DNA from: Candidatus Woesearchaeota archaeon B3_Woes
GTDB lineage: Archaea > Nanobdellota > Nanobdellia > Woesearchaeales > B3-WOES
DNA length: 64,000 nt
Assembly: GCA_005222965.1 (NCBI GenBank)
Contig: NJBG01000001.1
Coordinates: forward strand, 270,323 to 334,322
Direction: 5' to 3'
The notes beneath the pieces are model-generated. The model did not search any database. It was given only the letters and a program-made list of their open reading frames with translations, and was not told the origin of the DNA. The position numbers and the translations under genes were made by a program. Shown piece by piece: positions 1 through 64,000 of this stretch. How positions within the stretch are numbered: the stretch's first letter is position 1; every line of letters starts with the position of its first letter.

Positions 1-666
1 CTTTTTATGCACAGAAAAAACTCTAACCTGATTAACAAGGTGAATCTGATTAGTCAAAGCTGGGTCCAAAGCAACATTTTTTTCTTTTAGTTTTGCAATT
101 AAATTACCTAATCCAATACCAGGGCTTTTCTCTAAAATGTCTTGGCCAGTAACATCATAATACTTTCTATGTAAAGCAGCCTCTAAAACCCTTCCGCATA
201 ATATAACAGAACTTCTATAGCATTCATTTTTATAACATTTTTCTAATTCTTTCAAATCCAAAACAACATCCGATCTAATATCAGATGGAATATTCTTTGG
301 AATCTTAATAAAAGATTCTTTCCTTTCAGAAGGAAAAGTTATATATTTTATCAACAAATCAATCTTTTTAATAAATTTCTGTAATTCCTCAATATTTGTT
401 GTATCTAATTGAGGCAGAATTTCCATAAGGTGATTAAGTTTTTCCTGTCCAACAGCACTATCCTGTACAATAGTCTGTAATTGTAATGGGGCATTTTTTA
501 CCTTCTTTATGGCCTTTTGTAATGCTTGTTGATAGTATTTTCTTTGATTTAAATCATAATCCAACATTGCCTTATTAGGGTCTATATGTTTGTCTAACTG
601 AACATTATGTTTAACAGCAGTTTCTAATGCGAATTTTAATTGTTGAAAATCTTTTTTGAAACTCAT
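1..666 (-). CDS. DUF4145/HEPN-like domain protein, 3' end runs off the window
   Basis: Not in ORF track; manual translation from ATG at 666: MSFKKDFQQLKF...ELEKCYKNECYRSSVILCGRVLEAAL...GLGNLIAKLKE...NQVRVFSVH. The pattern is typical of DUF4145, with an RxxxxH motif. Confidence 0.75.
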   Translation of the reverse strand, partial: MSFKKDFQQLKFALETAVKHNVQLDKHIDPNKAMLDYDLNQRKYYQQALQKAIKKVKNAPLQLQTIVQDSAVGQEKLNHLMEILPQLDTTNIEELQKFIKKIDLLIKYITFPSERKESFIKIPKNIPSDIRSDVVLDLKELEKCYKNECYRSSVILCGRVLEAALHRKYYDVTGQDILEKSPGIGLGNLIAKLKEKNVALDPALTNQIHLVNQVRVFSVHKK

Positions 667-746
667 TTTAATACCTCAAGATTTCAACCTTGAAAACTTT
701 AATTTTCATTGGTTGAAAATCTTTTTTAAATCCCATATTTATACCT
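642..746. repeat. Imperfect tandem duplication (70-bp period) of the gene start and RBS region
   Basis: gttgaaaatctttttt...cat...atacct occurs at 642-676 and again at 712-746. Confidence 0.85.
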
Positions 747-778
747 TAAAATTCAAAACTTTTATAGTTTTCTATCAA

Positions 779-1969
779 TTAAGCTAAAAAATACTTTAAT
801 TTTCTTTGTGTTTTCAATTTATTCAATATAACACTATTAGATAAAACCTTGTCTAAATCAAATCTAAAATTTTTTTGGACCATTGTCCGCGCATAATCAA
901 TCATCTCTTCTTTAGATGAAAATATTATAGGTTTATTTTGCATGGCCTTTCTCGTTGCTTCTCTAACAACCCATACACCTAAAGGAGCATAATACTCATT
1001 TGTTATAAATCTTAAACATAATACAGTTGATTTTCTTTTTATATTCTTTAATTTCTTTAAAATAGGCAACCTAGAAGCGTAATAACCACCAGCAGTTTCT
1101 CCAGCATAAGATTTTCTGCCATAAACATCTTCATAATCCGTTGCATAAAATTTCTTGTGTTTGCTCCAGGGATTTATTTGTAAAGGAACTCCCATCTCAA
1201 ATAACTCAAAATTCCAAACATCTGGAAACATCAAAACCAGATAATAATTTCCTAAATACCCTCCAAAAAAAACCATATAATCTGTTTCAGAATAATACTT
1301 AATCTCATTAATAATTCTTTTACTTAACATATCATCAGTAGCTGTAATGCTCCACTTTGTTGGAACAAGCTTTCTATTATTCTTAATCCCTATATTTCCA
1401 ATAGATAGTAATTTACTTAAAAAATTCTCATCAAATCCTTTATCATATAAATAATTTAAAGCTCCTTCTGCTTTCAAATCATAATCATCAACAACTTTTT
1501 CAACTTTAGAACTAACAAAAGAGTTAGATGTTATTTTTGCCTGTTTAAGCTGTGCTTTAGGACCAGTGGGTGTCATAATTCTATCAGTATAAAGGCCAAA
1601 AACAGGTTTATCCTTAAGATGAATTTCAACATCAACTGGTTTAGAAGCCATACCTACTTCCTGTGCAATTTCTAAAAATTTTGTAGAGTTTTTTACATGA
1701 GTTTTGAATCTAGAATTTATTAACGCGCTTCTATAATCTACAATATCAGGAATCTTAAATTGATTATCAGCCCAGTATCTCGGTGCATCATAAATCCACG
1801 CCTTTTCTTTAACTTCAACAGGGCTCAATAAGCCAACATTAAGATTAGGATATCCTACATGTCCAACAAAAGGAGCAGGAGAACTTCCCTCAAAATCTCT
1901 TTTAGTAAGCTTAGGCTTTACTCTAAACATAGCTTCCTGTGCAATATTACGAGAGAATTTTACATTCAT
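779..1969 (-). CDS. nreA: Archaeal DNA repair protein Nre family (PCNA-interacting)
   Basis: GSSPAPFVG..GYP, RKLVPTKWSITATDD, GGYYASRL, PLGVWVVRE; C-terminal PIP box QRKLKYF. Confidence 0.88.
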   Translation of the reverse strand: MNVKFSRNIAQEAMFRVKPKLTKRDFEGSSPAPFVGHVGYPNLNVGLLSPVEVKEKAWIYDAPRYWADNQFKIPDIVDYRSALINSRFKTHVKNSTKFLEIAQEVGMASKPVDVEIHLKDKPVFGLYTDRIMTPTGPKAQLKQAKITSNSFVSSKVEKVVDDYDLKAEGALNYLYDKGFDENFLSKLLSIGNIGIKNNRKLVPTKWSITATDDMLSKRIINEIKYYSETDYMVFFGGYLGNYYLVLMFPDVWNFELFEMGVPLQINPWSKHKKFYATDYEDVYGRKSYAGETAGGYYASRLPILKKLKNIKRKSTVLCLRFITNEYYAPLGVWVVREATRKAMQNKPIIFSSKEEMIDYARTMVQKNFRFDLDKVLSNSVILNKLKTQRKLKYFLA

Positions 1970-2075
1970 GTTAAGAGTATGTTTTCCTCATATTTAAATC
2001 TGCTTCCTGTCCATGGCAAATGGATAATGAAAGCATAAACAAAGATTTAAATATATATTCTAACAATTGAAAAAT

Positions 2076-3104
2076 ATGCTGACAGAAGAACAAGTAAAGG
2101 ACTTAAGAGGAGAATTAGATAATTGTAAAAAGCCCTTAATTTTCTTTCATGATGACCCAGATGGTTTTTGTTCATTTCTGTTATTCTATAAATATATAGG
2201 GGATGGACGTGGAATTACTCTAAAAACTTCAGCTGAAATGGGTCCTGGATTTGCAAGAAAAGTAGAGGAATACCAACCAGATAAAGTATTTATCCTAGAT
2301 AAACCTTCTGTAAGCCAAGAGTTCCTTGATAAAGTTAAACAGCCAGTTATATGGGTTGATCATCATCCTGCAATAAAACGTCATAAAGTAAAATATTTTA
2401 ATCCAAGAGTAAATAATCCTGATATAAATTTGCCTGCCTCTTATTTGTGTTATCAAGCCACACAACAAAATAAATGGATTTCAATGGTTGGTTGTACAGG
2501 AGACTGGGTTATTCCGCCTTTTATAGATGAAATAAAAAAAGAATATCCTGACTTAATAGATAAAAACATCAAAAAACCAGAAGACGCATTATTTAACTCA
2601 AAATTTGGAAAACTGGCAAGAATATTCTCATTCTGTCTAAAAGGAAAAATGGATGATGTTATAAAATGCATAAAAATAATGACAAGAATTAAAACACCAT
2701 ATGAGATTCTTAACCAAGAAACAGCTCAAGCAAAATTTATCTATAAAAGATACAGCTCTATTGAAAGAGAATATCAGGATACCTTAAAAAAAGCAATTAA
2801 ACAAAAAACAGAAGATGAAATCTTATTTTATTTATATGAACAAAATAAGATGAGTTTAAATCAAGATTTAAGCAATGAATTATTATATAAATTCCCAGAT
2901 AAAGTGATAATTGTAGGTAGAGAGAGGAATGGTGAAGCAAAATTGAGCTTAAGAGCGAATAATTACAATCTTCCACAAATACTCAAAAAGGCGCTTGAGG
3001 GTTGTGAAGGTTATGGAGGAGGTCATGAACACGCTTCAGGAGCGAACATAAAAGTAAAAGATTTTGACAAATTTATGCAGCAATTTAAACAACAGATTAA
3101 GTAA
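2076..3104 (+). CDS. DHH/DHHA1 family phosphoesterase
   Basis: HDDPDG, ILDK, VDHH and GGGH motifs. ATG at 2076 is preferred over the TTG at 2067. Confidence 0.88.
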   Translation: MLTEEQVKDLRGELDNCKKPLIFFHDDPDGFCSFLLFYKYIGDGRGITLKTSAEMGPGFARKVEEYQPDKVFILDKPSVSQEFLDKVKQPVIWVDHHPAIKRHKVKYFNPRVNNPDINLPASYLCYQATQQNKWISMVGCTGDWVIPPFIDEIKKEYPDLIDKNIKKPEDALFNSKFGKLARIFSFCLKGKMDDVIKCIKIMTRIKTPYEILNQETAQAKFIYKRYSSIEREYQDTLKKAIKQKTEDEILFYLYEQNKMSLNQDLSNELLYKFPDKVIIVGRERNGEAKLSLRANNYNLPQILKKALEGCEGYGGGHEHASGANIKVKDFDKFMQQFKQQIK

Positions 3105-3138
3105 ACTTTATAAAGAACTTTTTTCTCCTTTCTCATAC

Positions 3139-3210
3139 GCGGTGATAGTCTAACGGCTAGGATAGAGGCCTTCCAAGCCTTTGATCCGGGTTCAAATCCC
3201 GGTCGCCGCA
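3139..3210 (+). tRNA. tRNA-Gly(UCC), no encoded CCA
   Basis: GCGGTGA/TCGCCGC acceptor stem; anticodon arm GAGGC-CT-TCC-AA-GCCTT; T-loop TTCAAAT; TATA-like tttataaa upstream. Confidence 0.95.
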
Positions 3211-3222
3211 TTCTAACAAGAA

Positions 3223-4374
3223 CTAGCTATTTGAAACACATTCTTCTCTAATATTGGTATCACTTATATATTCACAATAATCATTATTAGAGTTGATTAC
3301 AGCCATACATAAATTATAATAATCAGTTTTTAAACCACCACATACTGCACCACTATAACTTCTACCCCCTAATGAAACATAAACATCTTTAAAACAATCT
3401 ACAGTTTTATATTTAACAAAACCAGATTTAGTACAAAGTTCATAATCTCCTTTAGTAACAGCAACATTTCGATAACAATCATCAGGTTCATCATCTGCTT
3501 GATCACTTATTTTCTCGCATATTTTCTCATTTTTTAGAGATATTGCAACTGTTTTAACACACCTATCTATCAAAGTGGTGGTATATGTCATAAGTCTTTC
3601 TTTTGTTTCATTAATCTCATCACAAACTTCATAATCTTCATATTTAATTGCAGCATCTGTTAAACAAATCTCTATTATATCAAGATGTTCTTCTTTACAA
3701 TCTGCTACTGCTTCATCTTTTGTCATATCACAATCAACAGAACAAGCACTATAATTCTCTCCTTCTTCACAAACACCATTTCCACAACAAGGATTTATTG
3801 GTTTCTTACTACAATTTCCCAAAGAAAAATCATAATAATCTTCTGTACATTTATCATTATCATCACAAGTCGGACAATCTTTAGAAGGATATTCTCCTTT
3901 CTCACAAATACCATTGCCTAAACAATTAATTATTTTTATATTTTTACATAAAGAAGTGCTAAAATCATAAATATCTTCAGTACATGCATCATTATCATCA
4001 CAGTTTGGACAATCTCCAGAAGGGTATTCTCCTTCTTCGCATCTTCCGTCACCTAGGCAAGTTACTCTTGTATATTTACAAGAAGGTATACTATAATCAT
4101 AATCATCTCTAGTGCATGAATTATTATCATCACAGTTTGGACAGTCTTCGGAAGGATATTCTCCCTCTTCGCATTTTCCATCACCTATACAAGGCACTAT
4201 TAGTAGATTTATGCACTTAAATTTTGTTTCATCTGCACAAAAATCATCAGTACATTCATCATTATCATCACACGATTTAGGACACTCACGTGAACAACCA
4301 ATTAAAATAAGAAGTATTAAAATAAATATTACAAAAATTATTTTTTGTATACTAAAATATTTCATTAAATTCAT
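3223..4374 (-). CDS. Cysteine-rich repeat secreted lipoprotein
   Basis: Signal peptide ending LILIGC; about four CDDNxxCTxD...CxGxGxCEEGEYPSxDCPxC repeats; C-terminal helical Cys repeats. The start may be 4365. Confidence 0.75.
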   Translation of the reverse strand: MNLMKYFSIQKIIFVIFILILLILIGCSRECPKSCDDNDECTDDFCADETKFKCINLLIVPCIGDGKCEEGEYPSEDCPNCDDNNSCTRDDYDYSIPSCKYTRVTCLGDGRCEEGEYPSGDCPNCDDNDACTEDIYDFSTSLCKNIKIINCLGNGICEKGEYPSKDCPTCDDNDKCTEDYYDFSLGNCSKKPINPCCGNGVCEEGENYSACSVDCDMTKDEAVADCKEEHLDIIEICLTDAAIKYEDYEVCDEINETKERLMTYTTTLIDRCVKTVAISLKNEKICEKISDQADDEPDDCYRNVAVTKGDYELCTKSGFVKYKTVDCFKDVYVSLGGRSYSGAVCGGLKTDYYNLCMAVINSNNDYCEYISDTNIREECVSNS

Positions 4375-4445
4375 TCTATAGTTTAAACTATAAAAATATT
4401 TGTTTTTTAGTAAATTTTATAATAGATAAAAATTTTAAAATTAAT

Positions 4446-5564
4446 ATGACAATCAAACAAAAATTATTAATTGTAACAGATTCTTTTTTACCAAGATGGG
4501 ATGGAATATCTAGGTTTTTATCATATATAATCCCAGTTTTTGTAAATAAATTTGAAGTAACAATTTTATGTCCTAAATATCCTGGAGATTTAAAGTTTAG
4601 TGACAAATTAAGAGTAATAAGATTGCCTATTAAAAAACCAAAACAAGAAGAATACAGTAAAGTTGATCTAAAACCAATTACTAAGATAATAAATGATTCT
4701 GATATAATTTTTGTACATTCTTTAGGACCAATAGGTGAAACTTCTATAAATATAGCAAAAAAAATAAAAAAACCTTTAATCATGCATATCCACAATCTTT
4801 ACTGGGAAACTCTCTCTAAAAATAGAACACTGGAACCTTTCATAAAAAGCCTAATTTTGTTAAAATCTAAAAATCTCTATAAAAAATGTTCTTTGCTTAT
4901 TGTTCCTTCAATACATACAGCAAAAATTCTGGAAAAACAAGGAATAAAAGTGTCTAAAGTCGTTGTTAAGTATGGTGTTGATACAGAAAAATTTATTCCA
5001 ACAAAAGACAAACAAAACTCAAAAGAAAAAGTTGGTATTGAAAAAAGTAAAAAAGTGATAGGGTTTGTTGGAAGATTAAGTAAAGAAAAAGATTTGATGA
5101 CACTCTATGAAGCTTTTAAAAAATTAGAAACAAGACACAATAACTTGTTTTTATTAATTGTTGGAAAAGGAAACGAAAAATTGGAAAAATTGTTCAAAAA
5201 AGAAGAAAATATAAGATTAATAAAATCCACAAACAATATTGTTCCTTATTTACAAGCAATGGATATATTTGTAATGCCATCTCTAGCAGAAACATCATCT
5301 CTTGCAACAATAGAAGCAATGTCTTGTGCGTTGCCTGTTATAACAATAAAAACAGGGGACCTAAAAAAATACATAAAAGACAAAGAAAATGGTGTTTTTT
5401 TCTCAAAAAAGAATAGTCTATTGTTAAGTTTGAAAATAGAATGGCTTCTGAAAGAAGAATATGTTCGAAAAGTAATTGGTCTAAACGCTAGGGAAACAGT
5501 TCAAAGGATATTTAAACTTGATAAAACACAGAAAAAAATAAAAAGAATTCTAGAGAGTTTTTAA
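4446..5564 (+). CDS. Glycosyltransferase family 4 (GT-B)
   Basis: TDSFLPRWDG, GVD, FVGRLSKEK, DIFVMPS..E......EAMS motifs. Confidence 0.92.
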   Translation: MTIKQKLLIVTDSFLPRWDGISRFLSYIIPVFVNKFEVTILCPKYPGDLKFSDKLRVIRLPIKKPKQEEYSKVDLKPITKIINDSDIIFVHSLGPIGETSINIAKKIKKPLIMHIHNLYWETLSKNRTLEPFIKSLILLKSKNLYKKCSLLIVPSIHTAKILEKQGIKVSKVVVKYGVDTEKFIPTKDKQNSKEKVGIEKSKKVIGFVGRLSKEKDLMTLYEAFKKLETRHNNLFLLIVGKGNEKLEKLFKKEENIRLIKSTNNIVPYLQAMDIFVMPSLAETSSLATIEAMSCALPVITIKTGDLKKYIKDKENGVFFSKKNSLLLSLKIEWLLKEEYVRKVIGLNARETVQRIFKLDKTQKKIKRILESF

Positions 5565-5607
5565 ATTCAAAACATTTTTATATTAACAATTATTCTAGAT
5601 AAACACA

Positions 5608-5949
5608 ATGATACCTGGAATGAACCAGAGAAAAATGCAGCAGATGATGCGAAAGATGGGTATGCAGCAAACAGAAATAGAAGCAAAAGAAGTTGTTATA
5701 AGATGTCAGGATAAAGAAATTGTAATTGAAAATCCTCAGGTTTCTAAAGTTAATATGATGGGACAGGAAACATTTCAAATAGTAGGAACTCCTGTAGAAA
5801 AAGAATTAACTAAAGAACCAGAAATAAATCAAGACGATATAAAAACAGTAATGGACCAAGCAAACTGTGATGAAGAAACAGCAAAAAAAGCCATTCAAGA
5901 AAATAAAGGGGATTTGGCTGCTTCCATAATATCATTAAAAAAAGAATAA
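5608..5949 (+). CDS. nac: Nascent polypeptide-associated complex protein
   Basis: MQQMMRKMGM, IENPQV, GQETFQI; C-terminal UBA-like segment GDLAASI. Confidence 0.95.
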   Translation: MIPGMNQRKMQQMMRKMGMQQTEIEAKEVVIRCQDKEIVIENPQVSKVNMMGQETFQIVGTPVEKELTKEPEINQDDIKTVMDQANCDEETAKKAIQENKGDLAASIISLKKE

Positions 5950-5996
5950 TTTTTTTTAATGAAAAATTATTTAAACTTCTATATGATTCTTATCAT

Positions 5997-6482
5997 ATGG
6001 AAAAGTTTCAGGAACTAAGAGAGAATTCTAAAAAAAAGATATTACTAGCAGATCATATTCTAACCCAAACATACCCCCTATTAAAAGATCCAAAACTTCT
6101 TTTATCTGTAGTTGAAAACCTTTTTTTAGCATATACTAATTCAATAGGGGCATTATTACACTATGATAGATTGTTTAAAAGAATCCCTCAATTCCAGGAT
6201 AATTTTGACAGTAAGTTTAAAATGTTCAAAGAAAAATGTGCTGTAAGACATAACATAAAACAAGAAGATATAAATACAATAAAAGAAATTAAACAGATTA
6301 TTGTCCAACATAGAAAAAGTCCAATGGAATTTGCAAGAGAAGATAGGTTGGTTATATGTTCGGATAAATATAGTATGAAAACAATAAAAGTAGATGGATT
6401 AAAAAAAATGATGATAAATGCAAAAGAATTTGTAGATAAAATAAATAATATTACTAGCAAAAATGAGGAAATATTCAGATGA
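5997..6482 (+). CDS. Conserved hypothetical helical protein
   Basis: Clean ORF with TATA upstream; overlaps the next gene by ATGA. Confidence 0.7.
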   Translation: MEKFQELRENSKKKILLADHILTQTYPLLKDPKLLLSVVENLFLAYTNSIGALLHYDRLFKRIPQFQDNFDSKFKMFKEKCAVRHNIKQEDINTIKEIKQIIVQHRKSPMEFAREDRLVICSDKYSMKTIKVDGLKKMMINAKEFVDKINNITSKNEEIFR

Positions 6483-6943
6483 AAGAAGCAATAGAAAAGG
6501 CGAAAGAAGAATTAAAAAGAGTTGACCATTTGTTTTATGTTAGTCTAAAATATACAAAAACAGTTGATGTAATTAAAAGTGTTATTGTGCGTTTAATTAA
6601 TGTCTTTGAATTTTCAATAGATTCTTTGCTTTTGTATATGCAAAACAAGAAAAAAATAAAAGAGATACCTACTAATCCAATAACCAAAAGCATAGAAGTA
6701 AGAAAATTGTTTGAAGATGATGCTCAACTTCTTGAAGATATTGATCTTTATCTTTTGTTAAGGAGAATAAACAGAGCAGAATATACAAGTGCAAGAGAAT
6801 TCAGAAAGCACGTTACAATGACTGCTACAGTAGATGGTAAAAAGATGGATATAACCATAGAAACAATTCAAGAATATTTTGAAAGAGCTAAAAGTTTTGT
6901 TGAAAGAACAAACAAATTAATTCACAACATAAAAGATGAATGA
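6479..6943 (+). CDS. Conserved hypothetical helical protein, probable distant paralog of the preceding gene
   Basis: Similar length; N-terminal DH-containing helix and EF-R segment resemble the preceding protein. Confidence 0.65.
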   Translation: MKEAIEKAKEELKRVDHLFYVSLKYTKTVDVIKSVIVRLINVFEFSIDSLLLYMQNKKKIKEIPTNPITKSIEVRKLFEDDAQLLEDIDLYLLLRRINRAEYTSAREFRKHVTMTATVDGKKMDITIETIQEYFERAKSFVERTNKLIHNIKDE

Positions 6944-7439
6944 TTTAAAAAAGAGGCTCAAGAAAAAAGGTTGGACCAACAACGACATAAACAAAGCAGT
7001 TGCAATTATTAAACACGGGAAAAATAAAAGATCAAAAAAAATTCTTTTTCTTGATTCTATAACCTATTGGATGATATGGTTTGTTGCTTTAATAGGCAAT
7101 TTTGTAATTTCAATAATATTCATACCTTTTCTTTTGATTATGCAAGGATTTAAACTCTATGTTATAATATTAGCTGTTGGTCTTGCGTTTGGTGCTTTTT
7201 TTAATCTTTTAATAAGGGAAATTGAGAATAAAGATATAATTATTGAAGGTATCTTTTTATTGGTATTAACAGTCATAAATATCATTCTAATAGTCAAATT
7301 TTCTAATTATTTGCAGCAAAACATAGGATTAAATAATGTTCAACATAATCCTTTGTTTGTTGGAATTGTCTATTTGTTTGCTTTTCTTCTACCATCTGCT
7401 ATAAAAAGTTTAATGATATATAAAGAAGAAAATAAGTAA
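6936..7439 (+). CDS. Hypothetical membrane protein (~4 TM) with N-terminal KKGW helical motif
   Basis: Four hydrophobic segments; LKKRLKKKGWTNNDINKA. Confidence 0.7.
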   Translation: MNDLKKRLKKKGWTNNDINKAVAIIKHGKNKRSKKILFLDSITYWMIWFVALIGNFVISIIFIPFLLIMQGFKLYVIILAVGLAFGAFFNLLIREIENKDIIIEGIFLLVLTVINIILIVKFSNYLQQNIGLNNVQHNPLFVGIVYLFAFLLPSAIKSLMIYKEENK

Positions 7440-7494
7440 TTCTACTCTAATATGTAAAAACATTTATAAATTACTAACTTTCTCTTTACGCTAT

Positions 7495-7624
7495 GGCCCC
7501 GTAGCCTAGCCTGGATAAGGCGACAGAAAATAATTAAATTTATTTTTCGCTAGAGCCTTCTAAGCTTTTGCTAAGAAGAAGCCAGGAAAGCTGTAGACCG
7601 AGGGTTCAAATCCCTCCGGGGCCA
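7495..7624 (+). tRNA. tRNA-Arg(UCU) with two introns (28/29: 7525-7553; 37/38: 7563-7588)
   Basis: GGCCCCG/CGGGGCC acceptor stem. Removing both segments restores ACAGC-CT-TCT-AA-GCTGT, and both junctions fit relaxed BHB motifs. Confidence 0.88.
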
Positions 7625-7635
7625 TTTTATTAATC

Positions 7636-7706
7636 GGGAGTATGGCCAAGTAGTAAGGCAAGCGGCTGCAACCCGCTGATCGAGGGTGCAAATCCCTCTA
7701 CTCCCT
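7636..7706 (+). tRNA. tRNA-Cys(GCA)
   Basis: GGGAGTA/TACTCCC acceptor stem; AGCGG-CT-GCA-AC-CCGCT; U73 discriminator; T-loop TGCAAAT. Confidence 0.92.
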
Positions 7707-7849
7707 TATTTTTCCTAAAGTGGACTTATTATTTAAATTTGAGAAAAATCAATAAAATTGCAATTTTATTAAAAAAATTTAAATTAATGAATTATAAATC
7801 TTATGAATTCTAAATATATATTTCTTACTATATTCTACAAAATACAAAG

Positions 7850-7976
7850 CTTTATATACTATTTTATCTGAATATCAGATAAAATAGTTGAAAGTTCAAA
7901 TAAAGAGCTAAAATTCATACAAAAACAAGGATATTCCATATATTATACATTCAGATGTTTTATCTGAATATCAGAA
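7850..7976 (+). promoter_or_regulatory. TATA box plus two copies of a palindromic operator
   Basis: ctttatatact is followed directly by the perfect inverted repeat attttatctga-ata-tcagataaaat (7861-7885). The 18-mer ttttatctgaatatcaga recurs at 7958-7975, just before the ATG. Confidence 0.8.
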
Positions 7977-7980
7977 TAAC

Positions 7981-8271
7981 ATGAAAAAGTATCCAAAAAT
8001 CGTACAATGTGATAAGAGGGGTCAGATAGTAATACCCAAAGATATAAGGAGGGACCTAAAAATTGATGAAGGTACAGGTTTTTGGATGTATTCTGTCACA
8101 AACGAAGGAATTCTTCTCAAAAAAATTGATATTCTGCCATTAGACGAAAATGAAGAGATGTTAGATGAAATCGAATCAAAATCAGACAAACTAAAAATCA
8201 AAAAATCAAATGTTTCAAACTCAGTTAAAAAATACAAAAAAACAAAAGATGGAAATTTAGAAGTAATATGA
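7981..8271 (+). CDS. AbrB/MazE/SpoVT-family DNA-binding protein
   Basis: DKRGQIVIPKDIRRDLKIDEG...GILLKK. Confidence 0.9.
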   Translation: MKKYPKIVQCDKRGQIVIPKDIRRDLKIDEGTGFWMYSVTNEGILLKKIDILPLDENEEMLDEIESKSDKLKIKKSNVSNSVKKYKKTKDGNLEVI

Positions 8272-11200
8272 AGAAGTCAAACGCTAAAATAAGAATTGTA
8301 CCGATTTTCCTAATAATTGCAGTTCTTCTATCACTAACTATCTCCTCTGAATTAAATAGAGAAATAACCATAAAACTTGAATTTAGTAATTCAACAAATT
8401 ATGATTTAGATAATGATGGTATAGAAACAACAAGAGGGGTTGTAGATTTAACAGTTGAAAACACAGAATTTAATTGGAATGTCGATCAAACAAAACTTTT
8501 AACAAAATGGACAATTACTAATGAAGATACTTTAACTACCACTGATATTTGCTATGGAAACGAACAAGGATGTGCATTTATTGATTTAGTAAGTTCATCA
8601 AAAAAATGGAATGATTTATTCTATGTAAACTATGGTAAAGATGGTGCTGGTTACAATAATATAGTATCAACTAAAATCATTTATTATGATGTTGATATAT
8701 CTACTAACCTAGTAGAAATCTATAATTCAAAAGAAGTTGAAAAAGATGTTAAATTTTATGAAGATGTTTCTACTTCATTATCTGACTTAAAAGTTATTGT
8801 TAAAGATAAACAAAAAAGAAGTATTGGACATCACAAAATCACAAAAAACAAAGGGGATTATGATTTAGTAATATCTAACAAAAAACCATCATTAGGACTA
8901 AGAACAGCTTCATCAACACAAGAAACATCTTTAAAACCAGAATCAAAAGTTAAAATAAACAAAATAAGAAAGATAGAAAATGTAGAAGCTATAATAGACG
9001 ATCCATCTGAAAAAGAGATTACAACAGATATAATAGCAATTAATGCTTATACTTTAGAATTTGAAAATGCAGAAATAACCCTAGCAAAACAAAGTGATGT
9101 TAGTGTAATTATGCGTTGTGAAAACTTTGACTTTGAAAATTCTGTTTGTGAAGATTGGCAGCCAACAAACATTCAATTTACAGATGATGGAGATGTAATT
9201 AGATTTAATGTTACTGGATTTAGTGCTTATGGTGGAGGAAATATAACAATCTTAAATGTTCATAGCTACCCTCCGTTATATGGAAACTGGACTGTTAGGT
9301 TTAACACAACAGGTAAAGCAGACTTAACAATCAGAGCTGTAAACGGAACAACCTGGACCAACATATACGATGTTGGTTCTGGTTATGATCTTAAATTCCT
9401 AGAATTCAAATGCGGAGATGAAATATTAAATTATGACTGGGTAAATGATTCAATAGTTATTCAAAATTATTCTTGTCCTGAACTTAGTTATGAAACCCAA
9501 AAAGAATTAACAACAGGAGAACATATATTAGAATTTACATATGGCAACCAAAAAGCTTTTGCTTATAATAATGTTTCAGAAGTAAGTTTTACTCCTGCGT
9601 CTGATGTTTATATTGGTGAGGCTCTTCAAGTTGATTATCAAGGAGATGATGAGTGTGCAGATGTAACTCTAGATCCTGAAGGAGCGTGTGCTGCCGACCC
9701 TGTTAGTGCTTGTACTGTCGCTCTAGTTACAACTCCTGATCTCCTTCCTGGTGTGTGTACTGTTATATATTATGATACAGATGACTCGGGTAGCGAATCA
9801 ATTAGTATTGGAAGAAGGGTGATGACGCTTACAGCAGGTTCTAATCCTCTTGAATTGGGTTCTTCTACTACTGTAACTACAGCAGATCCTGATGCTTATT
9901 GTGTATGGTCAGATTCAAATTGTACTACGCCCACTGTTCTTAGTAATTATCCAACAGATGGTACTTGTACTTGGACCATAACAGCAAACCAAGTTGAATT
10001 GGATACTTGCAGTATTAATGTTAGTGATTATTATGATTATGCTGCTAATGATTCTTTCATACTTCAAATTAGAGATACAACATCACCATTAAACGATATG
10101 TCAATAAATGCTTATGATACTCCAGGAGATCAATGGGAAGACGGAATAACTATAAATTGGAATTTATCATCTTCTTCTGATGTTTATAATTATATTCTTA
10201 GAATATCTAATGGTTCTGCATCAAATGGTATGGAGATTTTAAACACAACAGATACTTCTCAAACTAGTTTTACTAACCTTGTTAATCGTACTAATAGGAC
10301 TGAAGTAAATTATTATTATAGTATCCAGGCTTGTGATATTTATAGTAATTGTAATACTGAATTATGGACAGGTCCAGTTAATATAAACGCACAACCAATT
10401 CAAAACTTAACAAAAATAACAAATATGGCTGGAAATAACACACAAGAAAAAGAAGATAGTATAACAACAGATATAGCAGGGAACACATCAGATACGTGTG
10501 ATGAGGACGCTTTAACAAAAATAACACAACCTTTATACCAATGGTGCGCTCCAGATGAATATAAGATATGTATAGATGCTTTTAGTAATGTAACAGATAA
10601 TTATTCAAGAACTATTACATGTAATATAGCTGAAGTTAATACTACAACATCAAATGATCTAAAATGTGTTGGAATAGCTTATGACAGAGATCTTGAAGAA
10701 GTAACAATGGATTATAATATTACTATTCTTGAAACTTATGCAAGAGGGAGTACTTCTTTTTTAAGTGGTACAGCTACGGATTGTATTTACCATTCTGAAG
10801 ATGTGTTTGGATGGCAGAATAGGTATGATTTACCAGCTGGATCTACTTACTGTTTTGTAGATATTCCTTCTAGTGACACGAGTAAAGGAGATAAAATTAT
10901 TTGTACTATGACCCCTTATGATACAAAAGAATATGGAGATAGTATGCACAGCAATACTACTTATGTAAGAAACACAGCACCATCTTCATATGCAGGAGAT
11001 ATAACACCTTCTGCTCCAAATGAATCTTCTACACTCACTTGTAATTATATCTTTACAGATATTGATACTGATGAAGAAAATGTTTCTGAAGCACAATACG
11101 AATGGTGGATACAAAATGAGGGAGATCCACTTAATGACTTTATAAAAATACCTGACCCATATAATGAATCAACTCTATCATCAATATTTGATAAAGATGA

Positions 11201-14200
11201 TATTATAAAGTGTTCAGTAAAAGTAAAAGATATAGATGAGGGTTGGCTTAACAGACCATTATTTGATGACCATTATGTCAATTCATCATCAACAGTCACA
11301 ATAATAGACAACGCAAAACCACAAATAATAGATTTTAATGATACTTCTAATATAACAATTCCAACAACATTAGGAGAAATTGTACAATTTGATGTAAAAT
11401 GGGTTGATTATGAAGACCCAGGAGAAAGCGCACAGATGTATGTATGTGATAGTACAATAGATCAACAATCAATGGGTGTTATCGGAACAACTAATTATAC
11501 AATGATAGGATGGAATAATCTAAATAACAGTATGGCGAATATGACTTATTACGCTAACTCATCAGGAGATTATGTTGAAACAATAGCAATAAGACCAGAT
11601 AGTTTTACTAACGCTACTGATGGAGACAGGAATGCAAAGGGCTCTACATGGGGAGATACAACAGATTATGTATATGATTTATATGCTTTTGAAGTAGATG
11701 AAATAGGAGATAGAATTAATACTAGTGGTCAAGGTGCTTTACAACCAATTGCTGAAGATCATAATAACGCATTTGTAATGGGAAGTTATAATTATATTAA
11801 ACTACAATATAATTCACAACCATTGCCAAATAAAATAATAGCTATTTTAATGTGTATTGATCCTGATGATACTAACAATTTATATTGTGAGGGGAGTAGT
11901 AGTAATTTGCAATCTTTACAGATTAATGCTACTTCAGCGACTACTAGTGATTATTATATAAATGTTAGTAATGGTACAGGTGGGACTGGAAATATAGGTA
12001 AGTTATACAAAGAGGCAGATATAAAAATAAATTATAAATCAGTTTCTAATGGAAGTACAAGTAACACTGGTTGTGTAGGTACTGAATATTGTCATACAGA
12101 TCTTTCAACTGATAATACAGTCTCATGTAATTATACCACGTTAGAAACAGATTCTAATGGATCTAATACTTATTATACAAAAGCATGTGATGATGGGGAT
12201 GCTTGTTCTGTTTATAGACAAGGAACCTTCTTTGTAAATGAAAAACCTGAAATGAATTGGACAAATTTAACAACAACAGATAACACAGAATACTTTAACT
12301 TCACAAATGATGCACATCTTAATTGTTCATATGACTGGGCATATGATGAATGGAAGAAGAATTCGAGGTTTAACTTTACATTTAAATGGTATTTAAATAG
12401 AGGAGGAGTCTTTACTCTCTATAATACTCTGTCTAATCAATCAAACTTAACTAGTGGAAACACACAAGAAGGAGATCAGTGGATTTGTGAAGTTACACCA
12501 AATGATGGGTTTGTTGATGGAATACCAAAGAATTCTAGTATTAGATCAATTGGAGGAAGTGGTTCTCAAGGAGATGGAACTCCAGAAATATTAAGTGTAA
12601 TAGATAATTCAAATTTGACTAATCCTACTACTGCTGGAGAGAATATAACATTTGAAATAACATGGACTGATTCAAATTCATCACAGATTTATGTATATAT
12701 TTGTAATTCAACAGGTGTAAGTGTAACAGGATGTACTGATGCTTTTTATTGGAAAGAGATACATACACTTACTTCAGATAATCCAGTTAATGTAACTTTT
12801 GTAGCAAACGAAAGTTGGAGTACAACACCACAACCAAATCAAACAGCAAATATCTATATTTATGATGAGACTTGGTTAGCTTCTCCAGTTTATAAGGAAA
12901 ACTTTACAATAAATATTAAGCCTGAAATGAATTGGACAAATTTAACACCAGAAGCACGTAATGATTCTGAGTCTATAATTGATAGTGATTATCTCAATTG
13001 TACATATGAAAGAGCGTATGATATATGGAATGGGTCAGCATTCACATTTACATATAAATGGTATTATAATAGAACAGGTTCATTTGAATTATTTAATATA
13101 CCATCAGAAACATCTATAATAGCATCTAACAACACTCAAAATGGTGATCAATGGATTTGTGAAGTTACACCAAATGATGGGTTTGTTGATGGAACATCAA
13201 TGAATTCTTCAACTAGGTCTATTGGCACTAGTATTGGTAGAACAGATGGAATTCCAGAAATTATAAATATAATAGACAATTCAAATACAAGCTATCCTAC
13301 TCAAAATGGGTCTAGTATAACATTTGAGATAAATTGGACAGATTCAAATTCATCAACACTTAATGGAGTTTATATATGTAACTCAACAGATGTTAACCCA
13401 TCAGGATGTCTTGGTTATGAATTTGGAAGAGCAACAAATACTTCAGATAATCCATTATCTATTACATTCACATATAATCAAAGTGTTAATACAACTTATG
13501 TTTATATTTATGATAATACAAATATAAACTCCTCAGTTTATACAGAGAATTTTACAATAAACTATCCACCAGAATTAAATTGGGTAAATTTAACAACAAC
13601 AAACAACACAGGCGGAGGATTCCTTAATTTCACAGATGATGCTAATCTTAATTGTACACATAATGCTTCAAGTGATTCATTGACAAATGGAAGTATTGAC
13701 TATACTTATAAATGGTATAGAGATAGAACAGGAACTTTTACATTTTTTAGTACTCCATCTACTCAACAAGTGGTAAGTAATGGTGAAACAGAACCAGGAG
13801 ACCAATGGATTTGTGAAGTTACACCAAATGATGGATTTATTGATGGAACACCAACAAACTCTAGCTCTAGAATTATAGAAGGTAGTACGTCAACAGATGG
13901 GATTCCAGATATTACAAATGTTATAGATAATTCAAACTATTCAGATCCAACTACTGAAGGAGCTAGTATAAACTTCCAGATATATTGGACAGATTCAAAT
14001 TCATCAATCCTTAATAATGTATTTATTTGTAATACATCGGATGTTAATCCAACAGGGTGTCTTGGTTATAAATTTGGAGAAGCAACATCAACTTCATCTA
14101 ATCCAGTATCTATTACATTTATTGCAAATGAAAGTTGGGAGACAAACCAATCAACTTATATATACCTTTATGATGATACAGGTATAAATTCTTCAGTTTA

Positions 14201-17200
14201 TAAGGAAAACTTTTCAGTAAATCACAGACCTAATGCAACAATTTCAGTAGATTATATAAGTTCAAGTTCATTACAATGTAAAATATCCGCTTTTGTAGAT
14301 GAGGATGGGGATGATATAAATAATAGTCTTAGTGAATTTAGATGGTGGCTAAATGATACTTTACAAGCTACAACAACTGAAAATCTAACATATGTAGAGA
14401 TTCCAGAGAATACATTCAAATGTGCTGCTAGAATTTATGATAATCGTAGTTTATCATCATTAGATTATATTGAATCAATTGATTTCTATGGAACAGATAT
14501 CATAATAGCCCCAATTGTACAAAGTCTTCCAGAAGCAGTTTCATCAATACCAATATACATAACAGGTTATATAAATAAAAGTAATAAAAATTTGAATACA
14601 ACAGCAATTGCATTACAAGAGTATGGAGCACCTTTTGTTACTACAACAAATAGTTTAACAGGCAATTCAACACTTAATGGAAGTACTATATCTGCTGATA
14701 ATTTTGCTGCTGGACTTAATTATACAGCTGTTTATGATGGAGAAGAATCTATTTTTAGTGCAAATCACTACATACGATTTGCAAATCATGATAGGCACTC
14801 TTTCCTTAGATACAATATAACAAGCAAGGTGGATTTATTTGGAAAATGGAAAATAAATTTAAATGAAAGCTTAACATCATCAGTATCAAAATTTGAAGAA
14901 ATATATGTATATAATAGTTCAAAACCAACAGGGTGGTTCAATATATCATTAAATTTATTCCAAGGAGACAATGAAATAAAAGTAAAAGGGTATGAAAATG
15001 TTTCACAAAATGTTACACTAACAGGTATAGCAACAACATTTAATATATACTTTGATAATCAAACACCTCAAATAAATATATCTCTTATACAATTATCATC
15101 AAATGATAACATACATACAATAAATTTCAGAGTAACAGACGACTTTAAAATAAATCTTTCAACATTGCTTCTTAATATAACAAATGGAACATATAATGTG
15201 ACTCATAGGTATGATTCATTAATATACTATAACGAATCATGGAATTGGGGTAATAATATAAATTGTAGTGGAAACAACACCCTCAAAGACTGTAATGTAA
15301 CATTAAATCTAGAAGATGGAAATTACACTATGACTCTTTCAGTAAATGACTCAGTAAATAATCAAAATATTACTACAATAACAACATACTTAATTGATTC
15401 AACTAAACCAACAGCTCCATCTGTTTATGCAAAGGCAATACAAAATTCAACAAACCTTTCATTAGTTTGGAAAAGTCCATCTAGTAACATGGTATCTGCT
15501 CAATACTCTGTTGGAACAGACAAATATCCTAACAGTGGATGGTATTCAGTAATTAATTGGACAAACGTATCAGAAAACACATCTTATAAGATGATTGACT
15601 CAAATAATAATAATTATCATGATGATAATGAAACCATTATAATTTCAGCAGATTATAATTTAAGTAGTGATGATATTGTCAATAGAACCGGTTATGCTGC
15701 TTTAAATAATTTCTTAAATGGAACTGAAATGTTTAATGATTCAAATAATAATCATCTTTTTGAGAGTAATGATTGGATTGTTTATGACAGTGATAGTGAT
15801 GGTATCTATAATAACGTAAGTGATACAATTCTTTATGGAAATAATTCTCTTCCAAATGGATCTACTCTTTTAAATTTCACAATTAATATTACATATTCTG
15901 ATGAGAACCAAGATAGTAATTATAGTGTTGGTGAAGCAATTGTTATGGACAATAACACAAACTTAGAATTAGATGTTGGTCTATTAAATGGTTCAGGAAA
16001 CGACACAGTTATTGTAAATGGTACAGCAGATATGTTTAATCCATTAAAAACAGTTAATTTGAGTTTAATAAATCATAATTTCTATTATGTAAATGTTCGT
16101 TATAAGAATGATGAAAATCTTTTCTATAGTTTAGTTGGATCTTCGCTTATAATTAAATATAAAACAACAACAAGTGGCACAACAGAACAACAAGACAACT
16201 ACACTGGTCCTTCCGCTGTGATTGTATATGCTACTGCACAATCTGCTACAAGAAACCTAACTGCTAATTGGACAGAAAGCATAGATGATAGATATAATAT
16301 TTCATACTATCAATATTCTATTGGTACAGCAAAATACCCTTCTTCTGGTTGGAATTCAATAGTTACATGGACAAATAATAGTGTAAACAGAACAGCAACT
16401 TACAATAGCAGCGAATATACAGACGGAACATATTATTACTGGAATATTAAAGCCATTAATGAGATTGGCAACGAAAGTAATGTAAATTCTAGTGAAGGTA
16501 CTCTTTTCCACGATCAAATTCCACCAATTTTAACTTTACTACAGGTAGCAAATGACACAAATGGTTCAGATGGGTGGTTAGATAATTTAAATGATAATTC
16601 AACAGAAATAAGAGTACAAGGCGACGAAAATATGACTTGTTTTGTGTCACCATATGATAAATGGTATACTGATTATAACTCTGATGATGATGTGTGGTGT
16701 GCGCCAAATTCATCAATCAATATGACTTGTAATATAACAGACGTAAACGTTGCTGAAGTAGATAATTATACTTATCATATTGTATGTAAAGATAATTTAG
16801 ACCTTCCAAATGGACATAATACATCACAAAACCTAGATGTAACATTTGAAGTAGATTGGCCTACTTCACCAGAAGTAAGAAATCTAACAGTATGGATGTA
16901 CTATCCAAATATGACTCTAAGAGGAAATGCAAAAAATCTTTCAAATACCACATACACTAATGAGATTTTAAAATGTAATAGTACTTATTATGATCAAGAC
17001 GGAGATAATTTAACTAATGAAACCTGGGCATGGGCAATCAATGGTACTGTCTATATAGATAATGCAAACACATCTCAATTAAATTTAAGTGTAAATGGTT
17101 CAAAAGGGGACAACATAACATGTTTCTATAATGTAACAGATTCTTCTAATATGACCTCAATAACATATAATTATACAGTTTACATAAATAATACTAAACC

Positions 17201-19583
17201 AACAGTGGATACTCCTTTAATAAACTCTAGTGCTTCAGAAAACAGAAGCAATGAAAGTTTAAATTGTTATGTACAATCAGCATCAGATGATGATAATGAC
17301 ACTCTAAATTACACATATAAATGGTATAAAAACAATATATTAAATACAACAACAGATAACACAAATATATCATATGGTGTTTTGGGTTCTGGAAACACCT
17401 CAAAAGGAGAAAATTGGACATGTAGTGTGATACCTTATGATGGAGAAGAAAATGGTACAGCCAAGAACAGCACACAATTAACAATTGTAAATACTGGACC
17501 AGAATTTAGCGCAACAATAAGTAATATTTCGTGGTCTAAAAATACAGATTATACAATGGACCTAGATAATTATTTCTCAGATATTGATAGTGAGAATTTA
17601 ACATATAATTATACTAGTGTTACAAGTATAACTGTAACCATAAATCAAATCACAAACGTTGTTACACTTACACCAGATAATAACTTTGTAGGAATTAAAT
17701 CTATAAGATTTAATGCTACTGATGGAGAATATTGGACTGGTTACAGTAATCTTGTTACTTTAAACGTAACAAATAGTACTATTAATATTACTCTAAATAG
17801 TCCAGTAAATTATTATAATTCATCAGCTGCTTCGATTAATTTCAACTGTTCAGCTAACATTATTAGTGGAGATAATAATTTAACAAATATAACATTAAAT
17901 ATATGGAATTCATCTGGATTATATTATACAGATACAAATACTTCAATTGGTGCAAATTCAGGAAATTCAACTAACAGTACATTTAATGCTACAATATCAT
18001 CAGATGGAGATTACACATGGAACTGCCAAGCGTGTGACAATGGAAGCGAATGTACATCTGATGAAGAGAGTTATCAATTTACAATGGATACAACATATTC
18101 AATAATAACTTTCTCAAGTGGAACAGAAAACAACTTTACAAACGTTTCAAGAACATGGATTTATGCAGATGTAAATGTAACTGAATTAAATGAAAAGAAT
18201 ATAACATTTAGTTTGTATAATGATACATCTGGTTTAATATTGGATAACACAAGTTATACAACAGCGCAAAGATCTATAAATTGGACAGGATTATCAAATG
18301 GAAGTTATAGTTATAATGTTACTGTATGTGATTATGTTGATTATTGTAATACAACAGAAACCAGATTAATTATTTTAGATACGACTCCACCAGACGAAAT
18401 TACAGGATTGGTAAATACAACACCAACTGAATCATCAATAAATTTAAGTTGGGCTGCTGCAACAGATAGTGGTTCTGGTGTTGCAAAATATCTTGTTTAT
18501 AGGAATGATACAAACATTATTAATACAACTGTAACAACATATAATGATACAACTGTAAATAGTTCAAGTACTTATATATATAACGTATCTGCTATGGATT
18601 ACGCAGGAAATGAAGGTTTACTAGATAATATAACCGCGAACACATCAGCAGATGTTACAGCACCAGTCATAAGTAATATTGCAAATAGCTCTATAACAAC
18701 ATCTGGAGCAACAATCACTTGGTCAACTGATGATTATGCTAATTCCACTGTTTATTATGGAACCAATAGTTCAAATTTAGATTCAACAAGTGGTAGTTCA
18801 ACTCTAACAAAATCTCATTCAATAACGTTAGGATTAGACCCAGGTACAACATATTACTACCAAGTTAATTCATCTAATAGAGAAGGTTGGGCAACAAATT
18901 CTACAATATATAGCTTTACAACAGCATCTAGTGGAGGATCATCCACAGGAGGGGGAGGTGGGGGAGGAACCACCACTATAATTACTTCTTCAGTCGAAGA
19001 AGGAGTAGAAGAACCAAAACCATTAGAAGTAATATATTTACCAAAAACTCCCAAAGAAGAAGAGAAAAAATCTCCACCTAAAAAACCAACACCAAAGCCA
19101 AAAGTTAAAGAAGATATCCCTCCAGAAAAAGAAGGAGATTTACTTACATATGCTATATCAGCGTTCATAACAATTGCATTAATTGGTGGATTGTTTATGA
19201 AAGAGAGAATGAGAATTAACTACATGAACAACCAACCAGAACTAAAACTGCAAGGTTTCATAAAGAAAGCGAAAACAAAAGGATATAAAATAGATGACAT
19301 AAGAAAAATCCTTGTTTCAAAAGGATGGCCTTCACACTTAGTTGACACAGCAGCATTACATGATCCAATATCTGGGCTATTGAAAAAAGGACACAACCAC
19401 ACAATGATAAGAGAAGTACTAAAAAGCAAAGGATTTAGTCAGAAAATAATCGATAATGCAATACTACATAACCACATAAACAAGGAACTTAGGAAGAGAA
19501 GAAGCGTAAAAAGCATAAGAAATGAATTACTCAAAGCAGGATGGACTAAAAAAATAATAGATAAAAAACTTCCTGCTAAATAG
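8268..19583 (+). CDS. Giant (3771 aa) cell-surface glycoprotein with Ig/Fn3-like repeats, C-terminal TM and cytoplasmic tail
   Basis: Signal peptide; very many N-x-S/T sequons; repeated LxC...(F/Y)xWY...GDxWxCxVTPxDG modules; Fn3-like modules; Gly/Pro linker, TM helix and GW/GF helical repeats. Confidence 0.88.
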   Translation: MKKSNAKIRIVPIFLIIAVLLSLTISSELNREITIKLEFSNSTNYDLDNDGIETTRGVVDLTVENTEFNWNVDQTKLLTKWTITNEDTLTTTDICYGNEQGCAFIDLVSSSKKWNDLFYVNYGKDGAGYNNIVSTKIIYYDVDISTNLVEIYNSKEVEKDVKFYEDVSTSLSDLKVIVKDKQKRSIGHHKITKNKGDYDLVISNKKPSLGLRTASSTQETSLKPESKVKINKIRKIENVEAIIDDPSEKEITTDIIAINAYTLEFENAEITLAKQSDVSVIMRCENFDFENSVCEDWQPTNIQFTDDGDVIRFNVTGFSAYGGGNITILNVHSYPPLYGNWTVRFNTTGKADLTIRAVNGTTWTNIYDVGSGYDLKFLEFKCGDEILNYDWVNDSIVIQNYSCPELSYETQKELTTGEHILEFTYGNQKAFAYNNVSEVSFTPASDVYIGEALQVDYQGDDECADVTLDPEGACAADPVSACTVALVTTPDLLPGVCTVIYYDTDDSGSESISIGRRVMTLTAGSNPLELGSSTTVTTADPDAYCVWSDSNCTTPTVLSNYPTDGTCTWTITANQVELDTCSINVSDYYDYAANDSFILQIRDTTSPLNDMSINAYDTPGDQWEDGITINWNLSSSSDVYNYILRISNGSASNGMEILNTTDTSQTSFTNLVNRTNRTEVNYYYSIQACDIYSNCNTELWTGPVNINAQPIQNLTKITNMAGNNTQEKEDSITTDIAGNTSDTCDEDALTKITQPLYQWCAPDEYKICIDAFSNVTDNYSRTITCNIAEVNTTTSNDLKCVGIAYDRDLEEVTMDYNITILETYARGSTSFLSGTATDCIYHSEDVFGWQNRYDLPAGSTYCFVDIPSSDTSKGDKIICTMTPYDTKEYGDSMHSNTTYVRNTAPSSYAGDITPSAPNESSTLTCNYIFTDIDTDEENVSEAQYEWWIQNEGDPLNDFIKIPDPYNESTLSSIFDKDDIIKCSVKVKDIDEGWLNRPLFDDHYVNSSSTVTIIDNAKPQIIDFNDTSNITIPTTLGEIVQFDVKWVDYEDPGESAQMYVCDSTIDQQSMGVIGTTNYTMIGWNNLNNSMANMTYYANSSGDYVETIAIRPDSFTNATDGDRNAKGSTWGDTTDYVYDLYAFEVDEIGDRINTSGQGALQPIAEDHNNAFVMGSYNYIKLQYNSQPLPNKIIAILMCIDPDDTNNLYCEGSSSNLQSLQINATSATTSDYYINVSNGTGGTGNIGKLYKEADIKINYKSVSNGSTSNTGCVGTEYCHTDLSTDNTVSCNYTTLETDSNGSNTYYTKACDDGDACSVYRQGTFFVNEKPEMNWTNLTTTDNTEYFNFTNDAHLNCSYDWAYDEWKKNSRFNFTFKWYLNRGGVFTLYNTLSNQSNLTSGNTQEGDQWICEVTPNDGFVDGIPKNSSIRSIGGSGSQGDGTPEILSVIDNSNLTNPTTAGENITFEITWTDSNSSQIYVYICNSTGVSVTGCTDAFYWKEIHTLTSDNPVNVTFVANESWSTTPQPNQTANIYIYDETWLASPVYKENFTINIKPEMNWTNLTPEARNDSESIIDSDYLNCTYERAYDIWNGSAFTFTYKWYYNRTGSFELFNIPSETSIIASNNTQNGDQWICEVTPNDGFVDGTSMNSSTRSIGTSIGRTDGIPEIINIIDNSNTSYPTQNGSSITFEINWTDSNSSTLNGVYICNSTDVNPSGCLGYEFGRATNTSDNPLSITFTYNQSVNTTYVYIYDNTNINSSVYTENFTINYPPELNWVNLTTTNNTGGGFLNFTDDANLNCTHNASSDSLTNGSIDYTYKWYRDRTGTFTFFSTPSTQQVVSNGETEPGDQWICEVTPNDGFIDGTPTNSSSRIIEGSTSTDGIPDITNVIDNSNYSDPTTEGASINFQIYWTDSNSSILNNVFICNTSDVNPTGCLGYKFGEATSTSSNPVSITFIANESWETNQSTYIYLYDDTGINSSVYKENFSVNHRPNATISVDYISSSSLQCKISAFVDEDGDDINNSLSEFRWWLNDTLQATTTENLTYVEIPENTFKCAARIYDNRSLSSLDYIESIDFYGTDIIIAPIVQSLPEAVSSIPIYITGYINKSNKNLNTTAIALQEYGAPFVTTTNSLTGNSTLNGSTISADNFAAGLNYTAVYDGEESIFSANHYIRFANHDRHSFLRYNITSKVDLFGKWKINLNESLTSSVSKFEEIYVYNSSKPTGWFNISLNLFQGDNEIKVKGYENVSQNVTLTGIATTFNIYFDNQTPQINISLIQLSSNDNIHTINFRVTDDFKINLSTLLLNITNGTYNVTHRYDSLIYYNESWNWGNNINCSGNNTLKDCNVTLNLEDGNYTMTLSVNDSVNNQNITTITTYLIDSTKPTAPSVYAKAIQNSTNLSLVWKSPSSNMVSAQYSVGTDKYPNSGWYSVINWTNVSENTSYKMIDSNNNNYHDDNETIIISADYNLSSDDIVNRTGYAALNNFLNGTEMFNDSNNNHLFESNDWIVYDSDSDGIYNNVSDTILYGNNSLPNGSTLLNFTINITYSDENQDSNYSVGEAIVMDNNTNLELDVGLLNGSGNDTVIVNGTADMFNPLKTVNLSLINHNFYYVNVRYKNDENLFYSLVGSSLIIKYKTTTSGTTEQQDNYTGPSAVIVYATAQSATRNLTANWTESIDDRYNISYYQYSIGTAKYPSSGWNSIVTWTNNSVNRTATYNSSEYTDGTYYYWNIKAINEIGNESNVNSSEGTLFHDQIPPILTLLQVANDTNGSDGWLDNLNDNSTEIRVQGDENMTCFVSPYDKWYTDYNSDDDVWCAPNSSINMTCNITDVNVAEVDNYTYHIVCKDNLDLPNGHNTSQNLDVTFEVDWPTSPEVRNLTVWMYYPNMTLRGNAKNLSNTTYTNEILKCNSTYYDQDGDNLTNETWAWAINGTVYIDNANTSQLNLSVNGSKGDNITCFYNVTDSSNMTSITYNYTVYINNTKPTVDTPLINSSASENRSNESLNCYVQSASDDDNDTLNYTYKWYKNNILNTTTDNTNISYGVLGSGNTSKGENWTCSVIPYDGEENGTAKNSTQLTIVNTGPEFSATISNISWSKNTDYTMDLDNYFSDIDSENLTYNYTSVTSITVTINQITNVVTLTPDNNFVGIKSIRFNATDGEYWTGYSNLVTLNVTNSTINITLNSPVNYYNSSAASINFNCSANIISGDNNLTNITLNIWNSSGLYYTDTNTSIGANSGNSTNSTFNATISSDGDYTWNCQACDNGSECTSDEESYQFTMDTTYSIITFSSGTENNFTNVSRTWIYADVNVTELNEKNITFSLYNDTSGLILDNTSYTTAQRSINWTGLSNGSYSYNVTVCDYVDYCNTTETRLIILDTTPPDEITGLVNTTPTESSINLSWAAATDSGSGVAKYLVYRNDTNIINTTVTTYNDTTVNSSSTYIYNVSAMDYAGNEGLLDNITANTSADVTAPVISNIANSSITTSGATITWSTDDYANSTVYYGTNSSNLDSTSGSSTLTKSHSITLGLDPGTTYYYQVNSSNREGWATNSTIYSFTTASSGGSSTGGGGGGGTTTIITSSVEEGVEEPKPLEVIYLPKTPKEEEKKSPPKKPTPKPKVKEDIPPEKEGDLLTYAISAFITIALIGGLFMKERMRINYMNNQPELKLQGFIKKAKTKGYKIDDIRKILVSKGWPSHLVDTAALHDPISGLLKKGHNHTMIREVLKSKGFSQKIIDNAILHNHINKELRKRRSVKSIRNELLKAGWTKKIIDKKLPAK
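12230..14230 (+). repeat. Three tandem intragenic copies of a two-domain module (spacing ~650-670 bp)
   Basis: tggatttgtgaagttacaccaaatgatgg at ~12480, ~13152 and ~13807; WTDSNSS and YICN motifs in each copy. Confidence 0.85.
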
Positions 19584-19618
19584 ATAGATTTATATTATTT
19601 CTTTTTTTATTTTTCCTT

Positions 19619-20395
19619 ATGGCAAAAATATTGTTCAAAAAAGAAAAAAAAGAGTTTGTCAAGGATTTAAACAAAGAGATAACCCTCTCCAGACAAAGAT
19701 TCTTCTATGTTTTTGATACTGATAAGGAGTTTATAACAGAAGATGGCAAAATAGATAAAAAAGACCTAAAGAAAAAAGATGGAAGCACCATAAAAACTAA
19801 TAAAGATAAAGAATTTATTATATTCTCAACAACTTTTATAGACGATTTCAAAAGGATTAAAAGAAAAGCTCAAATAATAACACCAAAAGACATTGGAATT
19901 ATAATAGCTGAAACAGGCATTAACAATAAAAGTAAAGTTGTTGATGCTGGTACTGGCTCTGGGGCTTTAGCTTGTTATTTAGCTCATATATGTAAAGAAG
20001 TTACAAGTTATGATATAAGAGATGATTCAATAGAAACAGCTAAAGAGAATAAAAAATTCTTAGACTTAAAAAATTTAAAAATAAAGAAGAAAAGCATCTT
20101 TAAAGGAATTGATGAAAAAGAGTTAGACTTAATTGTTCTAGATATACCAGATCCATGGAATGCAATAAAATCTTGTGAAAAATCACTAAAAATTGCAGGA
20201 TACCTTGTTGTATACCTTCCTTCAGTTTCTCAAATATCTGATTTTGTAAATGAAATAAAAAAATATAATGGTTTTGTCTATCTAAAAACAACTGAATTAA
20301 TCGAAAGACACTGGAAGATTGATGGAAGAATTTCAAGACCAAAATCAGGAGCACTAGGCCATACAGGATTCTTAAGTTTTGTTAGAAGAATTTAG
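19619..20395 (+). CDS. trmI: tRNA (adenine57/58-N1)-methyltransferase
   Basis: QIITPKD, VVDAGTGSGAL, LDIPDPW, GHTGFL. Confidence 0.92.
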   Translation: MAKILFKKEKKEFVKDLNKEITLSRQRFFYVFDTDKEFITEDGKIDKKDLKKKDGSTIKTNKDKEFIIFSTTFIDDFKRIKRKAQIITPKDIGIIIAETGINNKSKVVDAGTGSGALACYLAHICKEVTSYDIRDDSIETAKENKKFLDLKNLKIKKKSIFKGIDEKELDLIVLDIPDPWNAIKSCEKSLKIAGYLVVYLPSVSQISDFVNEIKKYNGFVYLKTTELIERHWKIDGRISRPKSGALGHTGFLSFVRRI

Positions 20396-21802
20396 AAATA
20401 TTTCTTCTCCTTTTAATAATAAATCTTCAGAAGATTTTTTTGAAGTAGAATCTGCGATTATTCTAAAAATTCCGGCTTCTGTTTTAGACGCCCTATACCA
20501 AACCCAGCTATTATCCTTCATTACAATCTTAAAACCGCCTGTTTCATCTCCTGTTTTTCTTATTTCCTTAACATAGGGTTGTTCGTTCCATAGTTCTTCT
20601 AATTTTTTCCTTAATTTAATAGATTTTTCAGGATTGCACTCTATTTTTTTTCTTAAAGTATAATAATCAGGAAATTCTGTTAATATATCTGTTATTTTCC
20701 CTCTTTTTGCTATTAAATCTAAAATGAGGACTAAAGACAAAGTTCCATCTCTGCATTTTGATGGAGGAAATATTCCACCCGAACTAGACCCCTCTCCTCC
20801 AACAATAGCATTTACTTCATCCATCTTTTCAACAACATTTATTTCTCCTACTTCAACTTCAAGAACATCTGCATTGTGTTTTTTTGCAATTTCTGTTACT
20901 AAATCAGAAGTTGCATCATTAATTACAACTGTTTTTTCCCCATTATTGTAATCTGTTAAAACTTCTTCTACTAACAAAGCTAAAACCTGTTGACCAGATA
21001 AAACTCTTCCGTGTTTTTCTGAAAAAACAGAATATTTTGGAATAACTAACTCAACCCTGTCTCCATCACAATCCCATCCTGCTCCTAAATCTGCATTATT
21101 TTCATCTATAGATTCTGCTAAAGAAGCCAATGATTCTTTATTTGGTTCTATCAATCTATTAAAAATCCCTAATTCCATATTTTTACAAACTACATCAACA
21201 TTTAATTTTTCTAGAATTTGTTTTATTATTGTTGCAGCTGTTCCACCATTTGGATCAACAGCAATCTTCAAATTTGCTTCTTTTATCTTATTCATTCTTT
21301 CTTCACCAAGAATATCTAAAACAAAATCAATATAATTTTCCTGTAGTTCTTTTTCTTTATTCTCTTCTGTTCCTTTATTTTCAGATTTTTGAACATCTAT
21401 ACTTCCTCGTGTTTGAATTACCTCTTGAATTTCTTCTGGTTTTAATACAGAACCAGTGTTTCTTAAGAATTTCCATCCATTATATTCTGGTTCATTATGG
21501 GAAGCAGTTATAATAATTCCTCCATCTGCTTTAAAATATCTAACACCCTGTTGAATTGCAGGAGTTGTATTAAAACCAACATCAACAACATCTGCTCCTT
21601 GCTCTAATAATGTTTTTTTCATTAATTCATTTATAGAATTTGAAGATTCTCTTGTATCCATCCCTAAAACTATTTTTATTGATTGGTTTTTTTTCTTTAA
21701 AAAATTTACAAAGCTTTGAGTATAGTTTATTATAACTTCTTCAGTAATATCTTCTTCATACAATCCACGAATTCCTGAGAAAGATTCGATTAACATTTTC
21801 AT
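20372..21802 (-). CDS. Alpha-D-phosphohexomutase (GlmM/PMM/PAGM family)
   Basis: SGIRG, ITASHN (phospho-Ser), DCDGDR metal loop, GGEGS, RASKTE. Confidence 0.88.
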   Translation of the reverse strand: MKMLIESFSGIRGLYEEDITEEVIINYTQSFVNFLKKKNQSIKIVLGMDTRESSNSINELMKKTLLEQGADVVDVGFNTTPAIQQGVRYFKADGGIIITASHNEPEYNGWKFLRNTGSVLKPEEIQEVIQTRGSIDVQKSENKGTEENKEKELQENYIDFVLDILGEERMNKIKEANLKIAVDPNGGTAATIIKQILEKLNVDVVCKNMELGIFNRLIEPNKESLASLAESIDENNADLGAGWDCDGDRVELVIPKYSVFSEKHGRVLSGQQVLALLVEEVLTDYNNGEKTVVINDATSDLVTEIAKKHNADVLEVEVGEINVVEKMDEVNAIVGGEGSSSGGIFPPSKCRDGTLSLVLILDLIAKRGKITDILTEFPDYYTLRKKIECNPEKSIKLRKKLEELWNEQPYVKEIRKTGDETGGFKIVMKDNSWVWYRASKTEAGIFRIIADSTSKKSSEDLLLKGEEIFLNSSNKT

Positions 21803-22269
21803 TCAAAAATTATACTAAAAACAAATTCATTTTCATTTTTATAAAAATGTTCTTTTAGTACTGTTTCGTGTTTAAATCCTAATTTTTCATAAAAAGCATG
21901 AGATTCTTTATTTGTTGATCTTGTTAACAGAAATACTTTTCTTACATTTGCATCATGTTTTTTATATTCCTCCTCAATATCTTTCATCATTGATTCAAAT
22001 AATTTTTTTCCTGTTCCTTTTCCTCTTGCTCCTTTTAAAGTTACAATATGGTATAACTCCACTAATCCGTGTTTTGGTCTTCCATGCATAATCCATGATA
22101 CTAGTCCTATTATTTTTCCGTTTTCTTCTGCGACAATGTAATTATCTCCTTTATTTATTTCTTTTAAAAAAGATTGTTCTGCCTCTTCTATCTTATCAAC
22201 ATTCAATAGTTCTAATAATACTTCTGCAACCTTTTCTTTGTCCTCTGTTGTTGCTTTTCTTAATATCAT
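21799..22269 (-). CDS. GNAT N-acetyltransferase
   Basis: LRKAT, RGKGTGKKL acetyl-CoA loop, N...FYEKLGF; ATGA overlaps with both neighbours. Confidence 0.88.
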   Translation of the reverse strand: MILRKATTEDKEKVAEVLLELLNVDKIEEAEQSFLKEINKGDNYIVAEENGKIIGLVSWIMHGRPKHGLVELYHIVTLKGARGKGTGKKLFESMMKDIEEEYKKHDANVRKVFLLTRSTNKESHAFYEKLGFKHETVLKEHFYKNENEFVFSIIFE

Positions 22270-24083
22270 TCTACTGTAACTGATTTTGCTAAGTTTTTTG
22301 GTTTATCTATATCACATTCTCTTAGTTTAGCAATATGATAAGCTAATAATTGTAAAGGAACTACTGTTAAAAAAGGATACAATAATCCAGATGTCTCTGG
22401 AACATATAAAACATGATCTGATATTTTCTTTATTTCTTCATCTCCTTCAGTAGCAATAGATATTATTATTCCTCCTCTTGATTTTATCTCTTCCATATTT
22501 CCTTTTATTTTAACATAAGATTCATCTTTAACACATATTACTACAACAGGCATTTGATTATCTACCAAAGCAATTGGACCATGTTTCATTTCAGCTGCAG
22601 GATACCCCTCTGCATGAAGATAAGAAACCTCTTTTAATTTTAAAGCACCTTCTAAAGCTATTGGAAAGTTTGTTCCTCTTCCAAGATAGATTGCGTTTGT
22701 TTTACGATAATAATCTTTAGCACAATCCATTATCTCTTTATCTTTTTTCAACATAGATTCTATTTGTTCTGGGATTCTCTTCAAATAATCTAATCTCTCA
22801 ATAAGATGTTCTTCAGGCCATGTACCTCTTAATTGAGCAAGATAAACACCCAATAAATATAAAACAGATAATTGTGTTGTAAATGCTTTTGTCGAAGCAA
22901 CACCAATTTCAATACCTGCTCTTGTATAGATGGTTTCGTCAGCTTCTCTTGGAATAGAACTTCCAATAACATTACAAATAGAAAGAACAGTTGCTCCTTT
23001 TGATTTTGCTTCTTTCATAGCTGCTAATGTATCTGCTGTTTCTCCTGATTGGCTTATGGCAATAACTAATGTCTTGTCATCTAAGATTGGATTTCTATAC
23101 CTAAACTCAGATGCATAATCAACTTCTACTGGAATTTTTCCTAAAGATTCTAATATTAATTTGCCGACTAACCCTGCATGCCAAGATGTCCCACATGCAA
23201 CAATCATAATTCTATTTATTGATTTTAAATAATCGTCAGTTAATTTAAAATCTTCAAAAAAAACTTTGTTGTCTTTAATCCTAGAAGTTATTGTATTTTC
23301 AATTGCAACTGGCTGTTCAAATATTTCCTTTAACATAAAATGTTCAAATTCTCCTTTTTGTGCCTGCTCTGCATCCCAATCTATTTCCACTTGATTCTTT
23401 TTAAATTCCTTTCCTGTTTCAATATTTTTTATTTTATATTCATCATTTATAACAACCATTTCGTTATCCTCTAAGAAAATAACTTTTTTTGTATATTCGA
23501 GAAAAGCAGGAACATCTGATGCAATAAAAAATTCTTTTTCTCCAATACCTAGAACCAAAGGGGAAGCTTTTCTTGCTGCAATAATCTTATCAGAATCATT
23601 ATTAATAACAATTATTGCATATGTTCCTTCTAATTTTTTTAATACTAAAGTTACTGCTTCTTCAAACTCATTATTTTTAGCATATTCTTCTATTAAATGA
23701 GGAATTACTTCTGTATCTGTTTTAGAATTAAACTCATAACCTTTTTCTATTAGCTCATTTTTTAATTCTTCATAATTTTCAATAATACCATTATGAACAA
23801 CAGCTATTTTCTTATTTGATGAAATATGTGGATGAGCATTTTTTTCAGTTACTGTTCCATGAGTAGCCCATCTTGTATGCCCCATTGCAATATTTGCGCT
23901 TTTTATTTCAGAAAAATCATTATACTCTCCTATCTTCCCAATTTTTTTTATTATTTCTAACCTATCTTTGTATTTGGATGCAATTCCCCATGAATCATAA
24001 CCTCTGTATTCTAATTGTTTTAGGCCTTTTATGATTATCTTGTTTCCGTCGTTTGGTCCTTTATAACAGATTATCCCGCACAT
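22266..24083 (-). CDS. glmS: Glutamine--fructose-6-phosphate transaminase (isomerizing)
   Basis: True start MCGII at 24083; LEYRGYDS, GHTRWATHG, SQSGETADT, KPKNLAKSVTVE. Confidence 0.97.
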   Translation of the reverse strand: MCGIICYKGPNDGNKIIIKGLKQLEYRGYDSWGIASKYKDRLEIIKKIGKIGEYNDFSEIKSANIAMGHTRWATHGTVTEKNAHPHISSNKKIAVVHNGIIENYEELKNELIEKGYEFNSKTDTEVIPHLIEEYAKNNEFEEAVTLVLKKLEGTYAIIVINNDSDKIIAARKASPLVLGIGEKEFFIASDVPAFLEYTKKVIFLEDNEMVVINDEYKIKNIETGKEFKKNQVEIDWDAEQAQKGEFEHFMLKEIFEQPVAIENTITSRIKDNKVFFEDFKLTDDYLKSINRIMIVACGTSWHAGLVGKLILESLGKIPVEVDYASEFRYRNPILDDKTLVIAISQSGETADTLAAMKEAKSKGATVLSICNVIGSSIPREADETIYTRAGIEIGVASTKAFTTQLSVLYLLGVYLAQLRGTWPEEHLIERLDYLKRIPEQIESMLKKDKEIMDCAKDYYRKTNAIYLGRGTNFPIALEGALKLKEVSYLHAEGYPAAEMKHGPIALVDNQMPVVVICVKDESYVKIKGNMEEIKSRGGIIISIATEGDEEIKKISDHVLYVPETSGLLYPFLTVVPLQLLAYHIAKLRECDIDKPKNLAKSVTVE

Positions 24084-24124
24084 GATATTAAAGAACAAAA
24101 TAAAGGTATATAAGCATTATGAAA

Positions 24125-25876
24125 CTAGATATAGTAATATTTCTCTTTTGTTTTTTGTTCTCTGTCTTTTACAGAATCCTCTTTATTTGCTCTAGGCCTA
24201 TTACTCTCTCCATCTCTTCTAAAAGTAATTTTCATATCTTTTAGGAAAATATTCATACCTTCTTCCATCTCAAAAGGTCCTTTTGCTTCTCCTTCAACAG
24301 CTGGTTTTCCGTCAAAAACCAATAATTTCTGGGAAAGATAATCTAAAAACAATAAATCATGATCAACTATCAAAGCTGTTTTTCCTTTTATCTCCATTAA
24401 ATCTCTTATTATTTTTGAGATGATTAATCTTTGTTCTACATCTAAGTAAGCAGAAGGTTCATCTAATAAATACAAATCAGCATCTTTGCCCAAACAAAAA
24501 GCTATAGAAACTCTTTGAAGTTCCCCTCCTGATAACTCATTTAATTTTTTATTCAGCAAAGGTTTTATGTTTAATGGATTAATTATTTGATTTTCATACT
24601 TCTTAATTACATCTTTAAGCAAGTCCTTTACTATTTTGTTTGATTCAGATTCAAGATATTGTGGTTTATAACTTACTTTTATCTTTTTATCAATCTCTCC
24701 TTTATCTGGTTTTATTTCTTCTGCTAAAATTTTAGCAAAACTTGTCTTTCCAATACCATTCTCTCCTAAAATTCCAACAACATCCTTTCTATATACTTCT
24801 CCTTTTTGTGCTTTTAGATCAAATTTGCCTAATTTTTTTTCAATATCTTTCCATGATGTTAGCATATTATCTTCCTGGCTCTTTATTGGTGGTCTTTTTT
24901 CAAACTTAATCTTATGATCTCTAAATCTCATATTTTCTTCTCTTAAGAATCCCTCTAAGTAAGTATTAATTGCTGTTCTTGTTGCCCTAGGTTGTGCAAC
25001 AACTCCATAACAATTCTCTTTTCCATACATTATATGAATCAAATCAGTCATATAATCTAGAATGATTAGATCGTGTTCAACTACAAGGATAGCTGTATCT
25101 TCATTTGCTAATGATTTTATGAATTTGCTTATATTTATTCTTTGTTTTATATCTAAATAAGATGTTGGTTCATCAAAAATGTATAAATCTGCTTTTTTTA
25201 AGACAGCTGCTGCAATAGCAACTCTTTGTAATTCTCCTCCTGAAATCTTTTTAATATCATTGCCTAATATATTTTCAATATCTAACTTTTTTGCTATTTT
25301 GTCTAATTGTTTTTTTTCATCAACTTTTTTTAATAAATCTTTTACCTTTCCTTTTTCTGCTTTTGGAATTAAATCAACTTGTTGAGGTTTATAACTAATC
25401 TTTATTTTTTTATCTTTAACCTTTTCAAAAAAAGATTGAGCTTCTGTTCCTTTAAAATATTCTATTAACTCTTCATATTTTGCTTCCTTATCTTTTCCTA
25501 GGTTTGGTTTAAGTATTCCTGCTAAAATTTTAATTGCAGTAGATTTTCCAATTCCATTTACTCCTAAAACCCCTACTACTTTTCCAAAAATTGGTGTTGG
25601 TAAACTGAATAACTCAAATTGATTTTTTCCATATCTGTGAATTGGTCTTTCTTTAAGTTCTTCTGGCAAATTTATTATATGAATTGCTCCAAAAGGGCAT
25701 CTTTTTGGACAAATTCCACAACCAGTGCATAATTTTTCATCTATCTCTGCTTTATTGTCTACTTTTGTAATACATTCATCTCCTGCTCGGTTAACAGGGC
25801 AAAGCCTAATGCAAAGATAGTCTCCACATGCATGCGGATTACATTTTTCCTTTTCAACAATAGCTAATCTTGTCAT
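24125..25876 (-). CDS. rli: Ribosome recycling ATPase ABCE1/RLI
   Basis: N-terminal Fe-S Cys clusters; two ABC domains (GVNGIGKS, GENGIGKT, SGGELQR). Confidence 0.96.
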   Translation of the reverse strand: MTRLAIVEKEKCNPHACGDYLCIRLCPVNRAGDECITKVDNKAEIDEKLCTGCGICPKRCPFGAIHIINLPEELKERPIHRYGKNQFELFSLPTPIFGKVVGVLGVNGIGKSTAIKILAGILKPNLGKDKEAKYEELIEYFKGTEAQSFFEKVKDKKIKISYKPQQVDLIPKAEKGKVKDLLKKVDEKKQLDKIAKKLDIENILGNDIKKISGGELQRVAIAAAVLKKADLYIFDEPTSYLDIKQRINISKFIKSLANEDTAILVVEHDLIILDYMTDLIHIMYGKENCYGVVAQPRATRTAINTYLEGFLREENMRFRDHKIKFEKRPPIKSQEDNMLTSWKDIEKKLGKFDLKAQKGEVYRKDVVGILGENGIGKTSFAKILAEEIKPDKGEIDKKIKVSYKPQYLESESNKIVKDLLKDVIKKYENQIINPLNIKPLLNKKLNELSGGELQRVSIAFCLGKDADLYLLDEPSAYLDVEQRLIISKIIRDLMEIKGKTALIVDHDLLFLDYLSQKLLVFDGKPAVEGEAKGPFEMEEGMNIFLKDMKITFRRDGESNRPRANKEDSVKDREQKTKEKYYYI

Positions 25877-25924
25877 ATTACTTATTTCTCTATAGAGATT
25901 TAAATAAGTTTGTGTTTTTAGAAT

Positions 25925-27781
25925 TTATTCCCAACAAGTTGTTGCTGGAGGTTTATCTGTAACATCAATTACAAAGGCACCAACATTATAATCTTGTTTC
26001 AATTTATGTCCTATCTCATCTAAACATTCCCAGGACATTCTTTCAGGATCAATTGGAGAAACTGGAGAAACTGTCATAAAATCATCTGTTGTTACAGCTC
26101 TTAATACTGCCATTCTCTTATTAGTGTCATATACATCTGCTCCAGATAAAACAAATATTGTTTGAGCAATATTTGGTGTAAATCCATGAGAATAGATTAC
26201 TTCTCTTCCTACATAATCTATTTCTTTAAGTTGATCTATAGTTTCTCTTGTTACTTGTGTTTGTATAAAATTGTCTAAATATTTTTGATCTATTTGATCA
26301 TTTCCTATATCATATACAATTCTATTTATTTTATGAATTTCTTTAGGTATTCTTTGTGCAGCTTCTCTTATCTTATTCCAATATCTTCCGCCTCTTAACA
26401 ATGCTAAGTATGTATAAGTTCTATTATCACCTTGTACACCTACAGTTTTTACAGGCAATACATATCCTTCCAACCCAAACTCAGAAGCAATCTCCTTAAC
26501 TCTATCATTTGTTCTATAAAATTCTTTATTAACCCAATTTGGGAGGCTATCTACAATTCTGATTCCCAATCCTGGACCAGGATAAGGTTGTCTTTCACTA
26601 ATATTTAACGGAAGACCAATAGCTCTTGCAGCTTCTCTTATTTCATCTTTAAATATAAGTCTATTTGGTTCAACAATTCTTCCCTCTTCTCTTAAATCTT
26701 CAATAAATTTACAACCCACATTATGGTGAGATTTAATATTTGCGGCTTTTTTTCCAACACCTTTCCCACTTTCTATTAGATCTGTGTATAGTGTTCCTTG
26801 TGCTAAGAATGTTTTCTTTGAATCAATTCCTTGTTCTTCGCATACTTCCTGCATGAGGGTTCCAAATAAATTTCCAATAGCCTTACGTTTATCTTCAGGA
26901 TCACTCATTCCCTTAACAGCATCAATAAATCTATCTTCTGCGTATTTAACAATTAAATTTTCAACACCTGCTTGTGTTAAAGCTTTTATCACTTCTTCTG
27001 ATTCCCCTTTTCTCATTAAAGCATCTATATATACAAAATATTTTTTTCCAGGTATGTCTGTTTGTGCTAATAATGATGCAACATAGGTTGAATCAACTCC
27101 CCCAGAAACAAAACATAAAACATCATTATTTCCAACAGTTTCTCTTATGTATTCTTTACTTTGTTCAATATAATTTTCCATTGTCCATTCACTACTACAA
27201 CCACAAATGTTATGTACAAAATTAGAAATAATTTGTAATCCTTTTTCTGTATGTGTTACTTCAGGATGAAATTGAACTCCATAAATTCTTTTTTCATCAT
27301 TTGCAATCCCAGCAACATGATATGTTGTCATAGCTATTTGTCTAAAACCTTCTGCAAGGTTTTCTAAATCAACACTATCTCCATGGCTCATCCATCCTCT
27401 TATTTTGCTATCTAAATTAGAAAATAAAGGGTGATTAGAATCTAAAGAAACATCTGTTTCTCCATATTCCTTATCAACTGAATCTCCATATAGAGTTCCT
27501 CCTTCAAGTAAATGATTTGTTAGTTGCATCCCATAACATATTCCAAGAACAGGTATTCCTAAATTAAACAAATTTGGGTCAACAAGTGGTGCATTTTCTT
27601 CATAAACACTCTCAGGACCTCCTGATAAAATAATCCCCTTTGGACTCCTAGTAACAATATCATCTAAGTTAGTATCAAAAGGCAAAATCTCTGAAAAAAC
27701 ATGAGATTTTCTAACAGATTTAGCAATTAGTTGGGTATATTGTCCTCCAAAATCCAATACTAAGATTTCATCCTGCGTCAT
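25925..27781 (-). CDS. guaA: GMP synthase, fused GATase+ATPPase long form
   Basis: LDFGGQY, GICYGMQ, QFHPE, SGGVDS, IKSHHN, PGPGLGIR, KPPATTCWE. Confidence 0.95.
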   Translation of the reverse strand: MTQDEILVLDFGGQYTQLIAKSVRKSHVFSEILPFDTNLDDIVTRSPKGIILSGGPESVYEENAPLVDPNLFNLGIPVLGICYGMQLTNHLLEGGTLYGDSVDKEYGETDVSLDSNHPLFSNLDSKIRGWMSHGDSVDLENLAEGFRQIAMTTYHVAGIANDEKRIYGVQFHPEVTHTEKGLQIISNFVHNICGCSSEWTMENYIEQSKEYIRETVGNNDVLCFVSGGVDSTYVASLLAQTDIPGKKYFVYIDALMRKGESEEVIKALTQAGVENLIVKYAEDRFIDAVKGMSDPEDKRKAIGNLFGTLMQEVCEEQGIDSKKTFLAQGTLYTDLIESGKGVGKKAANIKSHHNVGCKFIEDLREEGRIVEPNRLIFKDEIREAARAIGLPLNISERQPYPGPGLGIRIVDSLPNWVNKEFYRTNDRVKEIASEFGLEGYVLPVKTVGVQGDNRTYTYLALLRGGRYWNKIREAAQRIPKEIHKINRIVYDIGNDQIDQKYLDNFIQTQVTRETIDQLKEIDYVGREVIYSHGFTPNIAQTIFVLSGADVYDTNKRMAVLRAVTTDDFMTVSPVSPIDPERMSWECLDEIGHKLKQDYNVGAFVIDVTDKPPATTCWE

Positions 27782-29611
27782 TTAATGTTTAAAATGTCTC
27801 ATCCCTGTAAAGACCATTGCTATATCATATTCATTTGCTGCTTCTATAACGCTCGGATCTCCATTTGAACCACCTGGTTGAATAACATTTTTAATTCCAA
27901 AACCTGCAACTGCATCTAATCCATCTCTAAATGGAAAAAATGCATCAGAAGCTAAACAACAATCTTTTAATTGAGTTTTAATATACTGTTCTTTTGTTTG
28001 TCCAGCAATTACCTTACTAGCCGAATCCATTAATGTATCATATTCACTTGTTAACATTGCTTTTGCATGCTCTGTTGCTTCCTCTAAATTTGCTAGCACT
28101 TGATATTCCATTTCAAGATTCTCATGAGCTTTTGTTATTGCTAATTTTCCACCAGCATCTTTTCTGTTAGGTTGACCTGCCCCCATTCCTAAAACTTGGT
28201 ATTGGCCAGGTGAATATTCTCTACAAATAACTATAGCATTTGATTTTGTATGTTTAGCTGCTTTCATTGCAAAATCATATAACCCTTCTGAATTTTCTTT
28301 TGGTTTTGTTTCTGTTACAATTCCAACAGTTAATTCTTTTTGGCTATTTTGACATGTCAATTGATATGGTTCTCTAAATAACTCTTCAACAGTATCTGTT
28401 AAATATAATCTACTGTCTCTTTCTTGTTTTAGAATTCCTCCAAGTAGTTCTCTATATTCAATATCTTCAACTACCCCTGCAGCCATATCCCCTACTTCTA
28501 ATATTCTTAAATTTGATTTTGTTTTTTTGCCTTGAACATACTCTAAAGCTTGTGGACTAACACTAGGAGCAATCATTGCTTCAACAAACCACCCTTTTTT
28601 ACCAGTTGTATTTGGTCTATCACAAATAACCTTCATAGTATCAAGATCAACTTCTCTATTAAACGCAATTACACTTCCAAATGCACTAACAGGGTCACCC
28701 TGCCATGCTCTCTCCAATGCATTTTCTAATGTGTCTGCAGTTGCAATACCACAAGGTTCACTATGTTTAATTACAACAACAGTTGGTTGATCTTTATATT
28801 CTTTAACTGTTCGAAGTGCAGCCTCTGCATCTAAAAAGTTATTATAACCTAATGGACCCCCATGAACTTGATTAGCTATAACAGCGTTTGGTTCACTAAT
28901 GTTTGGGTCAACAAACAACCATGATTTTTGATGCCAATTTTCTCCATATCTTCCAAGTTCTTTTCCATCTACAAATTTTCTCCTTAAGGTTTCTTCTCCT
29001 GTAAATCTTCTTGTTAATTCTACTGCGTTAGCAGATCTATAATCAGCAATAGTGTTTATTGCAAATGCTGCTAAGTCTCTCCTAGTCTCTTTTGTTAATA
29101 CTCCATTATTTAAATCCATTTCTGAAATAATAGTTTCATAAATTGCAGGGTCAGCTAATACTCCTACGTGTTTCCAATTCTTTACAGCAGAGATAGTAGC
29201 AGTTGGACCTCCAATATCCATATTTTCAATAATGTCATCTTCAGTTGCACCTGGTTTTGCTGCTGTACTTTCAAAAGGATATAAATTATTTACAACTAAA
29301 TCAATTGAAACAATATTGTTGTCTTTTGCTTCTTGTACATGTTCAGGATTAGATCTATCAAATAAAATTCCACCTAAGATAGCAGGATGTAATGTTTTAA
29401 CTCTTCCATCAAATAATTCTGGATAGCCTGTTACATCTGAGACATCAATAACATTAATATCATAACCGTTTTCTTCAATAATTTCTCTAAGTACCCTAGA
29501 TGTTCCACCAGTTGAAATTATTTCATAATTGTGATGACTTAAACCTTCAGCTAATATATCCAAATTTGTTTTATCAGTTACTGTTATTAATGCTCTATTT
29601 TTTTGATCCAT
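27782..29611 (-). CDS. purH: Bifunctional AICAR formyltransferase/IMP cyclohydrolase
   Basis: STGGT, GRVKTLHP, DIGGP, YGENWHQ, ASDAFFPFRD, IQPGGS, FTGMRHFKH. Confidence 0.95.
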   Translation of the reverse strand: MDQKNRALITVTDKTNLDILAEGLSHHNYEIISTGGTSRVLREIIEENGYDINVIDVSDVTGYPELFDGRVKTLHPAILGGILFDRSNPEHVQEAKDNNIVSIDLVVNNLYPFESTAAKPGATEDDIIENMDIGGPTATISAVKNWKHVGVLADPAIYETIISEMDLNNGVLTKETRRDLAAFAINTIADYRSANAVELTRRFTGEETLRRKFVDGKELGRYGENWHQKSWLFVDPNISEPNAVIANQVHGGPLGYNNFLDAEAALRTVKEYKDQPTVVVIKHSEPCGIATADTLENALERAWQGDPVSAFGSVIAFNREVDLDTMKVICDRPNTTGKKGWFVEAMIAPSVSPQALEYVQGKKTKSNLRILEVGDMAAGVVEDIEYRELLGGILKQERDSRLYLTDTVEELFREPYQLTCQNSQKELTVGIVTETKPKENSEGLYDFAMKAAKHTKSNAIVICREYSPGQYQVLGMGAGQPNRKDAGGKLAITKAHENLEMEYQVLANLEEATEHAKAMLTSEYDTLMDSASKVIAGQTKEQYIKTQLKDCCLASDAFFPFRDGLDAVAGFGIKNVIQPGGSNGDPSVIEAANEYDIAMVFTGMRHFKH

Positions 29612-29633
29612 TTTCTATTTCCTCCATTAAATT

Positions 29634-31490
29634 TTAAGATTTATATCTTCTTAATAATTTCTGAGTTTGTCTTGCATTATCTATCATAACTCTTGTATCC
29701 TCAATAGCCGTTCCAAAAAGGGGTGTTCTAGCTTCATTTTTATTCGCAGCAGCAATTTCTTCTAATAATTGTTCTTGTTCTTCAGGGTCTGCCATATAAA
29801 ATCGATCTATAAGTCCATTAGTGTCCATAACACTATGAAGCATATCTTCCACACGTGCTGCAGTTTTCTCATTAATTACTTTATCTTGCACCATCCTATT
29901 AACATAATCTGTAATCTCTTGTGGCTGAACTCTTGGTTTCATAACAAGATCTTTTATCCTATCATATGCATCAGGTACGTCTCTCTCTTTTAAGTAGGTA
30001 TTTATTGCAGAGGAGATTACTTGTGGCCCAGATTGATAAATTTCGTTCTCTAATGTAACAAAATTTGGTTCATATTTTTTTAATTCACCAATCAATCTTT
30101 TCGTGCCTATAATTGATAACATAATTGGATGAAATAATTCACGTTTTGTGATAGATCTTCTTAAATCTCCTTGTCCCCTATAAGCCACAATCGCATCTTT
30201 TATTGGATTCATCATACTGGTATAAATAGAAACTAGTGCTTCACAACCTTCTGCAAAAAAAGGATTTGTTTTTTGAGGCATAGCAGAAGAACCAGATTCT
30301 CCTTTTTGAGTCAGTTTTGCTAAGATTCCTCTAGATGCATAAAGCCAAACATCTGTTGCGGTTTTTTTTACAACAGATCCAACATTAACTAATACATCTA
30401 GTGCTTGTGCCAATGAGGCATTGCTACAATCCTGATCATTTCCTTTATCAACATAATTAAGACCAAATATATTTTCTACAATTTTCTTATACATTGGAGT
30501 AAAATCTATATCTGGGAATGTTGCTTTCATATCAACATCAGTGCCAATAGCTCCTGAAATTGTACCATCAATTTTGAACATATCTTTTTGTAAAAATGGT
30601 TTTGCATGCAGTTTAAGTTGTTCTGCAAGATTAGCATATACATGACCAAAGTTTTTTAATTGTGCCTTCTGCCCATGGGTTTCTGCTGTAAATGATGCAT
30701 CCATGTATTTTTCTGCTCTTTCTTCTAATTCAGATACAAAATCTGCTAAAACAGAAGTAACTTCTCCTATTGCAGCCATATAAAGTTGTCCTGTAACATT
30801 AGTATTAACATCTGCAGAAGTTCTTGCAAAATGAGTTATCTTTTTCATTAAATTATCATCTAATCCTAATTGTTGTGCCCTAATTGTTATCCAAGTATTT
30901 GCTGCAACAATATCGTGGTTTGTTCTTCTTTCAATAATTTTAATAGCAAGATAATCTTTTGTACGGAATTCCTTGTATATACTTCTTAATGTTTCTTTTT
31001 CTTCTTTAGTAAATGGTCTTTCTACTAAAGGAGTATCTACATCTCCCAATACGTCTACAAGCTCTATAACATATTCAATACCAAATTTCATTCTTCCTTG
31101 AACTAAAGCTTGTTCAGAACTTATATCCTTAAATGGACTAACAAATCTATTATATCTTCCTGTTGTAATCTCTTCAGAATCTCCTTTATCTAAAATAAGT
31201 TCTATTCTTGATTTTTGTTCTCTTCTTTCTGCAAAACCCTCATCAGGAATTCGCATTACTTCATCTAAAAATGTAAATTCTCCTAATCTAAGATTTTTAT
31301 CTAAAAGAAAAGAAACACTACCATCTGAAAAATTATATTCTTTTATTAAGGTTCCTGTTGCTTGTTCTAATTCTTTATTATATCTTTGCTGTAATCTTCC
31401 TTGTTCAACTGTTTCTAATTCAGATTTAGGAGTATCCAAATGTTGACTCAATTGATTTACTAACTCTTCAAAGGGTAGTTCTTGGTTCAT
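29634..31490 (-). CDS. purB: Adenylosuccinate lyase with N-terminal extension
   Basis: TNHD, THGQ and the fumarase-family signature GSSAMPQKTNP; operon context. Confidence 0.88.
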   Translation of the reverse strand: MNQELPFEELVNQLSQHLDTPKSELETVEQGRLQQRYNKELEQATGTLIKEYNFSDGSVSFLLDKNLRLGEFTFLDEVMRIPDEGFAERREQKSRIELILDKGDSEEITTGRYNRFVSPFKDISSEQALVQGRMKFGIEYVIELVDVLGDVDTPLVERPFTKEEKETLRSIYKEFRTKDYLAIKIIERRTNHDIVAANTWITIRAQQLGLDDNLMKKITHFARTSADVNTNVTGQLYMAAIGEVTSVLADFVSELEERAEKYMDASFTAETHGQKAQLKNFGHVYANLAEQLKLHAKPFLQKDMFKIDGTISGAIGTDVDMKATFPDIDFTPMYKKIVENIFGLNYVDKGNDQDCSNASLAQALDVLVNVGSVVKKTATDVWLYASRGILAKLTQKGESGSSAMPQKTNPFFAEGCEALVSIYTSMMNPIKDAIVAYRGQGDLRRSITKRELFHPIMLSIIGTKRLIGELKKYEPNFVTLENEIYQSGPQVISSAINTYLKERDVPDAYDRIKDLVMKPRVQPQEITDYVNRMVQDKVINEKTAARVEDMLHSVMDTNGLIDRFYMADPEEQEQLLEEIAAANKNEARTPLFGTAIEDTRVMIDNARQTQKLLRRYKS

Positions 31491-31492
31491 TT

Positions 31493-32596
31493 TTATGCTG
31501 CCATCTCTATTACCCCATAAGGTTTAAGTGCATCTACTATCTCTGCTCTAGCATCTCCTATTTCAGGAACAGGTTCTCCTGTTATTTTTTCTGCTAATCC
31601 TTTATATAATGCACTTGTTTCCATAAACACACTATCAGGAACTCTATAAGATTCTGCAAGTTGTGTTCTCTCATCCATTCTACTTTTATTTACTAAAACA
31701 TCTCTATCAGGTACACTAGCCTGAAGAGCTTCCCTAAACATTTCTTTAGATTCTTCTACTGTTTGACCTCGTTGATATAACTCCTTATCCCAATATCTTG
31801 AAGAATCTGGTGTTCCAATTTCATCAATATAAATCAATTGTTGTTGACCATCAACTAAAACATAACCAAACTCAAATTTAGTATCAACAAAAACTTTTCC
31901 AACAGCATCAAGTTCTCTATCTATTAAACTAAATCCTTCTGTTAATAATCTCTCATATAATTCTACATCTGCTTGTGATTTAAATCCAAACGCAGTATAG
32001 TTATCTAAAATTTGTTGTCTTGTTACATTAACATCATCTACTTCTGGTACACCAGGTATTCCTCTAAGAAGCCCTTTGGTAGAAGGTGTAATTAATAATT
32101 GGTCTAATCTTTGATCTTTCTTTAAACCTTCCGGAACAGATATACCACAAATTTCTCTATCTCCTTTTTCATAACCTCTCCACATACTTCCTGTAATATA
32201 TTGTCTTGCAATCGCTTCAACCATAACTGGTTCTGCTCTTTGAACAATCCAAACTAAAGGATGAGGTGTAGCTACAATATGATTTCCTGCTAATCCTTCT
32301 TGTTCAAATCTTTCGAACCAATGTTTTGATATTGCATTCAAAGATGCTCCTTTTCCAGGAATACCTTTTAACCCACTTTCAGTTTCCCATGTAAATTCAT
32401 AAGCAGATATTCTGTCACTAATAACTAGGGCGCCCAATTCTGGATTAGATCCACTAAAACCAGTTTGTTCTGCTACTCTTTGACTATCTTCTTGACTAAA
32501 CCAATAAGCAGATCTCACCTTTCCGTCATGTACATCTCCTTGGTGTCTTATTGGTAAATCATTTGTTTTAACAATTGCTAAATTTTCTACAGACAT
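31493..32596 (-). CDS. purC: SAICAR synthetase, long (Vibrio-like) type
   Basis: DLPIR...HDGKVRS.YW, ISDRISA, DTKFEFG, DEIGTPDSSRYW. Confidence 0.93.
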   Translation of the reverse strand: MSVENLAIVKTNDLPIRHQGDVHDGKVRSAYWFSQEDSQRVAEQTGFSGSNPELGALVISDRISAYEFTWETESGLKGIPGKGASLNAISKHWFERFEQEGLAGNHIVATPHPLVWIVQRAEPVMVEAIARQYITGSMWRGYEKGDREICGISVPEGLKKDQRLDQLLITPSTKGLLRGIPGVPEVDDVNVTRQQILDNYTAFGFKSQADVELYERLLTEGFSLIDRELDAVGKVFVDTKFEFGYVLVDGQQQLIYIDEIGTPDSSRYWDKELYQRGQTVEESKEMFREALQASVPDRDVLVNKSRMDERTQLAESYRVPDSVFMETSALYKGLAEKITGEPVPEIGDARAEIVDALKPYGVIEMAA

Positions 32597-32635
32597 TTTT
32601 TACATCCTCCATTTATTTATTTTTTAATGATTAAT

Positions 32636-34006
32636 TTAATTTTTGCTAATTCCACCTATAACTGCAGCTTGTCTATCAACACCTTCAACACTATGTCTAA
32701 AATTATCATTAACGTATTTTACTACTTCGTCTGCAATGTCTGGTGATACTGTTATAGTAAATCCAACACCCATATTAAACGCCTCATACATTGCTTCCAT
32801 ATCAGCTCCATGCTTTCTAAAATGTCTAACAATTGGAGGTAAAGGTAATATTTCTCTTTGAACATCTGCCAGTAATCCCTCTGGAATCATTCTTTTTATG
32901 TTATCGCTTTGTCCTCCTCCTGTTATATGTGCTGTTGCTTTAATTTGTCCTTGATATTTTGAAAGTATTCCTTCTGACTTCTCATTTCCAAACAATATAT
33001 CTGTATATGGAATATGTGACTTTGAGAGCTCTCTTGTTATCGCTTCATGTGTAAGATCCCCTACTTCAGGCTCACCTATCATTTCTAAGTATTTTCTTGC
33101 AAGACTATATCCATTTGTCATTAAACAGTCGGTTGCAAATCCAATTATTACGTCGTTTGCTTTTACATCTTCTCCAGTAATCATATTTTTTTCATCAATA
33201 ACCCCAATAACTGTTCCAGCAATATCAACCTGTCCAGAATTATATTCATCAGATTTTACCATAACATAAGGGTCTAATGCTTTTATTCCCAAAGTATCAC
33301 AAATCTTTTGGGATTTTGCAACAATTTCTTCAAGTGCTCCTTTTTCAACATTTCCTGCAACATATAAAGAAAATGCAACAGGTTTAACACCTATCGCTCC
33401 TAAATCATTGCTTCCATGGTAAATTATATCTCTTGGATCTTTCACAATTCTTGTTTTTGTTCCAGTACCATCAGTACTTCCACAAAGAAGTGGCCTATCC
33501 ATATTTTTTATTAATTTTGCAAGATCTACTGTTGTTCCTTGATTTCCATTAAATAATAAACTAACATAAGCATCTTGTTGTCCTGGTTTATATGTTCCTG
33601 GCATTTCAGCACTCTCTCCACCAATCGTAGGAACGTCATGTTCAAGCAGCCCTTCCTTTGCAATTGCTATTGCAAATGATGGAAACCACTCATTCATATC
33701 GGGACCAGCACAATAATCTAATAATGCAATTGGGGTAGTTCCTTCTTTTATTTGATTAAATGCAAGCTGTGTTACATTTTGTCCCATTTCTTCCGGAGTT
33801 TTTCCTCTAAGAAGAGAAGCACATATAATACCAATTGGAACACTATCTTCTCCTTTAAGGTGACTTATATCTACTGCACCACCAAAAGAACCTTCAGCAT
33901 TTAATCCAAGATCATTAAGTCCTTGTTTTATTCTAGCATTGACTTTATTTTGAGCTATAAGTGAAACTCCTGCATCTGCATAATCTATATCTGAAATATC
34001 TTCCAT
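32636..34006 (-). CDS. purM: AIR synthetase with duplicated N-terminal domain
   Basis: YADAGV, GGESAEMP, STDGTGTK, TNGYSLAR, AHITGGG, FNMGVG. Confidence 0.9.
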   Translation of the reverse strand: MEDISDIDYADAGVSLIAQNKVNARIKQGLNDLGLNAEGSFGGAVDISHLKGEDSVPIGIICASLLRGKTPEEMGQNVTQLAFNQIKEGTTPIALLDYCAGPDMNEWFPSFAIAIAKEGLLEHDVPTIGGESAEMPGTYKPGQQDAYVSLLFNGNQGTTVDLAKLIKNMDRPLLCGSTDGTGTKTRIVKDPRDIIYHGSNDLGAIGVKPVAFSLYVAGNVEKGALEEIVAKSQKICDTLGIKALDPYVMVKSDEYNSGQVDIAGTVIGVIDEKNMITGEDVKANDVIIGFATDCLMTNGYSLARKYLEMIGEPEVGDLTHEAITRELSKSHIPYTDILFGNEKSEGILSKYQGQIKATAHITGGGQSDNIKRMIPEGLLADVQREILPLPPIVRHFRKHGADMEAMYEAFNMGVGFTITVSPDIADEVVKYVNDNFRHSVEGVDRQAAVIGGISKN

Positions 34007-34016
34007 TTTAATCCTC

Positions 34017-34568
34017 CTAATCTATTTTAAGCAATCTTCTTTGGTATTTTTGTCTAATAGTGATATCATCTCCTTGAAGTGATTCAACCTTTCTATAATT
34101 TCTATCATTTAATAAATCTCTAGCGCCAGGATGAACGCTAGAAAACATTTGCGAAAGAAATTTACCAACATTTTCTGGTCTTGCAATATAAGCATTACTG
34201 CTTCCTGGTGGGTTTGTTAAACAAGATTCATTAGGTACATCAGGAGGGCAACTTATAACTGGGTGAAGTGAATGATAAGATACAGTACCTGACAAAGCAT
34301 CTGTTCCTCCTGCTACTGCAATAATCGCAAGAGGTTGATTAAATTGATTGTATTCTCCTATCATTTCCATTAATTTGTCTGGTTGTTTATGTGCTGAACA
34401 CACTCTTACATCATAAGGAATAGCGTGAAATTCAAGAGAGTCTGCTATTTTCTCTATATGTGAAGGTTTACCTTCTTGTTTTGGTTTATCATCGCTTCCT
34501 GAACCAGCCATAATAACTGCAAAACCATGTCCTTGTTCAATTAATTCTCTTATTTGATCATCTATCAT
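34017..34568 (-). CDS. purE: AIR carboxylase PurE, class II-like
   Basis: GSGSD, SAHK, IAVAG, PVISCPP. Confidence 0.85.
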   Translation of the reverse strand: MIDDQIRELIEQGHGFAVIMAGSGSDDKPKQEGKPSHIEKIADSLEFHAIPYDVRVCSAHKQPDKLMEMIGEYNQFNQPLAIIAVAGGTDALSGTVSYHSLHPVISCPPDVPNESCLTNPPGSSNAYIARPENVGKFLSQMFSSVHPGARDLLNDRNYRKVESLQGDDITIRQKYQRRLLKID

Positions 34569-34580
34569 TTTATTTACCTC

Positions 34581-35450
34581 CTATGCAGCACGTTGAAAAC
34601 CTTCATAAGGCATTACTTTGTCATCAACATAAACTCCTCTCCATTCATTGTGATGGATGTTTTCTGTACCTAAAGCAATTCTTCCATTTGCTATCATCTC
34701 TAAAGCTCCTGTTAAAGCAGGCCAATCACTCCTTACCTTTTGCATACTTTGATGAGCATCTGCATATTCTCTTAAACATTCTTCTCGCTCTGCATCTGTC
34801 CCTTGCAAAAATTCATGCCAAACTTCTACTTCTGGACCTTGTGTTAAAATTTCTCCATGATCTACACCTTTATCAACCATTATTACTGAAGATTTTGTTG
34901 ATGTTTCTCCTGCCTTTACTACATCGTAAACAGCATTGTCCCCTACAAAAACCCTATAAAATTCTGGAATACCATCAACTACCTTTTCATGTTGTTTTAC
35001 TATAGATAAATCAGCAGGATGAACATTAATTATTTTATCCTTGTATGCTTCTAGTAAAGGCTCCATAACTAGTCTCATATATCCTCCTAAAACAACTAAA
35101 TCAAAAGGAGCTTCTTGTATTTCTTCATACTTATGTAATAAATCAACAATTGCTTGATTAAACTCTAGACTTCTCTCTTGATATTCTGATTTTAATTGAG
35201 AATTTCCTTGTGCTTTTTTCCAGCTTCCACAAGATTTATACCCATTAATAGATTCCTTCATAACTCCTCTTCCCAATGATAATTCTTCCAAATCAAATAA
35301 ACTAGCACTAGGTCTATCAGAAAATATTAAAGAAGGTGTTATAACTTTAGCACACTCTCTTAGATTAGTTCCACTACCAGAACCAAAACCTGCCCAATGA
35401 AAATCTTCTGGTTTTCCTGAATAAATAGGTATTTTTTCTTCTATTTGCAT
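34581..35450 (-). CDS. purN: GAR formyltransferase
   Basis: GSGSGTNL, LGGYMR, INVHPA, GVDHGEIL. Confidence 0.88.
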   Translation of the reverse strand: MQIEEKIPIYSGKPEDFHWAGFGSGSGTNLRECAKVITPSLIFSDRPSASLFDLEELSLGRGVMKESINGYKSCGSWKKAQGNSQLKSEYQERSLEFNQAIVDLLHKYEEIQEAPFDLVVLGGYMRLVMEPLLEAYKDKIINVHPADLSIVKQHEKVVDGIPEFYRVFVGDNAVYDVVKAGETSTKSSVIMVDKGVDHGEILTQGPEVEVWHEFLQGTDAEREECLREYADAHQSMQKVRSDWPALTGALEMIANGRIALGTENIHHNEWRGVYVDDKVMPYEGFQRAA

Positions 35451-36757
35451 AAAGCCTTTGCTCCAATATCTGTTCTAAAATAAAATGGATGATTATTATT
35501 AAGAGCTATTGTGGCAACATTAATCAAATCTACTGCTTCATAAACTCTTTCTTGAGCTTCTTTCAATCCTTTCGGAGAATATGCAGTAACATCTAAGACT
35601 CTTCCGCCTGTTGCTATTATGTCCCCTTCTCTATCTACTCTAGTTCCTGCATGGAATATTTTAACTCCTTTTAAATCAGAAGCTTCTTCTAATCCCTCTA
35701 TTAAATATCCTGTTTTAGGACTTTCAGGATAACCATTAGAAGCCATAACAACACAGCATGAAGCTCCTGGTTTTAAACTAAGGTCTATTTCATCAAGTTT
35801 TCCATCCAATGCTAAAGATATAGAATCATATAAACTTCCATCGAGCATCATCATTGCAGGTTGAGCTTCAGGATCTCCAAACCTTGCATTAAACTCTAAA
35901 ACCTTTGGTCCATCTTCTGTCATTATCATACCAGCATATAAAAATCCCTTATATTCAGATCCTAAACTCTTCATTTGTTGGACTACTGGTGTCATTACTC
36001 TATCTGCAACAAATCTTAAAACTTCATCTGAAGCAATAGGAGCAGGACCATAAGCACCCATTCCGCCAGTATTAGGACCTTTATCTCCATCTAATAAAGG
36101 TTTATGGTCTTGGAAAGCTGCAGGAATTGTATAAACTCCATTACCATCTGAAAATCCAAAAACAGAAAATTCCTGACCAAATAATCTTTGGGATATTAAT
36201 ACTTCTTCACCATATATTTTAGCATGTTTGGTTATTTGTTCTAGTGCTTGTATTCTTGAATCACAAACATAAACCCCTTTTCCGCCTGTAAGACCATCTG
36301 CTTTAATAACAATTCCTTCAGAAGTTGCCATTTTTATAATGGCTTTTTCAGCTTCCTCTACTGAAAAACACATTTCAAAATCTGCTTGTGGTATGTTTGC
36401 TCTCTTCATTACTTCTGCTGAAAAAAATTTACTAGATTCTAATTTAGTAGCATCTCCTGTAGGACCAAAAACTCTATCATAACCCTCTCCATTAAGATAA
36501 TCAACTAATCCTTCTGCTAAAGGCCCTTCAGGTCCAACTATAGTTACACCTATATTTTCTTTTTCAATTATTTTTAATAAATCAGGAAAATTTTCTTTTT
36601 TTATACCTGATTCAATATGTCTTACTTTTTCTTCTTGTGCTATTCCTGCATTTTCAGCACCAATTTGAATAACTTCTGAAACATCTTTATCTTGAGCAAG
36701 TGTCCAAATTAATGCGTGCTCTCTTCCACCATTTCCTATAACTGCAACATTTTCCAT
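35441..36757 (-). CDS. purD: Phosphoribosylamine--glycine ligase
   Basis: GNGGREHA, VGPE, KADGL..GKGV, GPNTGGMG, EFNARFGDPE. Confidence 0.96.
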   Translation of the reverse strand: MENVAVIGNGGREHALIWTLAQDKDVSEVIQIGAENAGIAQEEKVRHIESGIKKENFPDLLKIIEKENIGVTIVGPEGPLAEGLVDYLNGEGYDRVFGPTGDATKLESSKFFSAEVMKRANIPQADFEMCFSVEEAEKAIIKMATSEGIVIKADGLTGGKGVYVCDSRIQALEQITKHAKIYGEEVLISQRLFGQEFSVFGFSDGNGVYTIPAAFQDHKPLLDGDKGPNTGGMGAYGPAPIASDEVLRFVADRVMTPVVQQMKSLGSEYKGFLYAGMIMTEDGPKVLEFNARFGDPEAQPAMMMLDGSLYDSISLALDGKLDEIDLSLKPGASCCVVMASNGYPESPKTGYLIEGLEEASDLKGVKIFHAGTRVDREGDIIATGGRVLDVTAYSPKGLKEAQERVYEAVDLINVATIALNNNHPFYFRTDIGAKALCK

Positions 36758-36768
36758 TTTAATTCCTC

Positions 36769-37635
36769 CTATAATAAATTTTCAACAACATAATCAATTC
36801 CATTTCTAAAAATTTGTAATCCTAATCCTTCATGAGGTAAATCTCCTGATCTCTTTAACCTATCAGCCACACATGGATGAGATAAATCTATATAATCCCT
36901 ACCAAGTATTTCTTGTAAAGAAGCTAAAGGATGATTACGAGGATGATTATATCTTTCTGGATGAGGCATTAAACCAAGTATTCTTCCAGTTTTATCACAG
37001 ATTCCAGCAATAGAAGAATAAGAACCATTAGGATTATCAGGAAATTTCATTGTAGGATTTCCTTCTTGATCTGCATATTGATATACAACTTGTCCTTGTT
37101 CAAATAAATCTTTAATAGTTGATTCATCAGCTACAAACTTACCTTCACCATGTGCTACAGGCATCTCAATATCATTAACCCCTTTTGTCCATATGCATGT
37201 ATCATTATAACTTTTTAGTCTAACCCATCTGTCTTCAAATCTTTGACTGTCATTATATGTTAATGTAACTGTTTGTTCTTCTGAATTTCCTGGCAAAAAC
37301 CCAGCTTGTACAAGAACTTGAAATCCATTACAAATACCAATAACTAATTTACCATCATCAATAAATTGTTGAACTTCTTCTCCTAAATATTTTCTTAAAT
37401 CCTGTGCAAAACTCTTTCCTGCTCTAATATAATCTCCCTTAGAAAATCCTCCAGGAATAGCAAGAATATGATAGTCATCCAAGCTAACCTCTCTTTGTGT
37501 GACAGAATCATACTTTTCTCTCAAAGAATTAATATGAACTATTTCACTATTTCCTCCTACTAAATCAAAAGCTCTCTTTGTTTCTCTATCACAATTTGTT
37601 CCATCTGTTCTTATTACACAAACTTTTGGTTTCAT
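36769..37635 (-). CDS. purQ: FGAM synthase glutaminase subunit
   Basis: GTNCD, PGGFSKGD, GICNGFQ, AHGEG, MPHPER. Confidence 0.95.
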   Translation of the reverse strand: MKPKVCVIRTDGTNCDRETKRAFDLVGGNSEIVHINSLREKYDSVTQREVSLDDYHILAIPGGFSKGDYIRAGKSFAQDLRKYLGEEVQQFIDDGKLVIGICNGFQVLVQAGFLPGNSEEQTVTLTYNDSQRFEDRWVRLKSYNDTCIWTKGVNDIEMPVAHGEGKFVADESTIKDLFEQGQVVYQYADQEGNPTMKFPDNPNGSYSSIAGICDKTGRILGLMPHPERYNHPRNHPLASLQEILGRDYIDLSHPCVADRLKRSGDLPHEGLGLQIFRNGIDYVVENLL

Positions 37636-37636
37636 C

Positions 37637-40600
37637 TTAATTCTGTATTTCTCCTTTATTTGCTTCTCTTGCTACCTCAACAGTTGTAGAAAAAACTGTT
37701 TTACCATTATATTTCACATTCATCTGATTATCTAAACCAACAATTCCTATTTTTCTTATATAATTTCCTTCCATTTGTTTTTCAAATTCTGCTTGCTGTG
37801 TTGGATGAATTGTTACAACAGATCTTCCTGTTGTTTCAGAAAATAATATTTTATCTGCTCTACCTAAACCTTCATCAAGTGAACTCAAATCTGCATCAAA
37901 TCCAATATCCCCAGACATTGCAGAATTTATAAGACCTTCTGCTAATCCTCCTTTAGTTAAATATCTTACAGAATGAACTAATTGAGATTCTGTTGCTTCA
38001 CTTAAAGAAGAATATCTTGGTTTTATTTCTTCCAAATTAGACTTAGGAACATTTCTTCCTGTTTCTCTTTGCATTAAATAAAATTCACTTCCACCCAACT
38101 CATCTCTAGTGTCCCCTACAACATAAATAAGATCTCCAGGAAGTTTAAAATCACTAGTAGTCAATGTTGAATCATCAGGCATAACAGCCATCGCACTCAT
38201 TAATAATTCTGGTTTTGCTTTTACAGTAACTTTTTTTCCTGTTTTAGTGCTTATATAATCTCTTTGTACTGAGGTGCTGTCTTTACCAGAAATTCTTGGA
38301 GTTCCAAATGCTAACTCAGCATCAGCAGAACCTTTTAGCATTCTAATAACTTGAGCAGCTATATGAGGATCTTCTTCAGGTTTAGGACAAGTAATATTTC
38401 CATTAAATGTCAGTTTATATGTATCTTTATCAGGAAGTTTTCCTCCTGCTGAAATTACCTTTCCAACAGCATCAACGACATTATTAACACCCATGTGATA
38501 AGCATCAATATCCCCCTGCCATGGATTAGACCCCCATGTTTCAATAACAATTTCGCTATGCTCTGGTTCTGGTCTACTAGCAACAACATCATTTTTGCCT
38601 TTTCCCAAACCAACCAAAGGTTTTATTCTGCTTCCTCCCTGAACTTCATGATCAAATCTTGTTACAATCCAATCATAAGTTTGTAAATTTGGTCTTCCTA
38701 TCATTTCTAAAGCAACATCAGTTAAATCCTCTAAAACAGGTAGTTCTGGTTCTTTAAATTCACAAGGCTTCCAATGAGCTTCAATTGTCATTTGAGGTAA
38801 TTCTGTTCCTATAAACTCAATTGGAAGATAAGCTATTGGAGTGTCTTGATCAAGAACATGGTAATCTCCACTATTATTGAAATCACCCATTACTGTTAAA
38901 TCAACATTATTCTGTTCGCAAATTTCTATAACTCTATTCATATTTTCTGGTTTAATAACAAGAACCTCTCTTTCCTGAGCTTCTGAAACAAGCTTTTCCC
39001 ATCCTGTCAATCCTTTATATTTTTCAGGAACATGGGTTAAATCCATTTTTATTCCGCCCTTTCCGTTTGTTTTCGTTGAAAAGATTTCTCCAGATTTGAT
39101 TTCTGACTTTATTTGGTCAATAAAAAGGGAAGCGATTCTATTTACATCAATAACATCAGAAGCAGCTTTTAGTCTATCGTCATAAGAACTTTCTAAAGTA
39201 ATTCCTTTTTCTTCAAAAACATTTTGTAATTCATACCTTTTTTGTTCTAAATCGTTTAATAATTCTGTAAGTTCGCCAACAGCAGAATTCCAACCACCTG
39301 CTCCACAATCTTGAGTAGCTTCAACTAAATCTAATTGTTGTAATAGATTCATAACCTCAAAAACGCCTTTTTCAACAATTGGATCTCCGATTTGTACTGC
39401 CTGACTAACATCCTTTCTTTCTTCTGCATCTGCTTTTATATCAGTTGAAGATGCTGTTGCTCCATGTATTCCATCTTTTCCAACCTTTCCTCCCAAAGAC
39501 ACAGCAACATATCCTGGTCTAATATCTTTTGTATGTGTCTTTCTTCCATTGATTTCAGCTTCAACAGTAGCTAAACCACCTACATAACAAACGCACTTAA
39601 GCCAACCTGGATCAACCATAACATTTCCACAACTTGTTGGAATTCCCATCTTATTTCCATAATCTTCAACACCATCAACCATCCCTTCTAATGTTCTTGT
39701 AGGAGTTTGTATATCAAGTGGGAGATCGTTATAATAATTAGGATGAGCAACTCTAAATCCATATTGACTTAAACGAACAATCATTCCCTTTCCTACACTT
39801 ATAAGATCCCTAAGGATTCCTCCAACACCAGTATTTGACCCACCAAAAGCATCTAAAGCAGTAGGAAAATTGTGTGTTTCAACCTTATGAGAAATATTTA
39901 TCCTATCGTTTAATTTTATAGCACCTGCATTATCTTCAAGTACAGAAACAAGCCAATCGATCCCTTTAGCTATCTTTTGTGTTGTTTCCTGTATCATTGT
40001 TTTAAAAACATTATCAACAACAGGGGGTAATTGGGATTCGTCATTTGAATCTTCAGAAGTGTATTTCCAAATTGCTTTTAATTTTTTATGAATGCAATGT
40101 TCAGACCAAGATTGTCCAAAAGCCTGTAATTCTGCATCTGTTGGTATTGCCTTTAATCCTGCTTTTTCTCTTCTTGCAATAAAATCAGGATCATAAGAAC
40201 CATCATATAATCCTTTTATTTTGCTGAATTCTTCTGAATTCAATTCTAACATCATTGCATTGCTTAATTCCCTTAATTTTCCAGAACTTATATTAATATC
40301 AACATATTCAAACGCTGGAATTTCTGGTAAATCAACAACAGGGAAATGAAATCCAATACCATTTGAAGTCCATTCGCTACTATCTATTTTAAGAAAATCA
40401 TTGATAAGAGGATTGCCTATTTGTTTTTGTAAAAGAATATAATCTGTTTCATTTAGTTCTCCTCCCCACAAGTATTGTTCTGAAAATGATACAGGTCCAA
40501 TTTCTCTATCTAAAACTTTTTGTATTGCGTTTCTTGCTTCTTTTCCTTCAGGATCATTCACACCAGGTCGAGGGGATTTTTCTATAACTGCTTCGTTCCG

Positions 40601-40795
40601 AGCTGGTTTTAATAAAGGGCTATCAGTTGAAAATACATCAACAACAGGGTCTGCAAGAAGTTCTTCAATAGCTACTATTTCTTCATTTGTAAAGCTATCA
40701 TCAATATTATATACTTTTATGGGTTGTTGTAGAATTAGGCCATCAGAATCACTAGTAAATTCTTCTCTAGACATCACTTCTATCCTTGTGCCCAT
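37637..40795 (-). CDS. purL: FGAM synthase PurL, with N-terminal PurS-like extension
   Basis: WSEHC, DNAG, KVETHNFP, DGIHGA, VQIGDP, DCGAGG, SEAQER, ISGKDS. ATG at 40795 follows a G-rich RBS; the track gives 40816. Confidence 0.93.
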   Translation of the reverse strand: MGTRIEVMSREEFTSDSDGLILQQPIKVYNIDDSFTNEEIVAIEELLADPVVDVFSTDSPLLKPARNEAVIEKSPRPGVNDPEGKEARNAIQKVLDREIGPVSFSEQYLWGGELNETDYILLQKQIGNPLINDFLKIDSSEWTSNGIGFHFPVVDLPEIPAFEYVDINISSGKLRELSNAMMLELNSEEFSKIKGLYDGSYDPDFIARREKAGLKAIPTDAELQAFGQSWSEHCIHKKLKAIWKYTSEDSNDESQLPPVVDNVFKTMIQETTQKIAKGIDWLVSVLEDNAGAIKLNDRINISHKVETHNFPTALDAFGGSNTGVGGILRDLISVGKGMIVRLSQYGFRVAHPNYYNDLPLDIQTPTRTLEGMVDGVEDYGNKMGIPTSCGNVMVDPGWLKCVCYVGGLATVEAEINGRKTHTKDIRPGYVAVSLGGKVGKDGIHGATASSTDIKADAEERKDVSQAVQIGDPIVEKGVFEVMNLLQQLDLVEATQDCGAGGWNSAVGELTELLNDLEQKRYELQNVFEEKGITLESSYDDRLKAASDVIDVNRIASLFIDQIKSEIKSGEIFSTKTNGKGGIKMDLTHVPEKYKGLTGWEKLVSEAQEREVLVIKPENMNRVIEICEQNNVDLTVMGDFNNSGDYHVLDQDTPIAYLPIEFIGTELPQMTIEAHWKPCEFKEPELPVLEDLTDVALEMIGRPNLQTYDWIVTRFDHEVQGGSRIKPLVGLGKGKNDVVASRPEPEHSEIVIETWGSNPWQGDIDAYHMGVNNVVDAVGKVISAGGKLPDKDTYKLTFNGNITCPKPEEDPHIAAQVIRMLKGSADAELAFGTPRISGKDSTSVQRDYISTKTGKKVTVKAKPELLMSAMAVMPDDSTLTTSDFKLPGDLIYVVGDTRDELGGSEFYLMQRETGRNVPKSNLEEIKPRYSSLSEATESQLVHSVRYLTKGGLAEGLINSAMSGDIGFDADLSSLDEGLGRADKILFSETTGRSVVTIHPTQQAEFEKQMEGNYIRKIGIVGLDNQMNVKYNGKTVFSTTVEVAREANKGEIQN

Positions 40796-40918
40796 ATATT
40801 CCCCTTTAATAACCATTTTATAAGCTTATTTATATACTTTTTCATAATTTTGTCGTCCTAAACATGGGACAACTAACAAACCAAAAGATTAATAAGAAAT
40901 AACCAATTTTATTACAAA

Positions 40919-41452
40919 ATGGGTCAATTTGAAGTTCTAATAAGCCAAGAAGAAATAGCAGATTTAGTAAATGGATTGGCTCAGGAAATTGTTAAGAATC
41001 ATCAAGAGCAATTCCCACTATACCTTGTAACTGTTCTTAATGGGGCAAGGACTTTTTCTGATGATCTCCAAAAAAGGATATTAGGTATTCAAAGTTTTGA
41101 AATTGTTGATTATGAAATTAAACTAAGTTCTTATGGCAACTCAACAGAATCAAGTAGAGATGTAGAGATTGTAAAATATATTGAAGAAAATGTTGAAGGA
41201 TTGGATTTAATCATAGTTGAAGATATTGTTGATACAGGTTTAACATTAGATTTTCTAAAAAATTATTTGTTAAATGAAAAAGGAGCTCATTCTGTAAGAA
41301 TATGTAGTTTGTTAAGCAAACCATCTAGAAGAGAGACAGATGTACAAATCGATTATCTTGGTAGAGAGATTCCTGATAAGTTTATATTTGGTTATGGGAT
41401 AGATAAAGGAGAACAATATAGAGGATTGCCAGATATTGTTTTGCAGGAATAA
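40919..41452 (+). CDS. hpt: Hypoxanthine phosphoribosyltransferase, bacterial type
   Basis: VLNGA, SSYG, IVEDIVDTGLTL, LLSKPSRR, GYGID...YRGLP. Confidence 0.93.
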   Translation: MGQFEVLISQEEIADLVNGLAQEIVKNHQEQFPLYLVTVLNGARTFSDDLQKRILGIQSFEIVDYEIKLSSYGNSTESSRDVEIVKYIEENVEGLDLIIVEDIVDTGLTLDFLKNYLLNEKGAHSVRICSLLSKPSRRETDVQIDYLGREIPDKFIFGYGIDKGEQYRGLPDIVLQE

Positions 41453-41454
41453 AT

Positions 41455-42153
41455 TTATTTTACATAATAAACTATGTTTATATTTGCTGTGACTGTCACA
41501 TCTGATGGCATTACAGTTGCTGCTTCATCAACTGCTTTTGCACCAACAGATTCTGCCATTGCATAAATATAAGGTCTGGCATAATAATTACTTTCTGAAA
41601 CACTCTTTATTTTGCCTAGTGTAACTCCTAAACTATCTGCAATAGTTTCTGCTTTTGACTTGGCATTCTTACTTGCCTCTGATAATGCTTGTTTTTTATA
41701 CTCCTGTTCTTTTGCTTCGCTTAACTCAAACATTATATTATTGATTTGATTAGCTCCATTATTAACAGTGATATCAACAATAGTTCCAACTTTTCCTAAA
41801 TCTTCTGTCTTTATATTTAATGTTTGAGTCGCTCTCCATCCAACTGATTCAGATTTGCCATCTCTCCATTCCTTTTGTTCATATAAATTTAATCTTTCTG
41901 TCTCAATATTTTCTTCTGAAATTCCTTCAGACTTTAAGCCATTTAAAATGGCATTTATTACTCTGTTTGCTTCTGTTTGTGCTTCATCTGCACTTGACTT
42001 TAAGATAGAAATTCCAGCTACAACTTTTGCTTGGTCAGGATCAAATGTAAGTTCAGAATCTCCCTGAACATTTATTGTATTTCCTTCTTGTTGTATACAT
42101 CCTGTTAATATTGCTAAAGCAAAAACAATCATTAATATATTTTGTATCTTCAT
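41455..42153 (-). CDS. SIMPL (DUF541) domain lipoprotein
   Basis: Lipobox LTGC; INVQG...PDQA, GANQIN, AKSKAETIA..LG. Confidence 0.88.
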   Translation of the reverse strand: MKIQNILMIVFALAILTGCIQQEGNTINVQGDSELTFDPDQAKVVAGISILKSSADEAQTEANRVINAILNGLKSEGISEENIETERLNLYEQKEWRDGKSESVGWRATQTLNIKTEDLGKVGTIVDITVNNGANQINNIMFELSEAKEQEYKKQALSEASKNAKSKAETIADSLGVTLGKIKSVSESNYYARPYIYAMAESVGAKAVDEAATVMPSDVTVTANINIVYYVK

Positions 42154-42234
42154 AATATCACCTTAATTCAAAATCAAATCAGAATTTATAAAGGTTTGCA
42201 AACATTTATTAATAATAAAAGATTTGGTAAAAAC

Positions 42235-42387
42235 ATGAAATGTGACATATGCAAAGGTAATGTTGAAGAAACTTTCTTAAAAAAACCTATTGGAACCTAT
42301 ATGAAAGATTCCAAAGGAAAAAAACATTTAGTCTGTAATCAATGTCAAAAGAAGAATAAAAAAGAAGAACTCCTCACGAAGTTTTAA
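42235..42387 (+). CDS. Small zinc-finger protein (50 aa)
   Basis: MKCDIC...ETFLKKPIGT...VCNQCQ; two CxxC pairs; TATA ~25 bp upstream of the ATG at 42235. Confidence 0.8.
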   Translation: MKCDICKGNVEETFLKKPIGTYMKDSKGKKHLVCNQCQKKNKKEELLTKF

Positions 42388-42412
42388 ATACTTCATTTTC
42401 TTATTAAAATGT

Positions 42413-42512
42413 GCCTCTGTAGCATAGTAGCTATTGCGGCTGACTCGTAAAAGCAATAATAACAGCATAACAAGAAATCAGCAGGTCGGGAGTGCAAATC
42501 TCCCCAGAGGCT
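42413..42512 (+). tRNA. tRNA-Thr(CGU) with 27-nt intron at 37/38 (42450-42476)
   Basis: GCCTCTG/CAGAGGC acceptor stem; GCTGA-CT-CGT-A[intron]A-TCAGC; T-loop TGCAAAT. Confidence 0.9.
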
Positions 42513-43262
42513 TTACTTATTTTTTCTTTCAGCAGATTCAATCATATCTATCAGATAGTCAATATAATTAACTATTTGTAGGGCTCTCTCTTTCTCAATT
42601 TCTCCTTCTCTATGACCTTTAGCATTTCTATGAAACATTACAATTCCTCTTAATATATGAAAAAAACCTTCTTCTTCGGCTACTGTTTTACAAGAAGGAA
42701 TTCTTAAACATCCATTATCTACATGAAATGATTTATTCATTAAAGTTGTACCAGTATCTGTTGCATCTAATCTAGCTTTTTCTCTGATTCTAACTTCTAA
42801 ATGTCTTGTTGCATTAAATACAAAATTCCAGTAGTCTTCAGATTCAAATGTAGATTTGCATGATTCATATAATTTTTGGTCTTTTAATTTTAAAGATTCA
42901 TTGTTTAAAGTATTTGAATCAATTTGTTTAATTTCTTCAGATTCTTTTTCTATATCATCTGGTTCTTTATCTTTTAGTACATCAATAATCTCGATTATTT
43001 CTTTAACAATTGGATCAGAATTAGAAGCTTGTTTTGGAGAGATATACAATACCCTAGAGTTCCCACTAGACCTATATCTTTGATAAAAAGATTCTACTTT
43101 TTTCATTAAAAATTCTAATCCACTTAAATCAATAGGGTTATTATTAACTTCATTATTCAAATTAGTTACAAATGGAACAATTGATTGAAAAAATTTCTTA
43201 TCTGAATTAACTATATCTAATAAAGAACTGATGTTTATTTTTAATTTTTGGAGGTCATTCAT
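42513..43262 (-). CDS. TIGR02391/Ymh-like (HEPN-like) C-terminal domain protein
   Basis: LEVRIRE...GTTLMNKSF...EEEGF...G...RNAKGH. Confidence 0.72.
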   Translation of the reverse strand: MNDLQKLKINISSLLDIVNSDKKFFQSIVPFVTNLNNEVNNNPIDLSGLEFLMKKVESFYQRYRSSGNSRVLYISPKQASNSDPIVKEIIEIIDVLKDKEPDDIEKESEEIKQIDSNTLNNESLKLKDQKLYESCKSTFESEDYWNFVFNATRHLEVRIREKARLDATDTGTTLMNKSFHVDNGCLRIPSCKTVAEEEGFFHILRGIVMFHRNAKGHREGEIEKERALQIVNYIDYLIDMIESAERKNK

Positions 43263-43343
43263 CTTAGTTTTATTAAATTAGATAAAATATATAAACTTTT
43301 GTAATTTAAAAATATTGAAACTGAATCTATATTATTAAAAGCT

Positions 43344-43994
43344 TCAATAAAAAACGTCAATAACATTAAAATTTTCTTTCTTTAATAAATCAACTAAATC
43401 TTTATGCCAATTTCCCCTTACTATCATAAAAGAAGCCTTTGGATTTTGATTAGATAGTAATCTAATTTGTCGAACGATAAATCTATCCCTCATATCATTC
43501 ATTGGTTTTTGAAATTTCTCATTGTCTAAATGGGGTTCTGAAAAATTCCCATTTCTTATATTTTCCATAATCATTTTTGGCATATTTATCCTTAAAAATT
43601 TATGACAATCCCTTACAAATTTTTTGTATTCATCAAAAGGAACGTTCTCTAAGACTAATTCTGCTCCCAAATCTAAAAGAAGATTTAGATTTAATTCATG
43701 GAATGGAGAAGTAGTGATATTAGGTTGGCTTTTTCTATTCTTGATAAAAAAAATAATATCTTCATTGATAAGCGTTCTTTGCTCATCAAAATATTCTTTA
43801 AATTTTTCATCAGAAGATACCACATCTTCAGAGATTGTCCAACTTGGAAGATATGGTGGGCCCCCATATTCAATTATAGATATCAATTTTTCTTTTTTTG
43901 ATAATTCTTTAGATAATTGACCTACATTAGATTTTAATCTTTCAAAATCGGGTTTGTCTAAATGGGGCCCTAAAAATAAATAAATATCGGTCAT
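43344..43994 (-). CDS. Hypothetical protein, weak TraB/Tiki/ChaN-like motifs
   Basis: N-terminal LGPH, IIE, RD..I, C-terminal VRGNWH. Start assumed at the ATG at 43994. Confidence 0.5.
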   Translation of the reverse strand: MTDIYLFLGPHLDKPDFERLKSNVGQLSKELSKKEKLISIIEYGGPPYLPSWTISEDVVSSDEKFKEYFDEQRTLINEDIIFFIKNRKSQPNITTSPFHELNLNLLLDLGAELVLENVPFDEYKKFVRDCHKFLRINMPKMIMENIRNGNFSEPHLDNEKFQKPMNDMRDRFIVRQIRLLSNQNPKASFMIVRGNWHKDLVDLLKKENFNVIDVFY

Positions 43995-44062
43995 AATTTT
44001 AATTAACACAACTAAGATATTAAAGTTTTCTATTATTCTTCATCCCAGAACCCATTAGAAGA

Positions 44063-44344
44063 CTATCTTCTCTTCTTGAATTTTTTCTTTTTTTTAGATG
44101 TCCAAGAAAAAGTTGATGCATATAATATGATTAATATAATTATTTTAACAAAAATAGGTATCTGTTTGGGTGTCGTACTCGCAGCAATACCTACCAAGAC
44201 TAAAATTAAAGATATAATATATTTATTTGTAGGATTTAGTCTCCCTTTTGATAATTTTCTAATAAATTTAGTAATGGGGGGTATCAATAACAGGAAGTAT
44301 ATGCCTATAAAAAATAGTACAATAAAATCAATTGGTTGCCACAT
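44063..44344 (-). CDS. Small membrane protein (3 TM, basic tail)
   Basis: Three hydrophobic stretches; upstream TATA-like element. Confidence 0.6.
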   Translation of the reverse strand: MWQPIDFIVLFFIGIYFLLLIPPITKFIRKLSKGRLNPTNKYIISLILVLVGIAASTTPKQIPIFVKIIILIILYASTFSWTSKKKKKFKKRR

Positions 44345-44463
44345 ACTTATATCATTATTATATCTTGTATTTAATTCTTTCTAACTATTAAGCCATTTAT
44401 TTCTAATTAAATTTGATTTGTATTAATTTATAATGCTGTTTATGATAAAAAAAACTACAAACA

Positions 44464-45128
44464 CAAACCTTTTTATTTAGAAACATTTTATTACAATTAG
44501 AATGAATATTGTCAAACTATCAAAAGAATTAATGTTTAAACAAACCAAAAAAAATAAAGCACCAGCTTGGTTACTAACAGAAATTGCAATAAAAAAAGGA
44601 AAAGAACTTTCTAAAAAACATAAAGTTGATGAAAAATTAGTCTTAACTTCATTATATCTCTCACATACTATCTTTAACAAAATTTGGAAAGGAAAAATAC
44701 AACAAAATCATCCAAAACTAAGTTCAAACTTTGCAAAAAAATATTTAAATAAATGGAAAGTTAACAAAAATGACCAAGAAATAATTCTAAACTCTATTGA
44801 AGCACATCATAACAAAGTTCCAACAAAATCAAAGACAGCAGAAGTAGTAAAAAATGCAGAATGTTTCAAATTCGTAACAATCGAGGGTTGTTTAATCTTA
44901 TTACATGAATTAGGTTTAAGAAAAATTCCTTTTGAAGAAGCGATTGATAAAGTAAAACAAAAAATGGAGCAAAAAAAGAGTTTAATCACTCTAACAGATT
45001 GTAAAAAAGAAGCAGAAAAAAACTGTAAAGAAATTCTAAAGTTATTGAAAAAGATGTATTAATCTTACTCTGCTGACGAAATTCACCCAAACCTTTTTAT
45101 TTAGAAACATTTTATTACAATTAGAATG
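44464..45128. repeat. 41-bp perfect direct repeat (44464-44504 and 45088-45128) bracketing one gene
   Basis: caaacctttttatttagaaacattttattacaattagaatg in both positions. Confidence 0.95.
44502..45062 (+). CDS. Degenerate HD-domain-like protein
   Basis: HD-fold pattern (D.KLV..SLYLSH...HPKLSS...IEAHH...VKNAE), with the metal ligands substituted. Confidence 0.6.
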   Translation: MNIVKLSKELMFKQTKKNKAPAWLLTEIAIKKGKELSKKHKVDEKLVLTSLYLSHTIFNKIWKGKIQQNHPKLSSNFAKKYLNKWKVNKNDQEIILNSIEAHHNKVPTKSKTAEVVKNAECFKFVTIEGCLILLHELGLRKIPFEEAIDKVKQKMEQKKSLITLTDCKKEAEKNCKEILKLLKKMY

Positions 45129-45132
45129 GATG

Positions 45133-45657
45133 TTATTTATGTTCTTTTGACAAATTCTTGTATTTTTTAACCAATTTTTTTAAATCATGACCTGTATAAA
45201 TTTTACCATGCTCCAACTCAGACATCCAATTATGAGCATCTGCATCTGCTTGCTGAACAATCTTATAGGAATCATGTTTTTCATCATGACATTCTTCTTT
45301 CTTATCGCAGCCTTCACAAATTGAATCCAAATTGGAAATATACTTGAATTTTGTATTTGGATCATCAGAGATTCTTTTTACAGAATCCCTCGCATGAAGG
45401 ATTAACTCGTCAGAATGAAAATTATATGCATATTCACCTGATTTCTTAATATATTCTTCACTCCGTCCAGATTGTCTTGCGGATTCTTCTGCTTGCTTTC
45501 TTTTACCTTCTCTAAAATTGGAAATATATTTTTCATCAGACAAACTATAAAGTTCGGGTTGGGCTTCATGACCAATATAACCTAATACATGATGAGGTCT
45601 TAATTCTAAATCAACTTTTTCTTCAGATTTCTTTTTTTGTTTACTTTTCTTTACCAT
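45133..45657 (-). CDS. DUF1284-like protein
   Basis: LRPHHVL...DSICEGC...C motif. Confidence 0.55.
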   Translation of the reverse strand: MVKKSKQKKKSEEKVDLELRPHHVLGYIGHEAQPELYSLSDEKYISNFREGKRKQAEESARQSGRSEEYIKKSGEYAYNFHSDELILHARDSVKRISDDPNTKFKYISNLDSICEGCDKKEECHDEKHDSYKIVQQADADAHNWMSELEHGKIYTGHDLKKLVKKYKNLSKEHK

Positions 45658-45769
45658 TAATATAATAAAATGATTAAATACTATAAAAAATTACTGCTTC
45701 TATCCCTCAATTATTTTAATATGAGGACTAACCCCAAACCTTTTATACATTAATTTACTTTCTAACTGT

Positions 45770-46684
45770 ATGAAAACAATATACTTTGAAAGGGCCATAT
45801 TCATAAACTGGTTTTGCTCTAAACGTGATTGCACTTTTTGTTATTTAAGCACAACTAACAAAAATCCAAATCCTCTAAAAGACAGAAGAACAAAAGAAAG
45901 CATCCTAGCAGAAGCTATGATATGCAAAGCGTGTAATTGGCCTATAGAATTCATTTCAGGTGGATGTAATTGTCAATCAGACAAAGAAATTTTAGATATA
46001 TTAGAAAACATATACAATATTACAAAACAAAAACAATGGTTAAATCTAGGAATTCTAAATGAAAAACAACTAAAACTCTTCAAACCATATGTTAAAGGGG
46101 TTAGTGGAACAGTTGAATGTATAACTCCTAAACTAAGGGATAAAATTTGTCCTTCTAAACCATTATATGAGATTGAAGATATGTTTAAAGTGTGTGACAA
46201 ATTAAAATTAAAAAAATCAATCACAATTGTCTTAGGAATTGGAGAAACTCTAAACGATATTAAACTTCTAAAACAATTTATAAGAGAATATAAAGTTGAC
46301 AGAGTCACATTTTATAGACTAAAGCCTCAAAAAGAAACAGTTTTTGAAAAAGCCAAACCAATTACTTCAAATTATTATGTTAAATGGGTTAAAGAAATCA
46401 GAAAAGAGTTTCCAAAAATAAAAATCATTACAGGTTCTTGGTTAACTCATTTAGATGAACTACATTTATTATTAAAAGCAGGTTCAGATGGAATTACTAA
46501 GTTTCCGTCAATAAAACAGTTTAATTCTAAATATGCAAAACAAATCAAAAAAGAAGTTGAAAAAGCAGGAATGAAATTTGGAAGTAATTTTACAAAACCA
46601 CCAAAAATAACAGCAGAAGGTAAAATACAAATAAAACTAAACAATTATCTAAAAACAATGAACAAACCATATAAAAATATATAA
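45770..46684 (+). CDS. BioB-like radical SAM protein, CX4CX2C variant
   Basis: ERAIFINWFCSKRDCTFCYLS, ISGG, CPSKP, LGIGET. Confidence 0.8.
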   Translation: MKTIYFERAIFINWFCSKRDCTFCYLSTTNKNPNPLKDRRTKESILAEAMICKACNWPIEFISGGCNCQSDKEILDILENIYNITKQKQWLNLGILNEKQLKLFKPYVKGVSGTVECITPKLRDKICPSKPLYEIEDMFKVCDKLKLKKSITIVLGIGETLNDIKLLKQFIREYKVDRVTFYRLKPQKETVFEKAKPITSNYYVKWVKEIRKEFPKIKIITGSWLTHLDELHLLLKAGSDGITKFPSIKQFNSKYAKQIKKEVEKAGMKFGSNFTKPPKITAEGKIQIKLNNYLKTMNKPYKNI

Positions 46685-47346
46685 GATATGTTAAAAGAAC
46701 ACTGTAGTTTATTCAATAATTCAGAAAGATTTATATTTTATTTCAAACCTCTATTTCCTAATGAACAAACCTATAATGCTTGAACAAGTAATGGAGTTGG
46801 GAGAACATGTTGTTCAGTTCTCCACAAGTCCGGAAATTTCAAACAAGGTTTTGCAACAATTCTATGATGATGTTACTCATGCTTTAAAAATACTAGATCC
46901 TGCAATAAATTACGAAAGTGGAATTGATCATATGCAACCAAAACATAAAATCACTGGAAAGTATAGAAGAATAGAGAAGTATTTGCAAGTTCGGAGAGAT
47001 CCGAACATAAAAAAATTCGACATCCGTAACGTGATAAGACATAATAAAATTGCTTATGTTGAAGACCCAAGTTCACTTTCTCGAGGGGATTGTGGGTCGG
47101 AAATCAATGTGGATAAAAACATGTTCAGAGATATTATGTTATTTGAACCTAATCTAGTTGTAACTTCTACCCACCCCATATATGATGTGATTGATTTATT
47201 AAATATAATTAAAGATTTTTCTTATATTGATGTTTCTGATAGATACACAGAACAACATTTTAACCTACGTGAAATTGCAGACAATTTAGGAAATGTAGAT
47301 AGTCCTGGACTTTCTTAAAATAAACTATCTAAAAACAATGAACAAA
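46646..47346. repeat. 21-bp direct repeat (46646-46666 and 47326-47346) bracketing one gene
   Basis: tatctaaaaacaatgaacaaa in both positions. Confidence 0.9.
46761..47318 (+). CDS. Hypothetical protein (orphan-like)
   Basis: 185-aa ORF with its own gaaagatttata promoter; visibly more CG dinucleotides than its neighbours. Confidence 0.65.
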   Translation: MNKPIMLEQVMELGEHVVQFSTSPEISNKVLQQFYDDVTHALKILDPAINYESGIDHMQPKHKITGKYRRIEKYLQVRRDPNIKKFDIRNVIRHNKIAYVEDPSSLSRGDCGSEINVDKNMFRDIMLFEPNLVVTSTHPIYDVIDLLNIIKDFSYIDVSDRYTEQHFNLREIADNLGNVDSPGLS

Positions 47347-47375
47347 TTTATAAACAAATAACTCATTCAAAATAT

Positions 47376-48701
47376 ATGACAAAAGTTCTTCTTGTCCAAC
47401 CAGTTGAATACAGAAGGTATTATAATTCTAATCCTGATTACAAAAGATATTTTTCAAGAGAATTAGGATTATTACAATTAGCTTCTTTTCTAGAGCAAAA
47501 CAATGTAGAATGTAAACTAATTCCAGGACACTACAAAAAAGAAGATTTCTATAAAATCCTTAAAAAAGAAGTAAAAAAATATAATATTATAGCAACAACC
47601 TGTCTAACTCCAGAGTACAATATTGCCTGTGACATTCTTAAGTTTGCAAAACAAATAAACCAGAACATCAAAACAGTAATTGGAGGCCATCATGTAACAT
47701 GGCTTGATAAAGAAGTTTTAAAAAATTCTTTTATTGATATTGTAGTAAAAGGAGAAGGGGAACAAACCTTTCTTGATATTGTAAATAATAAAAAAGACAT
47801 AAAAGGAATAAGCTACAAAAAAAATAATCAAATAAAAACAACTGAAAATCAAAAATCTTTACACATAATACCAAAACTAAACAACAATATTCTAAAAGAA
47901 TATAACAAAACCATTAAAAAATCAGACATAAAATTTTTCCAATTTAACTACACATCAACAAGAGGGTGCCCTTACAATTGTTCATTCTGCACAGAACCAT
48001 TGTATTGGGGAAATAGGGTAAGATACAAAGACATTAATCATGTTAGAGAAGAAATTGACACAATCCTAGACAATAAAAAATGCAAAAGAATATTTTTTAT
48101 GGACAGTAATTTTACAATTAATCAGAAATATGTAAAACAATTCTGTAAAGAAATAAAAAGTAACACATCTTTCAAATGCTATACAAAAATTAATTATTAT
48201 CCTAAGGAAATAGCCAATTTACTAAAAAAAGCAGGTTTTGATGTTGTTCATTTTGGTGTAGAACATTTTAACAAAGACATTCAAAAATCAATAAACAAAG
48301 TTAATTCATTAAGTGATATTAAAAAAACACTAAAAAACGCAAAAGAAGGAAACCAAAAAACAGGAATCTACATTGTTGTTGGTTTGCCAGGAGATAATGT
48401 AGAAAGAGCAAAATATAATTATAAATTAACACAAGAACTAGTAAAAGAAAATCTTCTTGATGAAGTCATACCATTCATATTCATACCCTATCCTGGAACA
48501 GATCAGTTCAAAAACCCAAATAAATACAAATTGAATATCTTAACAAAAGATTTTTCCAAATATTCAAGAACCCATCAACCAATAATCAGTTATAAAAACT
48601 TTACAAATGATGAAATAGAACTTATGTTTAGATTATTCACAGATTATGCTTATGAACTATCTCTGAAAAACCCGCATACAAGCATGTTCTCAGAACCATA
48701 A
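47376..48701 (+). CDS. B12-binding domain radical SAM protein
   Basis: VLLVQP, LGLLQLAS, IGGHH, GEGE, TRGCPYNCSFC, PYPGT. Confidence 0.9.
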   Translation: MTKVLLVQPVEYRRYYNSNPDYKRYFSRELGLLQLASFLEQNNVECKLIPGHYKKEDFYKILKKEVKKYNIIATTCLTPEYNIACDILKFAKQINQNIKTVIGGHHVTWLDKEVLKNSFIDIVVKGEGEQTFLDIVNNKKDIKGISYKKNNQIKTTENQKSLHIIPKLNNNILKEYNKTIKKSDIKFFQFNYTSTRGCPYNCSFCTEPLYWGNRVRYKDINHVREEIDTILDNKKCKRIFFMDSNFTINQKYVKQFCKEIKSNTSFKCYTKINYYPKEIANLLKKAGFDVVHFGVEHFNKDIQKSINKVNSLSDIKKTLKNAKEGNQKTGIYIVVGLPGDNVERAKYNYKLTQELVKENLLDEVIPFIFIPYPGTDQFKNPNKYKLNILTKDFSKYSRTHQPIISYKNFTNDEIELMFRLFTDYAYELSLKNPHTSMFSEP

Positions 48702-49436
48702 CAAAACAAGCATTAACAGAATTCCAAAAACTAAACTTAATAATTGAGCAAAAGATTTTGAACCACTGCATTCTTTATGCATTTCAGGTATTAAATCAGA
48801 ACCAGCAATATAAATAAAACCTCCTGCAGCTATTGGCAACAAAATTACAGAAAACTCAATAGCTTTATATCCAATTATCAAAGAAACAATTACTCCAAAA
48901 ACAGATGTTAAAGCAGATAAAAAATTCAACAATAAAGCTTTTGATTTTTTAAACCCGCCATGTAATAAAACACCAAAATCTCCAATCTCCTGAGGAATCT
49001 CATGTAATATAACAGCAATTGTTGTAGTAAATCCCAATGGAATACTAATAAGATAACTTGCTCCAATTATCAAACCATCAATAAAATTATGAAGACCATC
49101 TCCAATTAGATTCATTATTGCAAATGGGTGTGGATGCCTTTTAGATGTTGGAATATGACAGTGTCTCCAATGTATAAATTTTTCAAGTATAAGAAAGAAT
49201 AATATACCAGATAAAATCAATAAAGAAACTATTCTTGTTGAACTAATATTTTCCAAAGCTTCTGGAATTAGATGTAAAAAAGCTCCTCCAAATAAAGCAC
49301 CTGCAGAAAAACTAACCAATAATAATAATATTTTCTGAAGAAACTTAGCTTTTATTGCTAATGTTACAACACCAATGAATGAAATTAAACTTATAATAAT
49401 CACGCTCAATAAAGAATATAACCAAACATTATTCAT
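48690..49436 (-). CDS. ZIP family metal transporter
   Basis: HLIPE, HNFIDG, HEIPQEIGDF, DLIPE. Confidence 0.93.
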   Translation of the reverse strand: MNNVWLYSLLSVIIISLISFIGVVTLAIKAKFLQKILLLLVSFSAGALFGGAFLHLIPEALENISSTRIVSLLILSGILFFLILEKFIHWRHCHIPTSKRHPHPFAIMNLIGDGLHNFIDGLIIGASYLISIPLGFTTTIAVILHEIPQEIGDFGVLLHGGFKKSKALLLNFLSALTSVFGVIVSLIIGYKAIEFSVILLPIAAGGFIYIAGSDLIPEMHKECSGSKSFAQLLSLVFGILLMLVLLWF

Positions 49437-50218
49437 TTGAATTTACTCCTTTGATTAGGCTTATAAAGTTTTTGTTTGATTAAAAAATATAAACCAACAA
49501 TAACAAAAATTACAGAAAGATATTGCCACACAGTCAATCCAATAATCCTTGCATCTTCCCTAACAAAGTCAGTAATAAACCTTAAAACAGAATAACCAAT
49601 AACAAATGTTGTGAATATTAAACCATTTCTCAACTTCTTAGTATTTTTAATTTTATTAACAAATAACAAAATACCTAATAAAACTACATGTGAAAAAGAA
49701 GCATATATTTGATAAGGGTGTCTGCAAACATAGTCTATTTTCGGGAATATAACACACCAAAAAACATTTGAAGGTGTTCCAATTAATTCACCATTTATAA
49801 AATTGGCAATTCGACCTAAAATTAGCCCAATTGTAGCTGCTATAACAATTATATCTGCAAATTTTTTCCAATCTAACTTTATTTTCTTCAAATAAAAAGT
49901 AGCTGCTAAAAAACAACCAACCAAAGCTCCAAAAAAAGACATTCCACCTTGCCATATCCTAAAGATCTCTAAAGGATTTCTTACAAAAACCAAAGGATCT
50001 GAAAATAAAAAATGAAAAAACCTGGCTCCAAGAAGCAATCCTAAAAAGAGAAATAATATCAAATTATCGACTTGATCTCTTGTTATTTTAAGCTCTTTTC
50101 TTTTCTTATAAATAAGCCAATAAACCAATAAAAAACCAAAAGCATAAACAATTCCATAAAACCTCACTTCTAAGAAACTTATTTTCAACAATGTTGGATC
50201 TATATTGTGGACAAACAT
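49433..50218 (-). CDS. lgt: Prolipoprotein diacylglyceryl transferase homolog
   Basis: IDP...RFYG, GARF, WQGGMS, GRIANFINGELIG, RHPYQIY, RFITDFVR. Confidence 0.9.
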   Translation of the reverse strand: MFVHNIDPTLLKISFLEVRFYGIVYAFGFLLVYWLIYKKRKELKITRDQVDNLILFLFLGLLLGARFFHFLFSDPLVFVRNPLEIFRIWQGGMSFFGALVGCFLAATFYLKKIKLDWKKFADIIVIAATIGLILGRIANFINGELIGTPSNVFWCVIFPKIDYVCRHPYQIYASFSHVVLLGILLFVNKIKNTKKLRNGLIFTTFVIGYSVLRFITDFVREDARIIGLTVWQYLSVIFVIVGLYFLIKQKLYKPNQRSKFK

Positions 50219-50228
50219 TTTAAATTAA

Positions 50229-50503
50229 GTGGAAGGCGCGTTTGAAAATTGATATTAGAAATATTCAAAGGCAACCCCAACTCTTCCTCCATCCCGCAAC
50301 CCATTGAGCATCTATCTAATTAGTTAGAGCTGCTCGGTTCCCCGCCTGACTCGGTTTCTAAAAAAACAGATCCCAAAGGACGGAACTTCAACGTCCAAGT
50401 TAAGACCTTTAAATATAACCAACACCTCCTCCCAAACTTCGACTCCGTCTAAAGCGTATTTACGGTTACAGGAGAGCGCTAACCCCCCAGTCTAGCCTTC
50501 CAT
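50229..50503 (-). ncRNA. ffs: Archaeal signal recognition particle (7S) RNA
   Basis: Terminal helix GGAAGGC/GCCTTCC; Alu-like 5' part GGGGGGTTAGCG...CCTGTAACC; helix 8 TCAGGCGG-GGAA-CCGAGCAGC. Confidence 0.9.
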
Positions 50504-50603
50504 AAGACACTAATATTTATGGCTTTTTAAGGATTATGGTTTTAATAGAAAAAAACATAATTTATTTAAACACAGACTTCTTACTTAACTTGAGGGGGAT
50601 TAT

Positions 50604-51443
50604 ATGGAAAATCAAATACTTTTCTTAGGAACTGGAGGGGATGAAGTTATAGTTAGTAAGCAAATTAGAGCTTCTGGAGGTATAATAATAAATACAGAAG
50701 GTTATCAATTCCACATTGATCCTGGCCCAGGTGCATTAGTTCAGGCAAAGAAATATAATGTGAATATAAGAGAAAATACTGCAGTATTAGTAAGTCACGC
50801 TCATATTAACCATTGCAATGATGTTAATGCTGTTTTAGCTGCAATGAGTCATAATAAACTTGACATAAAAGGTGTATTAATTGCTAACGATACTCTGGTT
50901 AATGGTGATGAAAAAACAAGACCCTACATAACAGAATTCCACAAACAATGTGTAGAAAGAGTCATTGTACCTAGTCCTGGCCAAAGAGTAGGTATAGAAA
51001 ATATTGAAATAGTAATGTTAAAAGCGAAGCATACAGACCCAAAAACAATCGGTTTTAAGTTTATTACACCAAAGTTTATCTTAGTATATTCTTCAGATAC
51101 AAGATATAATCCTGAACTAATAAGAGAATATGCAGATGCAGATATACTAATACTTAATGTAGTTGGTCCATTTGATAAAAAAAGAGAATTTAATCTTGGT
51201 TCAGATGATGCAATTAATATAATAAAAAGAGTCAATCCAAAACTTGCAATACTAACTCATTTTGGAAAAGATATGATTGAAGCAAATCCAGTCTATCAGG
51301 CAAGAGAAATAGGCAGAATGACAGATGCCCACGTTATAGCAGCAGATGATGGAACAACTATAGACCCTTTAGCCTACTCATCTAAAACAAGACAAAAAAG
51401 ATTAGAATCCTTTGAAGAATCTGAAGTTAAAACAGAAGAATGA
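50604..51443 (+). CDS. Metallo-beta-lactamase fold hydrolase
   Basis: FLGTGG, IDPGPG, SHAHINH, YSSDT, LTHFG. Confidence 0.88.
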   Translation: MENQILFLGTGGDEVIVSKQIRASGGIIINTEGYQFHIDPGPGALVQAKKYNVNIRENTAVLVSHAHINHCNDVNAVLAAMSHNKLDIKGVLIANDTLVNGDEKTRPYITEFHKQCVERVIVPSPGQRVGIENIEIVMLKAKHTDPKTIGFKFITPKFILVYSSDTRYNPELIREYADADILILNVVGPFDKKREFNLGSDDAINIIKRVNPKLAILTHFGKDMIEANPVYQAREIGRMTDAHVIAADDGTTIDPLAYSSKTRQKRLESFEESEVKTEE

Positions 51444-51856
51444 ATTTTGAAAATTTTTCATTAGCTGCAAAATCTTTTATCATGAATGATAATAAATTGT
51501 TGATAATAAAAAGATCAGATGATAATGTTCAAAAACCAGGTATATGGGAAGTACCAGGGGGAAGACTAGGTCTAGAAGAAAACCACATAGAGGGTCTTAA
51601 AAGAGAAATAAAAGAAGAAACAGGCCTTAATATTGAAGTTGTAAGACCCTTAACATTAAGAAAATTTACAAGGGATGATAATCAAAGAATAGAATTGACT
51701 AATTTTCTATGCAAGCTATCAAATCCATTAGACAAAAATATAAAATTAAGTCAAGAGCATACAAACTCTGAATGGATTGGTTTGGATGATGTTAAAAACA
51801 AAATAACCTCTTTTTTCTATAAGGAAATTGATTTAATAAAAAATCTAGAAATTTAG
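51440..51856 (+). CDS. NUDIX hydrolase
   Basis: PGG.....E......REIKEETGL Nudix box. Confidence 0.92.
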   Translation: MNFENFSLAAKSFIMNDNKLLIIKRSDDNVQKPGIWEVPGGRLGLEENHIEGLKREIKEETGLNIEVVRPLTLRKFTRDDNQRIELTNFLCKLSNPLDKNIKLSQEHTNSEWIGLDDVKNKITSFFYKEIDLIKNLEI

Positions 51857-52819
51857 ATGTTCTTTTAATTCATAATCCAAACGAGCGCCTGTTTGTTCAA
51901 TAACTTTTGTGGCAGCATAAGACGCTATTTTTCCAGCATCTTCTAAACTAAGTTTATTAGATATACTATACAAAATTCCAGCAGCATATATATCTCCTGC
52001 ACCAGTTGTATCGACAACTTTTTTAGGTTTATAAGCTTTAAATCTTAAAACTTTATTTTTAGTTTTAATTATAGAACCACATTCCCCTAATTTTATTATT
52101 GCTAATTTAACCATACGAGAAACATCTAAAAGTGCTTCTTCTTCATTTTTACCTGTAAATGATCTTGCTTCGTCTTCATTCAAAAACAGAATATCACAAT
52201 ATTTTTTTACTATTTTCTTAAAATCCTCTAAATTTCTTTCTATTAGAGCTGAATCAGATAAATCAATTGAAATAATTACACCATTTCTCTTAGCTATTTT
52301 CATAGCATGTAAAGATGCTTTTCTAAGATTTAAATTTTCAAGCATATATCCTTCTAAATGTAATATTTTGCTTTTCAATAATTCTTTTTTATTAATATCT
52401 TTTTTACTAAATTTCACAGCACTTCCAAGATATGTTATAAATGTTCTTTCAGAATCTTTTGTTATTAATGAGATTACATTACCAGTACCAACATCATCTT
52501 TTTTCAGATCACAATGAACTCCTTGTCTCATCATAATCATTTCATAGTCAAATCCTAATTTATCGCGTCCTACTTTTCCTGTAAAAAAAGATTTCCCGCC
52601 TAAATTAGCTACACCCGCAATAGTGTTTGAAACAGAACCTCCTGCTTGTTTTTTAGAATTTTTGTTTTTTAAAAAATTTGTAACAAAACTAACATGCGCT
52701 TCTTCAACTAAGTGCATTGTTCCTTTTTTTAGTTCTAAATCATTAATATCCCTATCGTCAACTTCAACTAAAGTGTCCATTAATGCATTTCCTATTCCAA
52801 AAACATCATATTTTTTCAT
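51845..52819 (-). CDS. PfkB family kinase, adenosine kinase-like
   Basis: GIGNALMD, AGGS, FLNEDEA, DTTGAGD. Confidence 0.88.
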   Translation of the reverse strand: MKKYDVFGIGNALMDTLVEVDDRDINDLELKKGTMHLVEEAHVSFVTNFLKNKNSKKQAGGSVSNTIAGVANLGGKSFFTGKVGRDKLGFDYEMIMMRQGVHCDLKKDDVGTGNVISLITKDSERTFITYLGSAVKFSKKDINKKELLKSKILHLEGYMLENLNLRKASLHAMKIAKRNGVIISIDLSDSALIERNLEDFKKIVKKYCDILFLNEDEARSFTGKNEEEALLDVSRMVKLAIIKLGECGSIIKTKNKVLRFKAYKPKKVVDTTGAGDIYAAGILYSISNKLSLEDAGKIASYAATKVIEQTGARLDYELKEHLNF

Positions 52820-52870
52820 ATATTAAAACTAAAAATTAGCACTATTTAAATCTTCCTATTGTAACTACTC

Positions 52871-53836
52871 TTAAGAAGTTATAAATAAAGAGTCAAACTC
52901 TTCTAAATATTTCTGAGCAATCTCTCTATTATGTATTATTAATATATTCTCATCATTTTTTGTATTGGCAGATTTGGTTGGATTATAACTGCCAGTTATA
53001 ACAGTCTTATTGTCTATTATAAACACCTTATGGTGCATGGTATAAGGGTTTGTATCTTTTTTAACTATTATTCCATTCATAACCAAATTGTTATATTGGT
53101 TATATTGCATGTTTGTTCTTTTTGATTCCAGAACCCCTTTTACATCTAAACCTGCTCGTTTTTTTAGAGCTAATAATTCAACAATATCAAAATCTGTAAA
53201 TGAAAATATCATAAAATATATACTCTGAGTAGCTTTTTCTAAAATATCAAGAACGTGTTGTTTACAATTATCTTCAGGGCAAAAATAATTTTCATATTTT
53301 TTATTATTTAAGTAAACAATTGGTTCTACTGTTTTATGACCTTTTCCAAAATTATAATTCCATAATTCATTAAATTCTAATTCATAATTATTAGCTAAGT
53401 TTCTAGATTCAATAATAATAACATTATTGTTATTTTTATAAGCTCCATTGTTAGTAGGATTAAAGCTTCCTGTCCATAAAATTTTATTATCAAACACACA
53501 AAATTTATTATGAGTTAATTGAGAAGAGGTATCTTTAATAATTCCTCTTCCACTCATCTTTTTGTCAAAATTAGTATTATCAATTACAACTTTAATATCA
53601 ATCTCTTTGCTTTTTTCAGATAAGGTCTTTAAAACATTCTCTAAATCTATATCGAATAAAGCGCAATGTACACTTTTATCTGAATTATTTATATATCCTA
53701 TTAACAAATCTTCACAAGGATCATAAGGACAAAAAAACACTAAAGGTTTTTCTACTATTTCTTTTACCACATTACCAGTAATATCATACACACAACCGCT
53801 TATAATAAGAATTATTAATAAAAATATTAATTTCAT
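52871..53836 (-). CDS. Phospholipase D superfamily lipoprotein (two HxK motifs)
   Basis: Lipobox ISGC; HNKFCVFD...TGSFN and HHKVFIID...TGSYN. Confidence 0.88.
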   Translation of the reverse strand: MKLIFLLIILIISGCVYDITGNVVKEIVEKPLVFFCPYDPCEDLLIGYINNSDKSVHCALFDIDLENVLKTLSEKSKEIDIKVVIDNTNFDKKMSGRGIIKDTSSQLTHNKFCVFDNKILWTGSFNPTNNGAYKNNNNVIIIESRNLANNYELEFNELWNYNFGKGHKTVEPIVYLNNKKYENYFCPEDNCKQHVLDILEKATQSIYFMIFSFTDFDIVELLALKKRAGLDVKGVLESKRTNMQYNQYNNLVMNGIIVKKDTNPYTMHHKVFIIDNKTVITGSYNPTKSANTKNDENILIIHNREIAQKYLEEFDSLFITS

Positions 53837-54279
53837 TTCAAAGATTCTATACTTTTTGCTAAGCTAAACCTTGTCTGAGGATATGATTTTTCAAGACTAT
53901 CAAGAAGCTCTTTTATTTTTTTATTCTTCTTATTAGGACTAAACTTAATATGATTATACCTGGAAAACAACAGCGCCTCTTTGTCTGTTATTGTTCTTAA
54001 TAATTTAATTTCTTTGACTTGTTTTTTCTTTTTATTATAGAATAATTTTTCAAGAAAATCATTGCATTCATCATCTAAAGTGTATTTTATAACCTTCTTA
54101 TTGGCCTTTTTTAGATCATTTGTAAATGTCTTTGGCAAAGTGCCTATGATTTTATCTATAAAAAATCTGCTTAATTTATCCTTAACATATATCCTATCAT
54201 TCTTCTGAAACAGCTTATTTACTCTTATATCTTTTCTTATTCTTTTCTCTATATTTTTAAAAAATTTTGATTTTTCCAT
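53833..54279 (-). CDS. Minimal, catalytically degenerate TtuA/TtcA/Ctu-like protein
   Basis: IEKRIRK.IR...F.KND.I, TLDDE, IKLLR.I.DKE, LE..YP..RFSL; no SGGKDS P-loop and no CxxC motifs. Confidence 0.55.
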   Translation of the reverse strand: MEKSKFFKNIEKRIRKDIRVNKLFQKNDRIYVKDKLSRFFIDKIIGTLPKTFTNDLKKANKKVIKYTLDDECNDFLEKLFYNKKKKQVKEIKLLRTITDKEALLFSRYNHIKFSPNKKNKKIKELLDSLEKSYPQTRFSLAKSIESLK

Positions 54280-54339
54280 AGAGAAATATACAATATATTC
54301 AGTATATTAATCATTTGTTACTACTTAGGAATGGAATAA

Positions 54340-54434
54340 AAACGAAAGATTTATATATAAGTTATACCACTCTATAGTAATATAAATATCACCTCTTTTT
54401 CCTAGGACACCTCTTCGGAGGTCTCCTGGGTTTT
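54340..54434 (+). ncRNA. Candidate promoter plus short hairpin RNA/terminator
   Basis: gaaagatttatata promoter at ~54344-54357; 13-bp stem with one mismatch and a C(UUCG)G loop at 54401-54430, followed by tttt. Confidence 0.5.
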
Positions 54435-54437
54435 AAA

Positions 54438-56204
54438 TCATTTCTTAGGCTTTTTCTTTCCTATCCATATACCTATCAATAATCCAGAAATAAAGATTAA
54501 AACAAAACTCACAACATTATTATCAAAGTCAATATTAAAATCAATCTTCTTACTTTTTTCTTTAAAATATATATCTAAGTTAGACAACTCCAAACTATAT
54601 TCAACAAAAAGCATGCTCGAAAAAATATCCCTTTCTTTTAAGTCATTTGCGTATTCATAATAAGAATACCCTATTACAGGGAATACTCCTTCTCGTTGAC
54701 CCTCTATTATATTATTTTTAATAATATCTAATTTTTGATTAGTTACATCAAGCAATTGTGATTCTTCAACCCCAATTGTATTCAATATTAGATCAGAATT
54801 TGCTTTTGCTTTTGATGCCTTAAACAAACACAATTCATAATCTCCATTCTCTAGGTCATTTTTAGCCAAATTAATCTCTTTTTGTGTATCTTCAAAATTA
54901 TTTAAAGAAAAAGTATTTAGATAATTATAACGCTCTTCTGCTTCATAGATCTTATCCATACATGATTTTTTTATATCTTCTTCATTTATTACAAATTCTT
55001 TTTGGCCTTTATCAAAAAAAACAGACCAGGAAATAGCAGAATTTAATCTTTCCATGCCATAGGATAAATAATAGATCTTTTCTGTTGTGTTTTCTACATC
55101 TAAAACCTTATCTATGTTTTCTTCAGCCTCAATAATTCTCTCTTTTACAATCATATATGTTTCTAAATCTGTTATTGTTTTAAGTTTTTTCTCATCAATA
55201 ACCTTATTCATATTAGCTATGTGGCTTTTTATTTCAGTTATTTTTGTTAATATTTCACTATTAGTTAGATCTTCTTGTTTAAGTGTTAAATAAGCAAATT
55301 TTGTATTTGCTCCAAAACAATAAGATGCTGCAGAATAATACTTTTCATTTTCTACTGCTTTTTTGTATCTTTTGGTTAAATTAACAGCATTCTCAAAAAT
55401 TTTTTGATCACTATCCTCAAATTCATTAATGGATAATTCTTTTTGAAAATTAAGTGCTTTTGAACACAAACCATTTGTTACAGATTTCATTGTTTCCATA
55501 TACTCTTTGTCTATCTCTAATGTTTGATTCAATTTTTTTATTTCTCTTCCAGTTATATAATATAAAACTTCATCTATTGTAGAAACTTCTAAAACATTTA
55601 CCCCTTTGCTTTTTCCATATTTTATCAAATCAATAATTGATTTATTTTCTATAGATATATTGATTACATAATCTGCTATTGTAATATTTTCAATTTCAGC
55701 TGTTCTTTCTCCGTGTGGGATTAATATTGTGATAATTCCAATTTCAGAAGCAGCATCTATCTTTTCTTTTAATCCACCAACAGGACCGATTAATCCTCCA
55801 GAATTTATAGTTCCTGTTATTGTTATGTTTTCATTTAATTCTAAATTTTCTAAAGCTGCAATTGTCAATAATGTAATTGCAGCACCTGCAGAAGGCCCGC
55901 CAACAATAACAGAATCGGATTTTATAGTATAAATAAAATCATAATTACTGCAATCAAAATCTATTTCTGAACAGGCAATTTCTTTTGCAAATCTTGTAGA
56001 CATTTGTGTGTCAAGTTTTGTTAGAGGATAAGTATCAAGAAAGATTCTTCCTTTGCCTTTTTGTATCTCTAAATAAAGATCTGCAGTTGAACCTTCAAAA
56101 CCAGATGTTGTTTCTCTAACAGCCAACAAAGGTATATGATACTCTTTTGCATATACAAAAGGCATTATCAACAAAAACATAAGTAGAATAATTATCTTTT
56201 TCAT
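54438..56204 (-). CDS. Secreted, membrane-anchored S16 (Lon-like) serine protease without ATPase domain
   Basis: Signal peptide; VGGPSAG (Ser), TGTINSGG.IGPVGGLKEK (Lys); helical region; C-terminal TM. Confidence 0.88.
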   Translation of the reverse strand: MKKIIILLMFLLIMPFVYAKEYHIPLLAVRETTSGFEGSTADLYLEIQKGKGRIFLDTYPLTKLDTQMSTRFAKEIACSEIDFDCSNYDFIYTIKSDSVIVGGPSAGAAITLLTIAALENLELNENITITGTINSGGLIGPVGGLKEKIDAASEIGIITILIPHGERTAEIENITIADYVINISIENKSIIDLIKYGKSKGVNVLEVSTIDEVLYYITGREIKKLNQTLEIDKEYMETMKSVTNGLCSKALNFQKELSINEFEDSDQKIFENAVNLTKRYKKAVENEKYYSAASYCFGANTKFAYLTLKQEDLTNSEILTKITEIKSHIANMNKVIDEKKLKTITDLETYMIVKERIIEAEENIDKVLDVENTTEKIYYLSYGMERLNSAISWSVFFDKGQKEFVINEEDIKKSCMDKIYEAEERYNYLNTFSLNNFEDTQKEINLAKNDLENGDYELCLFKASKAKANSDLILNTIGVEESQLLDVTNQKLDIIKNNIIEGQREGVFPVIGYSYYEYANDLKERDIFSSMLFVEYSLELSNLDIYFKEKSKKIDFNIDFDNNVVSFVLIFISGLLIGIWIGKKKPKK

Positions 56205-56290
56205 GGGAATAATTTGTTATTAAAGATATATAAAGATTACTAAATTGATCATGATATTTTTATGTTGATTGTATATTCTAAAACAACAAT

Positions 56291-56359
56291 CTTTATATAC
56301 TATTAGTACTAATTAAGGTATAATTAAGTATTTAATTAATAATATATTAGTACTAATAT
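56291..56359 (+). promoter_or_regulatory. TATA box plus two copies of a palindromic operator
   Basis: ctttatatact, then attagtactaat (56302-56313); atattagtactaatat (56344-56359) overlaps the ATG. Confidence 0.8.
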
Positions 56360-56516
56360 GGTAAAAGTTGTAGTAAATAATGGACAGTATAAGATAACTA
56401 TTCCTAAAGAACTAGCTCTAGCTAAAGGCTGGAATAAGAAAACAATTCTAAGATTTGTTGAAGATCAAGATGGAAATATCATATTGAAAGAGGTTAAACT
56501 AAAGAAAAACGAATAA
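56358..56516 (+). CDS. AbrB/MazE/SpoVT-family DNA-binding protein (52 aa; not in ORF track)
   Basis: MVKVVVNNGQYKITIPKELALAKGWNKKTILRFVEDQDGNIILKEVKLKKNE. Confidence 0.85.
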   Translation: MVKVVVNNGQYKITIPKELALAKGWNKKTILRFVEDQDGNIILKEVKLKKNE

Positions 56517-59500
56517 GGCAAAAAAAATAACGGAAAATAGAATAATTACAATAGCAGCTCTACTAACAGTTATCTTTGGCTTCTTTATGATAAAGGCCTC
56601 TATAACTGGTTTTGTTGTTTTTGAAGGAGATAATATTTATACAGATGAAGTTGATATTAATATTATTTCTGATACTTTCTACACTTGGATACCTAATCAA
56701 GAAGGCCCATTAATATCCTTAGGAATTTCAGGATATCTAGAAGGAGATTCTGCTGAAGTTTATTTAGGAGATAAACTAATTTATTCCTCAGGTAAATTAA
56801 ATAGAACTTCTGTTACGGTTAGTAATGGTTCTGGAGAGATTTTACTTGAATTTAATTATGGTGATAATGAAGGTTATGACAACAATAATGATGGTGTTAG
56901 TTATATAGAAAATGTAATTGATTATGAAGTTAAAGGTATATTTGATTTTGATGTTAATTATTCTAAATTATGTACAAAATATGTTGTTAATAACTTAGAT
57001 GATAATTTAAGCCAACCTGTTTGTTATGGTGATAGTGAATGTTGTAGTTTCCTTAATTTAGAATCTAAGAATGATTTGTGGAATGATAGTTTGTATTTGA
57101 ATTATGGTAAGTATAGTGCAGGTTACAACAATTCTGTATTAGCTCAAATTATTTATTATGATGTTAGTTTAAACGAATCTGATTTACACTCTTACATATA
57201 TAATTCTGAACTTAAGAAATTAGATGCTAATTTTGTAGATAGGATTTACTTTAACATAGAATGTGTTGATACTTGTTCATTACCTTCTTATTCAGATGAA
57301 TTTTATGATTTAGAAGTTAAAGTTGATGGTTTAGTGCATATATCTAATGTTAGTTATAGTTTAGAGAAAGTTGAAAAAGTCGATATTACTACAACAGTTT
57401 CTACAAAACAATATGATGCTGTTCTAGGAAAACCAGTTAAATGGCAAAAAAATATTAAAGTAAACATTAAGAAGAATAAAGTATTAAACAACTTAACAAT
57501 CGATGTTCCTAGCATAGCTGAAAATATTTCTGTCAATAAAATAGATGCTAAAAAAGGAACACAAAGAGAAGTTTCTGTTAAAGAAGATAAAAAATTAGAG
57601 AAATTAATTAAAAAAGATAAAAAGCTTATTATCGAAGAAGAAATAAAAAATGAAGATGAAGTTATTGTAGAATACTACACAACTGCTCCTTATTCTGAAG
57701 AACAGATTATAGATGATAAAAGTAAAGAAATAATTATAATTGGGCCAGAAGAAGTTCATTATGAAAATGTCTCAGTATCAACTAATCTCCTTATTGAAGT
57801 TAGTGATATTAGCAATGTAAAACTCTATTGGATAATTAATGAAAGCAAAGAACTAGTTAGTTTTGAATCTTATGATTTAGATGGAAATGGATTATATGAC
57901 AATATTGGATGGGTTGTTCCTCACCTATCCAATCAAACTTATGAATTAATAATTGAGATAACTAAAGCAGAGCACTTGGACGAGAATAAAACTTTCATCT
58001 CTGATATTTATGAAGAAGTAAAAGAGTTAGATGATGTTTGGAGTGAAACAATTCCTTCAGAAGATTATGTAAGAGTAACTTTTGAGAAAGAATTAGATTC
58101 TTCAAGAGATATAACAATTTATCCAAGAATTGTTAGTGGAACCCCAAGAATTGAAGTTTATGAAGTTGATGGAACAGAACTAATTGCTGAATTTACTAAT
58201 ATTAATTCAGAGGAGTATAATAAAGTTTATCTAACCAATCTTCAAGGAAACCAAGATACTTTTGATTTATTAATATTAGATGGAAGTATTGAAATTGATC
58301 ACATTATTGATCCAACAGAAATATTTTATGAAGATTTTGAGAGTGGGGGATTTGCTACAAATTGGACACAAGATGCTCAAGCAGATTGGTTTGAGGAAGC
58401 AGTTATATCACAATGTGGGGCATCAAAATCTGCAGGAGTTCAGTTTTCAACAGACGCATGGTTACAGACTAAAAATAATTTTTCTTTAGACAGTTATGAT
58501 GATGCAGAATTATCAGCAGCATTATATATTGATGGTTCTTTTATTGCTGGTGAATATCTTTGTATGGATTATTCATGTAATGGTGGAGTTAGTTGGAATA
58601 GAAATGCTACGCAGACAGATGGTGGTGTAGGAGGATTATGTCAGGATGCTACTTTTGATCCACTAGATAGTTGGAGAAATGTTACATTAAATATAACTTC
58701 TGCATGTGGTGTTTTACCATCAAACTTTAAAGTAAGATTTAGGCACTTTGCTGGTAATAAGGATTATGGATATGTTGATTGTGTAAATATAAGTGCTACA
58801 GAAGGAATACAAGATAACAATTACCCAATCTTCTCAAATTACAATGAAAGTCCTGTAAACAACACAGCGTATGTCCAGGGAGCAGACTATAAATTTAATG
58901 TTACTATAACTTCTACGAATGGGACAGCTGGTCTAGACTTTAATGGAACAAACTATACAGCAACTAATATATCAAGTGTATTTAATGTTACTATTAATGA
59001 TTTAGCAGCAGGAGATTATAGTTATTATTGGTGGTCATATGGAAATGGAACAAGCAATAACCCTAATTCATCTGAAACAAGAGGTTATACTGTTGCAAAG
59101 GCAACAGGACAAGTTACATTATACGTGAACAATTCGGAAAGTAACGTAACAATATTTGTAGGAGATAGTATATGGTTGAATGCTACTTTAACAACAGGAG
59201 ATACAGGAAATTTATATTTGTATAATAATGGAACACTAATCAACAATGGAACTTCACCAATCTCAAATGATACACAATTTAATAGTCCTGGATTATATAA
59301 TATATCTGCTTATTATGTTGGAAGTCAAAATTATACAAGTGATTGGTCTTTAACTTGGTGGGTTAATGTAACTGATAATACTCCGCCATATTTCACAGAC
59401 AACACTCCACAAAATCAAACTATAACTTATAATACAGCTTTAAGCTATGACATAAATGCAACAGATGGTGTAGCATTTGATTGTTTTGCTGTTAATGATT

Positions 59501-62500
59501 CAAAATTCAAAATAAATTGTAGTGGTTTTTTGGAAAATAACACATTTTTGTTGGTTAATATTTATTATTTGAACATTACAATCAATGATACATCTAATAA
59601 TCTAAATTCAACTATTATGTTTGTTAATGTTACTCAGGCAACACCAACCTTAACAAAATACCTTAATGGAACAGATGGTAATTTATCTATAACTTATCCT
59701 ACTCAAGTAAATGCTTCTGCTTCTACAACAGGAGGAACTGTAAATATTTATAGAAACGGAACAGAAGTTACAGGTCAAAACAATCAAAATGTCCTTCTTG
59801 CAGCAGGATATTATGAATATGAGTTTAATGTTACAGGAAACCAGAACTACACAGATTTGAGTAGTGTTTTCTTATATGCAAATATTTCAAAAGCAGCTGG
59901 AGAAGTTTTCATGTACATCAATGGTTCAAGAGCAAACTTTACAACTACAAATGCAAGTTCCAAAAATATTTGGTTAAATGCAACTTTAAATTCAGGAACA
60001 GGGGATATAGAATTATGGCTTAATGGGACCCTTTACAATAGTGGTCCTTCACATCTTTCAAATAAAACCAATCTATCAATTGGATTTTATAATGCAACTT
60101 CTGTTTATTCTGGTAATACTAATTACAGTTCTGATACTGAAGTGTGGTGGATTAATGTAACAGTTGCTGTAGCAGACAGTCCACCAGATGTTAGTATAAT
60201 TTATCCTCAAAATATAAATTATAATATAAATGTGAGTGACTTGAATTACACAGCTTCCGATGATATAAATGTGAGTGCTTGTTGGTATAATAATGGTACG
60301 ATAAACTCAACTCCAGATCCAACTTGTTCAAATTTTACAGGTTTAAATTCAAATGAAGGAAATAATACATGGACTGTTTATGTAAATGATACTGAAGGAC
60401 AGGAAAATTCAGATAGTGTGACTTTTTTTAAAGATACAATTTATCCTTTAATAGAATTTGTATTTCCTACAACTGCTGAAGGAAATTACTCTCAAAATTA
60501 TATTACTGCAAATGTAACAGCGACAGATGATAATTTAGATACAATTACAGTTTACCTGTATAATTCAACAACCTTAGTAAATTCTTCAGAAAATTCTACA
60601 TCTCCATTATTTATTAATTTTACAAACTTAAATGATGGAACTTATTACTTGAATGCAACTGTGAACGACACAACGAATAATGAAAACCAAACAGAAAAAA
60701 GGACAATAATTTTAGACGCAACTCCTGTAATAATTTCAAACTTCCAATTTATAGCATTAAACTCTTCAAAAGCTCAAATAGGAACTGATGAAACAGCATT
60801 CAATTTTTCTAATTTAAAAGACATAGAATATATGAATATAAGTTTTACATTAACTGATGGTTCTGGAATAGAAGGAGATATTAAAATATACTTCACAGCT
60901 AATGGAACAAGTGCTTGTTCATTAGGAAATAATCAATCAACTACCTGTTATAATTTTGATTCAGGATCATGGATAGAATTTCAAAATAACACAGATACTT
61001 CAACATTCAGAGACATAGGAGGTTCTGCACAAGGAGATTCAATTAATTGTTTGTATACAGGAAGCTCAACCCAAAGAAATTATACTTGCCAAATAGATGA
61101 GCATTACAATCCAAATGTATGGAAGCATTATCCTCTTAATTTTTCAGATGCAAAGTGGCAATCATTATCAAGTGAAAGAATAAACAAAGGTAATATTTGG
61201 AAAATAGAACTTGATACTTCAAATATTCCTTTGGATGCAGATTTTTGTAAATTAGATTTTAGAGTAAATGCGACTGTAGGAACAACCCCAACACAACAAA
61301 TTTTGGCTTATATGTGTAACTCAACATATACAACAGGCGACCCATCTGTTTCTTCTTATTGTCAGTTAGTTGCAGGAAAATCACCAACAGATTTACAAGA
61401 TGATGGCACAAAATTTAGGGGGTTATTTGCAAAAAACCTGGCAAGCTCTTTAGGAGATATAAAATATGTTTTAATAACATCAGATAGCCCAACATCAAAA
61501 TATTACTCTATGAAAACTTATGGATTTTTAGGTAGTGATTCAGTAAGAACAAGCATAAGCAATAATGGAGGAAGTTCATATACTCCTTTATCTGATGGAT
61601 ATGAAACAGAATTAAATATAAACTGGTTTTATGATTCAACTGATTCAAATTTAACACAAATGGTCTTTAAGATTTATTCTAATGATACTTATGGAAATGA
61701 TGCAAATTCATCTGAACAAATTATGACTTGGAATGTTGGAGAATTAAATCAACCACCGATTGTAGACACAATTGTGCCAGAAATAGGCTCAAATCACCTA
61801 GGAACTATAGAGATAAATTGGACAACAGCAGAGCCAAATGGAGATAGTTATTTAACAAATGTCACTGCAAACAATGGAACAACCATTGAAAACATTGCCT
61901 TGAATTTAGCAGATTCAATCTCTAACACAACTTGGGATACAACAACTGTTTCTGATGGTTTGTGGAATCTTACTGTGGAGAGTTGTGAGAATTCAACAAG
62001 TGATTTATTTTGTGGAAATGATACTCATCAAATTAGGATTGATAATAATCCACCAGATGTTAGTATAATTTATCCAGAAAGCAAGTCATATGCTGGTGAT
62101 GTAACTGACTTAAATTATACAGCTTCTGATGATGGTATACTAGATAGTTGTTGGTATAATAATGGTACAATAAATTCAACTCCAGATCCAACTTGTTCAA
62201 ATTTCACAGGTTTAAATTCAAATGAAGGGTCTAATACATGGACAGTTTATGCTAATGATTCAACAGGGCAGGAAGGTTCAGTTAGTGTAACTTTCATCAA
62301 AGATACTACAAATCCTTTAGTAACTGGTTTAACAGAAAACCCTCTTGATTCGCCAACATATGTTCAGGGGGCAACATATGAATTTAATGCAACAGTTATA
62401 GATAATATAGATGTTGATACTGTTTTATTAGATTTCAACGGAACAAATTATAATGCAACAAATATTACTGAAAATATTTACAACGTTACTATCATAGATC

Positions 62501-64000
62501 TTGCAGTAGGAACCTATAATTATGAATGGTATGCAAATGATACTGTTGGAAATATTAATAACACTGAAACTGGAACTTATACAGTTAACAAAGCAATACC
62601 AACCGGAACTTTAACAAGCTCAGGTGGTTGGACAATTGATTATGGAACTCAAACAACAATAAACTATTCTGAATCTAATAACGGAGATTCTGGTGTTGTT
62701 TATAACATATATAGAGATGGTGTTGATAAAACAGGTGGAGAAACAGTTACACTAGCTGCAGGAAATTATAGTTATGTATTGAACACAACCGGAGGAACTA
62801 ATTATACATCTAATTCAAGTATGGATAATAAAACATTAATTGTTAGTCAAATAGCTTCACAAACAAATCTAACATTTGATTTAGCCACTCCTCAGACTTA
62901 TGGCACATCTATTACTCCAATATGTTCTGTTATAACAGGAGTAGGAACATCTGTTTTAAAGGTAAATGGAACAACAATAACATCTGGAAATCCAATAACT
63001 CTTGGATCTGGAACATGGAGCTTTAATTGTAGCTTAGCAGAAACACAAAATTATACTTATTCACAAAATACTTCAGACTTTACAATCGACCAAGCAACAC
63101 CTCCTTTAAATTTAACAATAACACCAAGTGCTTCTGTTAATTACCCAACACAAACCACTGCAAATGGTTCAGGATGTCCATCACAATTAACTTGTAACTT
63201 ATATAGAAATGATACAGGAAGTGTTGATGAACCAAATGTTGTAACATTGGGTGCAGGAAGTTATAATTATACATATAATACTTCAGGAAATGCAAATTAT
63301 ACAAGCTATAGTGTTTCAGATATTTTGATAGTTAATCAGGCAATACCTACAGGAAATTTAACAAGTTCAGCAGGCTGGACAATAGAAGAAGGAACACAAA
63401 CAACAATAAATTATTCTGAATCTAATAACGGGGATTCTGATGTTGTTTATAAAATTTATAGAGATAATACAGATATTGGTTCTAATGAAACATGGACACC
63501 ATCATTAGGGACTTATAGTTATGTCTTAAATACAACAGGAGGAACCAATTATACTTCAAATTCAAGTATGGATGCTAAAACACTAACTGTTCAAGATAAT
63601 ACATATCCTTTAATTTCAATTGTCTATCCTTCAAATAATTCATATTCATCAGATACAGAATTATATATTAACTATAGTTTTACAGAAACAAATCCTGGTT
63701 TTTGTTGGTGGACTAATAATTCTGGGGTAAACAACTATTCTTTAGCTACTTGTGGAACAAATATAACAACAGAAACATGGAGTGAAGGCGCACATACTAT
63801 AATTATTTATATAAATGATACAAGTGGGAATGAAAATTCAAGTTCTGTAACATTTACTATTGATACTTTTAATCCTTTATTAACAATTGTTGAGCCACAA
63901 AGCATTACATATACAACTTCATCATTAACTATAAATTACAGTGTTTCTGATGATAATTTAGATAGTTGTTGGTATACAGATGATAATGGAGAAACAAACA
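56509..64000 (+). CDS. Second giant cell-surface glycoprotein (>2470 aa, runs off the window; not in ORF track)
   Basis: Frame 1 was translated in full at the 5' end and spot-checked to the window end with no stop seen. N-terminal TM + ITGFVV, AVLGKPVKW, WVVPHLS, IDHIIDP, then many Ig-like modules rich in N-x-S/T. Start uncertain (ACG 56509 or ATG 56587). Confidence 0.85.
60181..63600 (+). repeat. Dispersed intragenic module duplications in the second giant gene
   Basis: ccaccagatgttagtataatttatcc...actccagatccaacttgttcaaattt at ~60181 and ~62050; aactcaaacaacaataaactattctgaatctaataacgg and its near-identical copy at ~62646 and ~63393. Confidence 0.85.

Follow-up and report, generated by a model that had tools for sequence, protein, structure and literature searches.

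The AbrB and SpoVT proteins of Bacillus subtilis are swapped-hairpin regulators of the transition state and of sporulation. In AbrB, an N-terminal DNA-binding half-barrel is followed by a helical C-terminal part, and the C-domain makes tetramers. The operators of the archaeal repressors MDR1, Phr and LrpA are placed after the TATA box and ahead of the start site. In the uncultured DPANN archaea, Woesearchaeota among them, giant surface proteins are the leading candidates for making contact with hosts or particles; to our knowledge, nothing is known about the control of the genes that encode them. In the accessible parts of the cited sources, AbrB is described as a global regulator with hundreds of sites (PMC3025583) that binds multiple sites cooperatively (10.1101/2024.08.12.607668), and the type II antitoxins MazE and VapB as products of small first genes that are tightly coupled to the gene behind them and whose promoters are covered by palindromic operators (PMC4333400, PMC5389673). 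A search of openly accessible papers gave nothing that pairs AbrB with Woesearchaeota, and no published account of AbrB-led giant surface-protein operons. In the DPANN literature, the accessible part of PMC6393860 uses AbrB solely in the legend of a figure, where it abbreviates an antitoxin, and the accessible part of the Brogan & Rudner preprint (10.64898/2026.05.12.724683) contains neither AbrB nor DPANN.

Here we describe two loci in a 64,000-nucleotide stretch of woesearchaeal DNA, the window. In brief, each locus carries a promoter with two predicted palindromic operators, a gene for a small AbrB-fold protein (AbrB1 or AbrB2) and a gene for a giant secreted membrane protein. We consider it likely that these are two insulated, negatively autoregulated operons, in which each AbrB-fold protein binds its own palindromes and feeds back on itself and on its giant. 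As read from the sequence, AbrB1 and AbrB2 probably set how much giant surface protein is made.

At locus 1, the predicted TATA box TTTATATA (7851-7858, + strand, read from the sequence) sits within a 14-mer, CTTTATATACTATT (7850-7863), that is also present in the promoter of locus 2 (56291-56304), as the sequence-only reading had stated. The predicted operator O1 of AbrB1 contains the perfect palindrome ATTTTATCTGA-ATA-TCAGATAAAAT at 7861-7885, and its symmetry extends to 14+3+14 nt at 7858-7888, with the core TCTGAATATCAGA at 7867-7879. The predicted operator O2 (7958-7979) is located 96 bp from O1 and includes an 18-nt copy, TTTTATCTGAATATCAGA, at 7958-7975; the ATG follows 5 nt further on, at 7981. 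The symmetry of O2 is limited to the 13-nt core at 7963-7975, and the O1 palindrome is thus repeated imperfectly. It had been claimed that in both promoters a perfect palindrome follows the TATA box and recurs at the start codon; both loci have these sites, but at locus 1 the recurrence is not a perfect one.

AbrB1 (P0001, 96 aa, 7981-8271, + strand) has an N-terminal AbrB/SpoVT-type domain and two C-terminal helices, and its reading frame shares an ATGA with that of giant 1. Giant 1 (3771 aa, 8268-19583, + strand) consists of a signal/anchor helix (residues 5-30), an ectodomain with 6.05 N-X-S/T sequons per 100 aa, a membrane helix (residues 3625-3645) and a cytoplasmic tail (19203-19580, + strand). 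The tail holds three repeats of about 30 aa, KG[YF]..I...L...GW....[IV]D, which are common to the tails of giants from AbrB1-led (type-1) loci of other genomes, and gives a weak match to RecX_HTH1 (23.1 bits, below the cut-off of 26). A gene encoding a GCD14/TrmI-type tRNA methyltransferase (19619-20395, + strand; PF08704, 67.3 bits) starts 35 nt past giant 1. A TrmI homologue comes after the large downstream ORF or ORFs in nine of 21 extended type-1 loci, and directly after an AbrB1 relative in L019, L031 and L039. The TrmI-type gene is a conserved downstream neighbour of giant 1 and may be co-transcribed with it.

At locus 2, the predicted TATA box (56292-56299, + strand) lies within the shared 14-mer and is abutted by the predicted AbrB2 operator O1', ATTAGTACTAAT (56302-56313), with the core TTAGTACTAA at 56303-56312. 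The second predicted operator, O2', ATATTAGTACTAATAT (56344-56359), is 44 bp from O1' and overlaps the ATG at 56358. AbrB2 (P0002, 52 aa, 56358-56516, + strand) is an AbrB/MazE-fold domain alone. The frame of giant 2 (56503-64000, + strand) is open from 56503, continues beyond the window end to the equivalent of 68790 and comprises 4095 codons from stop to stop, with an uncertain start codon. An anchor helix is found at the N terminus of its product, the sequon density is 5.1 per 100 aa, and approximately eight hydrophobic segments fall in the last 530 aa. The first ATG, GTG or TTG codon (56587) falls within the predicted N-terminal membrane helix, and the start of giant 2 is therefore probably non-canonical (ATA at 56527, ATA at 56542 or ATT at 56545). 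Translational adjacency of regulator and giant, which had been claimed for both loci, is evident at locus 1 from the ATGA overlap, whereas at locus 2 it is plausible.

Giants 1 and 2 are the two largest ORFs of the 1.02-Mb genome, and both are sequon-saturated and membrane-anchored. Giant 1 matched no Pfam family at E 0.01 or better, the only Pfam match of giant 2 was a sub-threshold one to Big_13, and the shared N-terminal region gave a match to ChiC alone (E 0.13). The earlier suggestion that the giants are adhesin-like finds no support in Pfam, which detected no adhesion domain in either. No AbrB gene was found within 900 nt upstream of eight other ORFs of 1135-1984 aa in the same genome, which rules out that all large surface genes of the genome are AbrB-led. 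Elsewhere in this genome, AbrB genes head operons for an ABC transporter and for a MoxR/BatA-type membrane set, and the architecture is therefore general for envelope operons rather than specific for giants. The genome also harbors a classic pair of AbrB and a RelE-like protein, within a HicAB island.

Both regulators exceed the PF04014 cut-off of 24.7 bits (AbrB1 27.5 bits, AbrB2 25.9 bits), and neither locus has a small toxin-like ORF between its regulator and its giant, in agreement with the earlier description of AbrB-fold genes that lack a toxin. For TIGR01439, the NCBIfam AbrB domain with a cut-off of 28.3, AbrB1 scores above (36.1 bits) and AbrB2 below (16.1 bits). The AbrB1 profile matches the N-domains of SpoVT and AbrB over residues 7-50 with E about 1e-5. 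An AF2 monomer model of AbrB1 (pLDDT 73) shows an N-terminal half-barrel and a helical C-terminal part; SpoVT and AbrB formed the top rows of its Foldseek search, with no E below 0.2 and a TM of 0.34 over 96 aa. The AF2 monomer model of AbrB2 (pLDDT 84) has strands at residues 3-7, 10-14, 30-35 and 41-46 and a helix at 17-23. It resembles E. coli MazE with a TM of 0.75-0.77 and an rmsd of 1.5 A, and SpoVT with a TM of 0.69; its Foldseek E was 0.12-0.25, and E was above 0.1 for both regulator models. The top PDB rows of the AbrB2 profile were summed weak matches to lectin propeller blades. The half-barrel beta-alpha-beta-beta fold is seen in the model of AbrB2 and is supported by sequence profile for the N-domain of AbrB1. 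AbrB1 and AbrB2 belong to distinct families that are related profile to profile (78%, E 1.8e-5); BLASTP saw no relation (E 0.061).

For comparison we used 200 other genomes of the same order, titled Woesearchaeota or Nanoarchaeota; related genomes are non-independent samples in all orthologue counts given here. Among these genomes, AbrB1 has 27 full-length orthologues, found across many families of the order and 43-75% identical over the full length. A large secreted ORF lies directly downstream of 21 of them. The next ORF is at least 2000 aa in 13 cases (2000-5420 aa, one of them at least 3252 aa and cut by a contig end), 588-1621 aa and cut by contig ends in five, and 701-836 aa in three. 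No long ORF comes next in the other six; in two of these, G083 and G176, AbrB1 is found directly after giants of 6028 and 5874 aa, which are headed by a 47-48-aa paralogue with the same operators. All told, 23 of the 27 AbrB1 loci touch a large or giant secreted ORF. In the AbrB2 family, the downstream ORF is at least 1000 aa in 8/29 loci. This family is not a dedicated giant-gene regulator, because an ORF under 500 aa is found downstream in 11/29 loci, and its link to giants is looser than that of AbrB1. The conserved linkage anticipated by the sequence-only reading thus holds for AbrB1 but only loosely for AbrB2.

The operator motifs are TCTGA-N3-TCAGA for AbrB1 and TTAGTACTAA for AbrB2. TCTGA-N3-TCAGA is present in type-1 promoters exactly in 26/30 and within one mismatch in 30/30, and TTAGTACTAA in type-2 (AbrB2) promoters exactly in 18/30 and within one mismatch in 25/30. 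No crossover was found: TTAGTACTAA was in 0/30 type-1 promoters and TCTGA-N3-TCAGA in 0/30 type-2 promoters. In a wider, overlapping set, 51 of 52 loci had TCTGA-N3-TCAGA within one mismatch, as opposed to 0/52 for the same DNA read backwards. The operators are located in the regulators' own promoters and are conserved along with the regulators, as expected of autoregulated operons. These data uphold the earlier claim that the palindromes and regulators differ between the loci. Orthologous promoters retain the palindromes, and regulator and operator co-vary, two points that the sequence-only reading had put forward for checking. The sequence-only reading had set three refuting conditions, of which two (on linkage and on promoter palindromes) were checked, and neither refuted the idea.

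The shared 14-mer occurs twice in the whole 1.02-Mb genome, at loci 1 and 2. It was rejected as a signature of the module, since orthologous promoters diverge right after TTTATATA. We read it as mostly a consensus TATA box, the rest of it overlapping by chance with the beginning of each operator.

The centre of the operator is located 19-38 nt after the first base of TTTAWAWA in 23 of 28 type-1 promoters, and 10-18 nt after it in 12 type-2 promoters. A second site lies beside the start codon in many AbrB1 orthologues; in type 2, an operator centre falls 3-6 nt before the ATG in ten loci (locus 2 and nine orthologues). Adjacent type-1 sites are spaced at a multiple of 20 bp, give or take 1 bp, in 27/31 cases (48/52 in the wider set), and adjacent type-2 sites at a multiple of 11 bp, with the same tolerance, in 16/22 cases, both periods having been picked after the data were seen. 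Locus 1 of the window departs from this rule with its spacing of 96 bp. Palindromic, phased operators would fit a dimer or tetramer of the regulator.

From the position of the operators we infer binding, repression and any relief as follows. AbrB1 would recognise TCTGA-N3-TCAGA and AbrB2 would recognise TTAGTACTAA. One operator follows the TATA box and precedes the expected transcription start; a regulator bound there would keep RNA polymerase out. The second operator lies at the start codon, and as the sites are on the same helix face, an oligomer would probably occupy both cooperatively. The giants, predicted to be heavily glycosylatable, membrane-anchored surface proteins, would be transcribed together with their own regulators, and the outcome would be a negative autoregulation that caps or steadies the output of a costly gene, independently for each giant. 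Operators downstream of the TATA box predict negative feedback that steadies expression and does not flip it. The suggestion that the modules switch the surface repertoire finds no support, and a toggle between surface proteins was rejected, since neither promoter carries the operator of the other regulator and the orthologues have no cross-operators either.

The sign of the regulation could be the opposite one, if AbrB-like proteins activate, or act both ways, and the start-codon site helps to recruit or position the transcription machinery. Direction is deduced solely from operator position relative to the predicted start, and of the 23 type-1 promoters that have an operator near the TATA box, 14 have its centre 27-38 nt after that box, a position that could be at or just past the start. 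However, archaeal activators usually act from upstream of the TATA/BRE region, and no operator was found there; type-2 operators, which abut the TATA box at 10-18 nt in the 12 promoters, are hard to square with polymerase entry. In the accessible parts of the literature, AbrB, SpoVT, MazE and VapB mainly repress the promoters that they overlap. We regard activation as improbable.

The genome-wide distribution of the motifs bears on whether the AbrB-fold proteins bind them at all. The palindromes could be structural or bound by another factor, while the AbrB-fold proteins chaperone or pilot the nascent giant or act as an antitoxin-like partner. The motif TCTGAWWWTCAGA has 115 sites in 75/201 genomes, compared to 18 sites for the backwards control, and is found in 24/27 genomes with a full-length AbrB1 orthologue. 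Its presence in 50/173 genomes that lack one would suit this explanation. Yet each motif tracks its own regulator family with zero crossover, the motif pair follows the relocated AbrB1 gene in G083 and G176, and the AbrB fold is a DNA-binding fold. In its own 1.02-Mb genome, TCTGA-N3-TCAGA occurs twice, both times in the AbrB1 promoter and nowhere else (50 shuffles gave a mean of 0.82 and a maximum of 3). We therefore think it quite improbable that another factor or a structural role accounts for the palindromes. In the same genome, TTAGTACTAA occurs three times, with two sites at locus 2 and none in promoter 1. Many of the 50 motif-bearing genomes without a full-length AbrB1 orthologue have shorter relatives.

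It is very unlikely that the palindromes work at the RNA level, by forming leader hairpins through which translation initiation or transcript stability is controlled. If transcribed, the extended O1 of locus 1 would fold to -14.9 kcal/mol (z -7.2), and in many type-2 loci the second site overlaps the start codon. On the other hand, O1 borders directly on the TATA box and little of it should be transcribed, and the start-codon palindromes form no stable hairpin, their folding being no better than that of shuffled sequence (z -1.5 and +1.4). In addition, orthologues conserve the 5-nt half-sites and not the stem length, and the spacing of the sites tracks the DNA helical repeat. The leaders of both loci matched no Rfam family, and on the fold z-scores and Rfam we rejected both the RNA-hairpin and the known-RNA-family readings.

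That degenerate toxin-antitoxin modules landed by chance beside giant genes is hardly credible: PF04014 is the MazE antitoxin family and the genome has its AbrB and RelE-like pair, but there is no toxin ORF at either locus, the full-length conservation of AbrB1 is unlike that of fast-turnover toxin-antitoxin genes, and conserved synteny joins it to the giant and TrmI genes. No toxin gene adjoins the regulator at orthologous AbrB1 and AbrB2 loci, and a type II toxin-antitoxin module was rejected on the lack of a toxin gene beside the regulator.

We thus favour two negatively autoregulated operons, and it is within these that we speculate, with considerable doubt, on an outside-in feedback for the type-1 module. 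AbrB1 would attach through its C-terminal half to the RecX-like 'GW' repeats of the tail and the surface giant would titrate the repressor at the membrane, with an insulated AbrB2, devoid of a sensor half, running the other giant. AbrB1 would be titrated by how much giant is present or by its state (inserted, loaded or shed), and the tail would take the place of the toxin in the conditional cooperativity of MazEF and VapBC. Two observations hint at this. Conservation across type-1 loci extends both to the C-terminal half of AbrB1 and to the tail repeats, and in G083 and G176 the full-length AbrB1 gene comes right after the tail-coding end while the sensor-less paralogue heads the operon. A complex prediction with two copies of AbrB1 and the tail of giant 1 scored 0.01, which is no answer and weighs neither way on binding. 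If true, such feedback would give the cell independently adjustable surface proteins.

From the two loci come two cis-regulatory 'words', TCTGA-N3-TCAGA and TTAGTACTAA, and each of them is linked to a small, easily expressed protein. Regulation can hence be tested where there is no culture, with gel shifts, footprints and in-vitro transcription in a heterologous archaeal system. The presence of two regulator and operator families in one genome allowed exclusivity, phasing and the relocated-regulator variant to be tested directly, and the helical phasing of the sites is a structural prediction in itself. Annotators gain a marker for the main outward-facing gene of each genome. It should be noted that an antitoxin-type AbrB fold would here serve, across a lineage and with no toxin, as a dedicated operon regulator.

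Compared with described systems, AbrB1 is most similar to AbrB and SpoVT of B. subtilis (PDB 1z0r, 1yfb, 2w1t), its best profile matches and top Foldseek rows, and in the model it has the same layout as AbrB, a DNA-binding half-barrel at the N terminus followed by a helical part at the C terminus. Unlike AbrB, AbrB1 and AbrB2 each appear, from their promoters, to be dedicated to one promoter and one sharply defined palindrome. They differ further from AbrB and SpoVT in the archaeal host and the TATA-box promoter, and the GAF domain of SpoVT is absent. Sso7c4 (2l66, 5itj/5itm) and the C56 and C68 proteins of pSSVi and pSSVx (7xi6, 3o27) are among the structural and sequence matches of AbrB1 and AbrB2. 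Like AbrB2, they are archaeal proteins of about 50-60 aa with an AbrB domain alone; their PDB titles, however, describe histone-like or plasmid proteins, and in the material examined they have no dedicated, autoregulated surface-protein operon with twin operators. The geometry of the operators is that of MDR1, Phr and LrpA, which by analogy would imply blocked recruitment of RNA polymerase, although the folds are different. MazE and VapB share PF04014 with both regulators, the model of AbrB2 superposes on E. coli MazE, and AbrB1 and AbrB2 are likewise encoded by small first genes with palindromic promoter sites. In contrast to MazE and VapB, their partner is not a toxin but a secreted membrane protein of 3771 or approximately 4095 aa, and the sequences of AbrB1 and AbrB2 are conserved across the whole order.

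The B3_Woes genome (G000; 1,021,708 bases in 4 contigs, 30% G+C, with the window at G000:C1:270323-334322) has 20 frames of 1000 codons or more, and the two longest of these, here giants 1 and 2, each lie behind a small AbrB-fold gene. At locus 1, a consensus archaeal-type TATA box, TTTATATA, is read in the sequence at 7851-7858, and the putative operator O1 is a perfect palindrome (7858-7888, arms 14+3+14 nt) with the core TCTGAATATCAGA at 7867-7879. The second site, O2 (7958-7975), lies 96 bp downstream and 5 nt before the ATG (7981) of the gene for AbrB1 (P0001, 96 aa). The sequence-only reading had the perfect palindrome recur at the start codon; O1 is indeed perfect, and O2 repeats only its left part and core, over 18 nt. 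The giant 1 gene (3771 aa, 8268-19583) overlaps the AbrB1 stop codon with its start (ATGA). Upstream, a tRNA-Cys gene ends at 7706. Just before it, at 7495-7624 (+), lies a tRNA-like gene that was called neither by ARAGORN nor by Rfam. Its 5' part, which resembles an acceptor and D-arm, begins near 7495, and its T-arm and closing acceptor strand (…GGTTCAAATCCCTCCGGGGCCA) occupy about 7601-7624. A long insert of roughly 60 extra bases separates the halves, and the gene is probably an intron-containing tRNA.

Locus 2 opens with a 14-mer, CTTTATATACTATT (56291-56304), identical to the copy in locus 1; the genome holds two copies, both in these two promoters. The site O1' (ATTAGTACTAAT, 56302-56313) abuts the TATA box, and O2' (ATATTAGTACTAATAT, 56344-56359) overlaps the ATG (56358) of the gene for AbrB2 (P0002, 52 aa). 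The gene that diverges from the AbrB2 promoter (54438-56204, negative strand) encodes 588 aa with a Lon_C protease domain. The giant 2 frame leaves the window and has 4095 codons from stop to stop in the genome. Its first ATG, GTG or TTG (56587) falls within the predicted N-terminal membrane helix, and in a same-family orthologue (L063) the giant starts upstream of the helix. Giant 2 thus probably starts at a non-canonical codon, ATA 56527, ATA 56542 or ATT 56545, and the earlier claim that both giants are translationally adjacent to their AbrB gene stands for locus 1 and is plausible for locus 2. Two genes of the genome, giant 2 (56503-56590) and an AbrB-like gene at a further locus, B (C1:932770-932840), have no ATG, GTG or TTG at the required protein start, which suggests ATA/ATT initiation in the source organism. 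In the locus B gene, an ATA is found 8 nt after a GGTG Shine-Dalgarno-like motif. The DNA between the two modules (22266-40816 and 50230-50502, both on the negative strand) carries housekeeping genes, GlmS-like, ABCE1/RLI-like, GMP synthase, PurH, adenylosuccinate lyase and FGAM synthase, and the archaeal SRP RNA.

Both small proteins belong to the AbrB fold family. They score above the Pfam cut-off of 24.7 bits for PF04014 (P0001 27.5, P0002 25.9); for TIGR01439 of NCBIfam (cut-off 28.3) AbrB1 is above at 36.1 bits and AbrB2 below at 16.1 bits. A profile of AbrB1 (alignment A1, 27 sequences) matches the SpoVT and AbrB N-domains in the PDB (E 1.2e-5 to 3.5e-5). Its AF2 model (pLDDT 73) has a strand at 6-9, a helix at 20-25, strands at 33-39 and 43-48 and helices at 54-66 and 75-86. 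Foldseek ranks SpoVT and AbrB first for this model with non-significant E values of 0.2 or higher, as one would expect when a single chain is modelled from an obligate intertwined dimer. The AbrB2 model (pLDDT 84) superposes on E. coli MazE (TM 0.75-0.77, rmsd 1.5 A, 47-49 columns), and also on SpoVT (0.69), the Sulfolobus AbrB-like 5itm and AbrB. Lectin propeller blades, as summed weak matches, are the top PDB rows for the AbrB2 profile (alignment A3): against PVL-type fungal lectin blades the whole-chain E is 1.4e-7 and no single stretch is significant. This resemblance runs through a common GW…RF[VI].DL.G motif and is probably convergence. The AbrB1 and AbrB2 families show no detectable likeness by BLASTP (E 0.061), but in profile-profile comparison they are alike (78%, E 1.8e-5). 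AbrB1 has a helical, conserved C-terminal half with an invariant Y85 (alignment A1) that AbrB2 lacks and that may serve multimerisation or partner sensing.

The identification of the giants as predicted surface proteins is well supported. N-X-S/T sequons number 6.05 (giant 1) and 5.10 (giant 2) per 100 residues, against a rough six-frame genome background of 0.53. In Pfam, giant 1 matches no family, and giant 2 reaches Big_13 below threshold only. The two have in common one internal module and an N-terminal region (32-167 versus 112-248, 37% identity, E 2.8e-22). A hydrophobic helix opens giant 1, which also has a single membrane helix (3625-3645) and a 126-aa cytoplasmic tail, and giant 2 ends in about eight hydrophobic segments. 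The giant 1 tail (19203-19580) consists of three repeats of about 30 aa, KG[YF]..I...L...GW....[IV]D, for which Pfam gave only a sub-threshold RecX_HTH1 (23.1 bits versus 26). The same repeats terminate the giants behind AbrB1 orthologues in eight other genomes; this helical GW repeat, of no named family, occurs in 1-5 copies per tail at these orthologous, type 1, loci (L043, L044, L046, L047, L051-L054).

A search with P0001 across 201 genomes of the order, its own included, gave 27 orthologues that are full-length and free of stops (43-75% identity). They come from 27 other genomes spread over many families, among them the unpublished G132, source of loci L021 and L048. Flanks of 1.5 kb and then up to 20 kb were read, taking as downstream frame, stop to stop, the one starting at or overlapping the regulator stop. 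This frame is a giant in 13 of the 27 loci: 12 encode 2895, 3978, 4069, 4042, 3315, 3460, 2000, 5420, 4592, 3637, 3756 and 2413 aa, and one further frame has at least 3252 aa up to the contig end. Five frames end at a contig end (588, 1621, 957, 1559 and 1055 aa), and the three most divergent orthologues precede 701, 702 and 836 aa. The remaining six (L016, L019, L024, L031, L033, L034) have no long frame, and two of them are a variant (L111, G083:C9:123000-142900; L112, G176:C1:159300-178700). There, a TATA box and two operators precede an N-domain-only AbrB1 paralogue of 47-48 aa, a GW-tailed giant (6028 or 5874 aa) and then the full-length AbrB1 gene, followed by a second operator pair 103 bp apart and the next gene (TrmI in G176). 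In total the AbrB1 gene contacts a large or giant secreted frame in 23 of 27 loci, and the proposed linkage is conserved.

The next gene after giant 1 encodes a GCD14/TrmI tRNA methyltransferase (19619-20395). As a conserved neighbour, a TrmI homologue lies behind the large downstream frame(s) in 9 of 21 extended type 1 loci, and directly behind an AbrB1 relative, with no giant between, in L019, L031 and L039. This pattern is a hint that the two neighbours are fixed and that the giant gene comes and goes between them. In a sample of 301 genomes of the phylum, whose share of other orders is unstated, all 29 other genomes with a match at E <=1e-15 are of the same order.

Linkage to giants holds in part for the AbrB2 relatives (type 2; 48-84% identity, same genome sample). 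Among 29 non-self loci, the frame immediately downstream has at least 1000 aa in eight (1382, 1147, 4588 and 4173 aa, and at least 1171, 1749, 1202 and 6581 aa), 511-716 aa in seven and less than 500 aa in 11, while three meet a contig end with less than 200 aa visible. Two loci whose first frame is mid-sized carry a longer one (2705 or 3100 aa) beyond it, on the same strand. Type 2 genes thus stand first in operons for secreted or membrane proteins that range widely in size and include giants. Tandem AbrB2-type duplicates, 65-78% identical to P0002, precede a secreted protein of 627-632 aa in two genomes (G004:C94:236-596, G138:C87:3227-3536). PF04014 is found at six places in the B3_Woes genome at E <0.01: loci 1 and 2, a 299-aa AbrB-domain protein, a true AbrB-plus-RelE-like toxin-antitoxin pair, and loci B and F. 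Locus B (about C1:932770-933039, +) has an AbrB-fold first gene heading large membrane-protein genes, and its promoter carries TTATTAATATTAA twice, after the TATA box and before the gene. At locus F an AbrB2 paralogue (C1:679045-679197, minus strand) heads an ABC-transporter operon (ATPase and FtsX-type permeases). Given these further operons, a small AbrB-fold gene with operators of its own is a general device at the head of envelope operons in this lineage, most strikingly before the two giants. No AbrB gene was found within 900 nt upstream of eight other ORFs (1135-1984 aa) of the genome. The promoter of the 1135-aa ORF 146473-149880 (C1:149880-150080, minus strand) reads TTTTATATAAGTACTAC, with an AGTACT core directly abutting the TATA, like a degenerate AbrB2 operator.

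Since both families occur in one genome, the exclusivity of their sites can be tested there. Motif 1, TCTGA-N3-TCAGA, has two sites genome-wide, both in the AbrB1 promoter (50 block shuffles: mean 0.82, maximum 3). Motif 2, TTAGTACTAA, has three, two in the AbrB2 promoter and one at C1:106013, right after a TATA-like box, TTTATAGA, within a 430-nt intergenic gap. No ORF of at least 80 aa lies downstream of this third site, which may mark another AbrB2 target, an RNA or a small gene. Over the 300 nt that precede the start codon, counting in the locus of this genome and two short relatives, motif 1 is exact in 26 and present with at most one mismatch in all of 30 type 1 promoters, and motif 2 is exact in 18 and within one mismatch in 25 of 30 type 2 promoters. 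Neither motif occurs in the other type, exactly or with one mismatch (0/30 both ways). The palindromes are thus kept in orthologous promoters and co-vary with their regulators, as had been proposed.

A second, overlapping sample of species-representative genomes gave 52 loci whose match is full-length, mostly recorded as Candidatus Woesearchaeota, Nanoarchaeota, Nanoarchaeia or Nanobdellota archaeon. Some carry other labels, such as 'uncultured Methanosarcinales' and, in one case, 'Alphaproteobacteria'. Of the 52 loci, 37 hold motif 1 exactly and 51 within one mismatch; 40 have two or more sites, and the same DNA read backwards gave 0/52. Across the 201 genomes, TCTGAWWWTCAGA has 115 sites in 75 genomes (backwards control: 18 sites, 17 genomes), counting the unpublished G132, G183 and G112. 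Of the 27 genomes that have a full-length orthologue, 24 carry it (49 sites), as do 50 of the 173 others (64 sites); many of these 173 have shorter relatives.

TTTAWAWA lies 19-38 nt upstream of the operator centre in 23 of 28 type 1 promoters, clustering at 19-24 and 27-38 nt. For type 2, 12 promoters have it at 10-18 nt, and 17 of 30 at 38 nt or less. As archaeal transcription begins about 25 nt past the TATA box, O1 would lie between the TATA and the expected (unmapped) start in type 2, and there or over the start in type 1. Archaeal repressors that block polymerase recruitment occupy positions between the TATA and the start, or over the start. The second site is near the start codon; in 10 type 2 loci, own locus included, the ATG follows its centre by 3-6 nt. 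Adjacent type 1 sites are spaced at a multiple of 20 bp, give or take 1 bp, in 27 of 31 cases and in 48 of 52 in a wider set (chance 15%). Type 2 sites follow a multiple of 11 bp, with the same tolerance, in 16 of 22 cases (chance 27%). These figures come with periods read off the data, overlapping type 1 sets and relatives that are not independent. Locus 2 has 44 bp, and the 96 bp of locus 1 is an exception to the type 1 phasing.

We infer from these arrangements that each regulator, as a dimer or higher oligomer, most likely binds its own two same-face operators and so would repress its own promoter and the presumably co-transcribed giant gene behind it. The outcome would be negative feedback that caps or steadies output, which is sensible for a gene costing 11-12 kb of transcription and thousands of glycosylated residues. 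Less probably, the regulators activate from these sites instead, or another factor occupies the palindromes. That the palindromes act at the RNA level is unlikely: the start-codon sites are no more stably folded than their shuffled versions (z -1.5 and +1.4), Rfam shows no family there and the site phasing matches the DNA helix. A toxin-antitoxin reading was rejected, there being no toxin gene. Autorepression as envisaged here is by itself no switch, and this word of the sequence-only reading finds no support. The orthogonality that it proposed is supported, as neither promoter carries the other's operator, and the modules are therefore insulated and not cross-wired.

Literature searches (subscription-only titles outside their scope) returned nothing linking AbrB with Woesearchaeota and nothing relevant with DPANN; in broader queries AbrB was absent among the top matches listed. 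Autorepressing regulators of the AbrB/MazE fold are already well known. What is new is two order-wide orthologous AbrB-fold families without toxins, each with a sharply defined, helically phased putative operator, that head the largest surface-protein genes in Woesearchaeota-type archaea.

Follow-up and report, generated by a model that had tools for sequence, protein, structure and literature searches.

What happens to an enzyme whose active sites are built between subunits when one of its domains is duplicated within a single chain? In textbooks PurM, ThiL, HypE and SelD are obligate homodimers whose subunits share active sites; in canonical PurM the N domains of two subunits form an eight-stranded barrel, and both active sites mix residues from each subunit. 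The question is raised by a gene within a stretch of 64,000 nucleotides from Candidatus Woesearchaeota archaeon B3_Woes (the window), which lies in a purine operon and encodes a PurM homologue with two N-domain copies ahead of one C domain (hereafter two-N PurM). The results presented here suggest that this gene is probably the organism's AIR synthetase (PurM) and that the protein forms a pseudo-dimer within a single chain, with one composite active site, for which the canonical dimer interface would be unneeded.

The open reading frame comprises 456 amino acids plus stop in the order arm, first N domain (N1), linker, second N domain (N2) and C domain, and is preceded by a ribosome-binding site, AGGAGG, 5-6 nt upstream of the ATG (Table 1). 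A sequence-only reading of the window had drawn attention to the span 33180-34006, which corresponds to aa 1-276 and hence to both N copies. All of the best sequence and fold matches of the protein are PurM, with E values down to 3.4e-41 for PurM chains in the PDB. Its score against the NCBIfam equivalog model TIGR00878 is 173.9 bits, below the cut-off of 236.35, and that match is split by the extra domain into two stretches. The gene is the sole PurM of the host genome (1.02 Mb, 96% complete): a six-frame profile search found AIRS and AIRS_C in PurL and in the two-N frame only. A purF-like frame and a purA frame lie elsewhere in the genome, and the set of pur genes is otherwise complete.

Table 1. 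Positions of the two-N PurM parts, its motifs and the genes of the purine operon, counted from the first nucleotide of the window.
Feature	Residues or length	Position	Strand	Basis or location
N-terminal arm	aa 1-45	33872..34006	-	translation
YADAGV	aa 9-14	33965-33982	-	arm
Glycine loop FGG	aa 41-43	33878-33886	-	arm
N1 core	aa 46-153	33548..33871	-	phmmer, Pfam AIRS aa 87-139
LDY	aa 96-98	33713-33721	-	N1
GGESAEMPG	aa 129-137	33596-33622	-	N1
Linker N1/N2	aa 154-170, 17 residues	33497..33547	-	translation
N2	aa 171-278	33173..33496	-	Pfam AIRS aa 174-270
DGTGTK	aa 179-184	33455-33472	-	N2
NDLGAIGVKP	aa 200-209	33380-33409	-	N2
DIAG	aa 261-264	33215-33226	-	N2
C domain, single	aa 279-456	32639..33172	-	Pfam AIRS_C
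MTNGYS		33104-33121	-	C domain
Met296, before TNGYS	aa 296	33119-33121	-	C domain, mapped by motif
HITGGG	aa 360-365	32912-32929	-	C domain
FNMGVG		32762-32779	-	C domain
Purine operon		25925..40816	-	co-directional; Pfam and NCBIfam scans
purL		37637-40816	-	Pfam/NCBIfam
purQ		36769-37635	-	Pfam/NCBIfam
purD		35441-36757	-	Pfam/NCBIfam
purN-like	289 aa	34581-35450	-	Pfam/NCBIfam
purE-like	183 aa	34017-34568	-	Pfam/NCBIfam
two-N purM	456 aa + stop	32636-34006	-	between purE-like and purC
purC		31493-32596	-	Pfam/NCBIfam
purB	618 aa	29634-31490	-	Pfam/NCBIfam
purH	609 aa	27782-29611	-	Pfam/NCBIfam
guaA	618 aa	25925-27781	-	Pfam/NCBIfam

The architecture and the distribution of motifs within it agree with what the sequence-only reading had described. 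It had judged the protein about 100 residues longer than usual, and the ~110 extra residues are those of a second N domain. It had expected a Pfam scan to return two AIRS domains and one AIRS_C, with one normal C domain after the N copies; AIRS (PF00586) matches the whole protein at 40.3 bits, above the cut-off of 24, in two stretches, and AIRS_C (PF02769) scores 43.1 bits (cut-off 23.1) in a single stretch, aa 283-433. Scored separately when the genome was searched in six frames, the AIRS stretch of N2 (aa 174-270) reaches 27.8 bits, above the 24-bit cut-off, and that of N1 (aa 87-139) falls below it at 17.6 bits. The first copy had been said to keep YADAGV, FGG, LLDY and IGGESAEMPG while lacking DG(V/T)GTK and the Asp of Dx4GxxP; in the translation all four are present, DGxGTK is absent, and Gln occupies the Asp position (..AFNQIK..). 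The second had been said to keep STDGTGTK, NDLGAIGVKP and DIAG while losing LDY and GGExAEMP; the former are likewise in place, and SLY and LDPYVMVKS stand where the latter two would be expected. Alignment with phmmer pairs residues 27-152 of G. kaustophilus PurM (2z01) with query aa 25-143 and residues 54-324 of the same chain with query aa 169-435, so that one stretch of the PurM N domain is matched twice. Family profiles of N1 and N2, each built from 51 members, align to one another in hhalign with a probability of 95.6% (E 1.1e-8, 108 columns, 17% identity), and profile comparison thus indicates that the two copies are homologous.

The 51 sequences are the full-length relatives, the query included, that were returned by a word-indexed search (448-505 aa, 29-72% identity, spanning 94-100% of the query) together with four fragments; searching representatives at 50% identity exhaustively brought in more distant long forms. 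A set of 264 proteins was then scanned with HMMs for N1, N2 and C, and the presence of non-overlapping matches to all three defined 66 two-N proteins. This count would be 67 with P0151 (1339 aa), which was rejected as a member and left out of the census because it is an FGGY-family sugar kinase joined to two complete PurM units, N-C-N-C. Named homologues come from Aenigmarchaeota, Nanoarchaeota, Woesearchaeota and Pacearchaeota records and are annotated as hypothetical protein, AIR synthase-related protein or cyclo-ligase, the duplication being unremarked in the source annotations. From these records the host is taken to be a DPANN-type archaeon. An artefact of assembly or annotation is ruled out by the recurrence of the architecture in 66 independent homologues. 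In one relative of 722 aa from a Pacearchaeota record (P0254), a two-N PurM is joined to a PurQ-type glutaminase (GATase_5, aa 2-265), a fusion that unites parts of pathway steps 4 and 5.

Searching 401 sampled genomes of the window's phylum with N1 as query gave matches in 14. The one strong match was in the window's own genome (E 2e-80, open frame 461 aa); the remaining 13 were weak and lay in frames of 335-419 aa, as expected for ordinary PurMs. Among 301 genomes from the phylum of the Aenigmatarchaeota record, frames of two-N size (465-486 aa) were found in three and frames of ordinary size in six, and the best 80 loci in species-representative genomes included two two-N forms, the remainder being ordinary. 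No second PurM was found in the two other two-N genomes searched, where AIRS_C occurs in PurL and the two-N form only. From these counts the two-N form is rare, with a scattered distribution, and takes the place of the ordinary enzyme where present.

Trees of the N2-C columns keep the two-N proteins together: a FastTree branch with a support of 93 separates all 65 two-N rows from the rest, and an IQ-TREE branch with an SH-aLRT of 95 does the same for 25 two-N rows. Free trees from the C-domain columns alone scatter the two-N rows (8 and 7 changes), and for the same columns an AU test did not reject a single clade (p 0.906). Non-two-N proteins were represented in the trees by those of 320-365 aa; P0254 and P0151 (both >600 aa) were left out, as was P0049, a two-N fragment that happens to be of canonical length (336 aa), and the sets for IQ-TREE and the AU test held 40 of the 133 canonical rows (38 random, 2 chosen) and 6 of the 46 core two-N rows. 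A single origin of the two-N form is compatible with these sequence data rather than proven by them.

Conservation across the family bears directly on how the motifs are shared between the copies. Each N1 and N2 was aligned to a canonical N-domain HMM built from 131 ordinary PurMs, and the residues at the motif positions were counted (Table 2).

Table 2. Occurrence of canonical N-domain motif residues in the two copies of 66 two-N proteins.
Residue	N1	N2
DGxGTK Asp	9/66	66/66
DGxGTK Thr	5/66	66/66
DGxGTK Lys	10/66	66/66
Dx4GxxP Asp	outside the five commonest residues (4/67 with P0151 counted)	66/66
LDY Asp	65/66	0/66
GGE first Gly	65/66	6/66
GGE second Gly	66/66	Gly outside the five commonest residues
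GGE Glu	65/66	5/66
Ala of GGExA	66/66	4/66
DxAG Asp	46/66 (+ Glu in 15)	66/66

Patterns that require no alignment give the same division, D[GS].GTK occurring in none of the 66 N1 copies and in every N2, and G[GD][ED].A[EQ]M in 63 of the 66 N1 copies and in no N2. From the census and these counts it follows that each copy retains what its partner copy has lost. The complementary pattern persists in members with only ~28-30% identity to the window protein, and because architecture and motif split recur in all 66 homologues it is beyond chance. Both the LDY Asp and GGExAEM belong to the conserved consensus of canonical PurM, and N2 contains the Dx4GAxP ATP-binding signature as D201-LGAI-G206-VK-P209, the motif being named as a signature in passages of two papers (PMC2978367, PMC13013826). 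Outside the two cores, the arm residues Y9, V14, G39, F41 and G43 show no variation in the 51 sequences, and F[GSA]G occurs in N1 of 64 of the 66 two-N proteins; in the C domain T297, G299, H360, T362, G363, G365, N369, N411, G413 and G415 are invariant in the 51-sequence alignment.

The full-length chain was predicted with AlphaFold2 from the same alignment of 51 sequences at a mean pLDDT of 93.1 and a pTM of 0.92, with no segment below 50, and is modelled as one compact unit. The linker, aa 154-170, has a pLDDT of 96-98 and forms a short helix at 163-166, and strands and helices follow the same order, beta-alpha-beta-alpha-beta-beta, in N1 and N2. A model of the divergent member P0150 in the ESM Atlas is also confident (pTM 0.90). 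In the PDB the full model is matched best by PurM chains, aligned through N2-C; P. abyssi PurM with FGAR and AMP (9k05_A) matches with Z 33.1 and an rmsd of 2.1 Å over 302 residues, the alignment spanning 6..456 of the model and 1..321 of the chain. PurM chains reach at most these 302 aligned residues, fewer than the 345 aligned with T. thermophilus PurL (model 46..456, chain 73..693). When aa 1-281 were folded alone with four homologues drawn from loci (5 sequences; pLDDT 79.3, pTM 0.82), the 21 best VIA-align matches were all PurL/FGAM synthetase, from T. maritima, T. thermophilus, Salmonella and human, and covered approximately residues 47-281 of the model and both N-like subdomains, as in T. 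maritima PurL 59..513 of a ~600-residue protein. The parallel with pseudo-dimeric PurL that the sequence-only reading had drawn is thus reflected in the model, whose N1 and N2 fit the paired N-like subdomains of PurL over 205-223 residues with Z 14.5-16.3. PurM monomers rank next, none exceeding Z 11.7 or 148 aligned residues.

According to a passage in PMC2978367, the PurM (AIRS) dimer superposes on T. maritima PurL with 2.9 Å over 433 C-alpha atoms. Since the modelled N1-N2 pair matches PurL and PurL matches the PurM dimer, the pair is predicted to resemble the N-N' barrel of the dimer, and we infer from the models that N1 pairs with N2 within one chain. The AlphaFold placement may lean on learned PurL-like structures. 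The alternative is that the protein is not monomeric, either because N1 pairs with N2 of another chain in head-to-tail dimers or filaments, or because pseudo-dimers associate through new surfaces. A linker of 17 residues would on its own still permit N1 and N2 of different chains to pair, and passages in three papers (PMC2978367, PMC6416309, PMC7595633) describe the characterised members of the PurM superfamily besides PurL as dimers. Against this, AlphaFold sets N1 on N2 in one chain with the high pTM and linker pLDDT given above, and the truncated model, despite its 5 sequences, returns the same intra-chain pairing, so we regard a non-monomeric arrangement as unlikely. A homodimer prediction with two full-length copies, run without controls, scored 0.00 (mark 0.42) and is evidence neither way.

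The pairing of N1 with N2 suggests how a composite site could be assembled. The active-site cavity of PurM lies at the dimer interface, as stated in part of PMC2978367, and a section of PMC8449271 has the ATP ligands contributed by both monomers, one monomer giving the Dx4GAxP Asp and the His of HITGGG, its partner the LDY Asp together with the Gly-Glu of GGE. The N-domain core has been duplicated in tandem, and in the proposed mechanism N1, preceded by the arm with its glycine loop, would take the place of the partner subunit by pairing with N2 inside the chain. N2 and C would supply the residues of the C-domain side (DGxGTK, the Dx4GxxP Asp, DxAG, TNGYS and HITGGG), and N1 those of the partner side, namely the LDY Asp and GGExAEM. 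The symmetry-related second site would have been erased with the loss of its C domain and all of its motif residues, leaving one active site per chain and no requirement for the canonical dimer interface. Everything that a second site would need is indeed missing: the chain has no further C domain, N1 is without the residues of DGxGTK and Dx4GxxP, and N2 is without those of LDY and GGE. Conservation shows one C domain and one complete set of motifs per chain, and because this set is the only one, a single site per chain is predicted, as against two in the canonical enzyme. The earlier proposal that the duplication supplies both halves of the site in cis is accordingly favored by the two AIRS stretches and single AIRS_C, the complementary motif retention conserved in 66 proteins, the compact model and the fit of N1 and N2 to the PurL pair, and it stands as a model-based prediction.

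One element departs from a clean split between the two sides. The same partial source, PMC8449271, places the Asp of DGVGTK on the monomer that also carries LDY and GGE, and this misfits because two-N PurM has DGxGTK in N2 and LDY and GGE in N1. It also describes the Gly adjacent to this Asp as contacting FGAM from both monomers, and a passage of PMC2978367 reports a conserved sulfate near the DGxGTK motif, between the two domains of a monomer. Whether the two-N family is in addition a minimal catalyst of the PurM superfamily, a true monomer of three subdomains (N', N and C) with the second site erased, is a proposition to which we give about even odds.

The proposed active-site residues of the E. 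coli enzyme are Asp65, Asp94, His190 and His247 in the numbering given in part of PMC3261824. Mapped by motif, D179, D201 and H360 are equivalents of the E. coli active-site residues and are invariant, and the position of His190 is taken by Met296. Met is found there in 45 of the 66 two-N proteins, compared with His in 101 of 136 canonical PurMs; the pattern H[TS]NG[YFL] occurs in 15 of 66, all of them divergent members. This substitution of Met in the core clade, the TIGR00878 score under the equivalog cut-off and the adjoining purN-like and purE-like genes, which also score far under their NCBIfam cut-offs, would be accommodated if AIR synthetase function had been lost in favor of a different activity of the PurM superfamily. 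Such a change is very improbable given that this is the only PurM-like gene beside an otherwise complete pur set, that all of its best matches by sequence and by fold are PurM, and that one full set of PurM-specific motifs is kept. Still harder to credit is the idea that N1 is a mere structural stand-in for the lost partner, with catalysis wholly from N2-C, for although two of the family's Asp residues are gone from N1, N2 is without the LDY Asp and GGExAEM (0/66 each), N1 keeps them (65/66 and 63/66), and such conservation over ~28-72% identity is unexpected for a scaffold.

The preferred reading, a single-chain pseudo-dimer, can be set against the known members of the superfamily. The canonical PurM homodimer (PDB 1cli, 5vk4, 9k05) shares fold, motifs and pur-operon context with two-N PurM, and its chains match N2-C with Z 28-33, rmsd 2.0-3.1 Å and 24-33% identity; there two subunits provide the site residues, whereas a chain of two-N PurM, with its second N domain, carries both sets. 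ThiL, HypE and SelD have the same two-domain fold (Z 18-23) but act on other substrates and carry a single N domain per chain, and homodimers of this type have their active site at the dimer interface, according to passages in PMC6416309 and PMC7595633. Internal duplication is also seen in P0151, where the whole N-C unit is repeated and not, as in two-N PurM, the N core only. Drosophila GART contains a tandem duplication of full-length PurM. To our knowledge PurL is the one known single-chain pseudo-dimer of the PurM superfamily. Its synthase domain (FGAM synthetase; PDB 2hry, 3viu, 1t3t) is a pseudo-dimer that arose by gene duplication. Like two-N PurM as modelled, PurL has two PurM-like N subdomains per chain, paired with pseudo-2-fold symmetry, and its one catalytic site is formed by three subdomains, as described in a portion of PMC13013826. 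The same portion reports that PurL has kept its two C-like subdomains, along with an auxiliary ADP site as its second; two-N PurM, which would manage with three subdomains where PurL has four, differs in having one C domain, in the loss of second-site residues from N1 and N2 and, by Pfam scan, in having neither the PurL linker nor its N-terminal domain.

Searches of the full-text literature, covering abstracts and selected passages, found no description of a PurM carrying two N domains. As a conserved form, N-N-C would show that three subdomains with a single site are enough for the fold, would assign the conserved PurM motifs to same-side and partner-side roles without mutagenesis, would offer a simple asymmetric scaffold for half-of-sites study or engineering and would bear on the origin of PurL. 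If the family does represent a minimal monomer, it would be a living model of the step from a homodimeric ancestor to PurL-type pseudo-dimers, and its complementary decay would be an evolutionary map of the C-domain-side and partner-side motifs of PurM. The family is missed by current equivalog models because the TIGR00878 score is below the cut-off, and as a result purine synthesis might seem to have gaps in those few DPANN-type archaea that possess the pathway.

Other genes of the pathway in this genome have features of their own. PurL (1059 aa) contains the FGAR-AT linker domain typical of large PurL and no glutaminase domain, and a PurQ-type glutaminase gene of 288 aa lies directly downstream, such that the two (36769-40816, minus strand) look like a split form of large PurL. 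The matches of the purN-like and purE-like genes, at 51.2 bits against an NCBIfam cut-off of 150.1 and 56.9 bits against 149.6, each cover only part of the protein, and these may be divergent or remodelled enzymes. The best PurF candidate is a 475-aa frame at G000:C1:561055-562434 with 147.7 bits against the TIGR01134 cut-off of 350, and the PurA frame, 597 aa, is at G000:C1:798198-799769. This frame, PurB (618 aa), PurH (609 aa) and GuaA (618 aa) are all unusually long for enzymes of these types. Following guaA on the same strand with short gaps (20372-25876, minus strand) are ABCE1/RLI, glmS, a GNAT acetyltransferase and a phosphoglucomutase-type gene; the window also encodes a GCD14-type tRNA methyltransferase along with the ABCE1/RLI-type ATPase. 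Two giant open reading frames lie on the plus strand, one of 3771 aa at 8268-19583 and one of at least 2471 aa at 56587-63999, which runs past the window end.
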